Shown here: piece after piece, positions 1-64,000 of the stretch | How the letters are laid out: every line of letters starts with the position of its first letter | Numbering within the stretch: position 1 is the stretch's first letter | Assembly (NCBI GenBank): GCA_035529375.1 | Contig: DATKWU010000009.1 | Location: forward strand, 289,111-353,110 | Reading direction: 5' to 3' | Length of the DNA stretch: 64,000 nucleotides | Source: Patescibacteria group bacterium | GTDB lineage: Bacteria > Patescibacteriota > Microgenomatia > PFEM01 > JAHIFH01 | Notes under the pieces: model-generated | What the model saw: only the letters and a program-made list of their open reading frames with translations | What the model was told of the DNA's origin: nothing | Database searches by the model: none | Program-made: the position numbers and the translations under genes

Positions 1-521
1 GTTAGAGTCACTTCTTTTTGTTTTTGAAAGCGTGGCAAGCCAAATTTAACCACTAAAAAAACAAGACCAATTACTACAATTAAACCTAAAATAATAGGCA
101 AAATCTTTTTTAATCCCCCTAAAGGAGATTTACTTTGAGAGTGATAAGCTTGGACCGGACCCGAAGGCTCTTCTGGGATTTCTTCAGGAGGAGATTCAAC
201 TGGAGCTTCAACTAAAGGTGGAACATTAGGAATTGGTATTTCTACTGGCGGTGTTTCTGGTAAAGAGGGTTCGGTTGACAGATCAGTTTCTTCTGGAACT
301 TCAGTCGTTTCGGGAATTTCAGTCATTGTCTCCTTCGGTAATTCTTCTGCCCCGAGTGCTGGAGTAATTTCAACTGCGGGTCTCTCTTCCTTCAAAGCTT
401 CGGCTAAATCAGTCTCCTCTCCCGATTTTTCCTCTTCTCTTTGCCAGGGGGGCTTCACATTTGAACTTGAATCCGGAAATGGCTTTTCTCCAAAAGTTCG
501 ATCTTGGTTTGGGTCAGGCAT
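1..521 (-). CDS. Partial ORF (runs off the window start): Pro/Glu-rich protein with a C-terminal hydrophobic anchor
   Basis: ATG at 519-521 on the minus strand (MPDPNQDRTFGEKPF...). The frame stays open to position 1. Composition is acidic/proline-rich (PETPPVEIPIPNVPPLVEAP), then a hydrophobic stretch (ILPIILGLIVVIGLVFLVV). It is absent from the ORF track, presumably because it is incomplete. Confidence 0.35.
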   Translation of the reverse strand, partial: MPDPNQDRTFGEKPFPDSSSNVKPPWQREEEKSGEETDLAEALKEERPAVEITPALGAEELPKETMTEIPETTEVPEETDLSTEPSLPETPPVEIPIPNVPPLVEAPVESPPEEIPEEPSGPVQAYHSQSKSPLGGLKKILPIILGLIVVIGLVFLVVKFGLPRFQKQKEVTL

Positions 522-544
522 ATCTTAATGTTATCATATAAAAA

Positions 545-2296
545 ATGAAGAACAAATTGCAAGCCATCCGTTTAAGGCTCTTATTCTCAATTATTTTGGC
601 GATGATTGCCTTTTTGAGTTTGGTTTTTATTAGTTATCACCTTGCTTATTGGCAAAAGATTTATCCAGGCGTAACTGTCCTTGATCAATCTGTTGGTAAC
701 CAAAATTTAGAGACTGCTAATTTCACTATCAGCCGGATTATTAATCAAGCTAGCCCTAGTGCTAACTTGACCCTAACCCTAGAAGAACGAACTTGGTCGC
801 TAGAATTAAGGGATCTCCAATACCAACCAGAAAAAACAGCCGAAAAAGCCTGGCAAATTGGTCGGAGCAACAATCCTCTGAAAAATCTCCAAGAAAAATA
901 TGAGGCCTGGATGGGTAAAATTAACCTTCCTTTGGAATATTCACTAGACAACGCTGTTCTTGATGAACAATTAGACCAAATCGCTGATCAGGTCTTTGTC
1001 CCGATGATCGAGCCGGCGATTAAAATAGACGCCCAAAAGCAAATTCAGATTGAACCTGGAAAATCAGGTTTAAACTTAGATAAAACCAGTTTATCTTCAA
1101 CGGTTAACTCTCAATTAACTTATTTGAACTTTGAATCCATTGGATTGCTAACAATTCAGGCTTCTCCCCAACTAACTGAAAAACAGATAGAAGAAACTCG
1201 ATCCCGAGCCGAAAAATTCCTTAATAAAAAACTCATCCTTATTAACAATGAAATGACTTGGGAATTAGATGATGAACAACTTATTCAACTACTTTCCTTT
1301 ACTAATGGTTTCAACCAAGAAAAGATTGCCAGCTGGTCAGCCAATCTTGCTTCAGCCATCAACCATCCACCTCAAAACGCGGCTTTTGAGTTCAATCAAG
1401 GCCGAGTCACCCAATTTCGAGCCGCTAAAGATAGTCTCAATCTTGAAGAACAAAAAACCATTGATTTGATTGCTCATTCTTTAACCGAATTGGAAAATAA
1501 TAAAGAAACAATCACGACTCAACTCCCGATTATCACCACGCCACCCCAAATTGCTACGGCCGAAGTTAACAATCTTGGTATTCAGCAATTAGTTGGTCGG
1601 GGTATCTCTTATTTCCGAGGTTCAATCAGTTCTCGAATTCACAACATCCAATTAGCGGCTTCGAGATTAAATGGCCTCCTGGTTGCCCCGGATGAAACTT
1701 TTTCCTTTAATCAATCCTTGGGTGAGGTTTCACCAACTACTGGTTTTCAACAAGCTTATATTATTAAAGAAGGTCGGACAGTTCTGGGCGATGGCGGTGG
1801 AGTTTGCCAAGTCTCCACCACTCTTTTTCGAGCCGCTTTAGATGCTGGCCTACCCATTATTGAACGCCAGGCTCATGCTTATCGCGTCGGCTATTATGAA
1901 CAAAATTCGACCGTCGGTTTGGATGCGACCGTCTTTGATCCAACGGCTGACTTAAAATTTAAGAACGATACCCCCGCCTACTTATTAATTCAGACTCAAA
2001 CTGACACTAAAAACCAAAAATTAACCTTTGAACTCTATGGAACCTATGATGGCCGAGTCACAACCATCTCCGAATCAAGAATTTGGGACCAAATCCCACC
2101 TCCCCCTGATCTTTATCAGGATGATCCTACTCTCCCGGCTGGCCGAATAAAACAGATTGATTGGCAAGCCTGGGGCGCGAAAGTTGCTTTTGACTATCGG
2201 GTTGAACATAACGGAGAAACTCTTCAAGACCGAACCTTTTATTCTAACTATCGTCCTTGGCAAGCAATTTACCTTCGGGGTACCGGCAATCAGTAA
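545..2296 (+). CDS. VanW-family protein with an N-terminal TM anchor
   Basis: N-terminal TM (LLFSIILAMIAFLSLVFISY). VanW-domain signature GDGGGVCQVSTTLFRAALDAGLPIIERQAHAY. Confidence 0.7.
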   Translation: MKNKLQAIRLRLLFSIILAMIAFLSLVFISYHLAYWQKIYPGVTVLDQSVGNQNLETANFTISRIINQASPSANLTLTLEERTWSLELRDLQYQPEKTAEKAWQIGRSNNPLKNLQEKYEAWMGKINLPLEYSLDNAVLDEQLDQIADQVFVPMIEPAIKIDAQKQIQIEPGKSGLNLDKTSLSSTVNSQLTYLNFESIGLLTIQASPQLTEKQIEETRSRAEKFLNKKLILINNEMTWELDDEQLIQLLSFTNGFNQEKIASWSANLASAINHPPQNAAFEFNQGRVTQFRAAKDSLNLEEQKTIDLIAHSLTELENNKETITTQLPIITTPPQIATAEVNNLGIQQLVGRGISYFRGSISSRIHNIQLAASRLNGLLVAPDETFSFNQSLGEVSPTTGFQQAYIIKEGRTVLGDGGGVCQVSTTLFRAALDAGLPIIERQAHAYRVGYYEQNSTVGLDATVFDPTADLKFKNDTPAYLLIQTQTDTKNQKLTFELYGTYDGRVTTISESRIWDQIPPPPDLYQDDPTLPAGRIKQIDWQAWGAKVAFDYRVEHNGETLQDRTFYSNYRPWQAIYLRGTGNQ

Positions 2297-2318
2297 AATA
2301 AATTATAATAGCAAAAAA

Positions 2319-3314
2319 ATGAAGATCTTAGGTATTGAAACTAGTTGTGACGAAACAGCGGCAGCCGTAGTCGAAAACGGCACTAAAATCCTTTCAAACG
2401 CAGTTGCTTCTTCGATCGAACTTCATCAAAAAACAGGTGGGATCATTCCCGAAGTAGCTGCCCGAGAACAAGTTCGGTGTATTATTCCGATTATCAAAGA
2501 AAGTCTCAAAAACAGTCAAGAAATTGATGCTTTAGCCGTAACTGTTGGCCCAGGTTTGATTGGTTCTCTTTTAGTCGGCGTCGAAACCGCTAAAACCTTA
2601 GCCTATGTTTGGAAAAAACCAATTATTCCCGTTAATCATCTCCAGGCGCACCTCTACGCTAATTGGTTAGAAAAAAAGAAACCTCAATTTCCAGCTATTG
2701 GTCTAGTTGTTTCTGGCGGCCACACTGATTTAGTTCTCTTAAAAAACCATACCAAAATAAAATGGCTTGGTGGTACCCGTGATGATGCGGCTGGTGAATG
2801 TTTTGATAAAACTGCTCGTCTTCTTAATTTAGGTTACCCTGGCGGTCCTAAAATCGCTAAATTAGCGGAAAAAGGTAATCCTCAAGCTTATGATTTACCC
2901 AGACCAATGATGAGACAGGAGAATTTGGATTGTTCTTTTTCTGGTTTAAAAACTGCGGTTATTAATCTTAAAAGAAAAGAGAAAAAAATTAACAAAGCTA
3001 ACTTAGCCGCTTCTATTCAACAAGCAATTATTGATGTTTTGGTTAAAAAAACAATCAGAGCAACAAGAAAACACCAAGTTAAAAGTGTTCTTCTCGCTGG
3101 GGGTGTAGCAGCTAATAAACAATTGCGAGAACAAATGGAAGTCGAAATCTCTAAATTAAAACCCCGGGTTAAATTTTTTGTCCCCTCACCCCAACTTTGC
3201 ACTGATAATGCTGCCTATATTGCTGCCCAGGCTTTTTTTAATTACCAACCTCTTCCTTGGCAAAAAATCCAAGCCAATCCTAGTCTCAGTATCGAAGAAG
3301 CTACTTCTTCTTAA
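2319..3314 (+). CDS. tsaD: tRNA N6-adenosine threonylcarbamoyltransferase TsaD (Kae1/Gcp family)
   Basis: MKILGIETSCDETAAAVVENG... plus GVAANKQLRE motifs. The track ORF starts at 2157 inside the upstream gene; the homologous N-terminus begins at ATG 2319. Confidence 0.9.
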   Translation: MKILGIETSCDETAAAVVENGTKILSNAVASSIELHQKTGGIIPEVAAREQVRCIIPIIKESLKNSQEIDALAVTVGPGLIGSLLVGVETAKTLAYVWKKPIIPVNHLQAHLYANWLEKKKPQFPAIGLVVSGGHTDLVLLKNHTKIKWLGGTRDDAAGECFDKTARLLNLGYPGGPKIAKLAEKGNPQAYDLPRPMMRQENLDCSFSGLKTAVINLKRKEKKINKANLAASIQQAIIDVLVKKTIRATRKHQVKSVLLAGGVAANKQLREQMEVEISKLKPRVKFFVPSPQLCTDNAAYIAAQAFFNYQPLPWQKIQANPSLSIEEATSS

Positions 3315-3858
3315 TTAAAAAAAGACCTAATTTGGGCAAAGCCAAACTGACTTCTAAGTTTAGGTTTTTAAGTTTAGTAGTCCACCAATTTGATTTTTTA
3401 ACATTAACATGCGTTGAGTCTAAAAGATAATGCTTACCCTCAAAAGGATTATCTTTAACGCAGATTTGAAGTAAAACATATTTCTGAGAAACCCGCAAAA
3501 GTTCTTTTAAAGCAAAATCTGTCCTCTTAACTTCGATATGTTCCATTAAGGCTAGACAAGTTACTACTTCAAACTGACTGTTTTTAAAAGGCAGTTTCAA
3601 GATATCCCCTATTTGACACCGGGCTTGAACAATTGGTTTTGCTTTTACAAATCCTTGAGAACTAATATCCACACCAAGAGCTTCAATTTTCCATTTCAAC
3701 GCCCATTTAACTAGCTTTCCCTCAGCACAACCCACATCAAGTAAATTTTTTGGTCTCAAGAATAATTTAATAAAAATGACATAAAAACAACTTTTAATCC
3801 CAGAAAAAAGAGGATTTCTTCTCTCAAAATAGGCTTGATTATAGCTTTTCCCTTTCAC
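3301..3858 (-). CDS. Class I SAM-dependent methyltransferase (small)
   Basis: Motif I LDVGCAEGKL, then VDIS and ALMEHIE. The track ORF extends to 4077 and overlaps the valS start; the extension has no recognisable features. The true start is probably internal (a GTG at 3858 gives a ~186-aa product); start uncertain. Confidence 0.55.
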   Translation of the reverse strand: MKGKSYNQAYFERRNPLFSGIKSCFYVIFIKLFLRPKNLLDVGCAEGKLVKWALKWKIEALGVDISSQGFVKAKPIVQARCQIGDILKLPFKNSQFEVVTCLALMEHIEVKRTDFALKELLRVSQKYVLLQICVKDNPFEGKHYLLDSTHVNVKKSNWWTTKLKNLNLEVSLALPKLGLFLIKKK

Positions 3859-3921
3859 TATAAATAGTTTAGCAGGCTTGAGACCAAGAACAAAGTCAGC
3901 TATAATTAGTCCAGCAAGTTT

Positions 3922-6132
3922 ATGGATAAAAATTACCAACCTCAAAAAGTTGAAAAGAAAATCTATCAATTTTGGGAAAAAAGTGGCTTTTTTACGCCTA
4001 AAATTGAACCCAAAAAGAAACCTTTTACCATTCTTCTTCCTTTGCCCAACGCTAATGATCCTCTCCACATGGGACACGCTATCTTTACGGTAGAAGATAT
4101 TTTAACCAGGTATCATCGAATGTTAGGTGAACCTACCCTTTGGCTGCCAGGGGGTGATCACGCAGGAATTGAAACCCAATTTGTTTTTGAAAAAGAACTG
4201 GCAAAAAAAGGTAAAAGCCGTTTTGACTTCGATAGAGAAACACTTTACAGAATGATTGCCGATTTTGCAGAGAAAAATCGAGATATCAACAAAAAGGAAT
4301 TAAGAAAGATGGGTTTTTCCCTTGACTGGACAAGATACCACTATAGTCTTGAACCCGAGATTATCGAGATTGTTTTTAAAACCTTCAGAAAATTACATCA
4401 AGATGATTTGATTTATCGAGGAGAGAGAATCGTTAATTACTGCACCCATTGTGGCACAGCTTTTTCCAATTTAGAAGTTAAATACAAAGAAAAGAGAGAT
4501 CATCTTTATTACCTTGATTATGGGCCTCTTCAGATTGCCACTACCAGACCAGAGACAATTTTTGCTGATGTTGCTGTCGCAGTCCATCCCGAAGACAAAA
4601 GATATAAAAAAATTACTGGGAAAAAGGCTACTATTCCCTTAATTAATAAAAAAATCCCGATTATAACCGATAAGGTCATTGATATTAAGTTTGGTACTGG
4701 GGCTTTAAAAGTAACGCCTGGCCACGATCAAATTGACTTTGAGATCGGCCAAAGGAATAACTTAAAAATTATCAAGGTCATCAATCAAGAGGGAAAAATG
4801 ATTAATCTTCCCAAAAAATACTTGGACATGAACATTAGTCAGGCTCGAGAAGAAACAGTTAAAGATCTGAAAAAAGAAAAAAAATTAGTAAAAACCGTAC
4901 CTCTCAAGCATATGGTAAGTTTTTGTTATCGATGTGGGACCACAATCGAACCACTGACCATGCCCCAATGGTTTGTTAAAACCAAACCCCTGGCCAAGCC
5001 TATTATTAAAGCAGTCAAAGAGGGTAAAACTAAAATTGTTCCTAAAAAACGGTTCGAGAAAATGTACTTTGACTGGATGGAGAATATCTACGACTGGAAT
5101 ATTAGCCGGCAAATTGTTTGGGGACCAAGAATCCCTGCCTGGTACTGCCTAGACTGTAATCCCGAGATAGTCATCGATTTTCTCGACAAAAAAAATAAAA
5201 AGACCTCAGGTAAATATAAGGATTTAAAAGAAGTGTTCAGCTTTACTGAAATCAAAAAAGGCCTTCAACAATTAATTGCTCCTAAAGAGGCGTCTTATTC
5301 ATTAGATAACCAGTTTTGCGAAAAATGTAAAGGTAAAAATATTCTTCAGGAAACAGACACTTTTGATACGTGGTTTCTATCTGGACAGTGGCCTATTTCT
5401 ACCTTAGGTTTTCCTGATAGTCAAGATTTTAAGTATTTTTATCCGACTTCTGTCTTAGATACACTTTGGGATATTCTTTTTTTCTGGGTAGCGCGAATGA
5501 TGATGCTTGGTTTTTACATGACCAAAGAGGTTCCCTTCCGCGTAGTTCATCTTCATGCGCGAGTGGTGGATGAACACGGACAAAAGATGAGCAAAAGCAA
5601 AGGGAATGTTATCAGCCCAACAGATATGATCGAAGAATATGGGGCCGACGCTTTAAGAATGGCCCTGACAGTTGGAGTTTCGCCAGGAAGTGACGTGGTT
5701 CTCTCCGATAATAAAGTTAGAGCCATGAGAAATTTTGCTAACAAAATCTGGAATGCCAGTCGGTTTATCTTATCCTACAAAGGAGAGGTTAAAAAAGACA
5801 AGAAAAATAAAGATGATCTGTGGATTTTAGGCGAATTGGAGAAAACTAACAAAAAAGTAACTAATCTAATTAATCGTTACCGTTTTGATCTGGCATCTGA
5901 AGAAATTTATCATTTCTTCTGGCATACCTTTTGTGATCAATATTTGGAAATGAGTAAAAAACGACGTGATGAAGCCCAGCCTACCCTGCTTTATACTCTG
6001 GAAACCAGTCTTAAACTCCTCCACCCTTTTATGCCCTTTATCACTGAGGAAATCTATCAACGTCTACCAAAACATAATCAAGCTCTTATTATCGAAAAAT
6101 GGCCAAAATTCCAAAAGGACTCAAAAAAGTAA
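3922..6132 (+). CDS. valS: Valine--tRNA ligase (short form, 736 aa)
   Basis: Class I aaRS HIGH-type motif PNANDPLHMGHA and KMSKS (KMSKSKGNVISP). ValS-type DTWFLSGQWPISTLGFP. Shorter than typical ValS; the C-terminal coiled-coil appears absent. Confidence 0.85.
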   Translation: MDKNYQPQKVEKKIYQFWEKSGFFTPKIEPKKKPFTILLPLPNANDPLHMGHAIFTVEDILTRYHRMLGEPTLWLPGGDHAGIETQFVFEKELAKKGKSRFDFDRETLYRMIADFAEKNRDINKKELRKMGFSLDWTRYHYSLEPEIIEIVFKTFRKLHQDDLIYRGERIVNYCTHCGTAFSNLEVKYKEKRDHLYYLDYGPLQIATTRPETIFADVAVAVHPEDKRYKKITGKKATIPLINKKIPIITDKVIDIKFGTGALKVTPGHDQIDFEIGQRNNLKIIKVINQEGKMINLPKKYLDMNISQAREETVKDLKKEKKLVKTVPLKHMVSFCYRCGTTIEPLTMPQWFVKTKPLAKPIIKAVKEGKTKIVPKKRFEKMYFDWMENIYDWNISRQIVWGPRIPAWYCLDCNPEIVIDFLDKKNKKTSGKYKDLKEVFSFTEIKKGLQQLIAPKEASYSLDNQFCEKCKGKNILQETDTFDTWFLSGQWPISTLGFPDSQDFKYFYPTSVLDTLWDILFFWVARMMMLGFYMTKEVPFRVVHLHARVVDEHGQKMSKSKGNVISPTDMIEEYGADALRMALTVGVSPGSDVVLSDNKVRAMRNFANKIWNASRFILSYKGEVKKDKKNKDDLWILGELEKTNKKVTNLINRYRFDLASEEIYHFFWHTFCDQYLEMSKKRRDEAQPTLLYTLETSLKLLHPFMPFITEEIYQRLPKHNQALIIEKWPKFQKDSKK

Positions 6133-6710
6133 AAATTCAACCAGTTAAGCCCTGGTTCGCTAACAAGATTACTGAAGCCAGAAAGCTGAGTGAACATCGA
6201 GCGGCAAGGGCAGCCCGCCGCTGGGGCGCCCCTACGGGTGTGGCTATCCTAATTTTGATTATCCTTGGTTCTCTCTTTACTCCTAAAGATAATTTCCAAA
6301 AGGCTAAAGATAATCTCCTTAAAAACCCTAAAGATTTCCAAGCCCAGATTACCCTAGCGGAAACACTTCTCGCCAATAACCAATTTGAGGAAGCAGAAAA
6401 AACCCTTCTTTTAGCAGAAAGCCAAATGAAACAGACTAATGAACAAATTCTCGGTGAGCAAACTAATTTAAAACTCGAAGAACTTTGGCAGAAAAAATCT
6501 TACTCAGATCCAAATGATATTGAAAAACTCATTGCGGCTTGGGAAAAAATTATTGAAGAGAAATCTGATTACCGTGACGGTTATCTTCAACTCGCTTATC
6601 TTTATTATCAACTTTACGAGAACGAAAAAGCAGAAAAGTATCTTAAAAAAGCGATTGAGTTAGATCTGAATTATCAACCGGCAAGAGCGCTTGAGAAGTT
6701 AATCCAATAA
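6099..6710 (+). CDS. TM-anchored TPR-like repeat protein
   Basis: Single TM (GVAILILIILGSLF), then TPR-like helical repeats (LAETLLANNQFEEAEK..., YLQLAYLYYQLYENEKAEKYLKKAIELD). Confidence 0.5.
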   Translation: MAKIPKGLKKVKIQPVKPWFANKITEARKLSEHRAARAARRWGAPTGVAILILIILGSLFTPKDNFQKAKDNLLKNPKDFQAQITLAETLLANNQFEEAEKTLLLAESQMKQTNEQILGEQTNLKLEELWQKKSYSDPNDIEKLIAAWEKIIEEKSDYRDGYLQLAYLYYQLYENEKAEKYLKKAIELDLNYQPARALEKLIQ

Positions 6711-6718
6711 TCAATCTT

Positions 6719-7465
6719 TTATTTATTATCTGATTCTTGACTCTTTTCTTTTTTTGCTGAGGTTTCTGGTTCTTTAGAGGGTTGTTTTTCTTTTTCCTCT
6801 CCGACTGGTTGCTTGGTCTCTTCTTCAGATGGTTTCTCTTCAACTTCTACTCCGACTGAGACTTCCTCTTCAGGTGGCGGGGCAATTTCCTCCTCTTCCG
6901 CTAGTGGTTCAATCTTAGCTAAAACTTCTTTCTCTAAAACTAATATTTTGATTCCTTTTGGTACCTTTAGGTCGGCGACAGAGACAACGTCATCTACTTT
7001 TTCTAAACTCGAAACGTCTAACTCTAACTTATCGGGTAATTCAGCAGGTAAAGCTTCAACTTCTACTTCAGTTAAGGGCTGAATTAAAATCCCTATTTTC
7101 CCTTTAACGGCAGGCGCTTCGCCGACCAATTCAATCGGGACTTCTATAGTTACTTTCTCTTTCAAATCTACTTGATAAAAATCTACATGAAGGGGCCGAT
7201 CGGTCACCGGATCGAGCTGAACATTATGAATTAGAATCGGACGAAACGTCTTTTCATCTTTGATCTTGAGTTTAACAATCCCTGTTTCTCCTGTTTCCCT
7301 ATAGGTATCAAGGAATAACTTGAGGTTAAGCTGAACAGCTAAAGACTTGACCTTCTTACCATAAATATTCGCAGGTAATAAATCCCCTTTTCGCAAGGAT
7401 TTAACTTTTCGACCAACAACTTTCCGTTTTTCGGCACTTAATTTTATTTCTTCTTTTTTCGCCAT
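6719..7465 (-). CDS. rplY: 50S ribosomal protein L25 / general stress protein Ctc with an acidic/Pro-rich C-terminal extension
   Basis: MAKKEEIKLSAEKRKVVGRKVKSLRKGDLLPANIYGK... is typical L25/Ctc. C-terminal low-complexity tail EEEEIAPPPEEEVSVGVEVEEKPSEEE... Confidence 0.85.
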   Translation of the reverse strand: MAKKEEIKLSAEKRKVVGRKVKSLRKGDLLPANIYGKKVKSLAVQLNLKLFLDTYRETGETGIVKLKIKDEKTFRPILIHNVQLDPVTDRPLHVDFYQVDLKEKVTIEVPIELVGEAPAVKGKIGILIQPLTEVEVEALPAELPDKLELDVSSLEKVDDVVSVADLKVPKGIKILVLEKEVLAKIEPLAEEEEIAPPPEEEVSVGVEVEEKPSEEETKQPVGEEKEKQPSKEPETSAKKEKSQESDNK

Positions 7466-7521
7466 AGCAAGCTCCTATCTTAGCATCCTTCTCCGCTCAA
7501 AACAAGAGTTAAGGAAAACCC

Positions 7522-10437
7522 TCAAAAGGAAACCTCAAAAACTAAATCCTGATTGAATTGAGGAGCAAAAATCACTAATCCTGAAGCTAAGCTTGCTTCT
7601 GGACGAGTCGAAACTACGATCGTCCCTGATGGCGGAACTAACCAAAGATTAAAAATTTTATCCTCAATACCCGGTTGCTTTTGGAGGTAAAGTAAATACT
7701 GATTGCCAGAATCTGCGGGTAACTTGTCAGCTAATTGATAGCTTATCTCGACTGTCTTCTTAGTTTGAATCGGCACTTCCACTAGAAAACCAAAAGACGA
7801 TTTTCCCTTTTCCTCAGTCTTATCAATTTTACCTTCATCGATTTCCTTTCCATCAATTACCACCCGCCTAAGCATTGTCTCCGGTGGCGTCAAAATCCGG
7901 AGATAATTCTTGTAATCCCCCGCTGGAAAAACTTCTGACTGACTCTGGTTATGGTAATCAATTCTTAAAACTTCTTCCACCTCTCCAGTCAAACTGAATT
8001 TAACCTGATGAGTTAGATTTCTCTTAACAAAATAGTTGGCTTTGTTGACACCATAATTAGATTCAACGATCATCAAATAATCAACCAAACACTTACCCTT
8101 CTCAGCCAAACAATTGACATTTCTTAATCCCCCATCCCAACTTAAATCAGCTAAAATTTTTGCCGCCTCCTGATTATTAAGGAAAATCAACAAATCCTTT
8201 GATTCGAGTGATTGATAGAAAGCCCGGCCGAGAGCCAACCATTTGTCACTCCCGGCTGTCCGAATTTCCTCAAAAAGAGCATTGGCTAAAGCTCCCAAAA
8301 AATCCCTTTTCTGAGTAGACCCGGGAAAGAAATTAACCTCAGAATAATATTCAGCTCTTTCAAAAAGGTTATCAGCATTAATTTCCTCCTGGTAATCAAT
8401 TAATTTAACTGGTCCAATTGTTTGTAAAATACGCTGGGCTAAAAATAAATCAATGCCAATAACTCCATCCACTTTCCTGCCAATTTCCTTTTCTAAAAAC
8501 CAGCTTGCCCGACTGGCAGAAACAGGAAAGTCCGGACTGAAATTAGAATCACGAAGATACCAACCGGCTTCACCAAGATAACGACGAATTGGTTCCGGCG
8601 GTTCAACATGGCCCTTAAGCTGACCGTCCGCAGAATAAACATCCAACACTTGAAAATCAATCAGCCTCCCCTCCTCTAAAGTCGCTAGAGCAAACGAACC
8701 GATAAAACCACCCGTTGGTCTCAATTCCATGTTATTTTGAAAGAGAATTAAATAAGTTTTCTTGGTATAAACGCCAGCTAAATCTGGCAATAACTTAACG
8801 CCTTCTTTGGCTTGTAAAAGCATTTCCCTAACAGACTTTAAGTTCTCCATTGGTTGATTATTAAATCTAGTAGCCAAGAATTGTTGGGCTCTGGGTTTTG
8901 ATTTTAATTGGCCCTCAAGATAAGATAATTCACGATAGGCCGAATCAATCCCAGCACTAATTTCAAAAGATAATTCTTGAATATCAACCTTTTGATTTTG
9001 AAAAATCGTCTGACCAACCTGACTCATCTCTTGAGCGATTTCACCTAGAATAACGACACTTCTGCCGGCCTGCTGACCGAGAGTCAAGTAACCTTCTATT
9101 TTATTTTGAAGTTTTCTTTGCCCTACAAAAGTAAGCAAAGGTCCAAGCGATTGTAAGTTTCCTTGAGTCCGATTGAAATCTCTTTTAGCGGCATTAGCCG
9201 AGGCAGTCGTCTTAGTGAAATTACCAGCCAAAGTATTTTGATAGGCCGCATAGAGATTTTTAATCCCCAAAAGGCTATTGAAAACCAAAAGGCCTGGCAA
9301 AGAAAAAACAATAAGTAAGAAGATTAAGGTTAAACCAATAATTAATTTTTTCTGTCGGCTAATTGAAAAATTTTTCTTTTTCTTAACTTTCCTTTCTTTT
9401 TTCTCAGTCTTTTTTTCTTTATCCTCTTTATCTTCTTCCGTCTCTCTTTTAACTTCCTTTTTAATTCTTTCCCGAAAATAGGCCAAGGTCTGTTCTAAAC
9501 CTCCACTTAAGTTAATTTTTGGTGTCCAATCTAACTTCCCTCCTTTACCCAAATCTGGCTCTAGTTCGAAAACAGGAAATTCTTCCTCAGCAACATATTC
9601 TATCTTCAAATTTTGACCAATAATATTTTGAAGTTGATGAGCCACTGATAAAACGGTTTCTTCCGTAGGATTTATGAGATTAAAGATTTTTCCTGAGGTG
9701 CCCGAGCTAAACATTGCTTTCGAAAGACCATAAACAACATCACTGATAAAAGTTGGTCTAATTCTTTGGGAACCATCCCCCGGGATAGCCAGAGATTCAT
9801 TTTTAACTGCCTGTTTAATCAGTTGGGTTAAAATTCCTCCTTGCTCTAAATTCATCCTCGGTCCGTAGACCCAATTGAGACGAACAATTCGTGCGTCTAT
9901 CTTCTCATTATCCATATATTCACTTACTAAGGCTTCGGCTGAACGCTTGGCTTCGGCAAAACTGGCCATTTTCGCTGCCGAACCTTGGCCAAAATAATCA
10001 ATTAATTTTTGGGTTGAGATCTTGGCTTCAAAAACTTTGGGACTTGATCCAAGTAAAAATTTAGCCCCAGTTTCTTCAGCCAACTTTAGAAGGTTGATTG
10101 TTCCGGAGACATTGGTCAAAAAGGTCTCCAGAGAAAAATCACTTTCACCAACATAAGGATCAAGGGCGGCTAAATGAAAGATATAATCAAGGCGACTAGT
10201 TTCTAAATTGAGTGGTTGATTGAGATTTTGTTTTACAAAAATGAAGTTTTTGTTATTAAGAAGATTAGCAATGTTTTTTTTAGAGCCAGTGATTAAATTG
10301 TCAAGACAGATAACTCGACAATTTTGTTGGACAAGCAACTCGCTAAGAAAAGAGCCGATAAAACCCGCACCGCCTGCCACTAAAATCAGTGGTCTGTCTT
10401 GAATGTTATCTGAATTGTGAAAAGATTTTTGGGTCAT
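7522..10437 (-). CDS. Fusion protein: N-terminal NAD-dependent sugar epimerase/dehydratase (SDR), TM segment, C-terminal DUF4012-like domain
   Basis: N-terminus ILVAGGAGFIGSFLSELL (Rossmann) ... YGPRM (YxxxK region). Lys-rich linker and TM (LIIGLTLIFLLIVFSLPGLLVF). C-terminal domain carries the RPTGGFIGS motif I recall as characteristic of DUF4012. Confidence 0.6.
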   Translation of the reverse strand: MTQKSFHNSDNIQDRPLILVAGGAGFIGSFLSELLVQQNCRVICLDNLITGSKKNIANLLNNKNFIFVKQNLNQPLNLETSRLDYIFHLAALDPYVGESDFSLETFLTNVSGTINLLKLAEETGAKFLLGSSPKVFEAKISTQKLIDYFGQGSAAKMASFAEAKRSAEALVSEYMDNEKIDARIVRLNWVYGPRMNLEQGGILTQLIKQAVKNESLAIPGDGSQRIRPTFISDVVYGLSKAMFSSGTSGKIFNLINPTEETVLSVAHQLQNIIGQNLKIEYVAEEEFPVFELEPDLGKGGKLDWTPKINLSGGLEQTLAYFRERIKKEVKRETEEDKEDKEKKTEKKERKVKKKKNFSISRQKKLIIGLTLIFLLIVFSLPGLLVFNSLLGIKNLYAAYQNTLAGNFTKTTASANAAKRDFNRTQGNLQSLGPLLTFVGQRKLQNKIEGYLTLGQQAGRSVVILGEIAQEMSQVGQTIFQNQKVDIQELSFEISAGIDSAYRELSYLEGQLKSKPRAQQFLATRFNNQPMENLKSVREMLLQAKEGVKLLPDLAGVYTKKTYLILFQNNMELRPTGGFIGSFALATLEEGRLIDFQVLDVYSADGQLKGHVEPPEPIRRYLGEAGWYLRDSNFSPDFPVSASRASWFLEKEIGRKVDGVIGIDLFLAQRILQTIGPVKLIDYQEEINADNLFERAEYYSEVNFFPGSTQKRDFLGALANALFEEIRTAGSDKWLALGRAFYQSLESKDLLIFLNNQEAAKILADLSWDGGLRNVNCLAEKGKCLVDYLMIVESNYGVNKANYFVKRNLTHQVKFSLTGEVEEVLRIDYHNQSQSEVFPAGDYKNYLRILTPPETMLRRVVIDGKEIDEGKIDKTEEKGKSSFGFLVEVPIQTKKTVEISYQLADKLPADSGNQYLLYLQKQPGIEDKIFNLWLVPPSGTIVVSTRPEASLASGLVIFAPQFNQDLVFEVSF

Positions 10438-10539
10438 TAATTTTCTTCACTATCATCATAACCCAAAAAAAAATTTCGTTCAACGAAAAAGCCCATAAGA
10501 AAAATTACTGTCCAGCACGTGAAAGAGTAGTTTAATATA

Positions 10540-10959
10540 TTAAAGTAGTCTTTTGTTAAGAGTTTGATTGACTAAAGTATCAGCCAATGAATTTTCTTTC
10601 CTTGGAATTAATTGATAAGAAACACCTTTCTCTAATTCTCTTTCCAATTGACGAACTTTAATAACTAAGTTTCTCATTTTAACTTCTTTAACTTTGAAAA
10701 GGCCATTAAGCTGATTGACCACTAATTTTGAGTCAAGAAAAAATTGGACGCCACTAACCGAAAATTTGGATTTGTCCACTAACCATTTTAAAGCTTCAAT
10801 TACTGCTTGATATTCTGCGACATTGTTAGTGGTTCTACCAATATATTTTCCTTGCTGATAGACAGTTTTCCCCATCTTGTCTTTAACAACAAAACCTATG
10901 GCCGCCGGGCCAGGATTGCCTCGGGATCCACCATCAGCGAAAACTAAAAAATCTTTTTT
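10540..10959 (-). CDS. rnhA: Ribonuclease HI
   Basis: FADGGSRGNPGPAAIGFVV and NNVAEYQAVIEAL motifs. Start placed at MKKDFLVF (the track ORF begins 13 codons earlier). Confidence 0.85.
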   Translation of the reverse strand, partial: KKDFLVFADGGSRGNPGPAAIGFVVKDKMGKTVYQQGKYIGRTTNNVAEYQAVIEALKWLVDKSKFSVSGVQFFLDSKLVVNQLNGLFKVKEVKMRNLVIKVRQLERELEKGVSYQLIPRKENSLADTLVNQTLNKRLL

Positions 10960-10963
10960 CATT

Positions 10964-12295
10964 TCAAAAAATCTTACCACGATTCTTAATAAATTCAACC
11001 ACTGTTTTTGGAAATTGAATAGGTGAAGGAATAATTCCTAATAAGCGGAAAATAAAAATTGTTGTAATTAACAAAACAAGTCCTTCAGTAAAAATGGTTA
11101 CGACCGCTGCCCCATAGTAAGAGAATTGAGGTATAATCAAAGCATTACTAACTACGTTAAAAATTAAAGCTCCAAAGGCAATGAAAAAATAACGACGCTG
11201 TTTTCCTAGGGCAACAATGGTATAGCCAGTTAGATGATTAAGATAGGCCAAGAAAAGAGCTATGGCTAATAATCTTAAAACAATGACAGAATCGCCAAAT
11301 TCCGAAAAACGTTTCTGGGTGATCAATTTAACAGCCAAAGGGGCAAAAAACCAGACACTAATCATTGCCGTCAAAGACATTAATAATAAAATGTCAAAAG
11401 ACTTCTGATAAATATTTTTTACTTTTTCTTTCCATTTATTCAAATCAGAATAGCGAGAGAGAACAGGAAGAAGAGCAATCATAAAATAAGCAGCTCCTAA
11501 AATTAAAACATCATAAATCCGATAGGCAGCCGCATAAATCCCTACTGCCCCACTGCCCTTAATTGAACCCAACATAACCGTATCAATTTTATTATCAATA
11601 GTAAAAATCAAAAGGATCGCCCCCATAGGGAAGGATTCAATTAACAATTGCTTGACAAATCCCCTATCGAATCGCCAATCAAATCTAATTGTCCTGGTAA
11701 CTAAGAAAAAACCAATCACTATTCCTATCAAATTAGCCAAAACAATCGCCCCAATAAGTGGGATTAATCCTTGGCCTTGCTGGACCAAGAGAAAGCTGAT
11801 TAACAAAATGAGAATACTGGTTACCAAATCAATTACGGTTTGTTTTTGGAGTTGTAATTTAGTTTGGAAAATAACTAACAAAGAGGCTTTGATTGTATTG
11901 AGAATTAAAATCAAAGAACCAAGCATAATTGCTTGGCGAACAATTAATGGTTGGTTTGTTTGAAGAGGAATAATAACCGCAGCGCCGACCATGATTAAAG
12001 CTGCCACTAAGGAAAAAAACATTCTTACTAAAAAGATATTAGCTAAAACTCGACCCTGATCTTTTCTTTCTTTGACTGCCTCACGGGCACCAATCGTAGC
12101 TGTTCCCCAATCGGCAAAAGCCCCAAAGATAATTGCTAAGGCAACCACATACATGTAGTTACCAAAACCTTCAGGTCCTAGATAACCAGTCAAAAGAATG
12201 GTTACCAATAAACCAAAAAAAACGGTAATCGCTTTAGTCCCAATCTGGACAGCTGTGTTAAAAGCTACTTTCTGAGAGAGATTCATTATTCCCAT
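10964..12295 (-). CDS. Polysaccharide/oligosaccharide flippase (MOP/Wzx-type polytopic membrane protein)
   Basis: ~12 predicted TM helices with MOP-flippase-like organisation. Start trimmed to MGIMNLSQ to avoid a 64-nt overlap with the upstream gene (uncertain). Confidence 0.65.
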   Translation of the reverse strand: MGIMNLSQKVAFNTAVQIGTKAITVFFGLLVTILLTGYLGPEGFGNYMYVVALAIIFGAFADWGTATIGAREAVKERKDQGRVLANIFLVRMFFSLVAALIMVGAAVIIPLQTNQPLIVRQAIMLGSLILILNTIKASLLVIFQTKLQLQKQTVIDLVTSILILLISFLLVQQGQGLIPLIGAIVLANLIGIVIGFFLVTRTIRFDWRFDRGFVKQLLIESFPMGAILLIFTIDNKIDTVMLGSIKGSGAVGIYAAAYRIYDVLILGAAYFMIALLPVLSRYSDLNKWKEKVKNIYQKSFDILLLMSLTAMISVWFFAPLAVKLITQKRFSEFGDSVIVLRLLAIALFLAYLNHLTGYTIVALGKQRRYFFIAFGALIFNVVSNALIIPQFSYYGAAVVTIFTEGLVLLITTIFIFRLLGIIPSPIQFPKTVVEFIKNRGKIF

Positions 12296-13521
12296 GATAA
12301 ACCAAAAACTATTGCCAATAAAAGCTGAGATTGTTGAAGAGTAAACCAATAATGATCAAAAAGACCTAATGACAAAACAACACTGAGAGCCAAAATTAAT
12401 TGCCAGGAGCTAGTTGTCAATAACCTTCTAAAAGTTAAACCGAGAAGCCAGAAGAAAATCAAAAGCCCAACGAAACCAGTTTCAGCTAAGATAAGTAAAT
12501 AAATATTATGGACTGGCTGCAACCAGTAAGTTGTTCCAAATTGCTGCCAATAAAAAGGCAATTGGGGAATAAAATTATTAAAACCAATACCTGAAAGGGG
12601 ATTAGCTCGTATCATTTTAATTGCCACTTGGGCTAGAGAAAAGCGCTGCCAAACAGTCTCCCTACCAGAGAGTGGTAAAGCGATCTGGTAGTAAAAACCA
12701 CTGATTAAGAGCAGACTAATAATGGTGATTATCACTAAAACTGACTTTCTCCTTTTTTGCCACTGATTCTTAATCACTAATCCTAGGCCAACTAAAATAC
12801 TTATTAGCCAAACAGAGCGAGAAAAAGAAAAAATAATGGCGACCCCACCTAAAATTAAGGCAAACCAGGTAATCACTTTTCTAAATCCTTGCCTTCTTAT
12901 ACCTAAGCCAATTAAAATCATTGAAACCAAAATAAAACCTGCCAAAACATTAGGATGGGGAAAAGTAGCGTAGGGTCGAAGAATTAAACGGCCACCAATA
13001 ATGGTTTTGGCAATTCCGGGCGTAATCAAACTAAAGTTCCTTTCTCCCAACCACCAAAAAAGACCACCAACCGTCCCCTGTTTAATAAATTGGGTTAAAG
13101 TAATTAAAGCACTATAAATTATTGCTCCGCTTAAAGGAAGAATAATCTCGTTTATTTTATATTGTTCTTTGAATACATAGAATCCAAGAAAGACAAACTC
13201 AATTACTTTAGCCAATTTGAAAATAGCCGCTTCTTTATTAGGAGCCAAAAGGGCATTGACCAAAAGAAAAAGAAAAATTGCTAAAAACCACCAATTATTT
13301 TTCAACCAATCGACAGCTTTTTTTAATCTTAACGGAGATCTCGTCTCAATCAACCAGAAAAGAAGAATAACAAAAACTAGCAAGTCAGTTAAATAAATAG
13401 TTGGGGATAGATAATCAATCGGTAGACCTAAAACTTGGGTCCATTCCGGCCAGAAATGGCGACCGAGCTGAATGGGCAATAAAAAAACTAAAAGCCCAAA
13501 CAAATAGCGATGTAATTTCAT
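12286..13521 (-). CDS. O-antigen ligase / Wzy_C-family polytopic membrane protein
   Basis: Multi-TM protein with a central loop IIFSFSRSVWL typical of the O-antigen ligase family. Adjacent to the flippase. Confidence 0.55.
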   Translation of the reverse strand: MKLHRYLFGLLVFLLPIQLGRHFWPEWTQVLGLPIDYLSPTIYLTDLLVFVILLFWLIETRSPLRLKKAVDWLKNNWWFLAIFLFLLVNALLAPNKEAAIFKLAKVIEFVFLGFYVFKEQYKINEIILPLSGAIIYSALITLTQFIKQGTVGGLFWWLGERNFSLITPGIAKTIIGGRLILRPYATFPHPNVLAGFILVSMILIGLGIRRQGFRKVITWFALILGGVAIIFSFSRSVWLISILVGLGLVIKNQWQKRRKSVLVIITIISLLLISGFYYQIALPLSGRETVWQRFSLAQVAIKMIRANPLSGIGFNNFIPQLPFYWQQFGTTYWLQPVHNIYLLILAETGFVGLLIFFWLLGLTFRRLLTTSSWQLILALSVVLSLGLFDHYWFTLQQSQLLLAIVFGLSWE

Positions 13522-13985
13522 AGCTTAGGCCGAACCACCACATACCGATTCCGGCCTTCTCCTTCAGAAACCGTTTCGATATCAGCCTCATCCGCTAGAA
13601 CTAGATGGATTATTCTCCTTTCAGAAGCAGGCATTGGTGGTAAAGATTGAGCCTCTTTAGAAAAACGCGCTTTTTGAGCCGCAATCTTAGCCATCTTCTC
13701 TAAAGTCTCTTGTCTTCTCTGACGGTAATCACCAACATTAACTGTTATCTTCACCCACTCTTCTCTTTTTCGATAAATAATCATGGCCACTATCCTTTGA
13801 ATTGCCCTTAAGGTTTCACCATGATAACCAATAAGAATACCAGGATCATTGGTCTCTAGTTGAATCTGGTAGAGTTCTTTATCTGAACTAACATCTACTT
13901 CTGCTTCAACCCCAAGAAGGTTAAGGAGATTTTTAACAATTTCTTTGATTTCTGTTATTTTTTGATCTTTAGTTTTTTGAGCCAT
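13518..13985 (-). CDS. jag: Jag/KhpB-like RNA-binding protein (KH + R3H domains)
   Basis: KH-like ILIGYHGETLRAIQ and R3H PPMPASERRIIHLVL. Conserved position next to yidC. Confidence 0.8.
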   Translation of the reverse strand: MAQKTKDQKITEIKEIVKNLLNLLGVEAEVDVSSDKELYQIQLETNDPGILIGYHGETLRAIQRIVAMIIYRKREEWVKITVNVGDYRQRRQETLEKMAKIAAQKARFSKEAQSLPPMPASERRIIHLVLADEADIETVSEGEGRNRYVVVRPKL

Positions 13986-14767
13986 GGTTCAACGCCGCCC
14001 CAACCGCCAATGAAATATTGTTGGATAATCATTATCAGCGAAAAGGCAGACCAATAGAGAACCAAACCAGAAGGAAAAGAATAACCAATAAGAATCGTCA
14101 ATAAAGGAAAAAGATAGGTCATTTGAGTTTGCATTGAAGTCGCCATATCATCAGCTTTACCTGGCGTTTTGGCTGCTTCTTTTTGGGCAGTGGCTAAAGC
14201 CGGCATCATCATTTTCGAAGAAATTAACTGCGACAAAGCAGCCGCTAATAAAAAGAAACCTGGCAGGGGAAAAGGCAAACCAGCGATTGGGAAAACATCT
14301 GGTTTCGCCAAATCTAAGTACAAAAATTTCGTATTGATGACTGTTTCTACTGGCAACCGTAATTGGGAATAAAGGATTTCGTTAAGTTTTTGAATAACAT
14401 CTCCATCAATCCTTAAAACCTGGATAAAAGCTTGATAAAGAGCAATTAAAACAATCAATTGAATAATTTGGGGAAAACAGCCAGCAGCCGGATTGGCTCC
14501 GTGTTTTTTATAAAGATCCATTTGGGCTTTGGTATAAGCTTGTTTATCCTTACCATATTTCTTTTTAAGCTTTTCCAGCTCAGGCGCGAGTTCTTTCATT
14601 TTATTAGTCGCTTTCATTGAAGATTGAGTTAAAGGTAAAAGAAGGAGGCGAATCCCAACGGTCAAAACAATAATTGCCAGACCAAAATTATGGAAAAGTA
14701 ACTGGTAAAGAAAAATCAAAGCGTTAACCAGGGGTTGATATAAAAGCAAGTGCCAGAGTTCTCTCAT
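13955..14767 (-). CDS. yidC: Membrane protein insertase YidC/Oxa1 (short form)
   Basis: PLLTILIGYSFPSGLVLYWSAFSLIMIIQQY is the conserved YidC C-terminal region; multi-TM. Confidence 0.9.
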   Translation of the reverse strand: MRELWHLLLYQPLVNALIFLYQLLFHNFGLAIIVLTVGIRLLLLPLTQSSMKATNKMKELAPELEKLKKKYGKDKQAYTKAQMDLYKKHGANPAAGCFPQIIQLIVLIALYQAFIQVLRIDGDVIQKLNEILYSQLRLPVETVINTKFLYLDLAKPDVFPIAGLPFPLPGFFLLAAALSQLISSKMMMPALATAQKEAAKTPGKADDMATSMQTQMTYLFPLLTILIGYSFPSGLVLYWSAFSLIMIIQQYFIGGWGGVEPWLKKLKIKK

Positions 14768-14787
14768 TTTAAATTTAACAAAATAAT

Positions 14788-15024
14788 TTATCTAACTGGA
14801 TCATCGCCTCCTTTGTTCCAGGGATGACACCTTATAATTCTTCTTAAGCCTAAAAGGCTGCCTCGGATTATACCATAGCGTTCGACTGCTTGATAGGTGT
14901 ATTCAGCACAAGTTGGCTGAAAACGACAGGCAGCATCCGACAAGAAAAAAAACTTAAGAAGCGATGAGCGAAAAAACCAGGATTTTTTGTAGGCTTTAAT
15001 TAGAGCCAAAAAGACTTTCTTCAC
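14788..15024 (-). CDS. yidD: Membrane protein insertion efficiency factor YidD
   Basis: [34 protein letters not shown] is the YidD signature. Sits between rnpA and yidC. Confidence 0.85.
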
Positions 15025-15363
15025 TTATTCAATCACCCCCACCTTGAGAAAAAGTTTCTTAATTTCCGCTCTAATCTCTTGATCATCAACATTAATAATC
15101 TTTTTTTTAGCTAAAAAAACAACATCAAAACTAGGTTTAATTTTTAAAGTCATAATCGTTTCACTTAATAATCTCTTCACTCGATTTCTCTTAACGGCTT
15201 TTTTATGAATTTTAGAGGAAATGATGAAACCAAAACGTGTTGGTTGGCTTTTACTAGATTTACTTACCTGGAGACTAAATAATTTTCCTTGAATAAGTCT
15301 GCCTTCTTTTTTAACTCGCTTTAATTCCGTTCTTAGGGGAAGACGGTATTTTTTAGGTAACAT
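15025..15363 (-). CDS. rnpA: Ribonuclease P protein component
   Basis: MLPKKYRLPLRTELKRVKKEGR... is basic RnpA-like. Conserved rpmH-rnpA order. Confidence 0.85.
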   Translation of the reverse strand: MLPKKYRLPLRTELKRVKKEGRLIQGKLFSLQVSKSSKSQPTRFGFIISSKIHKKAVKRNRVKRLLSETIMTLKIKPSFDVVFLAKKKIINVDDQEIRAEIKKLFLKVGVIE

Positions 15364-15501
15364 TTAAACATTAAGTTTCTTTCGTCCTTTAAGGCGGCGT
15401 CTTTTAATAACCTTCCTACTATTTCCTGTCTTCATTCTTGCTCGAAAACCGTGACTTTTCTTTCTTTTTTTACTTTTGGGTTGATAGGTTCGTTTTGGCA
15501 T
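15364..15501 (-). CDS. rpmH: 50S ribosomal protein L34 (45 aa; below the ORF-track cutoff)
   Basis: My translation of the minus strand gives [45 protein letters not shown]. This matches the L34 consensus (KRTxQP...HGFRxRM...GRxVLxxRRxKGR). It lies immediately upstream of rnpA. Confidence 0.85.
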
Positions 15502-15550
15502 AGTCTTAGGATACTAGGAAATAAATAAAGAAACAAGAGTATTTTCCTTC

Positions 15551-15579
15551 TTGACATTCTGTGGATAAGTTGTTTAAAC
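15551..15579 (+). promoter_or_regulatory. Putative dnaA promoter with an embedded perfect DnaA box (TGTGGATAA, i.e. TTATCCACA on the minus strand, at 15560-15568)
   Basis: TTGACA-17 nt-TTAAAC, with the consensus DnaA 9-mer between the hexamers, 40 nt upstream of the dnaA start codon. This is the classic autoregulatory arrangement. Confidence 0.45.
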
Positions 15580-15618
15580 TGGAAATCACCCCTGCTCCAC
15601 GGTAATTAATCTTTAAAC

Positions 15619-16998
15619 ATGGAAAAAGATAAACTCTGGCAAACCGTTTTAGAAAATTTAAAACTCACTCTCTCTTCAGCTAATTTCGCCACTTGGTTTC
15701 CCCAAACATTCATCAATAAGGTAAAAGAAGTTAATAAAGAACATCAGATTATCGAAATTGCTTCACCTTCTTCCTTTATTAGAGACACCATTGAAAATCG
15801 CTATTATGGTTTAATCAAAGAAGCTTTGGATAAAACAACAAAGAAAAAAAATGATTTGACCTTTATTATTAAACAGTCCAAGAAAACTAAAGGTGAAACT
15901 GTAAGGGCAACTAAAGAAGGGCCTCTCTTTGAAAAAACAAAACCAGAAAAATCGGTCACCCAGGAAGCGATCATTCGGGCCGGTCTCCGGCCAGATTTTA
16001 ATTTTGAAACTTTTGCTGTTAATACCACTAACCAAATGGCTCATGCAGCTGCCAGAGCAGTCGCTGACTCACCTGGTAAGGCCTACAACCCACTTTTCCT
16101 TTATGGTGGGGTTGGCGTTGGGAAGACTCATCTGATGCAAGCTATTGGAACGGCTGTCCTTGAACGCCGCCCAAGGACAAATATTATCTACTGTATGGGT
16201 GAGGAATTCACCACTGAAATTGTAGACGCTATTCGGAAGAAAACGACCAAACAATTTAAAGATAAATATCGATCGGCCAAGATCCTTTTAATTGATGATA
16301 TTCAATTTATTGCTGGAAAAACAACTGTTCAGGAAGAGTTCTTTCATACTTTCAACGCTATTTGGCGGGCCGGAGGCCAAATTGTGATGATTTCTGATCG
16401 ACGACCTGATGAAATTAGCAATCTTGAAAACCGTCTTCGCTCCCGTTTTGAAGGCGGCTTAATTATTGATATCCAAGATCCTGATTTTGAATTAAGAACA
16501 GCTATTGTCCTTATCAAAGCCCAACAGCGAAGAGTTAAATTGCCGATGGACGTTGCTCAGTTAATTGCCGGCAATATCACTTCTACTCGTCGTTTGGAAG
16601 GTTTTCTTATTCGTTTAATTACCGAAACAAAAACAAAAAACGAACCGATTACTCCCGAATTGGCTTCAGCTATCTTAGGCACAACTAACACTGAATCAAT
16701 ACCTAAAAGAATTGTTAAACCAAAAGAGGTTCTGAGCGCCGTCGCCGGTTTTTACAATTTTAAAAATCGCGACCTCCTAGGACCAAGAAGGCCAAAAAAA
16801 TTAGCCTTATGTCGTCAAGTCTTAATGTATCTTCTACGGACGGAATTAAAAATGCCTTTGATGGATATTGGTCAATTTCTTAATAATCGCGACCACACTA
16901 CGGTGATGTATGGGGTTGAAAAAATTACTAAACTTTTACCTGAATCTGAAGATTTACGAGTGGATATTGTGGGGATAAAACAAAAACTTTATGGATAA
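15619..16998 (+). CDS. dnaA: Chromosomal replication initiator DnaA
   Basis: AAA+ Walker A GGVGVGKTHLMQAIG, sensor motifs, and the C-terminal DnaA-box-binding domain (LGPRRPKKLALCRQVLMYLLR). Confidence 0.95.
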   Translation: MEKDKLWQTVLENLKLTLSSANFATWFPQTFINKVKEVNKEHQIIEIASPSSFIRDTIENRYYGLIKEALDKTTKKKNDLTFIIKQSKKTKGETVRATKEGPLFEKTKPEKSVTQEAIIRAGLRPDFNFETFAVNTTNQMAHAAARAVADSPGKAYNPLFLYGGVGVGKTHLMQAIGTAVLERRPRTNIIYCMGEEFTTEIVDAIRKKTTKQFKDKYRSAKILLIDDIQFIAGKTTVQEEFFHTFNAIWRAGGQIVMISDRRPDEISNLENRLRSRFEGGLIIDIQDPDFELRTAIVLIKAQQRRVKLPMDVAQLIAGNITSTRRLEGFLIRLITETKTKNEPITPELASAILGTTNTESIPKRIVKPKEVLSAVAGFYNFKNRDLLGPRRPKKLALCRQVLMYLLRTELKMPLMDIGQFLNNRDHTTVMYGVEKITKLLPESEDLRVDIVGIKQKLYG

Positions 16999-17198
16999 AA
17001 ATTTCTAGTTATTAACTTATCCACCAAAGAGTGAAAAATATTAACCAAGATTTGAACAAAAAGAAAAACCGAAAAGTAGGTTAATTGGCAAACAAATATT
17101 CACTTGTCAACAAACCAACAACAACAACAATTATTAATAATAAGATTAGGTCCTTGAGATCTTAAAAAATTAAAAGTAAAATTGGGGAGAAGCTTTAA
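16999..17198. promoter_or_regulatory. Candidate oriC / DNA-unwinding region between dnaA and dnaN
   Basis: 200-bp AT-rich intergenic region with a near-consensus DnaA box TTATCCACC (17017-17025), a weaker one at about 16991-16999, and an (AAC)n/AT-rich tract. Gene orientation switches here: minus-strand genes to the left, plus-strand dnaA/dnaN to the right. Confidence 0.4.
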
Positions 17199-18326
17199 AT
17201 GAAACTTTCAACTCTTCAAGAAAATCTTGCTAAAGGTTTAACAACAGCCAGTCGTTCGGTTGCTAGCCGGGCGCAGTTACCGGTTCTAAATAATATCCTT
17301 CTAGTAACTGACCGGGGTCGGTTAAAACTTTCGGCTACCAATTTAGAAACAGGTGTTAATTATTGGCTAGGAGCTAAGGTTGAGAAAGAAGGGACTCTCT
17401 CGGTTCCGGCTAAGGTTTTTACTGAATTTATTACTTCTTTACCAGCGGAAAAGGTTGAATTAGAAGCTAAAGAGAATAATTTGTTAGTTAATTGTGGTTC
17501 TTATCAAGCTGAATTTAATGGTTTAGCCGCCACTGAATTTCCCAAAATTCCTTCAATCAAGGGTAAGACTGATTTAAGTTTTGTTTCTACTGAATTAATT
17601 GAATCGATCAATCAGGTTGCTTTTGCGGCTGCCCAGGATGAAGGCCGGCCTGTTTTGACTGGCGTTTTGTTGGCGATTGAGGGTAAAAATTTAAGCTTAG
17701 TGGCTACGGATGGTTATCGTTTAAGTTTGAAAAAGATACCGAGTACTAAAGGAATTGCTCAATCTAAAGAATTGAAGAAAGGTTTGATTATTCCTTCGCG
17801 AACTTTGATTGAGTTAGCCCGAACGATTGGCGATTCTGGTCAAGGAAAAGATATTGGTTTGACCATCACAGAGAAATCAAATCAAGCCATTTTTTCCACA
17901 ACTGATATTGAGATAATCTCTCGTTTAATTGAAGGTAAGTATCCTGATTACAAACGGATTATTCCTGATAAAGGCAAGACAAATATTATTCTTGACACCA
18001 CTGAATTGACCAGAGCCATTCGAGTGGCTGCCATCTTTGCCAGGGAAGCAGCTAATATTATTCGCCTTAACATTGACAAAAAAGGTTTAGAAATTACCGC
18101 CAATACGGCTCAGGTAGGCCGAAACAGAGTTCGTCTTGAAGCTAAAGTCAGTGGTCCTGGTGGTAAGATTGCCTTTAATTCTCGTTATCTTTTGGATTTA
18201 TTAGGAGTGGCTAATAGTGAACAGATAAACTTAGAAATGGCTGGTTCTCTGAATCCAGGTGTTTTCACCCTGGTAGGTGAGAAGTCTTATCTCCACATTA
18301 TTATGCCGGTTAGAGTCCAAGAATAA
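17199..18326 (+). CDS. dnaN: DNA polymerase III beta sliding clamp
   Basis: Three-domain beta-clamp pattern (MKLSTLQENLAKGL..., ...GSLNPGVF). Canonical position after dnaA. Confidence 0.9.
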   Translation: MKLSTLQENLAKGLTTASRSVASRAQLPVLNNILLVTDRGRLKLSATNLETGVNYWLGAKVEKEGTLSVPAKVFTEFITSLPAEKVELEAKENNLLVNCGSYQAEFNGLAATEFPKIPSIKGKTDLSFVSTELIESINQVAFAAAQDEGRPVLTGVLLAIEGKNLSLVATDGYRLSLKKIPSTKGIAQSKELKKGLIIPSRTLIELARTIGDSGQGKDIGLTITEKSNQAIFSTTDIEIISRLIEGKYPDYKRIIPDKGKTNIILDTTELTRAIRVAAIFAREAANIIRLNIDKKGLEITANTAQVGRNRVRLEAKVSGPGGKIAFNSRYLLDLLGVANSEQINLEMAGSLNPGVFTLVGEKSYLHIIMPVRVQE

Positions 18327-18333
18327 ATTAGGA

Positions 18334-19413
18334 TTAAAAATGTTCTTGAGTAGGCTTCAAATACTCTGAAGAAATAGCTGGGAGAGTAAGAACAGCTTGA
18401 TAGCGATTACTATCTCTTAGAGTGACGTCACCTTTTAAAAGAAAAACTGGCTGGTGATATTCTTGAACTTCAGTGGTTTCGTAATAGGCAATTGAAACCG
18501 AGGAGATTTTGACTTCTCGGATTTCTTCTGGAAAAGGGATGATTTTATAGTCTCCGCTTTCAGTCATTAATTCAATGATTTGAGCTTGACCCTCTTTAAT
18601 TTCGTTGATAACTTCTTCATAAGATTTAAGAGGATATTGACTGATGACTTCCTGGTCTGTTTGGTGAAGCGAGAAAAAGAGATTAAGGAGATTGCCTTGG
18701 TTATCAACTTTAGCTTCAAGTAAATTTCGAACTTGACCAATGCCAACTAGAGGATAGCCATTAAGACTGGATTTAAAAGTGATATTAAAAATAGTGGCTT
18801 GATCAAGATTGATAACTGGGTTTAATTCCATTCCTACAGGAACAAAGCCGGTCATTACTTCCACCTCTGGCTTACTGGCAGTTAGGCCCCAGGTTTTAAT
18901 TTTTTCGGCTACTAGATCACCAATTTTGGTAGAACTAGTGGTTTGATTTTGGACTAAAGGACTTTTGCCGATAAAAGAAAATTGACCAGAAGAAAGATTG
19001 ACTTTAAGGTAATTTTCTTCCTCTCGCCAGATAAGAAAGTTTCCTTCTTTTCTTTGTTGTTCTTCGGGTGTTCCTAGAAAACCAAGGTCAACAATCATTT
19101 TCGAAAGACGAGAGAGAATTTCTTCCTGGGCGAATTTTTTGATTTGATAAACCGCTAGGGATTTAGGGAAACTGGCAAAATCATTTTCTGAGAGTAAAAC
19201 ATCGTAAATTGGTTCTTTACCCAGTGGTTGACTTAACTCTGATTGGGGTTGAGATAGAGAACCAAATTGAGGTGTTGGTAGGGGCTGAGAAGAAGGAGAG
19301 GTTGGTCGATAGATAAACCGGATGGCCAAAAGGCTGACCACGATAGTGGCTAGTAAAATGAAAAGCCAATAACGTTTAAAAAAATTAAGAATGTTTTCTT
19401 TTTTTATTGACAT
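18334..19413 (-). CDS. Hypothetical N-terminally TM-anchored extracytoplasmic protein (last gene of the T4SS-like operon; possible VirB8/PrgL-position protein)
   Basis: N-terminal TM WLFILLATIVVSLLAIRFIY, then a P/S-rich linker and a ~300-aa domain. The functional guess rests only on synteny with prgI-prgJ-prgK-prgL-type operons. Confidence 0.45.
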   Translation of the reverse strand: MSIKKENILNFFKRYWLFILLATIVVSLLAIRFIYRPTSPSSQPLPTPQFGSLSQPQSELSQPLGKEPIYDVLLSENDFASFPKSLAVYQIKKFAQEEILSRLSKMIVDLGFLGTPEEQQRKEGNFLIWREEENYLKVNLSSGQFSFIGKSPLVQNQTTSSTKIGDLVAEKIKTWGLTASKPEVEVMTGFVPVGMELNPVINLDQATIFNITFKSSLNGYPLVGIGQVRNLLEAKVDNQGNLLNLFFSLHQTDQEVISQYPLKSYEEVINEIKEGQAQIIELMTESGDYKIIPFPEEIREVKISSVSIAYYETTEVQEYHQPVFLLKGDVTLRDSNRYQAVLTLPAISSEYLKPTQEHF

Positions 19414-21932
19414 AGAGGTAAACCTTGACAGGCTTCGTCGACGCTGTGATATTCGCAGCTGTCACTACAAATTAAATAATCACAAGGATCAGGCGTTTTA
19501 CCGCCATCAATAAAGCAGTTTAATTCACCGCAGCTACTAAAGCCAAGGTGGAGGTGACAACCAGTTGATCTGGTGCCCGTAGAGCCAATGTAGCCGATAA
19601 TTTCGTCTCGCTCAATTGTTTGACCAGGACTAACTTCCCAGGACTCTAAGTGGGCGTAAAGACTATAGAGACCGTTGTGTTTAATAACCACATAATTACC
19701 ATAACCATCGGCTCGACCAGCGGCCTGGATAGTGCCTTTGGCGGTCGGATAAACAGCAATTCCACAGGAACTGGTTTTGGGCTGAGGTGTCACAATATCA
19801 ATACCAGTGTGATATTGACAGCAAGGAATGGCGGCAACAGGGTTGCTGCGGTAACCAAAATTTGATGAACAATAAGCAGCATTTCTAATTGGCCACTGAA
19901 AACCTAGACCAGCTGGAGGTTTGATAACCGGTGGTTCTTTTGGTGGTGGATAGGCTTGACTTATTTCTGTTGGGCCGATGGGAAGGATAAAAGCACCGGC
20001 GGTCGTCATAACAATAAAAAAGGTTAAAACCATGGAGGTACCAATTGTGCCCACCACTAGCAAAATAATGGCGCTACTAGAAATGGGGGCAACTGTTAAG
20101 GAGGTGAAGAAAGCAATTACGCCACCACCCAAGCCACCGACAATCGAACCAGCGCTGGCAACTCCCCAACCAATTAAACCAATAATCCCGACCGTAGCTA
20201 CTCCGACGCCAATAGCAACTAAAGGTCCAGAAAAGGAAAAGAGAGCGGCGATGCCGATGCCACCAAAAGCAAGGGCTAAAGATTTTTCTGGATCTCTAAG
20301 GACGGATTTGATTCCATCCCAGATACCTTGAAGACGAGCTTTGATAAAGTCGATGGCTTTACCAACCGCGAGACCAATGACTGTCCCTACTCCAGGCGCT
20401 AAGGCGGTTCCAGCGGCAGCAGCACCAAATTGAACACCTAACTTGGTGGCAATCCAAGTAGCGGCCTTAGTTACTAATTTACTGCTTAAGATTTTTTTGG
20501 CAATCGGGGTGAAAAATCTTCCCAACGACTTTTGGTAAAGAGTGACACCTAATTGTTTAAAGGATTCAAAACGACCAAAAGAAATGAATTTAATAATTCG
20601 GTTCGGTAAAGTGAATCGAATTATGTTTTTACCTGGACCAACGGTTATGGTTTCATAAATTCTGCTCCCTAGACCGATCTTATTTAGAACCTGATGGAGT
20701 CCCCAAGAGTAACCGCTTTTTTCTGACCAATCAGGAGCAGGTGAGGTTTGGTAAAAAATACCTGAGGCTTCATCTTGGGCAAGATGAAAGCCGGTTCGTT
20801 TGGGAAAGCTATACCACTGTTTGAGAATAGAGGCGGCCGGTTTATCTTGATAGTAAAAGGTTCTATCCGGACGAACGATTTTGATTTTTTGTTGGGCGCG
20901 GAATTTAAGGCCTTTATCGTTTAAATATCTGATAATAGGGTCACTGTCTTTTAAACCTAATTCTTTTAGCTTACTAATGGTGGTTTCAATATCTTCAGAA
21001 AAAACTCCTTTTTCAATCATTTCCCGCCATTCGGGGGTCATTTCAGGTGTTCCTGCCGCGATTCTCATTATGCCGACTGGTACGGCATAGGGAATTCTCC
21101 TGACATAAGAAACGCCCGCTTGGGGTTGGAGTAAAGAATAGAGAGTTAAGGAGGCGACACCATCGGTTTCGAGATTTAATTGTCTAATAATATCTTCAGG
21201 TAGTTTCAGATCTTCTGGTTTGATTGTTTTATCAGCAACGGCAGTCGCTTTCGCGATTCTTTCTCGAGGGGTTATAGCAACTTCTCTTGCTTGTTCTAGA
21301 GTATCTTTAGAAGCTTCTTCAACAAAATTTTCGGCAACAACTTTTGGTTCTTTCTCTCCAATCCTTCTTAAATTTTGGCTAATTTCTTTTTTGGTTTGGA
21401 CAAGGATTTGGTGATATTCTTCTTCGGTCAAAGCAACCTTAAGAGCGACAGGTTCGAGTTTGTCAGTAATGTTTTTGGTGATTTCTTCAGTGACTGCCTC
21501 TTGAAGGAGAGGATTATCTCTAAATTTTTCTGTGATTTTTTCAGATTGTTCGCCAATTTCCTGGGCAATTCTCTGCTGAAGAAGTTTAAATCTTTCTCGA
21601 TATTCAGGTGGGGCTTTTTCCGACTCTAGAATTTGACGTTTCTCTAGATATCGCTCGTAATCTTCTCTTAATTCTCGGACTTTAATGGGATCAAGAAGGC
21701 TGGTGTCTAGAACTTTATCACGGTCAGCTAGAAGATCAGCAATTTTATCAATTAGTTTGATAAGGAAGTCTTTGTCTTTGGGGCTAATATCAAGACTTTG
21801 AGCGGCGAAGACAACTTCGTTTTTGGCTTCGCCTTCATCTCCAAGTTCAGCCGGCCAGGTTCCCAATTGAAGAAAAAAAGCCAAACGTTGAATATGTTGG
21901 TAATACTCTTGAAGCTCTTCTTTATTCATCAA
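19404..21932 (-). CDS. Large membrane protein with a C-terminal M23 (LytM-type) peptidase domain; candidate T4SS-associated cell-wall hydrolase
   Basis: N-terminal coiled-coil, then Gly-rich TM helices (GAAAAGTALAPGVGTVIGLAVG..., IGIAALFSFSGPLVAIGVGVATVGIIGLIGWGVASAG). C-terminal M23 motifs YHTGIDIV, GNYVVIKHNGLYSLYAHL and GSTGTRSTGCHLHLG. Confidence 0.7.
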   Translation of the reverse strand: MMNKEELQEYYQHIQRLAFFLQLGTWPAELGDEGEAKNEVVFAAQSLDISPKDKDFLIKLIDKIADLLADRDKVLDTSLLDPIKVRELREDYERYLEKRQILESEKAPPEYRERFKLLQQRIAQEIGEQSEKITEKFRDNPLLQEAVTEEITKNITDKLEPVALKVALTEEEYHQILVQTKKEISQNLRRIGEKEPKVVAENFVEEASKDTLEQAREVAITPRERIAKATAVADKTIKPEDLKLPEDIIRQLNLETDGVASLTLYSLLQPQAGVSYVRRIPYAVPVGIMRIAAGTPEMTPEWREMIEKGVFSEDIETTISKLKELGLKDSDPIIRYLNDKGLKFRAQQKIKIVRPDRTFYYQDKPAASILKQWYSFPKRTGFHLAQDEASGIFYQTSPAPDWSEKSGYSWGLHQVLNKIGLGSRIYETITVGPGKNIIRFTLPNRIIKFISFGRFESFKQLGVTLYQKSLGRFFTPIAKKILSSKLVTKAATWIATKLGVQFGAAAAGTALAPGVGTVIGLAVGKAIDFIKARLQGIWDGIKSVLRDPEKSLALAFGGIGIAALFSFSGPLVAIGVGVATVGIIGLIGWGVASAGSIVGGLGGGVIAFFTSLTVAPISSSAIILLVVGTIGTSMVLTFFIVMTTAGAFILPIGPTEISQAYPPPKEPPVIKPPAGLGFQWPIRNAAYCSSNFGYRSNPVAAIPCCQYHTGIDIVTPQPKTSSCGIAVYPTAKGTIQAAGRADGYGNYVVIKHNGLYSLYAHLESWEVSPGQTIERDEIIGYIGSTGTRSTGCHLHLGFSSCGELNCFIDGGKTPDPCDYLICSDSCEYHSVDEACQGLPLCQ

Positions 21933-21947
21933 TTAAATAATAGCAGA

Positions 21948-23885
21948 TTACAACGGCGTTATCTCGGTTTTTTCTTCTCGGTCGGTGGTTTTGCTTTCTT
22001 GACTTTCGGTTTCCTTAGCTTCCTCTATTTTAAGTAGCTCCTCGGGTTTAGAGGTGATTAATTGGTGTTCTTCTTTTGAGGCAACCACTCTGATGGCAAC
22101 ATGATTAGGACCGGCAAAGAAAATACCTTCGCCGACATCAGCGCTTAAGAGAAGGTGTTTTTCACCCTCAGAGAGATAAAAGATTTCAGCAACCTTATCA
22201 ATAGCAGCCGGTGACATTTTCATTAAAGTTTGAATTGAAGAGTTTTGGATAATGGCTTTACCGTGTTCGGAAACCAGGAAATCCTCAACGTCTTGGGTAA
22301 TGGTAGTTAAGCCCAGATAATATTTTCTGGCTCTTTTGGCAATTGAGTAAAGGAAGTTGGCCGAATCTGGATACTGCATTAGATACCAAGCCTCATCAAC
22401 TATCAAAATTCTTTTTTTCATTTCTTTTTTGACCTTGGTCCAAATGTAGTCCAGAATAATAAACATGGCAATTGGTCTTAAAGCGTCTTCTAGATCCCTA
22501 ATCGAAAAAACAGTGAATTTATTTTTAATGTCCACGTTTGAGCGTTGATCAAAGATACCAGAGAAGGACCCTTTGACAAATTTTTCAATCCGGTCGGCCA
22601 AGGAGGAAGCTTCAGGCTCTTCCATACCTCTTAAAGCCTTATATAAATCTTCCATTAAAGGCGGTTCTTTTTTCTGGGTGGCTGGGTCTGGGGTAATCCC
22701 TTTCATTTTGTAAGTTAGGATTAAAGCTCGATCAAGAACCGCTTCTTCAGTGGCTGAAAGGTTGCCCATAATGACTTTAAATAGAGAGTGCAGAGAAAGA
22801 ATTTTTAGGCCTAATTCGTTCTCGCCTTCTTCATAAATCGCTGAGAGATCAAAAGGGTTGATTTTCGAGGGTGAATTAAAACCAAAGGTAATGTATTCAC
22901 CGCCAACTGCTTCGGCTAAAACTTTATATTCAGATTCGGGGTCAATGGCGATAATCTCCGTACCAAACAAAAGAGAACGTAAGGCTTCAAGTTTGACCAT
23001 GTAAGATTTCCCGGCTCCTGACTTGGCAAAGATGACTGAATTGGCGTTTTCCAGTGTAAAGCGGTCGAAAACAACCAAAGAATCATTATGTTCGTTAATT
23101 CCATACATGATCCCTTCATTGGCCGTTAATTCCGAGGAAGTAAAGGGAAAGGTGGTGGCCAAGGAAGTGGTATCCATATTTCGGGTGATCATCAGTCGGT
23201 CGACACAAGTTGGGATGGTAGCTCGAAAACCATCTTCCATTTGAAGAGTGGCGTGTTTAGAAATAATTAATAAAGAACCAAGAGCTGATTCAATTTCTTT
23301 GGAGGCTTGATTTAGTTCTTCGAGTGAATCGGCCGGAATGGTGATGTAAAGACCGAATTGGAAGAAACGTTCGGCACCTTTAACCAGCTGCTCTTGGAGA
23401 GTCCGGGCATCTTCAAGTTTGGCTTGGGTTGCCGGATCAACAATCTTACCACGCTGCATATCGGTTTGAATTTCCGCTTCCATTTCGGCAATCTTACGCC
23501 GCAATTCATCAAGGATTGATTTACCTTCAACCGGATAAACGTACATCGCCACGTCCAGGGAGTGATCAAAATTAATCAAGGGCGCTAGCCAATTAGCGGC
23601 CACAAAACGGGGATAGCCGGCCACAAATAAAGTTCTGAAATATTTATTGCCTATTTTCAAATGATCAAAGTCAACCTCAAGCGCACCAGGAGCAATCACG
23701 TCCTGAACAGAAACCATGCCTTCAGCGAGTTGGGTAATTGGGTCGACGGGTAGTTTGGTCACCACTTGAGGTGATTCAGGCATTTTTCCTTTTTCTTCTG
23801 GTTTACCCTGGGCCAAAGGCAGGCCAATCTTTGAAGACCCCTTTTTACTAATATCGGCGATTTTGTTAAGACCCGGTATTTTCAT
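21948..23885 (-). CDS. virB4: VirB4/TraE/PrgJ-family type IV secretion ATPase
   Basis: Walker A FAKSGAGKSY, Walker B ILIVDEAWYLM. N-terminal region GALEVDFDHLKIGNKYFRTLFVAGYPRFV is typical of Gram-positive VirB4-like ATPases. Size is similar to pIP501 TraE. Confidence 0.8.
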   Translation of the reverse strand: MKIPGLNKIADISKKGSSKIGLPLAQGKPEEKGKMPESPQVVTKLPVDPITQLAEGMVSVQDVIAPGALEVDFDHLKIGNKYFRTLFVAGYPRFVAANWLAPLINFDHSLDVAMYVYPVEGKSILDELRRKIAEMEAEIQTDMQRGKIVDPATQAKLEDARTLQEQLVKGAERFFQFGLYITIPADSLEELNQASKEIESALGSLLIISKHATLQMEDGFRATIPTCVDRLMITRNMDTTSLATTFPFTSSELTANEGIMYGINEHNDSLVVFDRFTLENANSVIFAKSGAGKSYMVKLEALRSLLFGTEIIAIDPESEYKVLAEAVGGEYITFGFNSPSKINPFDLSAIYEEGENELGLKILSLHSLFKVIMGNLSATEEAVLDRALILTYKMKGITPDPATQKKEPPLMEDLYKALRGMEEPEASSLADRIEKFVKGSFSGIFDQRSNVDIKNKFTVFSIRDLEDALRPIAMFIILDYIWTKVKKEMKKRILIVDEAWYLMQYPDSANFLYSIAKRARKYYLGLTTITQDVEDFLVSEHGKAIIQNSSIQTLMKMSPAAIDKVAEIFYLSEGEKHLLLSADVGEGIFFAGPNHVAIRVVASKEEHQLITSKPEELLKIEEAKETESQESKTTDREEKTEITPL

Positions 23886-24798
23886 CTTTATTAACAGCTT
23901 GTTTAACTAAACCATTAATTTGATTTCTAATTGAATCTTGATTTGGGATTATCTCCTCGGTTGTTGATGATTGGGCGGTTGAGTCGATTGGTGTTGTCTC
24001 AATCTTAATTTCTCCTTGAAGTGAGGTTGTTCTTCTAGGTGGTTCGGCTTGGCTTTCTGTTGTTTCCGGCATTGTTTTTGTTATTGAGCTTCTTTCTTGG
24101 GTTGTTTCCATAGCTGCTTCCATGATTGGTGTCTGGTATTGCTTAGAACCAGTCATTTGCTGACCTTTAACTTCAGGATTGTAAATATTGAAGTAGAGCT
24201 GAATAAGTTCCTGAGTGTTAAGCTGTTTGCCTTTGAGACCTAAACGAGCGAGTTGTCTTAAAATATGATCCCTTTTAGGATAGAGGTTGGTCTTGGCTTT
24301 TTGGAGAATGTAGCTCTTATCAAAAGGGAGTTTCTTTCTAGAAAAGGTAGAAGTGAGGATCTGTTTGACGCCTAGTTCTAAGGCACTCATGGGAATGACG
24401 AGATAAAACTTTTTATCAAGAACATTGTTTCTGGCAACCGTTTCTTCGATAAACTGGCGATATTTTTGAATCTGAATTTTAATCTCGTCTTTGGTTTCTT
24501 TTTCTTCGGCTCTTTTGATTAATTTAAGATAGCCGGAAATATCTTTTCTTTGGGAGCAAAGAACGATTTGAATAGAAAAAGTGAGTGAGTTTAGAAGGCC
24601 GGCATAAGCGTAGATGGTGGCTTCCTGTTCTCTTTCTGAAAGGAGACCAAAGTTAATCGCCGTGGTAGCAATCGCCAAACAACAGCTACCGTCTTTGAGA
24701 ATAACAATCCCGTCTTGGATATCCTCAATATCAAGATGTTCTTGAGTTGAAGCTCTAATCGGTATTTTGGTTGGATCAAGTGTTTTGGGCAGGTTCAT
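23866..24798 (-). CDS. Hypothetical protein, translationally coupled upstream of VirB4 (T4SS-associated)
   Basis: 310 aa with no TM helices. Overlaps the virB4 start by 20 nt and the upstream gene by 23 nt, suggesting operon coupling. Confidence 0.5.
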   Translation of the reverse strand: MNLPKTLDPTKIPIRASTQEHLDIEDIQDGIVILKDGSCCLAIATTAINFGLLSEREQEATIYAYAGLLNSLTFSIQIVLCSQRKDISGYLKLIKRAEEKETKDEIKIQIQKYRQFIEETVARNNVLDKKFYLVIPMSALELGVKQILTSTFSRKKLPFDKSYILQKAKTNLYPKRDHILRQLARLGLKGKQLNTQELIQLYFNIYNPEVKGQQMTGSKQYQTPIMEAAMETTQERSSITKTMPETTESQAEPPRRTTSLQGEIKIETTPIDSTAQSSTTEEIIPNQDSIRNQINGLVKQAVNKDENTGS

Positions 24799-25765
24799 GG
24801 ATTTTTCCTTTGGTGCGAATCTCTAAGGGTTCGACGATCGCGCCAGTAAGATTGGTTTTAATAATATCAAATTGATAACCTTCTTTTTCAGCTTCAATTT
24901 CGTATTGACCGTTATCTAGGGGAGTGACGCTTCGAAATTGGCCTAATTTATTAGTTTTCAGAGCCCTGACTGGAATTCCCTGAGTATTTCTGATTTCTAT
25001 AATCGCATTTTCAATAATTTTGCCCTCAAGGTCAAGAACCATTCCCACAAGAGTATTAGGTTGAGTAGGAGCTTGAGGAAAAGGTAGTTCAGGACTGAAT
25101 TTAGCTTCCACCGTGGGTTTTCTAGGTTGAGCTGGTTGTTTGGGTAAGACAAAAGGTTTTCTTTTGGGAGTACTTGTTTTTTGAGGATAGCTAATTTTTG
25201 GTTTAAAAGTTGTTTCAGGCTTGGTTATTGGTTGGAAAGGTTGCCGAATGGGCGGAATCTTTTCTGTTGGTTGAGCCATATTCGCCGGCATTTTGGTTAA
25301 TTGGAACATATTAAGAGATTTTTTAATAAAGTTTTCTTCTTGTTGGTCAAGTTGACTTTGAGATTCGGTTGGGAGAGTTGAGAGGTATTCTCTTAATTGT
25401 TTTTTATTTGGTGGTGGGGCGGCCTTTTTTTGAAAAACAACCTTTTTGTAACCAGTTTTGAAGATATCAGGCTCCTTAGCTTGTCTTTCCCAGACGAATT
25501 GAGTTGGTGAGAAAATAGCTTTGATAAAGGCAACAATCCACTTATCAAGCGGCCTTTCCTGAATCGGCATAAAAGCCATGGCAAAACCAAGAAAAACAGC
25601 CAGAGCCACCAAAGGCCATTTAATGATTGGCACGAGGGGAGTGGCATAGAGAATCAAGCCAATAATACAACCACCAGCCAAAAAGCCAAATTGTCGAACG
25701 GTCATATCACCAACCAGACGGAATTGGTAAGAAGAAATGTGTTGTGGTACTGGATGTTGTTCCAT
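24776..25765 (-). CDS. PrgI/VirB3-like small-TM-domain protein with a Pro-rich linker and a C-terminal extracellular domain
   Basis: N-terminal YQFRLVGDMTVRQFGFLAGGCIIGLILY plus a second TM (WPLVALAVFLGFAMAF), resembling PrgI-family (VirB3 analogue) topology. It is the first gene of the minus-strand operon. Confidence 0.4.
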   Translation of the reverse strand: MEQHPVPQHISSYQFRLVGDMTVRQFGFLAGGCIIGLILYATPLVPIIKWPLVALAVFLGFAMAFMPIQERPLDKWIVAFIKAIFSPTQFVWERQAKEPDIFKTGYKKVVFQKKAAPPPNKKQLREYLSTLPTESQSQLDQQEENFIKKSLNMFQLTKMPANMAQPTEKIPPIRQPFQPITKPETTFKPKISYPQKTSTPKRKPFVLPKQPAQPRKPTVEAKFSPELPFPQAPTQPNTLVGMVLDLEGKIIENAIIEIRNTQGIPVRALKTNKLGQFRSVTPLDNGQYEIEAEKEGYQFDIIKTNLTGAIVEPLEIRTKGKIHEPAQNT

Positions 25766-25867
25766 GACTACCTCTCTATTCTAAAGTGATTTTAAACTCG
25801 ATTCAACCGTTTCAAACTAGGTCAAATTACAAGGAAAATAGGGCAATTGTCGTTGAAAAGAGTTCTA

Positions 25868-25876
25868 TGATATAAT
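25868..25876 (+). promoter_or_regulatory. Extended -10 promoter element (TGATATAAT) directly upstream of the 768-aa ORF
   Basis: TGnTATAAT sits 10 nt upstream of ATG 25886, implying a very short leader. Confidence 0.3.
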
Positions 25877-25885
25877 CCAATCAGC

Positions 25886-28192
25886 ATGGCTGGAGAGGAA
25901 ACATATATTCCAAAACCTAAAGGTCTGGAGGAGATGACTGGAGGTAGTTTACCAGAAGGAAGAGACGAGGAAATTAGGAGAATGGTTGAAGAAAGACCAA
26001 TTAGCGGTGGTCAGGATGTGCCTGAGGATGAAGGCAAGGTTGATATTAGTGAATTAGTTAAAGCCCAGGTAGAAGCGGCGGTCGCTAGTGTGAGAACGGA
26101 ATTATCAGACCAAATTTCTGGTTTACAAACCAAACTTCAAGTGAGTGAAGCCCAAAAAGAGGCTTTAGAAAAGAGAATGGAAGGTTTAGAGGGTATCGAG
26201 GGGCTAAAAAGACCACTTAATAAAATTCTTAAGGCAATAGAGAGAACGGCTGTGGGAGCAGAAAGAACTGCGGCTAGTGGACAGGCTTCGTCTGAAAGAC
26301 TTTTAATCCCCGAATCAGAAAGGCCCAAAACAAAAGAAGGCTGGGCTGATTTGGCAAGAGAAGAATTAACAGTTTTAAGAGATCGAGGTGAATCCCCTTA
26401 TTCTCCTTTTCTATGGGGAGAGAGACCTGAAGTTAAAAGAGTTCTTGAGAGTATTCCTAAAAAAGATTGGGAAGGTATTTCAGCTAAAGAATGGGAAAAA
26501 TTACAAAAAGAATTAGAAAAAGAGATTTGGGTGATTCAAAAAGAAGACGGTTTAGCAACCCAGTGGTCTCAAAGGTCTAGTAATTTAAAAGCGTTAGGAG
26601 AATTAACTGACCTTATTTCGGCCACGGGAGTAGCCTTAGATCCCGAAAAACTAAATGCCTTATCTAGTCTTGCTCCAGCCAAGACACCCGAGTATCTAAA
26701 AGAAGAAGGAAAAGAAATTATTCCTGAGGGAGAAAGTATGTCTATCCAGGTTAGTAGAGCCCTTCACATTTACGCTAAATATTTTGGTGTTTGGGCTGAG
26801 GAGATAGCTAATGAGATGGATAAACCAGGGGGAATAGAAGATAGACTAAGAACAAGGTGGCTAAAAGGTGACTTTAGCAAGGATAAAAAGAAATGGGGGA
26901 AAGCGGTTGATGACGAGATAGATGCGTTTGATTATCGAAATAATTCTAAACTAAGTAAAGCGGGTAAAGAAGTTTTAGAGAGATTAGGATTCGGTAGTGA
27001 CGGAAAAATTCCTTATAAAACTTTACAAGAAATTTTTAAAGAGATGCCTGATGAGGCTAGTAAGGAAAGGAAATATCAAGATTTGAAGAAGCAGATTGAT
27101 GATGCTGTTAAAGCTAAAGATACAGGTGGTCTTTCTCTGGCTGAACTTTTCGATAGAAATATATTTTGTCAAAATATTAATGTAAGTGAATCAAGATATA
27201 CTCAGTGGTTAGTGGCAATGCTCGCTGGTAGTGAATATGCTGGTGAGTCGGCTATGAGATTTTTAAGATATACCGGTGAATCAGGGGAGATGAATACAAC
27301 TCATGTTCCAGGCGCTTGGGTGAGTGATGGTTTTACTCGTATTCCTTGGATAGAAAGAAGAAGGTTGTCAGAAGCGAGGAAGAGGCGAGTCCGTGGCCCT
27401 AATATAACTTTAGGCAGGTATAAATTTCCTATTGAAAGAGAGGGAAAAGAAAGAGGTCTATGCCACAGTTGGGTAAGAGAAGCAGAAGTTAAAATTGGAG
27501 ATAAAAAGATGAAAATAATTGAGCTTTTAAGAGGCGATAATCGTTGGTTTCATGAGATTCCTTGGGACCAATTGGGTCAAGAGACTTATATTAGTAATTT
27601 TACTTTGGCTGTCACTCACGGTGTGAATATTTTTGGATTACTTACCAATCCTAATATTGAATTAACTGGAAGAGAGGGATTACTTAGTCAAGCAGAAGAA
27701 TTAAAAAAATTAAATAAATCGATGCAATATTCATTTAAAGACTGGGAAAGTGGGGAAATCGCTCTCAAAAAAGAAGACGGGACACCAATAGATGGTGATG
27801 GTGGTTGGGAGAAGAGAGAGAATTGGGCTCAATATTGGTTAGAAAAAGTTAAGTCTATAAAAGGATTGTCTGCGTTTGGGAAAAGTCTATGGAGTCCTTG
27901 GTTTACTTTTTACCTTGGGGCAATTTATGAACATCATCCGAATCGAAATCTTCCCCAAAGGGAAATTCATTCCCCCACCGGAATCTATAGGAAGAGAAAA
28001 ATTCCCCATTCTCGAAGATGGAATGAAGAAAGAGAGACGGCTGAGGGAGGGCGTATCTATAGGGAAAATTCGGTTGCCGATTTTATCGGTGAGGGAGTAG
28101 AGCAAGAAGTTTTAACTCCAGGGGAAGCAGAACTTCTTATAGCTGTTTGCCAGATATCTAAAGTAAAAAAAGCCGATATTTTGGGTCTTTAA
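25886..28192 (+). CDS. Hypothetical 768-aa soluble protein encoded on the opposite strand inside the T4SS-like locus
   Basis: No TM segments; charged and coiled-coil N-terminal third. I recognise no ATPase or relaxase motifs. Confidence 0.5.
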   Translation: MAGEETYIPKPKGLEEMTGGSLPEGRDEEIRRMVEERPISGGQDVPEDEGKVDISELVKAQVEAAVASVRTELSDQISGLQTKLQVSEAQKEALEKRMEGLEGIEGLKRPLNKILKAIERTAVGAERTAASGQASSERLLIPESERPKTKEGWADLAREELTVLRDRGESPYSPFLWGERPEVKRVLESIPKKDWEGISAKEWEKLQKELEKEIWVIQKEDGLATQWSQRSSNLKALGELTDLISATGVALDPEKLNALSSLAPAKTPEYLKEEGKEIIPEGESMSIQVSRALHIYAKYFGVWAEEIANEMDKPGGIEDRLRTRWLKGDFSKDKKKWGKAVDDEIDAFDYRNNSKLSKAGKEVLERLGFGSDGKIPYKTLQEIFKEMPDEASKERKYQDLKKQIDDAVKAKDTGGLSLAELFDRNIFCQNINVSESRYTQWLVAMLAGSEYAGESAMRFLRYTGESGEMNTTHVPGAWVSDGFTRIPWIERRRLSEARKRRVRGPNITLGRYKFPIEREGKERGLCHSWVREAEVKIGDKKMKIIELLRGDNRWFHEIPWDQLGQETYISNFTLAVTHGVNIFGLLTNPNIELTGREGLLSQAEELKKLNKSMQYSFKDWESGEIALKKEDGTPIDGDGGWEKRENWAQYWLEKVKSIKGLSAFGKSLWSPWFTFYLGAIYEHHPNRNLPQREIHSPTGIYRKRKIPHSRRWNEERETAEGGRIYRENSVADFIGEGVEQEVLTPGEAELLIAVCQISKVKKADILGL

Positions 28193-28370
28193 ACTTTTCT
28201 AAAGAAATTTTCAAGAAATTGCCTTTTCAAAGAGGGAGCGTCGTTGGGTTTTTGAGGAGCTACTTTTTCTAAGACATCTTTTTTGGTTATTTTAAGAACA
28301 ATTTTCCCGGTTTCAGTAATTGGTCTTACTACTCTCTTGATGCTATTTTCCATTTGATCTACAACGCTTT

Positions 28371-29909
28371 TTAACCTGAGACTTTTTTACTAAGTACTTC
28401 AATAACGCTCGAAATGCCCGTTTCTAAGCTTTTTGGTTTCTCGCCGCTTCCCCTTCCCTCCTTTCCCCATGTGATTCTTTCTGCTATTTTTGGACCAGCA
28501 CCCATCATCGCCATACCTGCTACTCCCCTTATTGGACCAACTGCTTCGCCAATAGCTGCTCCATATTCAAACGGCTTACCGGCAAGAAAAGCTTTAATTA
28601 TATCTGTGACTTTTGGGGTGAGGGCAAGAATGCCAATACTAATAAAGAGCATAATGATGGTCGATATAACATTAGCTGAACCCAAATTCCGAAATGCTGC
28701 AACAAGATCCTCTAAAAAAGTAGAACTGGTATTACCTTCGATACTGCTTACAACTAAGCTTCCTAAATTAGATTTTCTAAAAAGCGGAGCAATAGCCAAA
28801 TAACCAGAGAGAAAAATCATTGCTATCGTGGCTGGCAGAACAACTAAGTTGGCAATGAGATTTCTAAACCAGCTGGAAATAGCGTTACTTCCTGGCAGAA
28901 TACCAACTAATATTTCGAAGGGAGCAAAAATTAAATGAAGGACAACCATAACATAGGCCTTTAAGAGTGCCCATAAGATACGGATGTAGATAATAAGAAA
29001 AATGATAGCCAAAAGAAAAAGAATTGTTACGTTTAAGCCTATTATCATAGGAGATATAGGCCATAAGATAATGCTAGTAATTATGGTAGGGGTAGAAGTG
29101 ATAATGGTAAAGGTTAGAAAAGTAGCAAAGGCAGGCCCGAGTAAGATTATGAAGATACCAGCAGCCAAATGACTAGCATCAGTAACAGCTTGAGCAGTAA
29201 TTAGTCGAGAGAGCCATTGAGGAAAATTCGGGTCTGTATCAGGGATGTGTTTGAAAGTAAAAATAATCAGATTTGTAAAGACCCACATAAAATCAATCAT
29301 GAGGCCAACGATTGCGTAAGAGAAGGTTATTAAAATAAGGCCAATGACTACTTTTGGAAGAGCTGATTGAATGGTGATTACAGTTTGAGGATTGATTTTA
29401 ACCCGGAACATAATAGCAAACCCCATAAAGACAAGGATGAGAACAAAGAAAACATAGGTAATATTTCGAAAGGTTTTCCAGAGAGGGAGATAGTCAGCCA
29501 TTCGTTCGAATCCAGTATCTTCTTGGGCGTAGGTTGGTTTGACAACTCTCAGTTTTTCACCGATGCTTGCTAAATATTGAATCCCAGAAGCAGGCGGGGT
29601 AGCGTAAATATAGGCGATAAAACTGCCGATAGTTCTAATCATTCCTGTTTGGTTTTGGTTTTGTTCTCCCTGGTTCAAGACAACACCGAAAATAAAATGA
29701 ACGATCGAGCCAAAGATTGCTTTGATTGTTTCGTAAACAAAACTTTGGAGGTTCATTTCTTCTGAATTGATAGCGCTTTCAAATTGAAATTGGTAAGTAC
29801 TTTCAGGTGTGGAAAATGCTTGAATCGGGCCAGATAAGATAAAGGAGAATAGAAAGAAGAAAAGGAGAGTTAGAGTAATTTTTTTCTTGGTAAATAATTT
29901 GGTTAACAT
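28371..29909 (-). CDS. VirB6/TrbL-like polytopic membrane protein (candidate T4SS channel subunit)
   Basis: Signal/TM N-terminus, then at least 8 TM helices with large loops and a hydrophilic C-terminal tail. This architecture resembles VirB6/PrgH-like proteins. Confidence 0.4.
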   Translation of the reverse strand: MLTKLFTKKKITLTLLFFFLFSFILSGPIQAFSTPESTYQFQFESAINSEEMNLQSFVYETIKAIFGSIVHFIFGVVLNQGEQNQNQTGMIRTIGSFIAYIYATPPASGIQYLASIGEKLRVVKPTYAQEDTGFERMADYLPLWKTFRNITYVFFVLILVFMGFAIMFRVKINPQTVITIQSALPKVVIGLILITFSYAIVGLMIDFMWVFTNLIIFTFKHIPDTDPNFPQWLSRLITAQAVTDASHLAAGIFIILLGPAFATFLTFTIITSTPTIITSIILWPISPMIIGLNVTILFLLAIIFLIIYIRILWALLKAYVMVVLHLIFAPFEILVGILPGSNAISSWFRNLIANLVVLPATIAMIFLSGYLAIAPLFRKSNLGSLVVSSIEGNTSSTFLEDLVAAFRNLGSANVISTIIMLFISIGILALTPKVTDIIKAFLAGKPFEYGAAIGEAVGPIRGVAGMAMMGAGPKIAERITWGKEGRGSGEKPKSLETGISSVIEVLSKKVSG

Positions 29910-29956
29910 GATTCAATTCAACGATAACATTCCCTAAAAATTATTTCAACTTACTT

Positions 29957-32941
29957 TTATTGAACAATTGTTCCCCATAGCCATTGCAAAAGGTTTTTAC
30001 CTTCGTCTTTGGGTACAAGTGATTTAGTTACCCATTCTTTGGCTAATTGAACACCACCAAGGTAGTTGTAATAGAATCTGCCTTCTGAGGGAGTAATATC
30101 TTCTGGGCTTTGGCTGTCTTTGTAATAGAACTGAATTTCACTGGCCGCATCCATTTCTCGGAATTCCGGCCAGGTGGCTGGGCGGAAAATATTAAAGAGA
30201 CCATTGGTGTCTAATTTACCGGTTTGTTCCCAGATCTGGGTTAGGTAAGGATGAAGGAGACGGGTGCCAAAATCCCTTTTAACCGATCTCTCAATAATCT
30301 CCTTGCAGGGATCTTTACATTTCTCGCACTCGTTAGGATCTTTTGATTTAGGGTCGAGTACGCAACCAGGAATTGGTTTACAATCGAGACCTTCTTGACG
30401 GCACTTTTCGTATTCAGGATTTTCCCAAGCATCAACAGCTACCAGAGGAATATTGATTTTGCATTCTTCATCACAACAAAGCTTGTCATTATCATTAGGG
30501 TCTGTAATCGCTGGCAATTCACAGTTAGATACTTGAACAAGAGGACCAGAAACACCACAAGTTGCTGGCGGTTCATAAGGTTCGCCTTTGCAAGAACCTG
30601 TTCCGTTCTCATCAAGAGTCATACAACAACCTTCACTAACTCCAACGTGTCCAGTGGAAGTTCCAATATTATAGTTGATGGCACTGACATTAATGCAAGC
30701 TGTTCCGCCAGGTCCAGGAGAACCTATGTGGTATTCTAGACCCGGACCGAGATTGTTTATTCCCATGAATTGGCCGTTGATTTCCACCCAGACATGACCA
30801 TCACCAGAGGCATCAATAATGATTGTACAGCCTCCTCCTGAACAAGTGATAGACCTAATATTAATACTTGAACATTGGTCGCCGTCAGGATCACAGCCAC
30901 TAGCTTGAGCTAGAAGTTTTTTCTCTCCTGGTGAAGCGATAATAAGGCTTGTTTGATTTTGGGCATACATTAAACTGCTATCCCATTGCGTTAAAAGCAT
31001 GTTATTTAGTTCCTGAGTGGCTTCATTCAGGCGAGCAACATGAGGAACATCTTCTACCTGCGGTTCAATATTTTTGGGAATATCATCAGATTTATAGCCG
31101 TAATAGGGCATAATCCAGCCAATGGTATCATCACGACTGATCAAGGGAGCGACCACCCAGAGATTGGACCATTTACCGTTTTCTGCTTCTTTCCATTCTT
31201 GATATTTTATTTCGTAATTTTCCTCTTCAGGGTCTGGAGGAAGATGATCAGCCAGACTCGTTAAAGTGCTGGTAGCTCCAGTTTCGTCCCAATGAGAAAT
31301 TTTAATAGGGGAACTATCAAGAATAGTCTTAACTCCAGCAATCAAAGCATCATCCAAGGGATTTAAAGTTTTATCACTAAAGAGACAGTAGTTAGAAAAT
31401 TCTTCAGCCTTTTTAACGACAATATTACTACCTGTTAGTTTTCCTGCTATTGTGATAAGGGCTTCCGCCCAAAAAGGCGCGTCCCAACAAAGGCGGCCAA
31501 TATAATTAAGGTTGTAATCGTGAACGCCACCTTCGTGGATATTTTTTTCTATAGTTTCTTTTGCTCTCTTGACCATGTTTTTCTTCAGCTCGTCTTGGTA
31601 GGCCATAGGGGTTAATTTGCGAAGAACACCAGCGTGGTTAACCCAATCTAGCCAGTATTGCCCATAGTTCTGGTAGTATTCATTGGTTCCTTCGAAGTAG
31701 TCAGCCAAATATTTTTGTTCGTAATCGGATTTATCATCAACGCCCTCGCCTTTATAACCAACAAAAGGGATAGTGGTATCTGAAGGATCGATAGTGACGA
31801 TTCCCCCCCATTTTCTACTGACACAATGAGGCGGTTCTTCAGTGCCGTCACCCCGTTCATAAGTAACGGTATCGTGAACTGTAAAACTCGTGGCGCATGA
31901 AGGACAGTAATTGTGGGTATCGTCACAAGAATCGCAAGGAACCGGTCGGGAATCATAATCGCCGCCGTCGGAGGGGTTACAGGTGGGTGGCGGGGCGACA
32001 ACGACATAAGGTGATGGGGTAGGGATGGGAAAGGGAATAAATTCAAAATCAGGAATAATTCCTTCAAGCAAGGCCGCATAAAGTTGAAAATAGAAAAATG
32101 CCAATTTGGGATTACCAAAAATATCTACTAAGCCAAAACCCGGTCCGCCGAAGTCCGAAAAGGTATACCAAAGAACGGTCGCCACCTCATTACCGAATTC
32201 TCGGGCAACTAATTCATAAACGGCTTTAAGATAATCAGCCTGGAGTTGTTGATCAGCTACTTCCCAGCCAAATTCAGTTATCCAGAGAGGTTTACCCTCT
32301 GAGACCGCTAAAAAATTTAAAAGAGTTTGTCTAACTAGATTGATGTCAAGAGTGTAGGGGTGAACCCCAACCCCATCAGCCGGCAAGCCACCAGCAATTT
32401 CAATTACTTTTATTAGATAATTTGGGTCGCCAGCCACCATTCCTCCGGTGACAACAAAACTATTTGAATTTTCATTTATAGCGTTATAGGCAGCTGCCAA
32501 AAGGGCGGCATAATTTCCAGGGGGAATATAAATTGAGGCAACATTATTTTGAGCGTCTTGCTCATTCCAGATTTCATAAGCGGCTACCCTATCCCCGAAG
32601 CGAGCTGCGGTCTCAGCTGCCATGTTGGCAAAATTATTTACATAATTAGAATTAATTTCTAAGTTTGGCGGCCAAAGTGTTTGCTGGTTTAGAACCATAA
32701 CAACATCGATTCCCGCCTGATTAAGTTCATTTATATAGGAATCGTAGTTGAAACCAGAATCGGGCACATAAACAAATCTTACCCAACTAGCCCCCAGAGC
32801 TTGAAGGTCGCTGGCACTTGGTCTTGATTGGGGATTAATAGGACCAATATTAATCCCCGCGCCCCCTGCTTGAGCAGAAACTTTTTGGGGAGAAACAAGG
32901 AAAAAGAAAAGTAGTAATATTCCTAGGCAGATTTTTTTCAT
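29957..32941 (-). CDS. Secreted 994-aa protein: N-terminal clan GH-A (GH5-like TIM-barrel) glycoside hydrolase domain plus Cys-rich C-terminal modules
   Basis: Signal peptide MKKICLGILLLFFFLVSPQKVSAQA. Catalytic-acid-like motif YEIWNEQD and nucleophile-like LWITEFGWE. Downstream clusters of paired Cys (CDSCDDTHNYCPSC, CCDEECK, CEKCKDPCK). Confidence 0.6.
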   Translation of the reverse strand: MKKICLGILLLFFFLVSPQKVSAQAGGAGINIGPINPQSRPSASDLQALGASWVRFVYVPDSGFNYDSYINELNQAGIDVVMVLNQQTLWPPNLEINSNYVNNFANMAAETAARFGDRVAAYEIWNEQDAQNNVASIYIPPGNYAALLAAAYNAINENSNSFVVTGGMVAGDPNYLIKVIEIAGGLPADGVGVHPYTLDINLVRQTLLNFLAVSEGKPLWITEFGWEVADQQLQADYLKAVYELVAREFGNEVATVLWYTFSDFGGPGFGLVDIFGNPKLAFFYFQLYAALLEGIIPDFEFIPFPIPTPSPYVVVAPPPTCNPSDGGDYDSRPVPCDSCDDTHNYCPSCATSFTVHDTVTYERGDGTEEPPHCVSRKWGGIVTIDPSDTTIPFVGYKGEGVDDKSDYEQKYLADYFEGTNEYYQNYGQYWLDWVNHAGVLRKLTPMAYQDELKKNMVKRAKETIEKNIHEGGVHDYNLNYIGRLCWDAPFWAEALITIAGKLTGSNIVVKKAEEFSNYCLFSDKTLNPLDDALIAGVKTILDSSPIKISHWDETGATSTLTSLADHLPPDPEEENYEIKYQEWKEAENGKWSNLWVVAPLISRDDTIGWIMPYYGYKSDDIPKNIEPQVEDVPHVARLNEATQELNNMLLTQWDSSLMYAQNQTSLIIASPGEKKLLAQASGCDPDGDQCSSINIRSITCSGGGCTIIIDASGDGHVWVEINGQFMGINNLGPGLEYHIGSPGPGGTACINVSAINYNIGTSTGHVGVSEGCCMTLDENGTGSCKGEPYEPPATCGVSGPLVQVSNCELPAITDPNDNDKLCCDEECKINIPLVAVDAWENPEYEKCRQEGLDCKPIPGCVLDPKSKDPNECEKCKDPCKEIIERSVKRDFGTRLLHPYLTQIWEQTGKLDTNGLFNIFRPATWPEFREMDAASEIQFYYKDSQSPEDITPSEGRFYYNYLGGVQLAKEWVTKSLVPKDEGKNLLQWLWGTIVQ

Positions 32942-33246
32942 TATTCAAACTTAAACTCAAGCAATCCTTCGATGCCAGTAAAGTCAGCAATGAATTTAAG
33001 AATGAACCAAGCAATGATAATCAAGACTAGACCAAGAATGGCATAGGTAATTGTGTTCCTTGCTGATTCAACTGCCTTAGGATCACCACCAGAAGTCAAC
33101 CATTTGAAGCCACCAAGAATAATCATGATGAAAGTAGCAATTCCGGCTAAACGAATAGCCAAATTTAGAAGATTCCACATGATTTGAATTAGGTCTGAAA
33201 TTCGAGCTGGATCTTCCATTAAACTAACTTTACAACACCAAAACAC
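32941..33246 (-). CDS. VirB2/TrbC-like pilin-type small membrane protein (paralog 1 of 8)
   Basis: TM1 (GIATFIMIILGGFKWL), loop TSGGDPKAVESARN, TM2 (ILGLVLIIIAWFILKFI). Shares a family motif with the other seven paralogs. Confidence 0.5.
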   Translation of the reverse strand: MFWCCKVSLMEDPARISDLIQIMWNLLNLAIRLAGIATFIMIILGGFKWLTSGGDPKAVESARNTITYAILGLVLIIIAWFILKFIADFTGIEGLLEFKFE

Positions 33247-33319
33247 CTACCGTCAAGGGTAGGTGTCGGTACGCACTTTAATTATTTAAACCGCTTCTAT
33301 ATAAGGATTAGATTCTTTA

Positions 33320-33697
33320 TTATTTAATCGTTGGAATTGCTAGTCCGGTGAGAATATGAATTCCAAAGAATGTCTCCAATAATCTAATGATGGCCCAGGA
33401 GGCAAAAACAATTGCTAGACCAATTAGAGCGGCCGTGAGCGTGCTTTGAGCATTGGCCGTTCCTTCTTTGTCACCACCAGAGGTAATCCATTTAATCCCA
33501 CCAATGATGAGAAAGAAAAAGGAAATCAGAGCTGCCACTACCAAGAGCAATTTAATAGCAGCAGAAATTATACCCGGAATAGTAATAGTGCCTAAAGCCC
33601 CAAAGTCTTCACCTGTAGGTAAGATGCTAATGGTATCACTAGCCGCCAAAGCAGGAGCAATCATTAAGTAATTTGTCAATTCTTTAATTTTCTTCAT
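33320..33697 (-). CDS. VirB2/TrbC-like pilin-type small membrane protein (paralog 2)
   Basis: Signal peptide MKKIKELTNYLMIAPALAAS, then TM1 and the loop WITSGGDKEGTANAQSTLTAALIGLA, then TM2. Confidence 0.5.
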   Translation of the reverse strand: MKKIKELTNYLMIAPALAASDTISILPTGEDFGALGTITIPGIISAAIKLLLVVAALISFFFLIIGGIKWITSGGDKEGTANAQSTLTAALIGLAIVFASWAIIRLLETFFGIHILTGLAIPTIK

Positions 33698-33716
33698 TTT
33701 TTCACCCCCTTTCCTT

Positions 33717-34115
33717 TTATTTGATTAGATAAGGCGAAATATCAAAAAAGAGATTCTCGAGCGCCTCAATCCCAAAGAAACTCCCAATTAATTTGATTAT
33801 AGCAAAGACAGCAAAAAGAGCAATTAGACCAACAATCGCACTGACGACTTTACCTCGGGCTGACTCTAGAGCCGCCTTGTCGCCGCCAGCGGTCATCCAT
33901 TGAATCGCCCCAACCACCAGAAAAATGAAAGCAACGATAACCCCGACGATAAGAAGAATGGCGATAATATTACCCAGGAAAAGGTTAATAATATCAAGGC
34001 CTTCACCAGTACCAACCAGAGGATTAAGAGCAGGATTGTAAATACCTTCTTGGTATTCGCCTGCGCCTCCTCCTTCACCTGGTGTCGCAGCAGCTAAATA
34101 GATTTTTTCTATCAT
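33717..34115 (-). CDS. VirB2/TrbC-like pilin-type small membrane protein (paralog 3)
   Basis: WMTAGGDKAALESARGKVVSAIVGLI between two TM helices. N-terminus MIEKIYLAA is shared with paralog 4. Confidence 0.5.
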   Translation of the reverse strand: MIEKIYLAAATPGEGGGAGEYQEGIYNPALNPLVGTGEGLDIINLFLGNIIAILLIVGVIVAFIFLVVGAIQWMTAGGDKAALESARGKVVSAIVGLIALFAVFAIIKLIGSFFGIEALENLFFDISPYLIK

Positions 34116-34117
34116 TT

Positions 34118-34507
34118 TTAGGGCCCTAGTTGTTCAATAATTTCTTGAGGATTAAGAATGTCAAATCCTAAAAAATTGCCGATAAGAGAAATAAGAGCAT
34201 AGGCGAGAACAATAACAATCAGGCCAGTCAAGCCATTACTGATTCTTTTAGTAGCCCCTTCAACTGCTTTAGAATCACCACCAGCCGTTAAATAGCCAAA
34301 AGCGCCGATAACAAGAATGAAGAAGAACCAAATACCGGCAATAACGGTCATAATGCCGATGATTTTTGAAAGGATTGAAGTGAAGTGTCTGGCGGCAACA
34401 CCAACATTACTGAATCGGTAGAGAGCTCCCCAGGGACCGAAACCTTCACTGGGGTCTCCGCCAATGGGACCAAGATCAACTTCAGCGGCAAAGATTTTTT
34501 CTATCAT
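34118..34507 (-). CDS. VirB2/TrbC-like pilin-type small membrane protein (paralog 4)
   Basis: YLTAGGDSKAVEGATKRISNGLTGLI between two TM helices. N-terminus MIEKIFAA. Confidence 0.5.
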   Translation of the reverse strand: MIEKIFAAEVDLGPIGGDPSEGFGPWGALYRFSNVGVAARHFTSILSKIIGIMTVIAGIWFFFILVIGAFGYLTAGGDSKAVEGATKRISNGLTGLIVIVLAYALISLIGNFLGFDILNPQEIIEQLGP

Positions 34508-34510
34508 TTT

Positions 34511-34864
34511 TTAAGGCCCGTAAATTTTCGGATTAAGAATGGCGCTGGCATTGCCAAATAACAAATAACCAAAAATGGCAGCTAGAACAAAAGAGCCCAG
34601 AATAAACAAAAGCCCCATCAGTGATTGCCAGATTCTCGCCCAAGCTGCCCCCATTTTTTTAGGATCATCACCCGCACTTAAAAAACCATAGCCGGCAATG
34701 ATTAAGTTAAAAAAAGCAAAAAGACCGCCGACAACAATTAAAAGACGGATAATATTATTCAAAAACTTGATCATCCCAAAATTTGGCCCAGGCTCGCCAG
34801 CATAGCCAGTAATCCCCATTTTGGTAAAAGGATTTTCAATGGCTCCAAAAATTTCGAAAATCAT
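34511..34864 (-). CDS. VirB2/TrbC-like pilin-type small membrane protein (paralog 5)
   Basis: FLSAGDDPKKMGAAWARIWQSLMGLL between two TM helices. Confidence 0.5.
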   Translation of the reverse strand: MIFEIFGAIENPFTKMGITGYAGEPGPNFGMIKFLNNIIRLLIVVGGLFAFFNLIIAGYGFLSAGDDPKKMGAAWARIWQSLMGLLFILGSFVLAAIFGYLLFGNASAILNPKIYGP

Positions 34865-35229
34865 ATGCCTAAACCCCCACTAAGAAAATCAATACCGGTA
34901 ATAACTTTAATAATTTGTATTATCCAATAACTGGCAAAAATAATCAAGAAACCAATTAGAGCGGCGGTCACCGCCTGGGTTCCTTTAGCCGCTCCCTCAG
35001 GATTTTCCTGGCCAGCGCTGATAAGGAACATCAACCCACCACCAATCAGAAGAAAGAAGAGAATAATACCAGCTAAAACATAGATGTTGGGTAGAAGATT
35101 GGAGATAATGCCCCCCAAAGTCATACTCGTACTCAAACCTGAGTGTTCGCCAAAAAGGGCTTTGCCAATTTCGAAATTCTGCATCACATTTAGTCTATCA
35201 ATATCAAATTTAAGTGTCAACTTTTGCAA
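34861..35229 (-). CDS. VirB2/TrbC-like pilin-type small membrane protein (paralog 6, divergent loop)
   Basis: FLISAGQENPEGAAKGTQAVTAALIGFL between two TM helices. 4-nt overlap with paralog 5. Confidence 0.45.
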   Translation of the reverse strand: MQKLTLKFDIDRLNVMQNFEIGKALFGEHSGLSTSMTLGGIISNLLPNIYVLAGIILFFLLIGGGLMFLISAGQENPEGAAKGTQAVTAALIGFLIIFASYWIIQIIKVITGIDFLSGGLGI

Positions 35230-36326
35230 GTGGTCAAGATTTTGTTATACTTCTCGCCATGGAAGCAAAGGCTTATCTTCAAGATTACGTTAAAAAAACA
35301 GAGCCACTATTAGATTCCTTTTTTAAAACTAAGGAGAAAGAAGCGGCTGAGATTTCACCCCTGGCCGCAGAAATGATGAGAATTTATCGTCAGTTTATGG
35401 GTGGCAAAAACATTCGTGGAGCTCTGGTCAAATTAGGTTATGAATGTTTTGGTGGTAAGAATGAAAAAGCGATTCTTGAAGCCTCTTTAATGGTGACTCT
35501 GACTCACGCTTTTATTTTAATCCATGATGACGTGATGGATCGGGATGTCTTAAGAAGGAACAAACCAACCATTCATGTTCAATATAGTAATCTCTACAGA
35601 AAACGTCATCAAGATAAAAGAGATCAGGCCGAGCATTATGGTCTGAGTATGGCGATTGATCTTGGTGATATTGGTTTTACTCTGGCCCATCTCCTTTTGG
35701 TTGATACCGATTTTAGTGATGAGATTAAAACCAGAGTTTTGAGAAGATTTAATCAACAGATTTTGACAACCGCTTTTGGTCAGGCTCTTGATGTCACTCT
35801 TGAAGCCACTGATAAGCTCTCAGAAAAAGATATTACCAAGATTCATCATTACAAAACAGCCGACTACACGGTTACTGGTCCCTTACAGTACGGGGCTTTG
35901 TTCGCTGGTGCAAATGAAAAGGAAATAAAAAAGATAGGGAAATTTGGTTTACCAGTTGGGATTGCTTTTCAGTTGCGGGATGATGAATTAGGTCTTTTTG
36001 CTGATGAAAAAATTTTAGGCAAACCAATTGGCAGTGATGTTAAGGAAAACAAAAACACAATTCTTCATCTTAAGGTTCTAGGATTAGCTAAGGGAAAAGA
36101 GAAACAATTTATTCAACAAGTTTATGGCAAGAAGAATCTGACTAAAAAAGAACTGGAAAGAGTCAGGCGGATTACTGAAGAGACTGGGGTTTTAGCTTAT
36201 TCCCAAAAAATGGCGAAGAGTTTGGTTGAAAAAGGCAAGAAATATATTTCCCAAATTACTCGGAAACCTGAATTAGCCGATACTTTAAGAAAAATGGCTG
36301 ATTTTATGATTGAACGCGAGAGTTAG
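35214..36326 (+). CDS. Polyprenyl diphosphate synthase (trans-isoprenyl diphosphate synthase; GGPP/FPP-synthase-like)
   Basis: First Asp-rich motif LIHDDVMDRD and second FQLRDDELG. Confidence 0.85.
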   Translation: MSTFASGQDFVILLAMEAKAYLQDYVKKTEPLLDSFFKTKEKEAAEISPLAAEMMRIYRQFMGGKNIRGALVKLGYECFGGKNEKAILEASLMVTLTHAFILIHDDVMDRDVLRRNKPTIHVQYSNLYRKRHQDKRDQAEHYGLSMAIDLGDIGFTLAHLLLVDTDFSDEIKTRVLRRFNQQILTTAFGQALDVTLEATDKLSEKDITKIHHYKTADYTVTGPLQYGALFAGANEKEIKKIGKFGLPVGIAFQLRDDELGLFADEKILGKPIGSDVKENKNTILHLKVLGLAKGKEKQFIQQVYGKKNLTKKELERVRRITEETGVLAYSQKMAKSLVEKGKKYISQITRKPELADTLRKMADFMIERES

Positions 36327-36328
36327 GA

Positions 36329-37120
36329 GTGGTAGAATCCAGTCCGATGCCGAAAAAAACTTCTAAGACCAAAATAGATAAAAAAAATCTTCCCAGACAT
36401 ATTGGCATTATTATGGATGGTAACCGACGTTGGGCTGCAAAAAGAGATTTGACACCAATGGAAGGCCACCAAGCCGGAGTCAAAGCCCTAATCAAAATTG
36501 TGGATTATTGTTTGGATCTGAAGATAGAAACCTTAACGATTTATGCTCTCTCAACCGAAAATTGGCGGAAAAGAGCCAAGAAAGAAGTGGAAGGACTTTT
36601 TAACTTGTTGGTCAGAGCCGTGGAAGAGAAAAAAGAAGAGTACAAAGAAAAAGGCGTCAAGTTAGTGGTTTTAGGCAATTTTCAGGCTTTTCCTAGGAAA
36701 GTCGTTCGGGCGATTGAAGAGATGTTAGCCATTGTTAAAACTCATGAGAGATTAAAGGTCAATGTCGCTTTAAATTATGGCGGTCGAGACGAAATTATTA
36801 GGGCCATCAAGAAAATTGTTGAAGATGAAGTTCCGCCCAAAAAGATTAATGAAAAAATGTTTGGTAAATTCCTTTACACTAATGGCGAACCAGACCCCGA
36901 CTTAATTATTCGGACTGGCGGCGAATCAAGGCTTTCTAATTTTCTTCTCTGGCAATCTAGCTATTCCGAGCTTTATTTTACTAAAACTCTTTGGCCAGAC
37001 TTTTCTCCAGCCAAGCTCGACAAAACAATTCTTGCTTATCAAAAGCGGACCAGAAGATTTGGTGGGGGTACGTTTGCTATCTACAGGAAGAAAGCTAAAA
37101 AATCTTCAAGCCAAAAATAA
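36329..37120 (+). CDS. uppS: Undecaprenyl-diphosphate synthase (cis-prenyltransferase)
   Basis: HIGIIMDGNRRWA and RTGGESRLSNFLLWQSSYSELYF are UppS hallmarks. Confidence 0.9.
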   Translation: MVESSPMPKKTSKTKIDKKNLPRHIGIIMDGNRRWAAKRDLTPMEGHQAGVKALIKIVDYCLDLKIETLTIYALSTENWRKRAKKEVEGLFNLLVRAVEEKKEEYKEKGVKLVVLGNFQAFPRKVVRAIEEMLAIVKTHERLKVNVALNYGGRDEIIRAIKKIVEDEVPPKKINEKMFGKFLYTNGEPDPDLIIRTGGESRLSNFLLWQSSYSELYFTKTLWPDFSPAKLDKTILAYQKRTRRFGGGTFAIYRKKAKKSSSQK

Positions 37121-37415
37121 CTTCCAAAATTTGAATCAGCCAATAGGCAACAAAAATAATAACAAAGCCGATGACAGCGCCCGTGAGTCTTCCTTTAGCT
37201 GACTCCATTTTCTTTGGGTCACCAGCCGAAGTCATCATTTCAAAGCCAGCCCAAATCAGGATTAAAAGCAAAGCCAAACCAGCCAAAGCAAAAATATAGG
37301 GGATCAGGTCATTGATAATATTGCTAATATTCCCACTGGCAAATGCAAAGCTAGGTGGATCATTAATTGATTCGCCGCCAGGAAAAGTTAAAGCTAATTT
37401 TTTCATTTTATTCAA
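37095..37415 (-). CDS. VirB2/TrbC-like pilin-type small membrane protein (paralog 7)
   Basis: MMTSAGDPKKMESAKGRLTGAVIGFV between two TM helices. Confidence 0.5.
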   Translation of the reverse strand: MNKMKKLALTFPGGESINDPPSFAFASGNISNIINDLIPYIFALAGLALLLILIWAGFEMMTSAGDPKKMESAKGRLTGAVIGFVIIFVAYWLIQILEVIFGLKIF

Positions 37416-37761
37416 ATCCTGGGATAGCTAATATTTCCACTCCAATAATTCTTAAAATAAAAACAGCAAAAACAATTAGTAAGAGACCAGAGATCGCCGA
37501 AGTGATGAGCTCTTTACCTGATTGGACTTTTTCCGGATTACCTCCAGAAGTTAAGACCTGAAGCCCTCCAAAGATAATTAAGAGAGTAGCAATCCCACCG
37601 CCAATACCAATGGCGAAAGCTAGAATTCTACTAACGAAAGCTTGGGGACTTTCAACATTAATTGGCCCAATGGCGGTATTAATAATTGCTTCAGCTAGGG
37701 TTGGACTGGCGAGAATAAAAATTAAAGCAAACAATAAGACGGTCACAGCTAGTTTTTTCAT
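37408..37761 (-). CDS. VirB2/TrbC-like pilin-type small membrane protein (paralog 8)
   Basis: Clear signal peptide MKKLAVTVLLFALIFILASPTLAEA. The mature part is TM1 - VLTSGGNPEKVQSGKELITSAISGLL - TM2, a two-TM pilin-like topology. Confidence 0.5.
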   Translation of the reverse strand: MKKLAVTVLLFALIFILASPTLAEAIINTAIGPINVESPQAFVSRILAFAIGIGGGIATLLIIFGGLQVLTSGGNPEKVQSGKELITSAISGLLLIVFAVFILRIIGVEILAIPGFE

Positions 37762-37837
37762 CAGCTAAAGTTTAACATAATTCCTTTTCAAGAGGCAACC
37801 TAAGTTGAATTAGCCTCTATGATATACTTTTATCAGA

Positions 37838-39541
37838 ATGAAAAAGGTAAAAGTTTTGATCAGTCTCTTAATGGCTTCTTCAATTTTAATTTTTCTTTTT
37901 TCTCATTCTTTTATTGTTCAGGCTGCTTGTCCGGAAAGTGATTATGATTGTCAATTTGAGGAAATTCAAAAAATCATTGATGCTCTCGCCCCAGCCCACG
38001 AACAAAACAAAACCGAATTAGCCAAACTTAAAACTCAATTAGCCGATCTTCAGAAAAGGCTTGATGCCATTACCTTGGGTTTGAAACAGCTTGAGAAGAG
38101 TATTCTTGAGAGGGAGGTTGATTTGGCTTTTCAGGAAAAAATTTTAGCGGCTAAGGTAAGAAGTTATTATATTCAAAGCCAAAAATCTTCTCCCTTTCTC
38201 TTGTTTTTGTCTTCGAATAATGCTCAAGAACTGGCTCGAGAATTAGCTTTCCGGCTTAAAGTTGTTAATCAAGACAGATTGACGATTGTTCAAATTTCGG
38301 CTGATTTGAAGAAACTTCAAGAGGATAAGATTACTTATGAGCGAAGTCAAGCGAGTTTAGCCCAAGCCCAAAAACAGGTTGATGATCGGGCCACTTTTTT
38401 AGAAGGAGAAGTCGAGAAGGTTGAGTCAGCCATTGCCTCTTTGACCGCTAAGCAACAACAAATATTAGCCCAAAAATTAGCCAGTTTAAATCTTCCCACC
38501 ACCTTAGGTGCTGGGCCTTTGGTTTGTGTTGATGATCGAGATCGAGATCCTGGTTTTCGTCCCGCTTTTGCTTTTTTTACTTACGGGATTCCTCATCGAG
38601 TGGGGATGAATCAATACGGAGCTTACGGTCGGGCCAAGGCCGGTCAATCATACCAAGAGATTCTTAAAATTTATTACGAAGGGATTACGATTGAAAAGAA
38701 ACCCAACGTTAGTCTCCAAGTTCAAGGTTATGGAGCGATGCCTTTAGAACAGTATTTATTAGGGATTTACGAGATGCCTGAAAGTTGGCCAATCGAAGCC
38801 CAAAAAGCTCAAGCGGTGGCGGCCCGGTCTTATGCCTTGGCCTATACTGACAATGGGTCTAAAGAAATTTGCACCAGTCAACAATGCCAAGTTTATAAGG
38901 GAGGCAATAAAGGCGGTAATTGGGAAGCAGCGGTCAAAGCAACAGAAGGCGAAGTTGCCGTTCATAGCGGTCAGGTGATTACTGCTTGGTATGCTTCAAC
39001 CGCTGGTGGTTACACTTTTTTTTCTTCTGATGTCGGTTGGAGTCAGCGGCCTTGGACCAAAAGATTACGAGACACCAGTGGTGAAGTCAGTAGTTTTGCT
39101 GATCTTCAGGGTAAAGCCTATGATAAAGACTCACCTTGTTTTTATGCGGCTCAAGGTTGGCGGAAAGAGTATGCTAGTTCTGCCTGGTTAAAATCTGAAG
39201 AAGTGACTGATATTATCAATGTTCTGCTTTTAGCTAAAGCTGATCCTTCAAGTCAACAACACCTGGCCCAGGTGGATAAACCTAATCCTGATGGAGTGGA
39301 TACTTGGGATGCTGGTCGAGTTAAACAAGAATTAAAGAGTCGAGGGATTACCCCTTTTGATAATGTCTCTAGTGTTTCTGTCGGTTGGGACAATGGTCTG
39401 GGAAGAACAACCTCTGTCAGTGTTTCTGGCAGTGCTGGTAATCAAACTTTTGATGGTCCGGAGTTCAAAAACTTTTTTAATCTTCGAGCGCCGGCTAATA
39501 TCCAGATTGTTGGGCCGTTGTTTAATGTTGAGAAAAAGTAG
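37838..39541 (+). CDS. Secreted SpoIID/LytB-domain protein with an N-terminal coiled-coil (putative peptidoglycan lytic enzyme / amidase enhancer)
   Basis: Signal peptide. Coiled-coil (LADLQKRLDAITLGLKQLEKSILEREVDL). SpoIID/LytB motifs GMNQYGAYGRAKAGQSYQEILKIYY, AQKAQAVAARSYALAY...CTSQQCQVYKGG and WYASTAGGYT. Confidence 0.75.
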   Translation: MKKVKVLISLLMASSILIFLFSHSFIVQAACPESDYDCQFEEIQKIIDALAPAHEQNKTELAKLKTQLADLQKRLDAITLGLKQLEKSILEREVDLAFQEKILAAKVRSYYIQSQKSSPFLLFLSSNNAQELARELAFRLKVVNQDRLTIVQISADLKKLQEDKITYERSQASLAQAQKQVDDRATFLEGEVEKVESAIASLTAKQQQILAQKLASLNLPTTLGAGPLVCVDDRDRDPGFRPAFAFFTYGIPHRVGMNQYGAYGRAKAGQSYQEILKIYYEGITIEKKPNVSLQVQGYGAMPLEQYLLGIYEMPESWPIEAQKAQAVAARSYALAYTDNGSKEICTSQQCQVYKGGNKGGNWEAAVKATEGEVAVHSGQVITAWYASTAGGYTFFSSDVGWSQRPWTKRLRDTSGEVSSFADLQGKAYDKDSPCFYAAQGWRKEYASSAWLKSEEVTDIINVLLLAKADPSSQQHLAQVDKPNPDGVDTWDAGRVKQELKSRGITPFDNVSSVSVGWDNGLGRTTSVSVSGSAGNQTFDGPEFKNFFNLRAPANIQIVGPLFNVEKK

Positions 39542-39585
39542 TTATCTTGTTTCTCTTGGATCTGAAATGATAAAATACTAGAACA

Positions 39586-40257
39586 ATGCCTGATATTTAT
39601 ATTGCTAAAGACAAAGAAAAAAAAGCTGCTGAAGAAACGTCTAAATCTAAAAAAGAAAAAACCGAGTCAGTTGCTGATAAACTTAAGAATCAAAGAACAA
39701 CCAATCCTTTTGCTTCTTTAGTGATTCGGCCCCAAAAACTTACTTTTGAGACTCAAGATAAAGAAGAAAAGGTAATTCTTTTAGCTCGCCAGCACCTGAT
39801 TACTAATATTAAATGGATTTTAGCCGCCGTGGCCATGCTTTTTGGGCCAAGCCTTATCTTTATGATTTTTCCTGATTTTTTTAGTTCTTTTCGATACCGA
39901 TCGCTTTTGAATTTAGTTTGGTATTTATTAACTTTTTCTTTTGTTTTTCAACGCTTTCTCAGATGGTTTTTCAATGTTAGTATCATCACTGATGAGAGAG
40001 TGGTTGATATTGACTTTCCTAGTCTTCTTTATCGAGATATCTCCAGCACCAAAATTGATATGATTCAGGATGTCAGTGTTAAGATGGGTGGTTTTGTTCG
40101 TTCCCTTTTTAATTATGGTGATGTCCACATTCAAACAGCGGCTGAACAAAAAGAGTTTATCTTTGAAGCAATTTCCCAGCCTGAGAGAGTAATTAAGATT
40201 CTTAATGAGCTGATTACTGAAGAGGAACAGGAGAAAATAGAAGGGAGGGTACGATGA
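39586..40257 (+). CDS. Hypothetical two-TM membrane protein
   Basis: Lys/Glu-rich N-terminus, then two adjacent TM helices (ILAAVAMLFGPSLIFMIF / LVWYLLTFSFVF) and a ~90-aa C-terminal domain. Confidence 0.5.
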   Translation: MPDIYIAKDKEKKAAEETSKSKKEKTESVADKLKNQRTTNPFASLVIRPQKLTFETQDKEEKVILLARQHLITNIKWILAAVAMLFGPSLIFMIFPDFFSSFRYRSLLNLVWYLLTFSFVFQRFLRWFFNVSIITDERVVDIDFPSLLYRDISSTKIDMIQDVSVKMGGFVRSLFNYGDVHIQTAAEQKEFIFEAISQPERVIKILNELITEEEQEKIEGRVR

Positions 40258-40496
40258 CGCCTTTCGAAAGGTTGATTGAACAATTGGTAACCGTCAGTTT
40301 TAGTTTCCATTGGGTTTTTAAAGCGATTCTCTTAATCGGGATGTTTTTCTATTTGGCTTTTGGCGTGATTGTTGTTCGTCAGGTAAGCTTGATGGCCAAG
40401 ACTCTCAACGGCGCTTTTGCCTCGCCAATTAAGGTGATTGCCTGGATTCAATTGGGACTGATTATTGGTTTATTTTTGATTATTCTTCTTGCTTAA
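40254..40496 (+). CDS. Small (80 aa) two-TM membrane protein, translationally coupled
   Basis: Overlaps the upstream stop codon by 4 nt. Two hydrophobic helices. Confidence 0.4.
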   Translation: MTPFERLIEQLVTVSFSFHWVFKAILLIGMFFYLAFGVIVVRQVSLMAKTLNGAFASPIKVIAWIQLGLIIGLFLIILLA

Positions 40497-40502
40497 CGAG
40501 TA

Positions 40503-42431
40503 ATGAAAAAATTTCTTCTCGAAACTGCCAAAATCGTCGGAACCACCACTGACCAAGCCTGGTCACAAGTTCACACTTTTTCTCCGACCGAAGAGAAAAA
40601 ATTAGCCAGACGTGGTCAATTTTTAGCGGTCATCAGTCTCTCTGGATTGGAAGAAGGGATTGAAACTGTGACGGTTGGAAAAGAAATTCTTTCTCGTCTT
40701 CATGAAGAATATTATGGTCATTTAGAAGCAAAGGCAATTGACCAATTAAAAAAAGCCTTAGAACAAGTAACAAGAGAAACAGAAGGCGAAGTTCAAATAG
40801 AGATTGAAGCCGCGGTTTTAATAGGCGAAATAATCTATTTTGCGGTGGCCGGTGAGGGCAGGATTTTGGTTCAGCGAGAAGGGAAAACGGCGACGGTTTT
40901 ATTGGGAAATAAAGGTGAAGTCGAAATAGCCAGTGGCCGGGTGGTTAAAGATGATGTTTTTCTTTTGGGTAATCCAAGATTTTTTTCTTTTCTCGCCGAA
41001 GGCGCTATTAGTGCCGCTCTATCAATGGGCTCGGTTAATGAGGCGGCTGAATCATTAACACCAATGGTTCATGGCCAGGAAAAAGACGGGATTGCAGCCG
41101 CCGTTATTTCAAAAATTATTGGTCCAAAAGAAGAAGAGGTGCCAACGACCACACCCTCAGATAAAGAACAGGAGAAGCCAGGCGAGTCTTCTTTTAAAGT
41201 CTCGGGTTTAAAAACAGGTTTAAAAGATAAATTGACTGATTGGTTAAAAGTCGGAGCAAAAATAGGACGAGGATTTCTTTTCAAGATTGAAAAAAAACTT
41301 AAGCGCCGGGCAATTTACTTAGAAAAAGAAAATAAAGAAAAGGAAAAAACCCGTCGAACTTTAATCACTATTGCTGCTATTTTACTTGTTTTGCTAATGG
41401 TCAGCATTGTCTTAGGGATCAGGCAGCGAGGCCGAGGTCAGACGAGCAGCGGTCAAAACGCTATTTTACAACAGGCTCAGATTAAGAAAGAAGAAGGCGA
41501 GGCTTTGATTGATCTTAATCCGATTAGAGCTCGCCAATTATTACTTGAAGCAAGAGATTTAATTGATGAGATTGAGCCTGAAGAAGCGAATCAGGCCGTC
41601 CTTGATTTTCGGGAAGAATTAGAAGCTTCCCTTTCTTTGGTGATGCGGGAGCATGAGGTCGAACCAAAAGCTTTCTTTGAATTAGGTATTATTAAGGATG
41701 GGGCGAAAGGGGATGATTTAGCGGTTTCAGGCAAGGAATTAATTCTTTTTGATCGCGGTAAACAGGCTATTTACAGCTTGGAGATAGACAGCAAAAAGTC
41801 GGCGATCCTAGCTGGTGGAGAGAACTTAGCCGATGGTCACCAAGTGGCCGCCTTTTTACCGAAAATTTTTCTTTTAACCGAGAGAGGGATTGTCCAATTT
41901 GATAAAGAGACTAAAAGAGAAGAATTGGTTATTGAGACTGATGAGGAATGGGGAGAAATTGTTGATTTAAGAGCCTTCGGCGGCAATCTTTATTTGCTTG
42001 ATAAAAAAGGCGAGATTTGGAAATATCCGGGGATTGAAGGGGGTTTTGGGGCTTACCGGCGTTGGCTTCAAGGAAGCGAGGTCGATTTTAGTAATGCCGT
42101 GGGGATGAGTATTGACGCTTCGGTCTGGATTCTCAAAAGCAATGGTTCTGTTCTTAAATACACTCAGGGATTGAAGGATGGTTTTACGATTTCTGGCTTA
42201 GACAAGTCTTTTAGTAATCCGACCGCTATTTTTACTGACGATGACCAGGAGAATCTTTACATTCTTGATCAAGGTAATTCCCGAGTGGTAGTGATCAATA
42301 AATCTGGGGAATATTATTCTCAGTATCGTTGGGAAGGGATGAACCAGGTCACTAGTTTAATGGCCTCGGAAGAAGAGGGCAAGATTTTCCTTCTGGCGGG
42401 TGATAAGATTTATCAGATTGACCTAAAATAA
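40503..42431 (+). CDS. Hypothetical 642-aa protein with a central TM segment
   Basis: N-terminal ~270-aa cytoplasmic domain, TM (LITIAAILLVLLMVSIVLGI), then a C-terminal ~300-aa domain with repeated beta-strand-like segments. Confidence 0.5.
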   Translation: MKKFLLETAKIVGTTTDQAWSQVHTFSPTEEKKLARRGQFLAVISLSGLEEGIETVTVGKEILSRLHEEYYGHLEAKAIDQLKKALEQVTRETEGEVQIEIEAAVLIGEIIYFAVAGEGRILVQREGKTATVLLGNKGEVEIASGRVVKDDVFLLGNPRFFSFLAEGAISAALSMGSVNEAAESLTPMVHGQEKDGIAAAVISKIIGPKEEEVPTTTPSDKEQEKPGESSFKVSGLKTGLKDKLTDWLKVGAKIGRGFLFKIEKKLKRRAIYLEKENKEKEKTRRTLITIAAILLVLLMVSIVLGIRQRGRGQTSSGQNAILQQAQIKKEEGEALIDLNPIRARQLLLEARDLIDEIEPEEANQAVLDFREELEASLSLVMREHEVEPKAFFELGIIKDGAKGDDLAVSGKELILFDRGKQAIYSLEIDSKKSAILAGGENLADGHQVAAFLPKIFLLTERGIVQFDKETKREELVIETDEEWGEIVDLRAFGGNLYLLDKKGEIWKYPGIEGGFGAYRRWLQGSEVDFSNAVGMSIDASVWILKSNGSVLKYTQGLKDGFTISGLDKSFSNPTAIFTDDDQENLYILDQGNSRVVVINKSGEYYSQYRWEGMNQVTSLMASEEEGKIFLLAGDKIYQIDLK

Positions 42432-42432
42432 A

Positions 42433-42876
42433 GTGAAAGTTATTAACCGTCGAGCTCGCTATGATTACTATCTTTTAGAGAAGTTTGAAGCAGGCATTGC
42501 CTTAACTGGCTCAGAGGTCAAATCAGTTAAGGCAAGCAAACTAAGCCTTAACGAAGGCTTTGTTAAGATAATTGGAGGCGAGGCTTGGTTACTTAATGCC
42601 TATATCAACCCTTATCCTTATGCCGATAATCGAGATTATGATTCCAAGCGTAACCGGAAGCTGCTTTTACATAAAAACGAGCTCCTAAAATTAAGCCAGC
42701 AAACTAAGGAAAAGAATTTGACGATTGTACCTGTTTCGTGCTATACTAAGGGTCGAAAAATCAAACTAGAGATTGCCTTAGCTAGAGGGAAAAAGAAGTA
42801 TGATAAAAGAGAAACAAAGAAACGCAAGGCAATTGAAAGAGAAATTGAACAGACATTAAAAGATAAGGGGATGTAA
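42433..42876 (+). CDS. smpB: SsrA-binding protein SmpB
   Basis: VINRRARYDYYLLEKFEAGIALTGSEVKSVK... is an SmpB signature. GTG start. Directly upstream of the tmRNA. Confidence 0.9.
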   Translation: MKVINRRARYDYYLLEKFEAGIALTGSEVKSVKASKLSLNEGFVKIIGGEAWLLNAYINPYPYADNRDYDSKRNRKLLLHKNELLKLSQQTKEKNLTIVPVSCYTKGRKIKLEIALARGKKKYDKRETKKRKAIEREIEQTLKDKGM

Positions 42877-43236
42877 GTCTCGACGGGAAGGGTTCTTTAA
42901 AAACAGCAAGCCGACCTGAAATAAGCCGTTAAAAGGTTTCAAAAAAAATATAACTGGCAACCCAAAAGTTGCTAATTATGCTTATGCTTACGCTTAAAAG
43001 CGCTTGGGCATAAGCCATTCATAGTTTTTTCTCCTGGTGAGAAACTATGGGTGACAACCCAGCCAGGATACAATTCAATTGGTTTGGCTAGACTGATTGA
43101 GCCAAGTTTAATTAGCCTTGGTTTTAACTTTCCGGTTGACAGGATCAGGTTAAGACGACAATTAAGAGTCAACTAAGCTTGTAGAAGTTTTTAGAAATTC
43201 TTTTCGGACGCCGGTTCACTCCGGCCATCTCCACCA
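42867..43236 (+). ncRNA. ssrA: tmRNA (ssrA), ~370 nt, not in the ORF track
   Basis: 5' end GGGGATGTAAGTCTCGACGGGAAGG (compare E. coli GGGGCUGAUUCUGGAUUCGACGGGAU). 3' tRNA-like end GGACGCCGGTTCACTCCGGCCATCTCCACCA. The 7-bp acceptor pairing GGGGATG/CATCTCC is preserved. Internal tag ORF GGC AAC CCA AAA GTT GCT AAT TAT GCT TAT GCT TAC GCT TAA (42956-42997) encodes GNPKVANYAYAYA*. Confidence 0.75.
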
Positions 43237-43277
43237 GATCATCTTTAATTCTTAATAGACTTAAGAAATAGAAACTA

Positions 43278-43447
43278 ATGAAAGAGGGGGGTCCCACCGC
43301 TGCCGAAATCATCGCAATTTATGACGAAGTCCGTGGTTACTTCCGGACTCCTCAGGCAATTAAAGGTATCTCTCCTGAGAAAGAAGAAAAACTTCCTACT
43401 AAACAAACTCCTGAACAAGTCCAAGATAAAACTTCTCCTAAGAAATA
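43278..43447 (+). CDS. Possible small ORF (56 aa) between tmRNA and comF
   Basis: My translation gives MKEGGPTAAEIIAIYDEVRGYFRTPQAIKGISPEKEEKLPTKQTPEQVQDKTSPKK. No homology evidence. It is below the ORF-track length cutoff. Confidence 0.2.
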
Positions 43448-43468
43448 AACCCTGTTAAAATTAGTTTA

Positions 43469-44137
43469 ATGCTGCTCGATCTCTTTTTTCCTCGTCGTTG
43501 TTTGGGTTGTGGTGCTTGGGGTAATTACTTTTGTCGAGATTGCCAGCAAGAGATTAAAACCATCAAACTCCAGATTTGCCCGATTTGTCAAAAACCAGCT
43601 CTTCAAGGTCAGACTCATCCAGTTTGTCAAACGCCTTACTCTCTTGATGGTTTAACTTCAATTTTCACTTTTGAAGGGGTGATTAAAGAAGCGATTGGCA
43701 AATTAAAGTATTGGTTAATTACGGATCTAATTGAGGAACTGGTGGCTCTTAGTGTTGATCAAATGCCTCGTAAATTAACCCGATCTTTAATTCTCGTTCC
43801 CATTCCCCTTCATCCGCGCCGCCAACGCTGGCGAGGTTTTAATCAAGCAGAGCTTTTAGCAAAGATTCTAGGTAAACAGTTTAATTGGCAGATCTCCACT
43901 GATTATCTAATCCGTTCTAAAGCCACTCAACCCCAAATTAAGTTAAAAAGCAAAGAAAGAAAAATAAATGTTCAAAAAGCTTTTAAACTTAATCCCAAAG
44001 CTAGAGCTAAAGTGAGAAACAAAAAATTGATTGTTTTTGATGATGTTTGGACGACTGGTTCCACTCTACGTCAGGCTGCACAGGTTTTAAAAAGAGCCCA
44101 GGCTCAAGAGGTTTGGGGTTTGACCTTAGCTAGGTGA
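43469..44137 (+). CDS. comF: ComF-family protein (double zinc ribbon + phosphoribosyltransferase domain)
   Basis: N-terminal CLGCGAWGNYFCRDC...CPIC zinc ribbons. C-terminal PRTase PRPP loop LIVFDDVWTTGSTLRQA. Confidence 0.8.
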   Translation: MLLDLFFPRRCLGCGAWGNYFCRDCQQEIKTIKLQICPICQKPALQGQTHPVCQTPYSLDGLTSIFTFEGVIKEAIGKLKYWLITDLIEELVALSVDQMPRKLTRSLILVPIPLHPRRQRWRGFNQAELLAKILGKQFNWQISTDYLIRSKATQPQIKLKSKERKINVQKAFKLNPKARAKVRNKKLIVFDDVWTTGSTLRQAAQVLKRAQAQEVWGLTLAR

Positions 44138-44173
44138 AAAAAGGCTAGTTTTTTGCTAAAATAGGAACCATTA

Positions 44174-44262
44174 GGAAGGATGCCAGAGTGGTTAAATGGG
44201 ACGGTTTGCTAAACCGTTGGTCTGAAAGGACCGCGTGGGTTCGAATCCCACTCCTTCCGCCA
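44174..44262 (+). tRNA. tRNA-Ser (anticodon GCU), type II with long variable arm, CCA encoded
   Basis: GGAAGGATGCCAGAGTGGTTAAATGG... Anticodon loop TTGCTAA. Variable arm TGGTCTGAAAGGACCGC. T-arm GTGGGTTCGAATCCCAC. Acceptor GGAAGGA/TCCTTCC. Confidence 0.85.
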
Positions 44263-44349
44263 GGTGGGGTGCCGGAGCGGCTAAACGGCCCGGTCTTGAA
44301 AACCGTGGAGAAAGCAATTTCTACGTGGGTTCGAATCCCACCCCCACCG
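44263..44349 (+). tRNA. tRNA-Ser (anticodon UGA)
   Basis: GGTGGGGTGCCGGAGCGGCTAAACGG... Anticodon loop CTTGAAA. Long variable arm. GTGGGTTCGAATCCCAC. Acceptor GGTGGGG/CCCCACC. Confidence 0.85.
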
Positions 44350-44402
44350 CCTCTCCCATCATTAACAAAAATTTGCTATCATAGAAATAAGGAAAACTAA
44401 TT

Positions 44403-44927
44403 ATGCCTGCTCAAAACAATCAACCAGAAATAAAACCACGTACTTTAAAAACTTTGTTAGCCTGGAAAGCACCAGAACGACATTTTAAAAAGCGAACGCG
44501 GGAATATTTTACAACCATTGGCGCGATTATCTTTTTAATTGGTGTTATTCTCCTTTTCCTCCAAGAATGGCTTTTGATTGTCGTGATGGTGGCTTTGGTT
44601 TTTGTGGCCTACATTCTTTCGACAGTAGCGCCGCGGGAAGTAGAACATCAAATTACTAATCGATGGATTGTGACCGGTGGGAGGAGATATTATTGGGAAC
44701 AATTAGGCCGTTTTTGGTTTACTGAAAAGCAGGGCCAAGAAGCTTTGATGGTCGAAACATTTTTTGGTTTACCCGGCCGTTTAATCTTGCTCTTAGGCGA
44801 GGTTAAGAAAGATCAGGTTAAGAAAATTCTCTCTGAATACCTCCCCTTTGAGGAACCAGAAAAAACCTGGATCGATAATGCTAGCGATTGGATCTCGCGG
44901 CGGGTTCCTTTAGAGTCGTCTTCTTAA
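44403..44927 (+). CDS. Hypothetical two-TM membrane protein
   Basis: Hydrophobic pair IGAIIFLIGVILLFL / LLIVVMVALVFVAYILS. Sits between tRNA genes. Confidence 0.5.
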   Translation: MPAQNNQPEIKPRTLKTLLAWKAPERHFKKRTREYFTTIGAIIFLIGVILLFLQEWLLIVVMVALVFVAYILSTVAPREVEHQITNRWIVTGGRRYYWEQLGRFWFTEKQGQEALMVETFFGLPGRLILLLGEVKKDQVKKILSEYLPFEEPEKTWIDNASDWISRRVPLESSS

Positions 44928-44933
44928 GAATCA

Positions 44934-45007
44934 GCGCCCGTAGCTCAATTGGACAGAGCATCTCGTTGCGGACGAGAAGGTTGTGAGTTCGAGTCTCACT
45001 GGGCGCA
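44934..45007 (+). tRNA. tRNA-Arg (anticodon reads GCG; atypical)
   Basis: GCGCCCGTAGCTCAATTGGACAGAGCATCTCGTTGCGGACGAGAAGGTTGTGAGTTCGAGTCTCACTGGGCGCA. Anticodon loop TTGCGGA. Confidence 0.75.
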
Positions 45008-45012
45008 CTTGT

Positions 45013-45099
45013 GGTGGGATGCCGGAGTGGTCTAACGGGCTGGTTTCGAAAACCAAGCGTTCTGTAAAGGACACGGGGGTTCGAATCCCTCTCCCACCG
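45013..45099 (+). tRNA. tRNA-Ser (anticodon CGA)
   Basis: GGTGGGATGCCGGAGTGGTCTAACGG... Anticodon loop TTCGAAA. Long variable arm. TTCGAATCC T-loop. Acceptor GGTGGGA/TCCCACC. Confidence 0.85.
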
Positions 45100-45107
45100 C
45101 TTTGCAG

Positions 45108-45181
45108 GCGCTCGTAGTTCAATTGGATAGAACGTCGGATTCCGGATCCGAAAGTTGGGGGTTCGAATCCCTTCGGGCGCA
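45108..45181 (+). tRNA. tRNA-Arg (anticodon CCG)
   Basis: GCGCTCGTAGTTCAATTGGATAGAACGTCGGATTCCGGATCCGAAAGTTGGGGGTTCGAATCCCTTCGGGCGCA. Confidence 0.8.
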
Positions 45182-45184
45182 CCG

Positions 45185-45661
45185 ATGACCAAGAAAAAAC
45201 CAGTTAAAAGGGAATTTTCCGCTGGTGGGGTGGTTTTCAAAAAAGAAAAGAAAAAAACTCTTTGGCTAATCATTCAACCTGAAATTAAGGATGAACTTTG
45301 GCGTCAAGACAGATGGCAGCTGCCTAAAGGTTGGATTGATGAGGGTGAAACTGGTTCTCAGGCGGCTTTAAGAGAAGTTAAGGAAGAAGGCGGTGTTGAA
45401 GTTGAGGTAATTGAAAAAATCGGTCGGATTAATATTTTCTTTTACAACGAAGAAAAGCAGAAGGTCCTTAAAAACATTGTTTTTTTCTTAATGGAATACC
45501 AAAAGGGAAGCATCAGAAATCATTCTTGGGAAACAAAAGAAGCGATTTGGTTGCCTTTTCAAAAGGCTTCCAAGAGATTAACTTTTGATTCAGAGAAGAA
45601 AATTTTAAAAAAAGCCAAAGAACTTTTAGAAGCAAAAGAGAAACAACCGAAACTGATTTAG
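45185..45661 (+). CDS. NUDIX hydrolase
   Basis: Nudix box GWIDEGETGSQAALREVKEEGGVEV. The start codon is placed after the tRNA-Arg; the track ORF begins at 45155 inside the tRNA. Confidence 0.8.
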   Translation: MTKKKPVKREFSAGGVVFKKEKKKTLWLIIQPEIKDELWRQDRWQLPKGWIDEGETGSQAALREVKEEGGVEVEVIEKIGRINIFFYNEEKQKVLKNIVFFLMEYQKGSIRNHSWETKEAIWLPFQKASKRLTFDSEKKILKKAKELLEAKEKQPKLI

Positions 45662-45747
45662 GAGAGGTGGCAGAGTGGTCAAATGCGCACGCTTGGAAAG
45701 CGTGTATGGCGGCAACGTCATCGTGGGTTCGAATCCCACTCTCTCCG
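45661..45747 (+). tRNA. tRNA-Ser (anticodon GGA)
   Basis: GGAGAGGTGGCAGAGTGGTCAAATGC... Anticodon stem-loop CACGC-TTGGAAA-GCGTG. Long variable arm. GTGGGTTCGAATCCCAC. Confidence 0.85.
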
Positions 45748-45791
45748 CTAGTCTGCGGAAATAATGCGGTAAATATGCAGGAAATAATTTT

Positions 45792-47594
45792 ATGCCAGAT
45801 GATCAATTAGAAGAAATTCGGCGAAAAATCGATATCATTGAACTGATTAATGAATACACGCCTTTAAAGAAAACCGGCCGTAATTTCAAGGCGCTTTGTC
45901 CTTTTCATTCAGAAAAAATTCCTTCTTTTGTCGTTTCGCCAGAAAGACAGATTTTTAAATGTTTTGGCTGTGGGGCTGGTGGCGATATCTTTAGATTTTT
46001 AATGCTGACTGAAAACATGGAGTTTGGTGAGGCCCTGCGGACTTTGGCGAAACGAGCCGGGGTTAAATTACGTCATTACCAACCTTCAGAAGGGGAAAAA
46101 CAGAAACAACTTTTTTATGAAATTAATCATTTAGCCAGTGAATATTATCATTATCTTTTAACCAAACATGCGGCCGGTCGGAAAGCTTTGAACTACATTT
46201 TGGGTCGGGGAATTACCCGCGAGTCTTTGGCTCGTTTTAAGATTGGCTATTCGCCTAATTTATGGGAAGCCCTTCAGGATTTTTTGGTTAAAAAGAAAAA
46301 TTATCGAGGTGAAGATTTGGAAAAAGCCGGCTTGGTGATTAAGAGTCAAAGGGGTCGGGGTTTTTATGATCGTTTTCGGGGGAGATTGATGTTCACTTTA
46401 CGAGATCATCGGAATAATGTGGTTGGTTTTGCCGGTCGAACCTTGGATCCTAAGCAAGAAGAAGCCAAATACATTAACACTCCAGAGACCTTGGTCTATC
46501 ATAAATCAGACTTGCTTTATGGTTTAGTCGAGACCAAAGAAGCCATTAAAAAAGAGGATGAAGCCATTGTGGTTGAAGGCGAACTTGATGCCGTTTCTTC
46601 TTTACAGGCAGGGGTGGAAAATGTCGTCGCCCTTAAAGGCACGGCTTTAACCCAAGGTCAGATAGATTTAATTAGTCGGTTTACCGAGAATCTTATTTTA
46701 GCCTTGGACCGAGACTTGGCGGGTGATCAGGCGGCTCGTCGGGGGATTGAATTAGCGGATGCTGCTAATCTAGCCATTAGAGTGGTCGAATTAGAAGGGG
46801 GTAAAGATCCTGATGAAGTCGCTCAAAAGAACCCAAGTCAGTGGCGTCAATTAGTTAAACAAGCCGTCCCTATTTATGATTACTTTATTGATTCGGCTTT
46901 GAATCGGTTTGATGGTCGAACTGCAGACGGGAAGCGAAAAATCAGCCTGGAGTTAATTCCGGTTTTAGCCAAAATTAGCAACAAGGTGGTTCAGGCTCAT
47001 TACGTCCGTTTGTTGGCGGAGCGATTCAGAGTTGATGAAGAAGCGGTGGTGGCGGAAATGGCGAAATTTATTGATAAAGAAAGCGCTAAAGCACCTTTAG
47101 AGAGAACTGATTACAAGAAAGAGGAAAAGCTAAGTCGTCAGGAAATTTTGGAAGAACATTTATTAGCCCTGGCGTTTCAATCAGGCAACTGGCCGCTCTT
47201 AAGAAAAAGAAAGATTCAGGCCTTGATCAAAACGTCTCACTTTCAGAAGATTGTTGAGGTTTTAGGTAAGTATCTAAAGCGCTATAAAACTTTTGAGAGC
47301 CAGCGCTTGGCCAAGCTGTTGCCCGCCGAATTAAAAGAAACCTTTGACAAACTTTATTTACTGGAAATGGTCGATTTGCTGGAGAACGAAGAAAAGCTGG
47401 AGAAAGAAATTGAAAAAACAAAAAAAGAATTAGAAAAGCTTGATTCAAGAGGAAGATTAAGAGAAATCGGTCAAGAAATCAGCGGTTCAGAAAGAAAAGA
47501 AAAACCTAATCAGACAGAAAAAAAGAAATTAAACAAACTCCACGAACAGTTTCGAGATTTATCTGGAGAATTAGCTAAACTTGAAGCCGAGTGA
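45792..47594 (+). CDS. dnaG: DNA primase DnaG
   Basis: CHC2 zinc finger [30 protein letters not shown]. Toprim EGELDAVS...DRD...GG. Confidence 0.9.
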
Positions 47595-47622
47595 AAATTG
47601 TAATAATCTAGAAGCAAGAAAA

Positions 47623-48708
47623 ATGGCCAAAAAGAGAGTTGATACCAAAAAAATCATTGAAAAAGGAGGAAAGCAGGGTTTCATTACCCAAGAAGAAATC
47701 CTCAAGCTTTTTCCTGATGCCGAAGAAAGGGTCGAAGAATTAGACGAACTCTACGCTAATTTATTGGCTGAAGGGGTTGATGTTTTTGAATCCGTTACTG
47801 AAGAAGAGATGGCTGAAGATGAAAAAGCGACCACGGAATTAGCTAAAGAACTAGAGGTTCTAGCGACCCTGGAAGACAAAACCCTAACCGATCCGGTCCG
47901 AATGTACCTTAAAGAAATAGGGAGAATACCTCTTTTAACGGCGGAGCAAGAAATTGACCTTGCTCAAGGAGTGGAGAAAGGCAGTCGGGCGGCTAAAAAG
48001 AAATTGATTCAATCCAACTTAAGACTGGTGGTTTCGATTGCCAAAAAGTATGTAGGTAGAGGGATGAGCTTCCTTGATCTTATTCAAGAAGGTAATCAAG
48101 GTTTGATGAGAGCGGTAGAAAAATATGATTGGCGGCGAGGCTATAAATTCTCCACTTACGCCACCTGGTGGATTAGACAGGCGATTACCCGAGCGATTGC
48201 TGACCAAGCCAGAACCATTAGAATTCCGGTTCATATGGTCGAAACGATTAACAAACTGATTCGAACCTCAAGAAAACTAGCTCAACAATTAGGCCGAGAA
48301 CCAATGGCTGAGGAAATTGGTAAAGAAATGGAACTCGAGCCAGATCGAGTCAGAGAGATTTTTAAGATTGCCCAAAACACCACTTCCTTAGAAAAACCAG
48401 TCGGTGATGAAGAAGATTCTCTTTTAGGTGATTTTATCGAAGACACCTCTCAACCTTCACCAGTGGACCAAGCTTCAAAACAGCTCTTAAAAGAAAACAT
48501 TGAAGAAGTTTTAGAAAGCCTTTCGGACAGAGAAGCCAGAGTCTTGAAAATGAGATTTGGTTTAGATGGTTATCAACCAATGACCTTAGAAGAAGTAGGC
48601 AGAGAATTTGGGGTGACCAGAGAAAGAATTAGACAAATTGAAGCCAAAGCCCTAAGAAAACTCAAACACCCTTCAAGAAGAAAAAAACTTCAGGATTATC
48701 TTGAGTAA
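47623..48708 (+). CDS. rpoD: RNA polymerase sigma factor RpoD (primary sigma-70 family)
   Basis: Region 2 [56 protein letters not shown]. Region 4 [31 protein letters not shown] at 47623 preferred over the TTG at 47581 given in the track. Confidence 0.9.
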
Positions 48709-48726
48709 GAGCGATAGTTACTCAAC

Positions 48727-49449
48727 TTGATTTACTTTGTTCGATATGCTAAAAATGGATTAATGGGGTATGCAGGTAAGTTAGAAGAAAAAAGACAAGC
48801 TCTTGAACTTCGCCAAAAAGGCATTTCTTATGGTGAAATCCAAAAAAAAGTTCCAGTTTCTAAAGACACACTCAGTCGTTGGTGTCGAGATGTAATCCTG
48901 GTTCCCTCTCAGATGGAGAGATTGAAAAAGAGAAGACTAAGAGGAGCAGAGAAGGGAAGAATAATTGGTGCAAAAAAACAACAACGGGATCGAATTAAAA
49001 GAACCAAAAGATTAATAAAGGAAGGCAAAAGAGAAGTTGGAAAATTGGCCAAGAGAGATAGATTTACGGCTGGAATAGCCCTTTATTTGGGTGACGGGTA
49101 CAAATCAGATAAAAGCATTGGTTTTTCAAATTCTAATCCTCAAATAATTTCTTTTATGATGAGATGGTTTCGGGAGTTTTGCCAAGTTCCTGAAGAAAAA
49201 TTTCGTGGACAAATTTGGATTCATGAAGGTTTGGATGAATTGAAAGCAAGAAGATATTGGTCGAAAATTACCAGTATTCCAATAGGTCAGTTTCAAAAAA
49301 GTTATATTGCTAAGAATAAAAAAGAAAGCAGAAAAGTTAGGAAAAAATTACACGATTATGGTGTATTTGCAATTAGAATCTCTAGTGCGGAGAGACAGAG
49401 AAAAATTCTTGGTTGGATAGCTGGTATTTTAGGCAAGGAATTAGTATAA
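48727..49449 (+). CDS. HTH-domain protein with a LAGLIDADG-like motif (candidate free-standing homing-endonuclease-like protein)
   Basis: N-terminal HTH (LELRQKGISYGEIQKKVPVSKDTLSRWCRD). Basic linker. Then TAGIALYLGDGYKSDKSIGFSNSNPQIISFMMRWF, which resembles the LAGLIDADG block. Ends 20 nt before the intron-containing tRNA. Confidence 0.45.
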   Translation: MIYFVRYAKNGLMGYAGKLEEKRQALELRQKGISYGEIQKKVPVSKDTLSRWCRDVILVPSQMERLKKRRLRGAEKGRIIGAKKQQRDRIKRTKRLIKEGKREVGKLAKRDRFTAGIALYLGDGYKSDKSIGFSNSNPQIISFMMRWFREFCQVPEEKFRGQIWIHEGLDELKARRYWSKITSIPIGQFQKSYIAKNKKESRKVRKKLHDYGVFAIRISSAERQRKILGWIAGILGKELV

Positions 49450-49468
49450 TATCGTTGTATTTTGACAA

Positions 49469-49753
49469 TCCGCGGTAGCTCAATGGTAGAGCGACTGCCT
49501 GTCAATTTGGCAGCTTTTCGCTGAAAGGCGAATTGAAAAACCGGGTGAATTCAGGGAAACCTAAATCTTTTTGATATGGTAATCCTGAGCCAAGTCCGCC
49601 CAGGCGGAAAGGTGCAGAGACTAGGTGAGTACACCTTAAAGCGCCCGGCACCTAAAGCTTAAAGCTACGGTGATGAGATAGTCCACACCTTTTGGAAACA
49701 AAGGGATTTGTGTAAGCAGTTGGTTGTAGGTTCGAATCCTACCCGCGGAGCCA
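49469..49753 (+). tRNA. tRNA (Asp-GUC or Asn-GUU; exon junction ambiguous) interrupted by a ~210-nt group I intron in the anticodon loop
   Basis: 5' half TCCGCGGTAGCTCAATGGTAGAGCGACTGCCTGTCAA (acceptor, D-arm, 5' anticodon stem ACTGC, loop CTGTC...). 3' half (A)AGCAGTTGGTTGTAGGTTCGAATCCTACCCGCGGAGCCA (3' anticodon stem GCAGT, T-arm, acceptor CCGCGGA pairing perfectly with TCCGCGG, discriminator G, CCA). The two halves are separated by ~210 nt. Confidence 0.7.
49504..49715 (+). other. Group I self-splicing intron (putative) within the tRNA anticodon loop
   Basis: Contains the conserved group I core elements R (GCAGAGACTAGG, 49615-49623) and S (GATGAGATAGTCCAC, 49676-49684), whose GACTA/TAGTC segments can form P7. 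The sequence GGCAG at intron nt 4-8 is complementary to the exon anticodon-stem CTGCC (possible P1/IGS). Exact boundaries +/-3 nt. Confidence 0.55.
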
Positions 49754-51298
49754 GTTGGAACTTAATATACCAAGTTTAGCCTCATTCAAAACTTGGAGTG
49801 CCGGAGTGTATTCGACCTCCATTATTTTCTTATCTTGTACCCATATCTTTTGGAAGAAAAAGTGTAAATAAGCACGCTTGTGATCAATGTCCGAATCCTC
49901 ATAGGTTTGAACAATATTTCGAGTTAGTTTAAGTACTTCATTTATGATCGAAGTATCAATGGTATTGGTCTTATCCTGTTCCACAAGTTCTTTCTGAATG
50001 ACTAGAGCTTCTGCATCTAGTTGAGTATTATATTTTTGGAGTTGTTCGACAGGAAGTTTGTTATCAAAGTAGTCTTTTTCAATCTTTATTCTTTTTTGGT
50101 CAACTGCATCCCTTTTGTTATATAGAGCTTTTTTAGCGCGCTGAATACGATCAATACTTTCGTCATAAACACGAGTGATATTGGTTTCTACTGCTTGGAT
50201 GAATTCATCAGTAAAGGCTAGCTTATCGACCTCTTGTTTTACTTGGTCCTCAAGATTAGTGAGTAATACATATCTTGAAGGGCAACCACCACGCTTACCA
50301 GTTTGAGAGCAGTGATACATTCCAATCTTTCCATTACCAGTTTTATATTTTTCGTGATAATGCCACTCTGCAACATAACGTCTGCCACAGTCTTTGCAAA
50401 AGACAACGCCCCGAAGAAGAAAGTTGTGTTTTCTCTTGCGAAGACCATAATCGCCTTTTTCTGAGAGTATCTTTTGAACTAAATCAAAAGTCTGCTTATC
50501 AACTAGAGGTTCGTGTTTCCCCATACCTTCATGTCCTCCGTGTTTCATCCAACCCCAATAAAATGAATTCTTAAGCATATTGCCAACAATAGAGTATTGA
50601 ATCGGTTTCCCTTTTCTACCTGTTACTCCATTTTTGTGGAGGTACTGGCGAATATCATAAATTGCATAGTCACGAGTTGCATACAATTTATAAGCCTGTC
50701 GAACAAAAGGAGCTATAGCAGGATCAGGAATGACAATCTTTTTGTCGTAAGAGCCTTCAGGATTTTTATTGACAACATTTAAGTAACCCAATGGCGCCCA
50801 CGAAGGATAATATCCTGCTTTAAACTTTTCAGAAGCTGTTTGTTTGACCTTGTAGCTAGTCATACGAGGAAAGAAAGCGTTCATTACCGCCATCATTTCA
50901 TTCATGGTTCTACTTACTGGATCACCATTAATTACTCCTGAAAGAGGAACGATTTTAACTCCACATTTTTCTAGTTCGCTAACAATGAAACAGTATTCGA
51001 AAGTGTCACGAGAGAGTCGGGATATGTCTTGCACAACAAGATACGCAATATCTTTTTTGTAACATCTACTTAGTAATGCTTGGAAGCTTGGTCTGTTTAA
51101 AGTAGTACCTGAAATCCCATTATCAACGTAGCAATCCTCAGCTAGGTACCCACCTAACTCTTGAATCTTCTCTAGTGCCTTTATTTGTTGGGTTTCAATA
51201 CTAAGATTATCTACCTGATCCATTGTGGACACTCTAGCGTAGATGATGCATTTTGGTTTACTTCCGTGATCGCTATTTATATCTTGTTTTAACTGCAT
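49739..51298 (-). CDS. Large serine recombinase (resolvase-type catalytic domain + recombinase domain + zinc ribbon), integrase of the element
   Basis: N-terminal IYARVSTMDQ catalytic-Ser motif and SRLSRD. Large C-terminal domain with CKDCGRRY...C zinc ribbon and a coiled-coil. Its 3' end overlaps the left direct repeat and the tRNA 3' exon. Confidence 0.85.
   Translation of the reverse strand: MQLKQDINSDHGSKPKCIIYARVSTMDQVDNLSIETQQIKALEKIQELGGYLAEDCYVDNGISGTTLNRPSFQALLSRCYKKDIAYLVVQDISRLSRDTFEYCFIVSELEKCGVKIVPLSGVINGDPVSRTMNEMMAVMNAFFPRMTSYKVKQTASEKFKAGYYPSWAPLGYLNVVNKNPEGSYDKKIVIPDPAIAPFVRQAYKLYATRDYAIYDIRQYLHKNGVTGRKGKPIQYSIVGNMLKNSFYWGWMKHGGHEGMGKHEPLVDKQTFDLVQKILSEKGDYGLRKRKHNFLLRGVVFCKDCGRRYVAEWHYHEKYKTGNGKIGMYHCSQTGKRGGCPSRYVLLTNLEDQVKQEVDKLAFTDEFIQAVETNITRVYDESIDRIQRAKKALYNKRDAVDQKRIKIEKDYFDNKLPVEQLQKYNTQLDAEALVIQKELVEQDKTNTIDTSIINEVLKLTRNIVQTYEDSDIDHKRAYLHFFFQKIWVQDKKIMEVEYTPALQVLNEAKLGILSSNWLRG
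49748..49771. repeat. Left copy of the 24-bp direct repeat GAGCCAGTTGGAACTTAATATACC (tRNA 3' end + 18 nt); putative attL
   Basis: Exact 24/24 match to 60378-60401. The match extends (with a 1-nt indel) by AAGT. Confidence 0.6.
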
Positions 51299-51349
51299 AT
51301 GTTTTACTTACTTCTAAGTGAAATGCCCTATATCTATATGATCAAGCAT

Positions 51350-51658
51350 TTACTCACTAAAGGCACTCCGTAAGGGCTTTCTGATTCGTTCTTCCTGTAC
51401 TTGATCAATTAACAACTGACACCATTGTTGGGCAAGACTATCAATGTCGATACGGGGGGTAGTATCTTTAGAAAAAGGCAACGGGCAAGATAACTGTGTC
51501 GCTTTAGTGGGCTTGTTAACCCTTCCTTTTATCCCTCTTTTTGATTTCATAAGGGCAGGTGTACTACTTTTTTCATTTCTATTAACTTTTTTATTAGAGT
51601 CTTGAAACTCAAGGCTATTGACTCTTGAAATAGTGTTGTTTTCTAATTTTGTAGTCAT
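51350..51658 (-). CDS. Hypothetical small basic protein (element cargo)
   Basis: 102-aa ORF, K/R-rich (SKRGIKGRVNKPTKA). Confidence 0.4.
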   Translation of the reverse strand: MTTKLENNTISRVNSLEFQDSNKKVNRNEKSSTPALMKSKRGIKGRVNKPTKATQLSCPLPFSKDTTPRIDIDSLAQQWCQLLIDQVQEERIRKPLRSAFSE

Positions 51659-51689
51659 AGGTTTATAGTCAATAAATCAATACAATCTT

Positions 51690-52421
51690 TTAGTTTTCTG
51701 AGCTAATAATTAAATGTTTCTGATATTCATTCCAATCACCATCAAAAAACACATCGACAATATTTTTCTCTTGTTCATTATTTTCGATTGCTACCTTTTC
51801 AGTTACGTTTTCATCAATCCACCTCATATCATCAGGAGTCAAACCTTCATAATGACCTTCTTTATAAATCTTTTGATATTCGGAGTCGCTTCTAACATCT
51901 TGTTGAATAAGAACCATCCTATTAGAACCAATAGGAAAAGAACCTAACTCACCCTTAAAGGAACCTAAAGCTTTAGAGGGTATATTCAAGGCCAAATCCG
52001 TTACTTTTTTAGGAATTATTTTCGCTTTTTCAGGATAAAAACAGACATTTTGAAGAATATTATCGAGAGTTTGAGAAAGTTTTTCCGATTTAGCAAAGTC
52101 AGCCGCTCTGCCTCCAAATGAAACACCGTATCGTTCAGGGAATTTTATTTTGAAAACTGATCTTTTCTTATCAACTATTTCAATGAAGCTTTTATTAAGA
52201 AGTCCATTACGCCAATCATTAACAGTTTCAATACCTTTATTGAAATATTCTGCTACGACTTCGGGATAAGCGATGAATTGACCATAGTTATCGTGTTTAT
52301 GGTCAAAATCCATTGAGTCTAGGTAGTATTCAAACAATAGAAATTCTTGAGAGGTTAAGATTCTCTTTTGCAGGAGAATCCATCTGTTTCTGTGTGTTAC
52401 TCGATAACCATTTAACTTCAT
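51690..52421 (-). CDS. Hypothetical protein (element cargo)
   Basis: 243-aa ORF. No recognisable motifs. Confidence 0.45.
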   Translation of the reverse strand: MKLNGYRVTHRNRWILLQKRILTSQEFLLFEYYLDSMDFDHKHDNYGQFIAYPEVVAEYFNKGIETVNDWRNGLLNKSFIEIVDKKRSVFKIKFPERYGVSFGGRAADFAKSEKLSQTLDNILQNVCFYPEKAKIIPKKVTDLALNIPSKALGSFKGELGSFPIGSNRMVLIQQDVRSDSEYQKIYKEGHYEGLTPDDMRWIDENVTEKVAIENNEQEKNIVDVFFDGDWNEYQKHLIISSEN

Positions 52422-52485
52422 GAGAACATTCTCTCTAAAAGCAAATGGGAGTTTTATACCGATTCAGAAGCCTGTAAATTGCAGG

Positions 52486-53271
52486 TTAGCGAGTGAGAAG
52501 ATTGGAATATGTTTTTACTGCCTTGAGAACATCAAGATCAGTGGTCAATTCGTTCTCGTATTTTTTGACGTATTCATCGGCTATTTGTTGATATGTTTTT
52601 CCTTTTATCCTCTCCCAGTACCATTCACGGTATTTTCGAGTGTTAGGAGTAACATCAACTCTTGGTCTATAGTATGACAATCGCTTATCAGTTTTCATCA
52701 GTTCTTTTGCTTTGCGGAATTCTTCTTTTACTTCCTCATAAGTGGATGTTGGGGACACAAATATTGCAACTCGTTCAAATGTTTCCCATGCCCCCATTTC
52801 ACCGAAATTAACCACTTTTGCTTCCGTGGGTTTAAAGTGTTTGTCATCAACTGCACCGCAGAATATTGCTTGTTCGATAGCTTCGACAAAATAGGTTGGC
52901 CTGTTAAATTCAAAGCAGATAAAGTTACATTCAGCATCTAGCATTATTGGTATATCGTTTTTGATACTAATAAGTTCGTAGAAATTAGGAAATGACTCCT
53001 CAAGTTCGCCGATTTTAGAATACTTAGCCAAGTTAACCTCAACAGCTTCTTGAAAATGTGTGTCGAACAGATGTGAATCAAATTCTTCGTCAAAATCATT
53101 AACAGAGAATAAGTTGGGAACAAAATATGTCCTTCTTAGGTCAGGAAGTAAATCAATGAAGGCAGGCTTGTCGAACAGGAAAGCAAGCTCTTGATAGTAA
53201 ACGTCGTTGTTTGTTCTTATGTCGATTTTGAAGTCTTGAAGATAGGCTTTGTCGTTCTTTCTAATTTTCAT
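52486..53271 (-). CDS. Hypothetical protein (element cargo)
   Basis: 261-aa ORF. No recognisable motifs. Confidence 0.45.
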   Translation of the reverse strand: MKIRKNDKAYLQDFKIDIRTNNDVYYQELAFLFDKPAFIDLLPDLRRTYFVPNLFSVNDFDEEFDSHLFDTHFQEAVEVNLAKYSKIGELEESFPNFYELISIKNDIPIMLDAECNFICFEFNRPTYFVEAIEQAIFCGAVDDKHFKPTEAKVVNFGEMGAWETFERVAIFVSPTSTYEEVKEEFRKAKELMKTDKRLSYYRPRVDVTPNTRKYREWYWERIKGKTYQQIADEYVKKYENELTTDLDVLKAVKTYSNLLTR

Positions 53272-53379
53272 AATTGTCTGTTTCTATTCTACTAAAAAGA
53301 GTCATCGGTTACGATGACTCTTATAAAAATTACGAAAGATTAAAAGAGAGTGGATTATTTATTTCACAAATAGTATTGA

Positions 53380-55107
53380 TTAGTTACTAGTGTGTTGTGG
53401 GGCTCTTTTTAATAGATTGAGTAGTTCTCCTTTTTGAATTTGAGCTACTTGTTCGGGCATAAGAGTAAACGAAAATTTAGGATTATCTGATTCGGCTGCT
53501 AAAATAGCCGTACCGATTCTTGTATCATCAATATAAATACTCACAAAATAAATTCCTGGTTTTGGTATTTTAAAAATCATATCACCATCTACGGGACTGA
53601 TGACAAAACTGGAAGAAGAAACAACTGTGGCTGTGTCAACAAGAAATGACTCTCTTGTTGAAGCATTAACTAGCCTAATTTCAAGATGATGCGTTCCTAT
53701 TGGTAGCCTAAAAGCACTTGCAATATGTGCTCTGAGCGGAAGTGGATAGTTTTTCCAGTACGACACCATAAATTGATTTTCAAACTTTAGATAGGATTCT
53801 TCGTATATGGACTTTTCACAGATAGTAAAGTAAACCAGTTCAGCTTTGCCAGACTTTTCAATCACTTCGTCTACGCATTTCCTTAAATGATCCATCATTA
53901 TTTCTTGTTGTTTTTTCATAAACACATCTTTTTTATCAGGGGAGGGAACATCTTCTTTAACATGACCAAAATACATTGCACGCCTTCCTATTAATTGTTT
54001 GTCAATATAACATTCCAATATTGCTGGACCAGGTTTTTCTACGGATAAGTAAATCTTGGAAACAGTATCAATTTCTTCTGGTAAATACTCAATGTGAACA
54101 TCTTGACTATATACTTCTTTTTCTTCGAAATTTTTCAATACGAATCTTAGCTTATGATCACCAGCAGAACCCCAAAGACCAACTGCCGCAATTAACTCAA
54201 CCGAAAAAGGGAATTTATGCGAAGCAATATTCGTTAGTGGATTAAAAAATTCAATAGTTCCTGGACTAATTTTAATTCCGGTGCAAGTTAAAAAATAAGT
54301 TAGGTGCCATTTAACAGCTGATTCTCCAGGAGGCATTTCAAAATCATGAAACTGTAACCTTTTTGCAGGTTCAGTGATTAATTTTATTGGCTCAACTAGT
54401 TGAGTGGTTATATTTTTAGTTAAATCGTGTTGCGTCCAAACACCCTTTTCCATTTCAATGCTTTTAGAGTTAGGTTCTTTATCTGGGTCAATGTCAACAA
54501 ATCCATACCACAAGGGTCTTATCCCATCTGATTCGATTAAGATTGTCTGGAATAATCCCCCAACGGTATCTATTCCCTGTCTTCCTAACTCACTTCCTAG
54601 ATTAATGTAGAGCAAATCAGCCTTTTGTTTTAAAGATTGATTAGGTTTTTCAAATAGGTTTGCGTTTTTTCGAAGATAACCAGCAACGATATTACCTGAA
54701 CCAATAACTGTAAATCCTTCATTGACTTTTTGGGGAGCAAAGGATGGAAACTCAAAAGAAGATACTTCAATTTTGCCTGAATTATTAATTGTTCCAAGGA
54801 TAAAAGCTAAGGGCTCTTTTATTTTTTTATAATAGAATTTTGCTATCCTACATAGCTCTGATACCATTACGTTAGGAATATTTAACTTTGATTTTTTCTT
54901 TAGCGTTCCTCTTAGGCTATTTATCACTAACGCTGCTGTTTTAACATCACCAGCGTATCCAATTACCATTCTATTTCCTAAAGGCAATATTTTTTGTAAT
55001 TTATCCTCAAGAATGTTAGCGTTGATTCTTTTATCCACCCAAGTCGCTCGGCTATCAGAAATCATCACTGTTCCTTCTTTGAATTTGTAGGCTAAAACCA
55101 TTGTCAT
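53380..55107 (-). CDS. HslV/proteasome-beta-like Ntn-hydrolase domain fused to a ~370-aa C-terminal domain of unknown function (element cargo)
   Basis: N-terminus M-TMVLAYKFKEGTVMISDSRATW (Thr directly after the initiator Met, D-x-R/Q-AT). RMVIGYAGDVKTAALVINSL and TVIGSGNIVAGYL parallel HslV TTIVSV...AGDGQATLG, VIAGFAGGTADAFTLFE and IAIGSGGNYALSAA. Confidence 0.6.
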   Translation of the reverse strand: MTMVLAYKFKEGTVMISDSRATWVDKRINANILEDKLQKILPLGNRMVIGYAGDVKTAALVINSLRGTLKKKSKLNIPNVMVSELCRIAKFYYKKIKEPLAFILGTINNSGKIEVSSFEFPSFAPQKVNEGFTVIGSGNIVAGYLRKNANLFEKPNQSLKQKADLLYINLGSELGRQGIDTVGGLFQTILIESDGIRPLWYGFVDIDPDKEPNSKSIEMEKGVWTQHDLTKNITTQLVEPIKLITEPAKRLQFHDFEMPPGESAVKWHLTYFLTCTGIKISPGTIEFFNPLTNIASHKFPFSVELIAAVGLWGSAGDHKLRFVLKNFEEKEVYSQDVHIEYLPEEIDTVSKIYLSVEKPGPAILECYIDKQLIGRRAMYFGHVKEDVPSPDKKDVFMKKQQEIMMDHLRKCVDEVIEKSGKAELVYFTICEKSIYEESYLKFENQFMVSYWKNYPLPLRAHIASAFRLPIGTHHLEIRLVNASTRESFLVDTATVVSSSSFVISPVDGDMIFKIPKPGIYFVSIYIDDTRIGTAILAAESDNPKFSFTLMPEQVAQIQKGELLNLLKRAPQHTSN

Positions 55108-55252
55108 AACTCTCTTTTTCCTCCTCTTGTATTATATCCGAACTATGAGTTTATATACCCGAATAAATTTATTACAATACAAAAAGAAAACTAAAGAAAA
55201 TTCAACCTTTGTCGTTGTGTTATTTCCCCATTTTTGGTTTAATATAAACCAT

Positions 55253-58000
55253 ATGAGCAACATGGGAGAACCATTATCAGGAGCAACACCACTTGAAGCA
55301 ATAAAACCGCCAGTTGTTGCCACTTCTCCAGAAAATCAACCCATTAACCCACTTGCTGAACAATACCAATCTAAAGCACAAGAACTAAAGATTAAACCTG
55401 TGCAGAGTGGTGAGTGGATTGCAACTGATGGCGTTGAATATATTCAATGGGGTGATGAGAAACATCAGTTTGCTTCCAATACAGATGAACAAACTTTCCC
55501 AACCAGATTAAATCAAGTCGGAACCTATGATTCTAATAATGGCACGCTTGCTTTTGTTGATGAAAAAGGCGTAATGCATGCAGGACACTCAACGGATGCA
55601 AATTTTCAAGCATTAGAACAGGCAGGATATAGACGTGGTGGTATTTGGGTTCCATTCTCCAACGGAGAAGTGCCAGCAGATCCAGAATTAAGAAAGCAAT
55701 ATATAGAACTTAGGGAAAAGGGGAGAGAAATAAATAAAAAAGCAAATATTGAACGACACCTTCATGTTTATAGTGAAACCGCTGAGAGAAAAGGAATAAA
55801 ACCTGTTGAGGGGGGTCTGTTTATGATGGTTGATGGTATTGAATACAGACATTGGGGAAACGAAACAGGGACAATAGACACCAATACAGACGGTTATAAC
55901 ATGGCTATTCGAAGAGTTGAACAAGTGGGAACTTTCGATGGTAATAACGGAAGAATGGCTTTTGTGGATGGACAAGGAAGAATGTGGGCTGGTGCAGCTA
56001 CTAGCGAAAACTATGAAGCAATAAATAAAGCTGGTTATACAAGGGGTGGTATCTGGGTTCCCTTCTCTAATGGAGAAATGCCAACCGATAGAGCAACTTA
56101 CGAACAACTAAGGGATGTTTTAACTGGAAAACACGCAGAACAATTAAAAGCCGAAAGGGATGCTAGGGTTGAAGAAATAATTGAAGGAAGAAAAGTTTTA
56201 TTTGGTGATACTGCGATATTGCCAGATAGGAACGAACTATTTGTCAAAGTTGCAGATAGAGCAGAGCGACAATACATAAACGAAGCTGAATTAGTTAAGG
56301 AAAAGTTACAACCCAGAACTGAAAAAGATAACGCTGGTTTTGAACGAAGTATATATACAATTAACGGTGTTACCTTTTCTTTTAAAGGTCGAGAAGAATT
56401 ACCAACTTATCAAACATTAACAAGTTCAAGAACTACGCTATTGGGAGAGGCTCCGAATTGGGTTGAAGTAGAAGATTATCAAAAATATCAAGAACAATTA
56501 AGACAAACTCAAACCCAAGAAGGTGCTACACAACATTTTGTAACAAATAAAACGCTTCTAGGTGTTGTTGAATTAGCAATAACATTAGGAAGTAAAGATA
56601 GTTCACTAACACAACTTCGTGGGGAATTATATAAAGGAGTTTATAGCCAAAGAGCATTGACACTATTAGATGCTTTAGTTGATTCTAATTATGGTGATTC
56701 GATCAGATATGGTGGTAAACCAGAAAGCCAAGCTGAAGCGGTGGTTTTATTATCTTTACTTGGTGATATTCAAGCACAAACTGCTGTTGCTGAAAATGTT
56801 GAGTCGCAAAGAGAATACGAGACAAGCAAACAAGCTCATCGTGAGCGAAGAAAAATTGACAATGAACCATTAAAACCACAGGAATTGTGTGCCGTACATG
56901 CTACAAGGTATAAGCCAGAAGCTACAGAAGATGGGGATTTTTTAATTCCTACTACTTTTGATGCAACTAAAGGAAAGGTATTGCGAAATACAGTTCACAC
57001 AGCGTTAAATCACAAAGTTGCAGGTCATATGTATGGTTCTTGGGGCGATGCGGGATATGTGGTTATTTCGCCATTTGAGAAAATGATGGAAGCAAATGGA
57101 GTTCCAGCAGTTTTGAATACCGTTGATACCTATTGGGCAACTAACCCTGGCGAACCATTAGTTTTTGCTAACGGAACTCTTGTGGCTCCTGGTGGTAATG
57201 AAGTTCAAGGATTGTATCAGCAAGAAGGAAATGTTGTAAAGTTTAAATCGTCTGGTTTAGATAGACAGGATTTAATAAATCTAACTGCCTATTCTAGGCA
57301 AAATGGTTATCAAGATAGTTTTTCAAGAAGTATAGACGAAGCATTAAGCGGAGCGTTACATCCTTATGGTTCTGCTATGGAATTAGCAGATCAGTGGGAT
57401 TTTAGTACTACCCAACTAGCTCTAAATCAATTCCTTTACCATGCAGATAATAGTTATGGTCATCAACCTGCACTTCTAAATTTGTTGACAGTAGAAATTG
57501 AGGGTCAACCGGAATCAAATATCGAAACCAGACTCAAAAATTTAATTGAGCAGTCAGGGGCAATATCGGGATTAAAGCCAGAAGTTACTGATAAAGATAG
57601 TGCTGTTACTACATTTGCAAAAACTCTCGCTGATAGAATTAGGTCAACAATGTTTTCTGAATTGAATGAGTTAACGGTTAGGGAGGCAATTAGACAGAGG
57701 GGATTTGCAGTTCAACCTGGAGGAATGTGGGCTTGGGGTGATAGTTGGACGGTAACTGCAGAAACAGGTGCTTTAGGAGAAGAATTAGGAGTGCCTGTTG
57801 GAGCGCATACCAACATGGTAGACCATACGTTAACAGAAAGATTTTCTGGAGCGATTAGTCAAGCCACAGAGGGAGAACGTGGTAATGGGAAATTTAATTG
57901 GACAAAATATAATGCAAACTATGATGATTTAGTAAAGGACTTGGACCCAAAAACTCGCAGAGTTCTTTATGCTTCAGGACTTTTGACCGCTAGAGGATAA
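55253..58000 (+). CDS. Large hypothetical protein with two tandem ~125-aa repeats (element cargo; divergent from the Ntn-hydrolase gene)
   Basis: Repeat 1 GVEYIQWGDEKHQF...NNGTLAFVDEKGVMHAGHSTDANFQALEQAGYRRGGIWVPFSNGEVP. Repeat 2 GIEYRHWGNETGTI...NNGRMAFVDGQGRMWAGAATSENYEAINKAGYTRGGIWVPFSNGEMP. Start moved to ATG 55253 (MSNMGEPLSG), preceded by TTGGTT-17-TATAAA. The track ORF from 55127 would leave only 19 bp to the divergent gene. Confidence 0.55.
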   Translation: MSNMGEPLSGATPLEAIKPPVVATSPENQPINPLAEQYQSKAQELKIKPVQSGEWIATDGVEYIQWGDEKHQFASNTDEQTFPTRLNQVGTYDSNNGTLAFVDEKGVMHAGHSTDANFQALEQAGYRRGGIWVPFSNGEVPADPELRKQYIELREKGREINKKANIERHLHVYSETAERKGIKPVEGGLFMMVDGIEYRHWGNETGTIDTNTDGYNMAIRRVEQVGTFDGNNGRMAFVDGQGRMWAGAATSENYEAINKAGYTRGGIWVPFSNGEMPTDRATYEQLRDVLTGKHAEQLKAERDARVEEIIEGRKVLFGDTAILPDRNELFVKVADRAERQYINEAELVKEKLQPRTEKDNAGFERSIYTINGVTFSFKGREELPTYQTLTSSRTTLLGEAPNWVEVEDYQKYQEQLRQTQTQEGATQHFVTNKTLLGVVELAITLGSKDSSLTQLRGELYKGVYSQRALTLLDALVDSNYGDSIRYGGKPESQAEAVVLLSLLGDIQAQTAVAENVESQREYETSKQAHRERRKIDNEPLKPQELCAVHATRYKPEATEDGDFLIPTTFDATKGKVLRNTVHTALNHKVAGHMYGSWGDAGYVVISPFEKMMEANGVPAVLNTVDTYWATNPGEPLVFANGTLVAPGGNEVQGLYQQEGNVVKFKSSGLDRQDLINLTAYSRQNGYQDSFSRSIDEALSGALHPYGSAMELADQWDFSTTQLALNQFLYHADNSYGHQPALLNLLTVEIEGQPESNIETRLKNLIEQSGAISGLKPEVTDKDSAVTTFAKTLADRIRSTMFSELNELTVREAIRQRGFAVQPGGMWAWGDSWTVTAETGALGEELGVPVGAHTNMVDHTLTERFSGAISQATEGERGNGKFNWTKYNANYDDLVKDLDPKTRRVLYASGLLTARG

Positions 58001-58065
58001 CTATAGAAAAGAAAAAAGACCAATGATTAGTCGGTCTTCTTTCGAATATACCTTTTCCAAATTTC

Positions 58066-58317
58066 TCACTTTTTGGAAACTGCTTCTTTTTTAATTTTAA
58101 CCTCTTTAATTTCGTTATTCACCGTTGTTGTTTCTTGAACCTGTTTTGCTTCTAGTTTCTTTGCTTTGCGTCTTGCTAAATATTCCTTGTGTTTGGCACG
58201 ACCTTTTTCACTTTGTTGGTAGCGAAGCCTTGCCTCTTTCCCTTTTGAACTTTGAGCGTATTTTTTTTGGGCTTGTGTCCAACCTTTCTGTTTTTTGTTT
58301 TTAGTCGTTTCTTCCAT
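58066..58317 (-). CDS. Small lysine-rich basic protein (83 aa; element cargo)
   Basis: Strong SD AAGGAGGTGA 7 nt upstream of the ATG. K/R-rich (KKQKGWTQAQKKYAQSSKGKEARLRYQ...). The alternative overlapping frame 58176-58418 lacks an SD. Confidence 0.5.
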   Translation of the reverse strand: MEETTKNKKQKGWTQAQKKYAQSSKGKEARLRYQQSEKGRAKHKEYLARRKAKKLEAKQVQETTTVNNEIKEVKIKKEAVSKK

Positions 58318-58520
58318 GTTTTCGTCACCTCCTTACTTGGTCTAAATGTGTTAATATAATAATTATCAAACACCCTATAAAAGGGTTCACGGGGTAAGAC
58401 TAGGTAAGACGGGGGCAATTCTTCAAGGTTTAGTAAAAGTTCGTAGTGTTTCCTGAAAATTAGGACAATAAAAGAAAATTATGAAAATATCTTTTTATTG
58501 TTATTAATTAAGGAGGCATT

Positions 58521-59429
58521 ATGAAAAATATTTCAATATTATTTCCCAAATCGGAGTTTACGTCCGATCAACTGCAAAAATTAGGTTTCGCAGGACAAGT
58601 TTCTTTTATAGAAAGTGGTAGTGAGAGTTCACTAAAAGATTTAATTAAGCTCTCAAAAGATGCCGACATACTTGCGTTTAGCCCAGATAAAATTGGCAAG
58701 TGTGCTTCAGAATGGTTGCTCAAAATACTTGAAGCCTCACCGAAAGTAAAAGGGTTAGCTTTAAATACAACCCATGCTAACTATGTTGATATGGGTTATT
58801 GCAACGAAAGACGCATAAGAGTTTTTACAATTCTTGATGACTCTGCTGAGGCAATCGCCGAGCATGTCATATTACTTATCTTAGGCTGTGCTAAAAGATT
58901 GTTTATTAATGATCGAAGAACTTACAGGCGAAAGTACCAACCAGAACTAGGATTTGAAATCAGAGGTAAAAGCCTAGGCGTTATCGGTTCAAATTTGGAG
59001 GCGCAAAGGGTTGTGTCGCTAGCAAAAGCAATAGGAATGACAGTATATGCGACAGAACGCCTTGAGGGAGCAATTAGGAAACCATCCGTGCTTCAATCAG
59101 ACATTATTACAATTCATTTACCTGATACAGAAGAAAATAAAAAGTATTTGTCTAAAGAAAAAATTGCACTACTAAAAGATGGGGCGATTGTCATAAATCT
59201 TTCGAGCAGGGATATAGTCGATGAAAAAGCTATGGCGGAAGCATTAAAGAAAAGACTGGTTGACCAATATGCTTTTGAGGCGGAAAGCATGAAGAAATCA
59301 CCGCTTGGGGAAAGTGAATTTGCTCTAATGTTTAAGCCATTTTGTAAATTCACAAAAGAATCACTTAGGAGAAACAGGAGTCTGTGGGTCATAAATATTT
59401 CTAACTTGGCTGGGAAACCGACTTCCTAA
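58521..59429 (+). CDS. D-isomer-specific 2-hydroxyacid dehydrogenase-family protein (NAD-binding domain; possibly non-catalytic)
   Basis: GKSLGVIGSNLEAQRVVSLAKAIGMTVYATER (Rossmann), then ITIHLPDTEENKKYLSKEKIALLKDGAIVINLSSRDIVDEKAMAEAL, which matches the 2-Hacid_dh_C pattern. SD AAGGAGG. Confidence 0.55.
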   Translation: MKNISILFPKSEFTSDQLQKLGFAGQVSFIESGSESSLKDLIKLSKDADILAFSPDKIGKCASEWLLKILEASPKVKGLALNTTHANYVDMGYCNERRIRVFTILDDSAEAIAEHVILLILGCAKRLFINDRRTYRRKYQPELGFEIRGKSLGVIGSNLEAQRVVSLAKAIGMTVYATERLEGAIRKPSVLQSDIITIHLPDTEENKKYLSKEKIALLKDGAIVINLSSRDIVDEKAMAEALKKRLVDQYAFEAESMKKSPLGESEFALMFKPFCKFTKESLRRNRSLWVINISNLAGKPTS

Positions 59430-59595
59430 CCGAGTATATGCGATAGAAATCAATTGTGAGCCATTCTTATAAGAGGTGAAACAATGCGATACCTAAAACA
59501 GGTATCTTTCATTCGTTTAGCCTCAAACGCTTGTTTAATCGCATTGTACGAGGTTATCGCTATGGTAATTAGCCTGAAAGTATTAAAATATAGCT

Positions 59596-60255
59596 ATGGA
59601 CATGTTTATTAAATGGCTATCAGAAAATTACGGGTGGGTTGTAAGCCTACTGATACAAGGCTTTATCGCATATCATGTTTTCTTTCTTTCTCAGAAGTTA
59701 TCAAGTAAGGCTAGATTAGAACATAAAGAATCGATAAAGCGTAAGGCAGATGAGTTGTTGTCAGAAGTACGAAGGAAAAAACTAAATAGTGAGGTTTATT
59801 TAGTAAACATTAATAGATATTTCAAAGACTACCCATCAAACACAGAAAAAAGATTTGAAGGATATTCCCATATCAGAGCTGAAATAAAATCAACAAGATT
59901 TGATGGAATTGAGTTTTTTGCTGAACCACCCGTAGAAGTGTATAAAAAATCAAACGGAAGCCTATCTTTCAAGGGGACTAAGAAAGAAAAAGTATTTAAT
60001 GCTTATCCCGTTGGGGTTGTTCCTTATGAGTGGATTGAACATGTTGATATAAGTGGGGATGAATACGCTTATGTTCCATTATTCTATTGTTACTACAAAG
60101 GCAAAACAAACTGGAAGTTTTGGAAACGCTTCTTATTCTTTGGCTACCCCTATAAAAAGATGCTCTACTATAAATTGAGTGATGTGTATGACGAAAGAAA
60201 TGATCCTAGCGAAATGAAGTACTCGTATATCGATCAACCTATTGGGAAATTCTAA
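59596..60255 (+). CDS. Hypothetical N-terminally TM-anchored protein (element cargo)
   Basis: TM WVVSLLIQGFIAYHVFFL. Aromatic-rich C-terminus. Confidence 0.45.
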   Translation: MDMFIKWLSENYGWVVSLLIQGFIAYHVFFLSQKLSSKARLEHKESIKRKADELLSEVRRKKLNSEVYLVNINRYFKDYPSNTEKRFEGYSHIRAEIKSTRFDGIEFFAEPPVEVYKKSNGSLSFKGTKKEKVFNAYPVGVVPYEWIEHVDISGDEYAYVPLFYCYYKGKTNWKFWKRFLFFGYPYKKMLYYKLSDVYDERNDPSEMKYSYIDQPIGKF

Positions 60256-60264
60256 CTAACCGCC

Positions 60265-60382
60265 AGGCAAGGTTTCACTTTTTCTATTTCCTCTCTGATT
60301 TGAGCTACAAGCCTAAAGTCAGAGAAAGCCTTGATAATACAAGATAATTGCGTGGTTATATTAGAGGTGCGATCCTCGAGCC
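60265..60382. repeat. ~120-bp att-proximal sequence, copy A (partner at 63124-63250, ~70% identity)
   Basis: AGGCAAGGTTTCACTTT...CCTTGATAATACAAGATAATTGCGTGGTTATATTAGAGGTGCGATCCTCGAGC versus AGGCAAGGCTTCACTTT...CCTTGATAATATGGGAAAAACTCTTGGTTATATTAAGGTTTCGCCCTTCGAGC. Confidence 0.4.
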
Positions 60383-60401
60383 AGTTGGAACTTAATATAC
60401 C
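60378..60401. repeat. Right copy of the 24-bp direct repeat; putative attR
   Basis: Identical to 49748-49771. Confidence 0.6.
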
Positions 60402-60541
60402 CAAGTGCTTGTTAATACTTCAATAAAAACAAGCCTTAAATCGCCTCTAATAAAATCCCTTAGTTGTAAGGAAAAGTTGAAGCTAAACTTATAATTTTCT
60501 TTTGCTTGAGGTAAAATATAGGAAAGTGATATATTAGCGGT

Positions 60542-61003
60542 ATGAACAAAAATCTTTGGAACAAACAGACATTTTTGACTCTTGCCGGTATGTTGGCATT
60601 ATTTGCCGGACTTGCCGCCTTTTTTTATTATGAAGGCCTTGCGGGCAGGCCAATATACCTATTTGCAATAATAGCAGTGGCTGTTATCGTCGCTGCCGTT
60701 GCCGCGGTTTATTTGTACCTGTTGTCAAAGGGTAAAATCCAGCAAACAGGTCCGGATTACCGTTCTCTTTTTTTCTTGGGCCTTATGTTTTTTATCTTCG
60801 GCTCGCCAGAAAACCCTGCCTTTTATGCTATTGGCCTTGTGTTTGTTATTGCCGCTTTGGTCAACAGAAAGAAATGGAAAAAACAGCCCAAGCTAAGCGA
60901 ATTATCCCCAGCTCAAAGAAAATTCAGAATTGCCCTGATGATAGCTTTGGGGTTTTTGGTATTGGCTGGTTTTGTGGCTTGGTGGTGGTTCGATAAAATG
61001 TAA
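60542..61003 (+). CDS. Hypothetical polytopic membrane protein (4 TM)
   Basis: Four hydrophobic helices. Basic loop NRKKWKKQPK. Confidence 0.5.
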   Translation: MNKNLWNKQTFLTLAGMLALFAGLAAFFYYEGLAGRPIYLFAIIAVAVIVAAVAAVYLYLLSKGKIQQTGPDYRSLFFLGLMFFIFGSPENPAFYAIGLVFVIAALVNRKKWKKQPKLSELSPAQRKFRIALMIALGFLVLAGFVAWWWFDKM

Positions 61004-61061
61004 GTGTTGAAAATAAGTGCAAGACTAAATTTTCAATATTTGTTATTATGAACTTAACAAT

Positions 61062-61457
61062 ATGCAAAGCAGTGAATGGTATCAGCAATTAATTAGACCG
61101 TCGTGGTCTCCACCGTCTTGGCTTTTTGGTCCGGTTTGGACTTTTCTATATATTTTAATCGCTGTTTCCTTTTTTAAAGTATTTCAACTAACTTTTCAAA
61201 AAAAAGCCGCGTTTATTGTCGCACTCCCGTTTATTCTTAATCTCATCTTTAACTTTGCATTTACTCCCTTACAATTTGGATTAAGAAACAACTTTCTAGC
61301 TGCAATTGACATCCTCCTTGTTTTGGGCACTCTTGTTTGGGCAATGATTGCCATTTATCCTCATGCAAAATGGATTACTTTTATTCAAATTCCATATTTA
61401 TTGTGGGTTAGTTTTGCGACTGTTTTGCAGTTAACAATTACTTATTTAAATCGTTAA
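61062..61457 (+). CDS. TspO/MBR-family (tryptophan-rich sensory protein)-like membrane protein, short
   Basis: WYQQLIRPSWSPPSWLFGPVWTFLYILIA matches the TspO N-terminal signature. Only 131 aa. Confidence 0.55.
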   Translation: MQSSEWYQQLIRPSWSPPSWLFGPVWTFLYILIAVSFFKVFQLTFQKKAAFIVALPFILNLIFNFAFTPLQFGLRNNFLAAIDILLVLGTLVWAMIAIYPHAKWITFIQIPYLLWVSFATVLQLTITYLNR

Positions 61458-61458
61458 G

Positions 61459-61851
61459 ATGTTTATAAAAACTTATTTAATCACCCTGCCGGTATTTTTG
61501 GCAATCGACTTGGTTTGGCTGAGCCTAATCGCCAGGAAATTTTACGCCCAATACCTAGGTTATTTGATGAAGACAAATGTCAATTTTGCGGCAGCTGGCC
61601 TATTTTATTTGCTGTTTGTGGTTGGTTTGGTGATTTTCTCGGTTCTACCGGCACTAGAGAAAAATTCTTGGATTCAGGCTCTTTTTTTGGGAGCTTTACT
61701 CGGACTTGTCTCCTATGCCACCTATGATTTAACGAATTTAGCTACAATCAAAGACTGGCCGTTGTTGGTTACGATTGTAGACATAGTATGGGGAACAGTT
61801 TTGGGGGCCTCAGTTTCTCTGATTAGCTATTTTATTGCCACAAAAATATAG
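61459..61851 (+). CDS. Small polytopic membrane protein (DUF2177-like; assignment tentative)
   Basis: Four TM helices. 2-nt gap after the upstream gene. Confidence 0.4.
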   Translation: MFIKTYLITLPVFLAIDLVWLSLIARKFYAQYLGYLMKTNVNFAAAGLFYLLFVVGLVIFSVLPALEKNSWIQALFLGALLGLVSYATYDLTNLATIKDWPLLVTIVDIVWGTVLGASVSLISYFIATKI

Positions 61852-61857
61852 AAGAAA

Positions 61858-62634
61858 TTATCCTTTTTGAGGTAGGGGGATTAAAATACTAGTTTTCTTT
61901 TTATAATTCTGATACTTCTTGTTATCAGCAAATTTTTTGTCATATCTTTTTTCGAGTGGGGGAATGCCACTAACGAATAAGAGTATGAAGGTGATAAAAA
62001 ATGGGCCAATGATGGTTAACCATGACATTCCCCGGATGAAGGGTAGAACGAAAATAAATATTCCCCACCAACAAAGCATTTCCCCAAAATAATTAGGATG
62101 TCTTGAGTATTTCCACAAGCCCGTTTGAATCCACAGATTTTTATTCTTTGGCTTGTTTTTGAAGCTGAACTTTTGCCAATCAGAAATTGTTTCAATTATT
62201 AAGCCCAGAGCCCAAATTGCAACTCCTAAAATCATAATAAAATTTATTGTTTTATGTTCGGTGATACTTAATAAATAAATTGATGGCAGCATGATTGCCC
62301 AGACGACTAGGCCTTGGAAGAGCCAAAACTTTAAAAATTGGAGTGGTTTTTCTCTGATATTGTCAAAACGACTATCCTTTTTAATTTTTAAGATTCTAAT
62401 TAGGAGGTAAGAAATAAGTCTTATACCCCAAAAAATAACCATTACCGTTAGTAATATCTGGTAAAAATAGAATGTCTGGTTTTTAAGAAGGAATAGAAAA
62501 GCAAGTATAATAAAGGTCAGACCGTAGGTAAAATCAGTAAACTTGTCTGTTTTAAAAGAACTGGCTAAAACAAAAAATATGAGATTTATTCCTAGGCTGA
62601 CAAGTAAAGCTAGAAGGTAAATATTTATCATCAT
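61858..62634 (-). CDS. DUF1295/ICMT/PEMT-like polytopic membrane protein (steroid-5-alpha-reductase-like fold family)
   Basis: C-terminal WKYSRHPNYFGEMLCWWGIFIF (RHPxYxGE motif) after about 6 TM helices. Confidence 0.55.
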   Translation of the reverse strand: MMINIYLLALLVSLGINLIFFVLASSFKTDKFTDFTYGLTFIILAFLFLLKNQTFYFYQILLTVMVIFWGIRLISYLLIRILKIKKDSRFDNIREKPLQFLKFWLFQGLVVWAIMLPSIYLLSITEHKTINFIMILGVAIWALGLIIETISDWQKFSFKNKPKNKNLWIQTGLWKYSRHPNYFGEMLCWWGIFIFVLPFIRGMSWLTIIGPFFITFILLFVSGIPPLEKRYDKKFADNKKYQNYKKKTSILIPLPQKG

Positions 62635-62668
62635 GTCTTTATTATAAGTAAAATAAAGAATTATTGAT

Positions 62669-63106
62669 ATGCGATTATGGAGCCTACATCCTAAGTATTT
62701 TGATACAAAAGGTTTAGTTGCGGTCTGGCGAGAAAGTTTGCTGGCAAAAAAGGCTTTACAGGGTAAAACAAAAGGTTATACCAAGCACCCACAACTTATC
62801 CGCTTCAAAAATCACCCTTCTCCTTTAGAAGCTATTGATTGTTATTTATCTCACATATTCTTTGAGGCCAAAAAAAGAGGCTATAACTTTGAGAGAAGGA
62901 AAATTGGTAGGGTTTCTAGAAATATTAAGAAAATAAAAGTAACTTCAGGCCAAGTCGATTATGAGCTTAATCATTTAAAAAACAAGCTAAGGAAAAGAGG
63001 CTCTACCTTATGCAATAAAACAGTTAAAACTAAAAAGATTAAAGTTCACCCGTTATTTACAATCGTCATCGGTGACATTGAACCCTGGGAAAGACAAAAG
63101 CCCTGA
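62669..63106 (+). CDS. Pyrimidine-dimer DNA glycosylase-like protein (T4 endonuclease V-related family)
   Basis: N-terminus MRLWSLHPKYFDTKGLVAVWRESLLAKKALQGKTKGYTKHPQLIRF matches the family signature. Confidence 0.55.
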   Translation: MRLWSLHPKYFDTKGLVAVWRESLLAKKALQGKTKGYTKHPQLIRFKNHPSPLEAIDCYLSHIFFEAKKRGYNFERRKIGRVSRNIKKIKVTSGQVDYELNHLKNKLRKRGSTLCNKTVKTKKIKVHPLFTIVIGDIEPWERQKP

Positions 63107-63123
63107 AATGACTATTTTAGGAA

Positions 63124-63250
63124 GTTAAAGCTAGGCAAGGCTTCACTTTGGCAATCTCTTCCCTCAATTCCTGTACAAACCTGAAATCTTCAAAAACCTT
63201 GATAATATGGGAAAAACTCTTGGTTATATTAAGGTTTCGCCCTTCGAGCT
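63124..63250. repeat. ~120-bp att-proximal sequence, copy B (degenerate)
   Basis: See copy A. It ends ...CCCTTCGAGCTAGCC, a degenerate version of the attR junction ...ATCCTCGAGCCAGTTGG. Confidence 0.4.
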
Positions 63251-63304
63251 AGCCTCAGAAAGCTCCATTTATTGGATTTTTTTGGTCTGATATAATAAAA
63301 ACAT

Positions 63305-63792
63305 ATGAATACAGATTTAACTCCTGAGGAGAAAGGATTAGTAGAATACTCAAAAAAGCAGTTGTTAAATACAACAAAATCCGTCACGCAAATGGTGGTA
63401 TAGACACTCTTTATGCTTTCGTTTTATCAGATAGAGGTAACATCCACGATGGTGCGTGTTACGAGCCCAACATCGCTCAAGCCACTGTTTGTGGGGAACG
63501 AAGTGCTATTGCTAATATGGTTTTGCAGGAGTCATATAAAGCTAAAATTAAAAGTATTGTAATAGCAGACCCAGTCCCAGAAGTTCAGGAACGCGGGACA
63601 CCGCCTTGTGGGACTTGTAGACATCTTATTTGGTCTCACGGAACACCAGAAACGACAGTTATCCTTATGCAATATATTCCAGGTAAAGACGGTTGGACTT
63701 TCCCGAAGTTAGAGAAATATACGATAAAGGACTTTTACCCGCTTCCCTATGAGCCGAAGGAAAGACTTTGGGACAATTGGCAACCCAAGTAG
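63305..63792 (+). pseudogene. cdd: Cytidine deaminase (cdd) with an apparent -1 frameshift near an A6 run (pseudogene or sequencing/assembly error)
   Basis: Frame A runs ATG 63305 MNTDLTPEEKGLVEYSKKQ... to stop 63401-63403. Frame B is open 63328-63792 and carries the CDA zinc motifs CGERSAI and PCGTCRH. The frames overlap around AAAAAA at 63352-63357. The track shows only the C-terminal 91 aa (63517-63792). Confidence 0.45.
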
Positions 63793-64000
63793 CCAGAGGT
63801 TTATGTCAATACGAATGCTGGTTTGCTTTGGTTAATTCCGAAATTTTCAAACATAATTTTGATGTCATTTAGGGTAATATCAAACTCAATATTTCTGTTG
63901 CAGAATAAGTCCTTTAGGGGGAGCCAGGAATAGAAAAGCCCAATTTAATGGGCTTTTCTGATTTGGTAAAATAGGAGTATGGGAAAGGAAAATGATATTT

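Follow-up and report, generated by a model that had tools for sequence, protein, structure and literature searches.

A predicted proteasome-like threonine hydrolase fused to two β-sandwiches is probably single-gene cargo of a serine-recombinase island at a Patescibacteria tRNA-Asn gene

Anbu ends in a long C-terminal coiled-coil helix, and its gene belongs to a conserved operon that also contains ATP-grasp, α-E and transglutaminase-like genes. Other proteasome homologs, namely RPC, DAH, FC4, DGH and connectase, have been described with extra C-terminal domains (Fuchs, Alva and Lupas 2021; PMC8665760). According to that paper, RPC is restricted to Proteobacteria and has no helix H2, FC4 occurs exclusively in Firmicutes and contains phage-tail-like domains, and DAH forms a distant group centred on Actinobacteria (PMC8665760). 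Here, a proteasome-like protein is analyzed that is encoded on a mobile island in a 64,000-nucleotide stretch of DNA (the window) from a CPR (Patescibacteria) genome.

The protease gene and its divergent neighbor, which encodes a large repeat protein, lie on a 10.6-kb serine-recombinase island that is bounded by an exact 24-nt direct repeat, in line with the original prediction of a mobile element. The left copy, GAGCCAGTTGGAACTTAATATACC (attL core, 49748..49771, plus strand), consists of the last 6 nt of a tRNA-Asn gene and 18 nt that belong to the 3' part of the recombinase coding sequence; the right copy (attR core) is found at 60378..60401 on the plus strand. By our own estimate, the chance expectation of such a repeat is ∼1e-5. 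Large serine recombinases normally leave just 2-bp crossovers, and therefore the 24-nt repeat reflects similarity between attP and attB and does not by itself prove the mechanism. An analogous 15-nt repeat was observed in loci L062/L064, with copies 11.6 kb apart. No exact empty site was found among the loci compared; in L061 the big-protein gene is located directly 3' of tRNA-Asn.

The integration target is a tRNA-Asn(GUU) gene with a ∼210-nt group I intron (49469..49753, plus strand), identified with Rfam (Intron_gpI, 99 bits at 49493-49705), ARAGORN and orthologues. With introns allowed, ARAGORN calls this gene tRNA-Thr(UGU), but shifting the splice boundary by 2 nt yields Asn(GUU), in agreement with the orthologous tRNA-Asn genes of L061, L062, L004 and L069. 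Exactly this mis-call has been documented, and splicing was demonstrated in vitro (PMC13011429). The 519-aa large serine recombinase (49739..51298, minus strand; Pfam Resolvase, Recombinase and Zn_ribbon_recom), which would insert the island into the 3' end of the tRNA gene, shows sub-threshold NCBIfam similarity to CcrB, CcrC and XisF. The recombinase gene runs with its last codons and stop into the 3' end of the tRNA, an arrangement also present in L062 and L069.

Three further genes precede the protease gene, all on the minus strand. The small orf102 (51350..51658) has no family match, while orf243 (51690..52421) is a backbone gene with a possible replication-initiator-like, DnaD-like product (PHROG 186, E = 2.9e-5), homologs of which adjoin the protease in L004 (60 %) and L069 (48 %). 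The third, orf261 (52486..53271), is also a backbone gene and has a 46 % identical homolog in L004; tblastn gave no match to it in L069, where a 304-aa gene fills the position. Beyond the big-protein gene lie orf83 (58066..58317, minus strand), a lysine-rich small ORF of uncertain coding status that is missing from the otherwise syntenic L059, and two right-arm cargo genes on the plus strand. These are a 302-aa 2-hydroxyacid-dehydrogenase-like gene (58521..59429; Pfam 2-Hacid_dh_C and 2-Hacid_dh), which in L059, too, is located after the big-protein gene, and orf219 (59596..60255; no Pfam match). The island ends with a conserved non-coding sequence of ∼120 nt (60262..60377, plus strand), the 3' part of which resembles a tRNA 3' half. 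It is 86 % identical to L059 positions 14108-14234, and a degraded third copy is present at 63130-63252 of the window; the Rfam search of 60262..60377 gave no match and the fold z-score was merely -1.9.

The protease gene (53380..55107, minus strand) was confirmed as an open reading frame of 575 aa. As proposed originally, the protein starts with Met-Thr and has a proteasome-type fold: it matches Pfam Proteasome PF00227 with 26 bits (gathering threshold 22.4), as do 34 of 34 aligned family members, and the family profile matches that of proteasome β2 from the PDB with E = 4e-8. The Ntn αββα domain spans aa 1-205 (54493-55107, minus strand). Conservation of the catalytic set also held up, since Thr2, D18, K39, G53, G136-S-G138 and D164 align with Thr1, Asp17, Lys33, Gly47, Ser129 and Asp166 of β2. 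Residues D18, K39, G136, G138, K160 and D164 are invariant in the family, and the residue after the start codon is Thr in 55 of 56 loci and Ser in the remaining one, always followed by D-S/T/C-R. An AlphaFold model of the protein was obtained with a pLDDT of 91.6 and a pTM of 0.85. The product is thus predicted to be a proteasome-β/Anbu-type N-terminal-nucleophile threonine hydrolase without propeptide, in which the alignment and the model show the equivalents of Asp17, Lys33, Gly47, Ser129 and Asp166 completing a canonical active site. Thr1 would become exposed once the initiator Met is cleaved off.

The C-terminal ∼370 aa, in which no recognisable motifs had been seen before, proved to contain a pair of DUF6941-like β-sandwiches with homology to one another (hhalign 98.5 %). 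A short β subdomain/linker (aa 206-262) leads to β-sandwich 1 (aa 263-385; 53953-54321, minus strand), which is joined by a helical linker (aa 386-420) to β-sandwich 2, the DUF6941 domain (aa 421-542; 53482-53847, minus strand). PF22091 is matched by 28 of 34 family members. A profile search with this module recovered 94 cluster representatives, counted at 50 % identity, among 1.84e9, and essentially all full-length matches were 550-610 aa long and had the module between about residues 250 and 575. Judged by these matches, the β-sandwich pair is permanently fused to the enzyme domain and found almost nowhere else. Most likely it would bind a substrate or target, or else serve in assembly.

The family is distributed sporadically across phyla, centred on Patescibacteria with scattered high-GC lineages, and its loci range from 28 to 65 % GC. 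The window, L002, L004, L013, L020, L069/L070 and L072 each have a large serine recombinase no more than ∼10 kb from the protease. Between elements, the protease is 78 % identical; the recombinase reaches 28-54 % and the host RpoD 64-66 %. The family was not found in sequenced phage genomes; it occurs on one predicted viral contig only, and no phage structural genes were seen in the 14.5 kb analyzed from this contig. Clustering across 59 protease loci revealed no conserved neighbor gene. In a Pfam scan of 150 neighbors, the families past rank 13 each matched one neighbor, and no AAA+ unfoldase family was among those matching at least two.

Combining these results, the best explanation, with a probability of roughly 0.7, is that the protease and the repeat protein are two unrelated cargo genes of a mosaic island, and that the protease is an autonomous, AAA+-independent single-gene cassette. 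The gene would form a self-contained unit with its own promoter, and its product would act as a substrate-selective peptidase that works independently of AAA+ partners, not as a general degradation chamber fed by an unfoldase. The sporadic spread, the frequent proximity to serine recombinases and to genes of variable or defence type, and the conservation of the protease above that of the surrounding element hint at a role in some conflict or niche-specific setting, which may benefit the mobile element or the host. Against such a role, many neighbors are ordinary metabolic genes, and PADLOC showed no enrichment of defence genes other than a few methyltransferases.

A more specific alternative is a single-gene anti-phage or abortive-infection protease, in which recognition of a phage protein by the β-sandwich pair would release or activate the threonine protease, which then destroys host or phage proteins. 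The carriage on mobile islands and the sporadic distribution are in agreement with this, as are several immediate neighbors of defence type: Schlafen/AlbA_2 in L020 and L032, DUF2326 and CTD10 of ABC-3C systems, KAP NTPase, reverse transcriptase, PD-(D/E)XK nucleases, DNA methylases and, in L072, PIN as well as dCTP-deaminase-like genes. However, no model of the PADLOC defence-system library matches the protease itself, the few PADLOC matches among the 150 neighbors are all methyltransferases, many of the gene contexts are of the housekeeping kind, and the propeptide-less active site has no obvious off-state, so that an anti-phage function is considered unlikely.

The canonical fold and active site could also belong to a housekeeping, self-compartmentalising ring protease for general protein quality control, analogous to HslV, BPH or the 20S proteasome. 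Dedicated unfoldases are missing from BPH and Anbu as well (PMC8665760), and in one high-GC locus a Pup ligase is encoded 2.4 kb away. Such a role is improbable for a family that is very rare, patchy across lineages and carried on mobile islands, that has no recurring α-subunit or AAA+ partner, and whose C-terminal module is rigidly packed (pTM 0.85), unlike compact ring subunits. Connectase is an example of a monomeric proteasome homolog that has additional C-terminal domains and can act as a ligase (PMC7980362; PMC8665760), and the protease likewise has extra domains and no partner; a connectase-like, sequence-specific transpeptidase or ligase in place of a degradative protease nevertheless seems doubtful at best.

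The repeat protein is encoded on the plus strand at 55253..58000. The original prediction gave it 957 aa, which corresponds to a real mechanical ORF starting at 55127. Its homologs are ∼915 aa long and upstream conservation begins just ∼45 bp before the ATG at 55253; therefore, the true product is most likely 915 aa. The two tandem repeats noted before were recovered at aa 38-155 (55364-55717, plus strand) and aa 173-288 (55769-56116, plus strand) with 49 % identity (E = 2e-39), and are followed by a conserved central α/β domain (∼aa 546-665) and a helical C-terminal region.

The two genes are indeed divergent, their start codons lying 145 bp apart. The upstream signals of the protease (55108..55145, minus strand) comprise a GGAGG Shine-Dalgarno sequence (reverse complement of 55120-55124) and a TATAAT -10 box (reverse complement of 55131-55136), which are conserved in contexts unrelated to one another: the window, L069, L070 and L071, the last of which is placed differently. 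Similarity to L069 fades ∼40-60 nt upstream of the protease ATG, similarity to L059/L060 on the big-protein side begins at 55208, and the sequence between the left arm with the protease and the right arm with the 915-aa gene (55146..55207) was found in the window only. By these comparisons, the spacer is a mosaic junction and not a conserved shared regulatory region. In L069/L070, a 78 % identical protease at the same tRNA-Asn site has ArsR-ArsD-ArsA as divergent neighbor, and in L059 a 91 % identical big protein has unrelated genes upstream. Thus, although the genes are adjacent within one repeat-bounded island and both are much better conserved than their neighbors (the protease is 78 % identical in amino acids, the big-protein gene 88 % in nucleotides), a two-gene system with the repeat protein as substrate, adaptor or sensor is highly improbable, since, in the co-occurrence test named with the original prediction, a big-protein relative occurs in 0 of 61 other protease loci and the protease in 0 of 10 big-protein loci, the closest homologs of each have other genes at that position, homology breaks within the spacer and the protease has its own conserved promoter. 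The 915-aa protein is a separate island module and unrelated cargo, not a partner of the protease.

Compared with 20S proteasome β subunits (MEROPS T1, PF00227), the protease lacks a propeptide, is encoded by a single gene on mobile islands with neither an α-subunit gene nor recurrent Pup or AAA+ partners, and adds the tandem β-sandwich module. With HslV it shares the fold family and the Met-Thr start, from which Thr1 would be exposed by Met removal. Anbu differs in that its ATP-grasp, α-E and transglutaminase-like partner families are not among the 25 neighbor families listed for the protease, the C-terminus of which is formed by two β-sandwiches. Like the homologs of PMC8665760, it is a divergent proteasome-like protein without conserved context or AAA+ partner, and some of those homologs also have C-terminal additions or are associated with phages or mobile elements. 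From RPC, FC4 and DAH, going by their descriptions, the family is set apart by its closeness to canonical β subunits, the retained H1/H2, the two DUF6941 domains and its distribution centred on Patescibacteria. Among the integrative elements that insert into tRNA or other conserved genes by means of large serine recombinases, SCC cassettes (CcrB/CcrC), the XisF element and phage large serine integrases are comparable to the island in the Resolvase-Recombinase-Zn-ribbon recombinase at one end, site-specific insertion and variable cargo. The islands here differ in their small size of 3-12 kb, in that neither phage structural genes nor conjugation genes were detected, and in their target, the 3' end of an intron-containing CPR tRNA-Asn inside which the recombinase ORF ends. 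Gene, intron type, intron position 35/36 and ARAGORN mis-call are those of the Patescibacteria tRNA-Asn(GUU) group I introns of PMC13011429; the word 'recombinase' is absent from that paper, whereas here tRNA-Asn is also an integration hotspot (window, L004, L062-L064 and L069). The proposal of an undescribed system stands insofar as PADLOC has no model for the protease, which is annotated merely as 'hypothetical protein', but the protein itself is a variant within the known, diverse proteasome-homolog superfamily.

The 575-aa ORF (window 53380-55107, minus strand, from the ORF listing), which is publicly annotated as 'hypothetical protein', matched the Pfam Proteasome family (PF00227; MEROPS T1) with 26.0 bits compared to a gathering threshold of 22.4. 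All of the 34 aligned relatives matched the same family (best E = 1.5e-11), and the family profile matched proteasome β2 chains in the PDB (E = 4e-8). In the profile alignment, Thr2, D18, K39, G53, G136-S-G138 and D164 align with Thr1, Asp17, Lys33, Gly47, Ser129 and Asp166 of β2. D18, K39, G136, G138 and D164 are invariant across the family and G53 is nearly invariant, so that the equivalents of the Thr1/Lys33/Asp17 triad are present and conserved in the family alignment. The predicted nucleophile aligns with Thr1 of the mature β2 chain, and at the loci with the 5' end present, the residue after the start codon is Thr in 55 of 56 and Ser in one. As the start codon is directly followed by Thr/Ser, the family has no propeptide and excision of Met would expose the nucleophile. 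The AlphaFold model (pLDDT 91.6, pTM 0.85) was of high confidence, and the protein has the αββα sandwich fold. A scan of both island proteins against NCBIfam gave only a sub-threshold archaeal β-subunit match for the protease and nothing useful for its large neighbor. The claim of a proteasome-like Ntn hydrolase is borne out by the Pfam score, the β2 profile match and the conserved catalytic set, and, as judged from the sequence, the assignment of the 575-aa protein as a bona fide proteasome-type Ntn hydrolase is solid.

The C-terminal extension had been described as lacking recognizable motifs, but the AlphaFold model contained two β-sandwiches (∼aa 263-385 and 421-542) connected by a helical linker. 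By hhalign, one sandwich is a homolog of the other (98.5%, E = 3e-15), and the second one matches the Pfam domain DUF6941 in 28 of 34 members; the extension thus contains two DUF6941-like copies. When the C-terminal module alone was used as an HMM query in an exhaustive search of 1.84 billion cluster representatives, just 94 proteins matched. Essentially all full-length matches were 550-610 aa long with the module at residues ∼250-575, and the shorter ones were consistent with fragments. The exceptions were a 128-aa protein with DUF6941 standing alone and a PKD-repeat protein that matched weakly. Therefore, the Proteasome domain combined with a DUF6941 pair is a rare, fixed architecture around an Ig-like binding-type fold. 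No papers on DUF6941 came up in a full-text search of the literature. Distant relatives (∼26% identity) at three loci from other genomes (L056, L057 and L058, e.g., L058 10001-10801) match residues 1-245 alone and comprise the Ntn domain and a short β subdomain but no DUF6941 pair; one begins with Met-Ser. The enzyme core therefore also occurs as a ∼265-aa protein.

The divergently oriented ORF (window 55127-58000, plus strand) encodes 957 aa by mechanical calling. Since its homologs are ∼915 aa long and the nucleotide conservation with its closest relatives starts only ∼45 bp before the ATG at 55253, the true product most likely has 915 aa; the ORF proposed in the original prediction is real, and its length was most likely overestimated. 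The two tandem N-terminal repeats were confirmed (aa 38-155 versus 173-288, 49% identical, E = 2e-39). The structural model reached a pLDDT of 88.1, and no sequence-family or PDB sequence match was obtained. More distant homologs were located in ordinary chromosomal neighborhoods. At a Dojkabacteria locus (L068), a tRNA-Pro gene (6867-6940) lies immediately upstream of a distant 611-aa homolog, which may be a coincidence or another tRNA-linked island. In Levyibacteria (L062 13704-18368, also L063 and L064), a repeat-bounded island carries a 918-aa homolog and, after it, a 1554-aa protein that lacks Pfam domains.

The protease and the 915-aa protein had been proposed to form a two-gene system. 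Besides the window, 61 protease loci were drawn from genome, metagenome and viral collections and by exact look-up. No relative of the 915-aa protein was detected among them by tblastn (for the viral contig L072, by ORF listing and Pfam instead), and none of 10 loci encoding 915-aa relatives contained the protease. Clustering of all neighbors revealed no conserved partner of the protease, its sole recurrent neighbor being a large serine recombinase. Pfam and PADLOC scans of 150 protease neighbors showed a heterogeneous mix and no recurrent AAA+ unfoldase. Decisive against the pairing are the loci with the closest protease relative (L069/L070), in which the protease is 78% identical and occupies the same chromosomal site (dnaG, rpoD, truB, tRNA-Asn), but has an ArsR-ArsD-ArsA operon as divergent neighbor. 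At the loci with the closest relatives of the 915-aa protein (L059/L060), this protein is 91% identical and is preceded by an entirely different set of genes, among them those for a 1516-aa helicase and a SpoVG-like protein. As far as gene content can tell, the two-gene system is refuted.

The two genes had also been thought to share a promoter region. The nucleotide similarity to L059 begins at window 55208, and on the protease side the similarity to L069 fades ∼40-60 nt upstream of the protease ATG, beyond a TATAAT box and a GGAGG Shine-Dalgarno sequence. These two signals are conserved in L069 and recur at L071, where the context is unrelated. Based on the breakpoints and the protease's own promoter signals, the 145-bp spacer is a mosaic junction rather than a shared promoter region, and the protease is an autonomous cassette.

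Both genes are located inside a mobile element, as originally predicted. Rfam identified a group I intron at window 49493-49705, within an intron-containing tRNA gene (window 49469-49753) that ARAGORN, with introns allowed, reported as Thr(UGU). When the splice boundary was moved by 2 nt, the tRNA became Asn(GUU), as in the orthologous tRNA-Asn of L061, L062, L004 and L069. The ∼210-nt intron is inserted at anticodon-loop position 35/36, and the L004 ortholog has an intron of 222 nt. [quoted passage not shown] A 24-nt exact direct repeat (GAGCCAGTTGGAACTTAATATACC) is found at the tRNA end (49748-49771) and again at 60378-60401, which delimits an island of 10.6 kb enclosing both genes. At its end lies a 519-aa large serine recombinase (Resolvase, Recombinase and Zn-ribbon domains in Pfam), the ORF of which stops within the tRNA 3' end; this arrangement is repeated with different recombinases in L062-L064 and L069. 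The recombinase is followed by orf102, the DnaD-like orf243, orf261, the protease, the 915-aa gene, orf83, a 2-hydroxyacid-dehydrogenase-like gene, orf219 and a conserved ∼120-nt terminal sequence. The predicted attP junction reads …GGTGCGATCCTC-GAGCCAGTTGGAACTTAATATACC-AAGTTTAGCC… and the predicted empty attB …CCTACCCGCG-GAGCCAGTTGGAACTTAATATACC-CAAGTGCTTG…; viral contigs did not contain the att core. The mobile-island context of the protease is solid.

The island is a mosaic, since its left arm is common to L004 and L069 and its right arm to L059. The protease shows 78% amino-acid identity, compared to 28-54% for the recombinase and 64-66% for RpoD, and the 915-aa gene shows 88% nucleotide identity compared to 65% for the adjacent dehydrogenase gene. 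Each large cargo gene is therefore much better conserved than its surroundings. The 915-aa gene was also considered as host flank of a 5.4-kb element, based on the succession of rpoD, tRNA-Asn and the 915-aa gene in L061, where the big-protein gene lies directly next to a tRNA-Asn without recombinase, and on the differing elements upstream in L059 and L062. This was ruled out because the gene is enclosed by the 24-nt repeat (60378) and, in L062/L064, by a 15-nt repeat of the tRNA 3' end 11.6 kb downstream, which encloses the 918-aa homolog. No displaced tRNA 3' end was found at the 55.1-55.25 kb junction.

The tRNA-Asn gene is also the insertion target in L004, L062-L064 and L069, and in every case the recombinase ORF terminates within the tRNA 3' end (sites at window 49739-49771, L062 6832-6906, L069 16288-16362 and L004 6039-6356). 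The tRNA-Asn 3' end is a recurrent integration hotspot for differing 3-12 kb large-serine-recombinase islands in several lineages of Patescibacteria. The conserved ∼120-nt non-coding sequence (window 60262-60377) abuts the right att repeat and is 86% identical at L059 14108-14234. Its 3' part resembles a degenerate tRNA 3' half; it had no Rfam match and its fold z-score of -1.9 was unconvincing. A degraded third copy (69%) 2.8 kb further right (window 63130-63252) may be what an older island at 60.4-63.25 kb left behind. An ORF of 240 aa between rpoD and tRNA-Asn (window 48727-49449) weakly matches HTH_28; it is absent from L004 and L061, and truB takes its place in L069. The segment ahead of dnaG and rpoD (window 42867-45748) contains a tmRNA gene (tag peptide GNPKVANYAYAYA) and, after it, a cluster of six tRNAs, four for Ser and two for Arg.

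The loci of the protease family span 28-65% GC, so that the family extends beyond Patescibacteria. A large serine recombinase is encoded within ∼10 kb of the protease in the window, L002, L004, L013, L020, L069/L070 and L072. At some loci the immediate neighbors are of conflict type (Schlafen/AlbA_2, ABC-3C components, KAP NTPase, reverse transcriptase, nucleases, methylases, PIN and dCTP-deaminase-like genes), and many other neighbors are housekeeping genes. These neighborhoods bear on the alternative of a single-gene defence effector, for which PADLOC-DB 2.0 gave no defence-model match to the protease or the 915-aa protein. A PHROGs scan of both proteins gave nothing useful, a tblastn search of 50,697 phage genomes with the protease gave no match, and a literature search on proteasome-like proteins in defence yielded nothing relevant. 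Among predicted viral contigs, a protease homolog was present in L072 alone (IMG/VR UViG 2791355329_000009), which encodes at 359-13014 a large serine recombinase, a PIN_12 protein, a dCTP-deaminase-like protein and a small resolvase. No phage structural genes were found within the 14.5 kb examined, and the contig looks like an integrative island rather than a phage. On a soil contig of 63.5% GC (L027), a Pup-ligase gene of the PafA/Dop family (5609-7174) lies 2.4 kb from the protease homolog. Nothing else hinted at a pupylation/proteasome pathway, and this neighbor was set aside, as it is present at this single locus and at that distance.

The protease combines a canonical, universally conserved Thr1 site without propeptide with two rigidly fused Ig-like sandwiches; it lacks partner genes, possesses its own promoter and is carried on mosaic mobile islands. 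Met excision would activate the enzyme, the DUF6941-like sandwiches would provide substrate or target selectivity or mediate assembly, and the protease would act on specific substrates without an unfoldase. It may be of benefit only under certain conditions, either in conflict or in a specific niche, and this would account for the patchy, mobile distribution together with the strong conservation of the protease. We give a chance of roughly one in five to the reading that Proteasome plus 2x DUF6941 represents a new class of proteasome-derived, unfoldase-independent single-gene effector, which spreads on mobile islands, recognizes one specific foreign or host protein via its sandwiches and cleaves or ligates this target with its always-exposed Thr1, possibly as an anti-phage or inter-element conflict module. 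If true, a proteasome homolog would for the first time be assigned a defence-type role. If the sandwich pair is a target-recognition module, a degradation-chamber subunit would have been turned into a stand-alone specific enzyme, comparable to connectase. Prokaryotic proteasome homologs are far more diverse than 20S, HslV, Anbu and BPH, and a function is known for almost none of them. With its rare fixed architecture, conserved canonical active site and high-confidence model, the family is a clean study case, and the protease is easy to express and test because it has no partner genes and its own promoter. The repeated use of the intron-containing tRNA-Asn of Patescibacteria by small mosaic serine-recombinase islands bears on gene flow in reduced genomes.

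Compared to known systems, the island resembles large-serine-recombinase elements in both the recombinase domains at its end and the site-specific insertion with recognizable boundaries. For the enzyme, a connectase-like ligase and a ring-forming general protease are, like the single-gene defence effector, less likely alternatives. Connectases lack helices H1/H2, carry a helical lid between S3 and S4 and belong to archaeal methanogens, and the protease differs from this description. It also differs from HslV, a compact ∼175-aa subunit encoded beside the AAA+ ATPase HslU. The 20S β subunits of bacteria and archaea have a paired α-subunit gene, a proteasome operon and an N-terminal propeptide, whereas here each locus has one proteasome-family gene, a Pup ligase is present at one locus only and the propeptide is absent. 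Anbu is encoded in a conserved operon with ATP-grasp, α-E and transglutaminase-like genes and has a C-terminal coiled-coil helix. These operon families are absent from the 25 neighbor families listed for the protease, and its C-terminus is instead modeled as two β-sandwiches. Fuchs, Alva and Lupas described 22 further subfamilies of proteasome homologs, some phage-associated and some with extra C-terminal domains, none of which has a conserved context or known function (PMC8665760). Among those with extra C-terminal domains, RPC is found in Proteobacteria only and lacks helix H2, FC4 is found in Firmicutes only and DAH is a distant, Actinobacteria-centered group (PMC8665760). The protease family does not match the reported taxonomy and features of these three, and it fits the general picture of the 22 subfamilies.

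What the first reader, a model, noticed from the sequence alone, without database searches (positions are those of the whole stretch)
60265..63250. Degenerate second copy of the att-proximal ~120 bp about 2.8 kb downstream: evidence for tandem island insertions at this tRNA
The ~120 bp immediately left of the right direct repeat (60265-60382) recurs at ~70% identity at 63124-63250. The second copy ends in a decayed version of the junction (…CCCTTCGAGCTAGCC versus …ATCCTCGAGCCAGTTGG). The 60.4-63.3 kb segment between them encodes accessory-type genes (membrane proteins, TspO-like, DUF1295-like, pyrimidine-dimer glycosylase-like). It therefore looks like an older, now immobilised insertion at the same attachment site, with the 10.6-kb element as the newer arrival. 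Alternatively the 120-bp unit is a small structured RNA/terminator found downstream of both a cargo gene and a chromosomal gene.
Basis: seen in the sequence. Interest (0 to 1): 0.55.

Follow-up and report, generated by a model that had tools for sequence, protein, structure and literature searches.

The report
Split recombinase gene tails mark insertions
The repeated 120 bp is the detached last 42 codons of a serine recombinase gene that its mobile element cuts in two when it inserts at a tRNA-Asn gene, and the second and third copies are leftovers of earlier insertions at the same tRNA, a pattern found in many Microgenomates (CPR) genomes.

Summary
Window 60262-60384 and 63130-63252 align without gaps at 69% identity (E 2e-9), and these are the only two copies in the window.

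The unit is not an RNA or a terminator. It is coding sequence on the minus strand. It holds the last 41-42 codons (the "tail") of a large serine recombinase whose attachment site lies inside its own gene.

The 10.6-kb element inserted at the 3' end of an intron-containing tRNA-Asn(GTT). This left the recombinase body at the tRNA, where it ends ...NWLRG*, and moved the tail 10.6 kb away. Homologues carry body and tail as one protein. The first eight tail codons also serve as one arm of the attachment site.

Copy 2 is the tail of a different subtype, with 90-94% DNA relatives in other genomes. It closes a 2.9-kb recombinase-less block (TspO, DUF2177, DUF1295, pyrimidine-dimer glycosylase). A third tail of another type lies at 63801-63926, next to a terminator-like hairpin that is probably the tRNA's own.

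Across 50 related loci, 85 of 89 tails are orphans, lying in same-strand arrays beside tRNA-Asn.

I found no earlier description. A 2021 review says that recombinases which split their own gene occur only in archaea, and those are tyrosine recombinases. Whether the recombinase-less blocks are decayed relics or cassettes that can still be moved remains open.

The parts
49469..49753 (+). tRNA-Asn(GTT) gene interrupted by a group I intron (about 49503-49712). It is the integration target, and its last bases ...GGA GCCA carry the crossover.
   Evidence: Rfam Intron_gpI, 99 bits. The spliced sequence is called tRNA-Asn(GTT) by ARAGORN only for the 49502/49713 junction, which has U before the 5' splice site and G as the last intron base. 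The 3' half matches intron-less tRNA-Asn genes in L087 and L045.
49748..49771 (.). Left junction (attL). It consists of the crossover dinucleotide GA plus the 22-bp right half-site 'R' (GCCAGTTGGAACTTAATATACC), and is the left copy of the 24-bp direct repeat.
   Evidence: Perfect repeat found. On the minus strand R encodes G-I-L-S-S-N-W of the recombinase.
49739..51298 (-). Body of the large serine recombinase gene (519 aa, the integrated or 'short' form). It ends ...KLGILSSNWLRG*, with the last codons read from the antisense of the tRNA acceptor stem.
   Evidence: Pfam Resolvase 3e-26, Recombinase 2.5e-15, Zn_ribbon_recom 2.5e-9. ORF.
60252..60377 (-). Tail 1 (copy 1 of the finding): 41 codons plus stop, EDRTSNITTQLSCIIKAFSDFRLVAQIREEIEKVKPCLAVS*. 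It is in frame with the recombinase body across the direct repeat.
   Evidence: The same tail is contiguous with the body in homologues P0020, P0021, P0005, P0012 and P0040.
60354..60401 (.). Junction J12, which looks like an attP site. It has a P arm GGTTATATTAGAGGTGCGATCCTC, the crossover GA, and R GCCAGTTGGAACTTAATATACC. The outer motifs GGTTATATTA and TAATATACC form an inverted repeat.
   Evidence: Sequence. Codons 6-8 of the tail (AAT ATA ACC) are nearly invariant at all three codon positions in 48 tails.
60402..63116 (.). Older block E2, without a recombinase. It holds a 153-aa membrane protein, TspO, DUF2177, DUF1295 and a pyrimidine-dimer DNA glycosylase, all as intact ORFs.
   Evidence: Pfam hits. 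G+C 0.33-0.39. The left end 60377-60525 is 83% identical to L045. The glycosylase (76%) and TspO (57%) lie side by side in L057, downstream of rpoD near that locus's tail array.
63117..63245 (-). Tail 2 (copy 2 of the finding): 42 codons plus stop, EGRNLNITKSFSHIIKVFEDFRFVQELREEIAKVKPCLALTS*. It belongs to subtype T1b and has no recombinase body attached.
   Evidence: dN/dS against tail 1 is 0.27. It is 90-94% identical in DNA to tails in L056, L057, L058, L141 and L159.
63222..63290 (.). Junction J23, which looks like an attR site. It has a P arm GGTTATATTAAGGTTTCGCCCTTC, then GA, then GCTAG (CCA changed to CTA, which turns the Trp codon into a stop), then a degenerate terminator-like flank.
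   Evidence: The same flank type AAAAAGCCC...GGGCTTTCTGAAGCTAGCTC precedes tails in L058, L018, L045 and L057.
63305..63792 (+). Cytidine-deaminase-like gene, frameshifted near 63390. It is the cargo of the oldest block, E3.
   Evidence: An 84% identical copy in L016 lies directly beside a T1 tail. L004 has a dCMP_cyt_deam_1 gene that is 35% identical.
63801..63926 (-). Tail 3, of another type (T2): WLPLKDLFCNRNIEFDITLNDIKIMFENFGINQSKPAFVLT*. It has no recombinase body attached.
   Evidence: tblastn with the T2 tail of homologue P0017, E 4e-8. Translation. T2 tails are contiguous with recombinase bodies in P0017, P0019, P0043, P0050 and P0052.
63921..63962 (.). Outermost junction: GA GCCA followed by GGAATAG and the hairpin AAAAGCCCAATTTAATGGGCTTTT. 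This is probably the original flank (B') and terminator of the tRNA-Asn gene.
   Evidence: Sequence. L149 shows a whole related element whose distal end joins GAGCCA to a different A-rich flank, ATAATTAAAAAAGCC.

Best explanation
The 120-bp unit is the 3'-terminal 41-42 codons (the 'tail') of a large serine recombinase (LSR) gene whose attachment site, attP, lies inside the reading frame.

In the free, circular element the gene is whole (558 aa). attP is about 48 bp: GGTTATATTAGAGGTGCGATCCTC / GA / GCCAGTTGGAACTTAATATACC. Its left arm forms tail codons 1-8, and its right arm ('R') encodes G-I-L-S-S-N-W.

The recombinase crosses this site with the 3' end of tRNA-Asn(GTT), at ...GGA|GCCA. After insertion the gene body stays next to the tRNA and stops two codons later (...NWLRG*). 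The tail ends up at the far end of the 10.6-kb element. The element supplies the tRNA's last four bases, GCCA.

Copy 1 is the tail of the present, intact element E1 (49748-60377). Copy 2 is the tail left by another element or cassette, of tail subtype T1b, that occupied the same tRNA earlier and was pushed outward when E1 arrived. A third tail (type T2, 63801-63926) marks a still earlier event and abuts a terminator-like hairpin that is probably the tRNA's original one.

Shown here: the coding nature of the unit, the in-frame split, contiguous homologues, the separate origin of copy 2, the third tail, and the generality of such arrays.

Inferred: the crossover at GA, the order of arrival, and any role of the tail. 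The tail lies beyond all canonical LSR domains. Losing it may therefore change regulation or stability of the enzyme rather than abolish catalysis.
For: - The body and tail reading frames join across the 24-bp repeat.
- In a search with the joined protein, long forms carry the tail as one chain, for example P0020 ...ILSANWLENRNTNITTELSRIIKVFEDFRLVAQIREQIENLRPALIATV. Most relatives are short forms that end a few codons after WL or run into tRNA antisense, such as ...WLPRVDSNHEP.
- Contig L149 holds a whole 14-kb relative. It starts with the tRNA end, GAGCCA, R and the recombinase gene, and ends with tail, GAGCCA and an unrelated flank. The repeat there is only 6 bp.
- The unit behaves as coding sequence. 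Differences between the two copies fall 9/12/21 by codon position and dN/dS is 0.27. Across 48 tails, entropy by codon position is 0.65/0.48/1.06. Codons 6-8, the outer arm motif, are fixed at all three positions.
- In the tRNA arm the GGTT motif begins 19 bp from the crossover. In the tail arm it begins at 24 bp. This matches the 5-bp shift of the zinc-ribbon motif between attB and attP described for LSRs (PMC3783163).
- Copy 2 has closer relatives elsewhere, at 90-94% DNA identity. Both ends of E2 are shared with L045, and the homology stops at the core.
- In 50 related loci, 85 of 89 tails are orphans. All tails of a locus lie on one strand, and the arrays sit beside tRNA-Asn.
Against: - No excised circle or empty site of this exact strain was found, so movement of E1 is inferred and not observed.
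- The sequence to the right of E1 (60380-60401) is identical to the element's own right arm over 22 bp. It is not a B-type half-site. E1 therefore appears to have inserted next to an attL-like relic, and canonical LSRs do not recombine attP with attL (PMC3783163).
- The older blocks carry no trace of a recombinase body, which simple decay does not readily explain.
- The tail is modelled with low confidence (pLDDT 38-54), so its role is unknown.
Confidence: 0.8

Rival explanations
1. The recombinase-less blocks are working cassettes and not decayed relics. Each is bounded by R on one side and a tail on the other, so every junction (tail, core, R) is a complete site. A recombinase supplied by an element such as E1 could insert and excise them at the tRNA in trans. 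The result would be an array like an integron's, run by a serine recombinase. Copy 2 would then be the recombination site of a live cassette.
For: - Among 139 unique core+R sites, 82 have fewer than 8 nt of recombinase remnant after R and only 12 have 40 nt or more. Random deletions in a 1.6-kb gene should leave long remnants.
- There are arrays of single-gene units of 0.5-0.8 kb, each with an intact tail, core and R (L099, L064, L073, L089).
- One such unit is shared by L099, where it sits next to the tRNA, and L064, where it sits behind another unit. The homology runs exactly from core to core.
- The E2 ends are conserved in L045 around different cargo.
- E1 itself sits next to an R-bearing site.
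Against: - The metagenome scan demanded an intact core+R, so it cannot see junctions that have lost it.
- In the set collected by tails alone, only about 15 of 85 orphan tails keep a recognisable R, and the Trp codon of the core is often mutated. In the T1b-like tails the triplet before the Leu codon is TGG in 4, TAG in 3, TTG in 3 and another triplet in 4, including copy 2 itself.
- Graded remnants of 8-39 nt do exist.
- Canonical LSRs do not recombine two sites that share P-type arms.
Confidence: 0.3
2. The 120-bp unit is a small structured RNA or a terminator that happens to lie downstream of two unrelated genes.
For: Copy 1 on the plus strand folds slightly better than shuffled sequence (z -2.0, 8 of 200 shuffles as good). 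Both copies lie just downstream of convergent genes.
Against: - Copy 2 folds worse than shuffles on both strands (z +0.8 and +1.3), and the predicted structures differ.
- There is no Rfam match at E<=1 in 60100-64000.
- Only the minus-strand frame is open in both copies, with stops 3 nt apart.
- Variation follows codon positions in 48 copies.
- The sequence is part of full-length recombinases.
Confidence: 0.02
3. Copy 2 arose by local duplication of the right end of the 10.6-kb element, for example by slippage or unequal crossing-over, and diverged in place. No second element would have been involved.
For: The two copies have the same strand and register and lie close together.
Against: - Copy 2 is 90-94% identical to tails in other genomes but 69% identical to copy 1.
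- It carries subtype-specific residues (NITKSFSHIIKVFEDFRFVQEL) shared with L045, L056, L057 and L058.
- Its junction flank is of a type that recurs in other arrays.
- A third tail of an unrelated type follows it.
Confidence: 0.03

Closest known systems
Phage-type large serine integrases (Listeria A118/LI, phiC31, Bxb1, SPbeta SprA)
   Same: The domain order is the same: resolvase, recombinase domain, then zinc ribbon with a long helical insertion. attP is about 48 bp and pseudo-palindromic. The outer motif of the target arm lies 5 bp closer to the centre than in the element arm, as described for LI integrase (PMC3783163).
   Different: Here attP lies inside the recombinase reading frame, so insertion replaces the last 42 residues. 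The target is a tRNA 3' end. The site used by E1 has a P-type right arm, a pairing canonical enzymes refuse. No directionality factor was identified.
Archaeal 'suicidal' SSV-type integrases (SSV1, SSV2, pTN3, pT26-2)
   Same: The recombination site lies within the integrase gene, the target is a tRNA gene, and the gene is partitioned on integration (PMC8371274).
   Different: Those are tyrosine recombinases, and the review says they are found only in archaea. Their split leaves two fragments that may be inactive. Here the enzyme is a serine recombinase in bacteria (Microgenomates/CPR), and only a 42-residue extension beyond the last canonical domain is removed.
Integration-dependent immunity of mycobacteriophage BPs and Brujita
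   Same: attP lies inside a gene, so the integrated form of the protein is shorter at its C-terminus (33 residues in BPs). This makes the protein report the integration state (PMC4557955).
   Different: In BPs the split gene is the repressor and the integrase is a tyrosine recombinase. The lost segment is a proven ssrA-like degradation tag. Here the split gene is the recombinase itself, and a degron role for the tail is only a guess.
SCC composite islands at rlmH (orfX) in staphylococci, including pseudo-SCC elements
   Same: Serine recombinases (Ccr) insert elements at the 3' end of one conserved gene. Elements pile up in tandem, and some blocks lack recombinase genes (PMC6243372).
   Different: The target gene and the recombinases differ, and the att site is not inside the ccr genes. 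No coding 'tail' marks each block.
Tycheposon islands next to tRNA genes in Prochlorococcus
   Same: Integrations recur at the same tRNA and push older elements outward, leaving degenerate remnants and partial tRNA repeats (10.1101/2020.12.28.424599).
   Different: Most tycheposons use tyrosine recombinases, and their relics are partial tRNAs and fragmented integrases. Here the relics are recombinase tails, and recombinase fragments are nearly absent.
Integrons (attI with attC cassette arrays)
   Same: Both show one-strand arrays of short, often single-gene units, each closed by a site of about 150 bp or less, beside a fixed entry point.
   Different: Integrons use a tyrosine recombinase that stays outside the array and folded single-stranded attC sites. 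Whether the units here are mobile at all is untested.

Membership tests
Large serine recombinase (LSR) integrases | N-terminal resolvase-type catalytic domain | tested here: met
   Pfam PF00239, E 3e-26, residues 18-162
Large serine recombinase (LSR) integrases | Recombinase domain followed by a zinc beta-ribbon domain | tested here: met
   PF07508 E 2.5e-15 and PF13408 E 2.5e-9. Invariant Cys columns in 84 homologues.
Large serine recombinase (LSR) integrases | Coiled-coil insertion in the zinc ribbon domain | tested here: met
   The AlphaFold2 model of homologue P0020 has two long helices, 367-414 and 420-463, between zinc-ribbon strands, with pLDDT about 90. This is a prediction only.
Large serine recombinase (LSR) integrases | attP of about 50 bp with inverted-repeat arms around a central dinucleotide | tested here: met
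   The site reads GGTTATATTA...CTC GA GCC...TAATATACC, and its centre falls at the left edge of the 24-bp repeat. The arm motif is conserved at all codon positions.
Large serine recombinase (LSR) integrases | attB half-sites carry the outer motif 5 bp closer to the centre than attP half-sites | tested here: inconclusive
   The tRNA arm meets this: GGTT begins 19 bp from the crossover, against 24 bp in the tail arm. The right arm beside E1 does not: it is P-type and identical to the element's own arm. The outermost junction at 63921 has a flank compatible with B-type spacing.
Large serine recombinase (LSR) integrases | Unidirectional attP x attB reaction that is reversed by a directionality factor | not testable with these tools
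   This needs biochemical or genetic assays.
'Suicidal' integrases (att site inside own gene) | The recombination site lies within the recombinase reading frame, and the gene is split by integration | tested here: met
'Suicidal' integrases (att site inside own gene) | Tyrosine recombinase of the SSV type, in an archaeal host | tested here: not met
   The enzyme has serine recombinase domains. The hosts are Microgenomates-type CPR bacteria according to the record titles.
Integron | IntI tyrosine recombinase beside attI, with cassettes ending in folded attC sites | tested here: not met
   The recombinase is of the serine family. The tails show no conserved fold. Only the array layout resembles an integron.
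SCC / pseudo-SCC composite island | Ccr recombinases inserting at the 3' end of rlmH | tested here: not met
   The target is tRNA-Asn. There is a single recombinase gene, and its closest relatives are all from CPR genomes or metagenomes.
Known RNA families (Rfam) | A covariance-model match to the 120-bp unit | tested here: not met
   No match at E<=1 in 60100-64000, on either strand.

The most novel reading that the evidence does not exclude
Microgenomates (CPR) genomes may carry, beside tRNA-Asn, a cassette system run by a serine recombinase. In it the tRNA end plus R would act as a permanent entry site that each insertion regenerates. Every cassette would end in a site of about 150 bp, consisting of tail, core and R, that derives from the recombinase gene's own 3' end. 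Recombinase-less single-gene cassettes would be inserted and excised in trans. The recombinase gene would itself behave as a cassette, and its C-terminus would change with its position: tRNA antisense when next to the tRNA, or the neighbour's tail when further out. This would be an integron-like gene-capture device built on a different enzyme family, in a lineage with very small genomes. It would also be the first recombinase outside archaea that splits its own gene.
Probability: 0.3. Interest if true: 0.85.

Novelty: new variant of a known kind. Interest (0 to 1): 0.68.

Why it matters
1. It gives a simple, searchable marker for past integrations in CPR genomes: a conserved 34-residue peptide motif on a fixed strand beside tRNA-Asn. 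Mobile elements in these genomes are poorly charted. With it, one tail alignment found arrays of up to six tails in the 50 loci it recovered.

2. A 2021 review states that recombinases which split their own gene occur only in archaea, and those it describes are of the tyrosine family. This case is bacterial and of the serine family, and the split removes only a C-terminal extension. The same enzyme therefore exists naturally in two forms that report whether the element is free or integrated. That makes a possible link between C-terminal extensions and directionality or stability in serine integrases directly testable.

3. These enzymes are used as genome-engineering tools. One that accepts a target whose right arm equals its own, and so regenerates a usable site after each insertion, would be of practical interest if confirmed.

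4. The cargo in these arrays (TspO, pyrimidine-dimer glycosylase, cytidine deaminase, 2-hydroxyacid dehydrogenase, restriction and Argonaute genes in relatives) shows what accessory functions move between these reduced genomes.

Tried and rejected
- **Structured RNA or terminator.** I folded both copies on both strands and ran an Rfam scan at E<=1. There was no shared structure and no family match, so this was rejected.
- **Local duplication.** Rejected, because copy 2 has far closer relatives in other genomes than copy 1.
- **Phage origin.** A tail-alignment scan of IMG/VR found nothing, and the element has no structural genes by Pfam. It is more likely a plasmid-like integrative element. A relative in L003 carries a Prim-Pol gene.
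- **Role of the tail from structure.** The AlphaFold2 model of long-form P0020 gives a confident body, but the tail has pLDDT 38-54, shows two short helices and has no docking site. It is uninformative, so I ran no fold search.
- **Empty site or circle junction of this strain.** The metagenome scan with the core+R pattern found only related sites. L087 has the same tRNA joined to R and another cassette. L045 has the E2 ends. Neither is the exact strain.
- **Literature.** Seven full-text searches found no description of a serine recombinase with attP in its own gene, and none of tRNA-Asn arrays in CPR.
- **Orphan tails as evidence of present function.** Third-position bias among orphans is expected from divergence while the tails were still part of active genes, so it does not decide the matter.
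- **tRNA identity.** tRNA-Asp(GTC) is possible with a splice shifted by one base. I rejected it because only the Asn junction has U before the 5' splice site and G as the last intron base.

Full report
**1. The observation**

A gapless alignment of window 60262-60384 with 63130-63252 gives 85 matches in 123 positions, 69%. Against the whole window, blastn scores the pair at E 2e-9. The only other significant hit of copy 1 is the 24-bp direct repeat at 49748-49771. The perfect repeat GAGCCAGTTGGAACTTAATATACC lies at 49748-49771 and 60378-60401, 10,630 bp apart.

**2. The setting**

ARAGORN finds no tRNA at the left repeat. Rfam, however, finds a group I intron at 49493-49705. The flanking exons, joined at 49502/49713, fold into a 75-nt tRNA-Asn(GTT). 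Only this junction has U before the 5' splice site and G as the last intron base. The left repeat overlaps the last bases of this tRNA (...GGAGCCA).

Directly to its right, on the minus strand, lies a 519-aa large serine recombinase with Resolvase, Recombinase and Zn_ribbon_recom domains. It ends ...KLGILSSNWLRG*, and its last codons are read from the antisense of the tRNA acceptor stem.

**3. What the 120-bp unit is**

On the minus strand copy 1 reads WLEDRTSNITTQLSCIIKAFSDFRLVAQIREEIEKVKPCLAVS*. Copy 2 reads *LEGRNLNITKSFSHIIKVFEDFRFVQELREEIAKVKPCLALTS*.

- This is the only frame open in both copies.
- The protein-level match (E 2e-13) is stronger than the DNA match.
- The differences fall 9/12/21 on codon positions 1/2/3, and dN/dS is 0.27.

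The codons G-I-L-S-S-N-W-L occur both at the end of the recombinase body and just upstream of copy 1, because they are the direct repeat. Joining the two at the repeat gives one 558-aa reading frame.

A search with this joined protein found about 2,000 relatives. Their lengths fall into two groups.

- Long forms carry the same tail as one chain, for example P0020 ...ILSANWLENRNTNITTELSRIIKVFEDFRLVAQIREQIENLRPALIATV. P0021, P0005, P0012 and P0040 are also long forms.
- Short forms stop a few codons after WL or run on into typical tRNA-antisense peptides (...WLPRVDSNHEP...WLRRQDSNLRP).

Contig L149 holds a complete 14-kb relative. It begins with the tRNA end, GAGCCA, R and the recombinase gene. 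It ends with tail, GAGCCA and an unrelated flank, so the repeat there is only 6 bp.

The attachment site of these elements therefore lies inside the recombinase gene. Insertion separates the body from the last 41-42 codons.

**4. Anatomy of the site**

At 60354-60401 the sequence reads GGTTATATTAGAGGTGCGATCCTC / GA / GCCAGTTGGAACTTAATATACC.

- The outer motifs GGTTATATTA and TAATATACC form an inverted repeat centred on the left edge of the direct repeat. The base just left of the repeat differs between the two junctions. The crossover must therefore lie within the repeat, and GA is the best candidate (inference).
- The left arm forms tail codons 1-8.
- In 48 different tails the mean entropy at codon positions 1/2/3 is 0.65/0.48/1.06. 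This is a clear coding signature. Codons 6-8 (AAT ATA ACC), the outer arm motif, are nearly fixed at all three positions. This stretch is thus constrained both as protein and as binding site.
- On the tRNA side the similar motif GGTTCGAAT (the T arm) begins 19 bp from the crossover, against 24 bp in the tail arm. That is the 5-bp inward shift of the zinc-ribbon motif in attB relative to attP described for the Listeria integrase (PMC3783163).

**5. What copy 2 is**

Copy 2 has no recombinase body upstream. Where the Trp codon should be it has TAG (GAGCTAG for GAGCCAG), and beyond that lies a degenerate hairpin with a T run.

It belongs to a distinct tail subtype (NITKSFSHIIKVFEDFRFVQEL). Members of this subtype in other genomes are 90-94% identical to it in DNA (L056, L057, L058, L141, L159), while copy 1 is 69% identical. 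It is therefore not a local duplicate of copy 1.

The block it closes (60402-63116) holds five intact accessory genes: a membrane protein, TspO, DUF2177, DUF1295 and a pyrimidine-dimer glycosylase. Its G+C is 0.33-0.39, against 0.40-0.45 for the core genes at 40-48 kb.

In L045, a close relative with RpoD 96% identical, both ends of this block recur: window 60377-60525 at 83% and the tail at 84%. There they enclose about 1 kb of different cargo and have different neighbours, and the homology stops at the core. The glycosylase and TspO genes recur side by side in L057, downstream of rpoD near that locus's tail array.

**6. A third tail**

A tail type seen in other homologues (WLPLKDLFCNHKLEFD...) matches the window at 63801-63926 on the same strand: WLPLKDLFCNRNIEFDITLNDIKIMFENFGINQSKPAFVLT*. 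Here the core GAGCCA is intact. It is followed by GGAATAG and the hairpin AAAAGCCCAATTTAATGGGCTTTT, which I take to be the original flank and terminator of the tRNA gene (inference).

Between tails 2 and 3 lies a frameshifted cytidine-deaminase-like gene. An 84% identical copy in L016 sits directly beside a tail.

The window therefore reads as follows:

1. tRNA-Asn
2. E1: recombinase body, 10 kb of cargo, tail 1
3. E2: five genes, tail 2
4. E3: the deaminase pseudogene, tail 3
5. the terminator-like hairpin

It is the same logic as described for tycheposon islands (10.1101/2020.12.28.424599).

**7. Generality**

A tail alignment scanned against one genome per species found 50 loci. By synteny (dnaG-rpoD-tRNA-Asn) and by most record titles they are Microgenomates-type CPR bacteria. 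Several titles name unrelated taxa and look like binning errors.

Mapping tails, recombinase parts and tRNAs gives these figures:

- 89 tails of three types lie in 50 non-redundant loci.
- 85 are orphans and 4 are fused to a recombinase body.
- All tails of a locus lie on one strand.
- The median spacing is 2 kb.
- The largest arrays hold six tails (L016) and five (L018, L058).
- The nearest tail lies 0.4-8 kb from tRNA-Asn wherever that gene is in range.

Fused long forms inside chromosomes have two explanations.

- In L003/L042 a full element lies behind a decayed one, so its recombinase reads into the neighbour's tail.
- In L004, L007 and L053 the nine bases encoding N-W-L, which contain the core, are deleted in frame. 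Body and tail are then fused for good, and a separate R copy sits just past the stop codon beside the tRNA.

**8. What remains unexplained**

The 22 bp to the right of E1 (60380-60401) are identical to the element's own right arm R, yet no recombinase gene follows. The same R motif follows tRNA-Asn in many genomes without an adjacent recombinase, such as L004, L007, L014, L022, L048 and L055.

A metagenome scan for core+R returned more than 119 stretches. Their left neighbours are tRNA-Asn, tails of all three types, or other sequence. Their right neighbour is rarely a recombinase gene. Among 139 unique sites, 82 have fewer than 8 nt of recombinase remnant after R, 45 have 8-39 nt, and 12 have 40 nt or more.

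Some contigs are rows of single-gene units of 0.5-0.8 kb, each with an intact tail, core and R (L099, L064). One such unit is shared by L099, next to the tRNA, and L064, behind another unit. The homology runs exactly from core to core.

Two readings remain.

- **(a) Relics.** Integrated elements lose their recombinase by deletion. The scan, which required R, sees only those that kept it. In the set collected by tails alone only about 15 of 85 orphans keep R, and the core Trp codon is often mutated.
- **(b) Working cassettes.** Tail, core and R form a working site carried by recombinase-less cassettes that are moved in trans. The tRNA-side site would then be regenerated by each insertion, as in an integron.

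Reading (b) requires the enzyme to pair a site with a P-type right arm, which canonical serine integrases do not do (PMC3783163). Yet E1 appears to have done just that, unless it entered by homologous recombination with a resident recombinase gene that was later deleted. I put (b) at about 0.3.

**9. What the tail might do**

An AlphaFold2 model of the long form P0020, built from 84 sequences, is confident for the body. It places the split site just after the last zinc-ribbon hairpin. The tail forms two short helices at pLDDT 38-54, with no docking site.

The short form therefore keeps every canonical domain, and the split need not inactivate it. By analogy with mycobacteriophage BPs, the tail may tune stability or directionality, so that the enzyme differs between the free and the integrated state. 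In BPs, integration removes a C-terminal degradation tag from the repressor (PMC4557955). For this element that role is inference only. The in-frame fusion in the NWL-deleted forms suggests that the tail is worth keeping.

**10. Comparison with what is known**

- The enzyme is a member of the large serine recombinases.
- Having the att site inside the recombinase's own gene is known for archaeal SSV-type tyrosine integrases. A 2021 review calls that arrangement exclusive to archaea (PMC8371274).
- Tandem accumulation with recombinase-less blocks is known for SCC and pseudo-SCC islands (PMC6243372) and for tycheposons.
- Seven literature searches found no description of this arrangement in a serine recombinase, and none of tRNA-Asn arrays in CPR.

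I therefore file it as a new variant of a known kind.

**11. Alternatives rejected**

- **Structured RNA or terminator.** Copy 1 folds at z -2.0 (plus strand) and -0.4 (minus strand), and copy 2 at +0.8 and +1.3. The structures differ, and there is no Rfam hit at E<=1.
- **Phage origin.** No tail was found in IMG/VR.

**12. Verdict**

The finding is real. Its main interpretation is right.

Noticed in passing
window 49469-49753 and 48727-49449: The tRNA-Asn(GTT) gene carries a group I intron in its anticodon loop. Just upstream lies a 240-aa ORF with weak HTH matches and a LAGLIDADG-like stretch (GIALYLGDGYK), possibly a homing endonuclease. Homologues of the ORF occur in L019 and L039. L007 also has an intron in its tRNA-Asn, while L045 and L087 do not.
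   Followed up: partly
window 63801-63926: A third orphan recombinase tail, of a different type (PLKDLF...), lies outside the finding's coordinates. It has an intact GAGCCA core followed by a terminator-like hairpin.
   Followed up: yes
window 63305-63792: A cytidine-deaminase-like gene is broken by a frameshift near 63390. An 84% identical intact-looking copy sits beside a tail in L016.
   Followed up: partly
window 60252-60404 (minus strand); L099 413-571: Where R is not followed by a recombinase gene, the next triplet is often CAA, which is TTG on the coding strand. This gives a 50-52 aa ORF, M-GILSxNWL plus tail. CAA is the second commonest triplet after R overall (35 of 139 sites; AAG has 46). 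It is unclear whether a free-standing tail peptide is made.
   Followed up: partly
L004 11540-11690, L007 11530-11720, L053: Some recombinases have lost exactly the nine bases encoding N-W-L, which hold the att core. Body and tail are then fused permanently. A separate copy of the right arm lies just after the stop codon, next to tRNA-Asn.
   Followed up: partly
L099 1-1998; L064 1800-3300; L073; L089: These contigs are rows of single-gene units of 0.5-0.8 kb, each bounded by a complete tail-core-R junction. An 84-88 aa gene (MSLQQEGEQ...) is shared by units in L099 and L064.
   Followed up: partly
L013 4369, L035 10007, L036 10007, L064 3034-3270: Several tails carry insertions of 10-25 codons at about the same position, after ...QL(S/A)x(I). 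L064 has three short insertions in one tail. Their origin is unknown.
   Followed up: no
window 55127-58000 (repeats at 55600-55681 and 56008-56089): The 957-aa cargo protein of the element contains an internal repeat of about 408 nt (76% identity over 82 nt at the core). It has no Pfam family above threshold.
   Followed up: no
window 53380-55107: A 575-aa cargo protein has an N-terminal proteasome-subunit-like domain (Pfam E 8e-6) and a weak DUF6941 match. This is unusual for a mobile element.
   Followed up: no
window 63248-63300 and 63923-63980: The flanks to the right of tails 2 and 3 resemble each other (terminator-like hairpin, then TCTGAT...ATG). The same flank type precedes tails in L018, L045, L057 and L058. 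This suggests that whole junctions, including the original tRNA flank, are carried along when composite blocks move.
   Followed up: partly
loci L026, L029, L035, L040, L043, L045, L047, L055, L057, L058, L012, L018: Many public MAG records that hold these arrays are titled Gammaproteobacteria, Nevskiaceae, Bathyarchaeia or Woesearchaeota. They nevertheless carry CPR-type synteny (dnaG-rpoD-tRNA-Asn), so the titles or the binning are probably wrong.
   Followed up: no
L007 1700-3853; L004 2977-5626: Relatives of the element carry defence-type cargo: a Piwi-domain (Argonaute-like) protein with DpnII/MboI and methyltransferase genes in L007, and a PvuII-like restriction system in L004.
   Followed up: no
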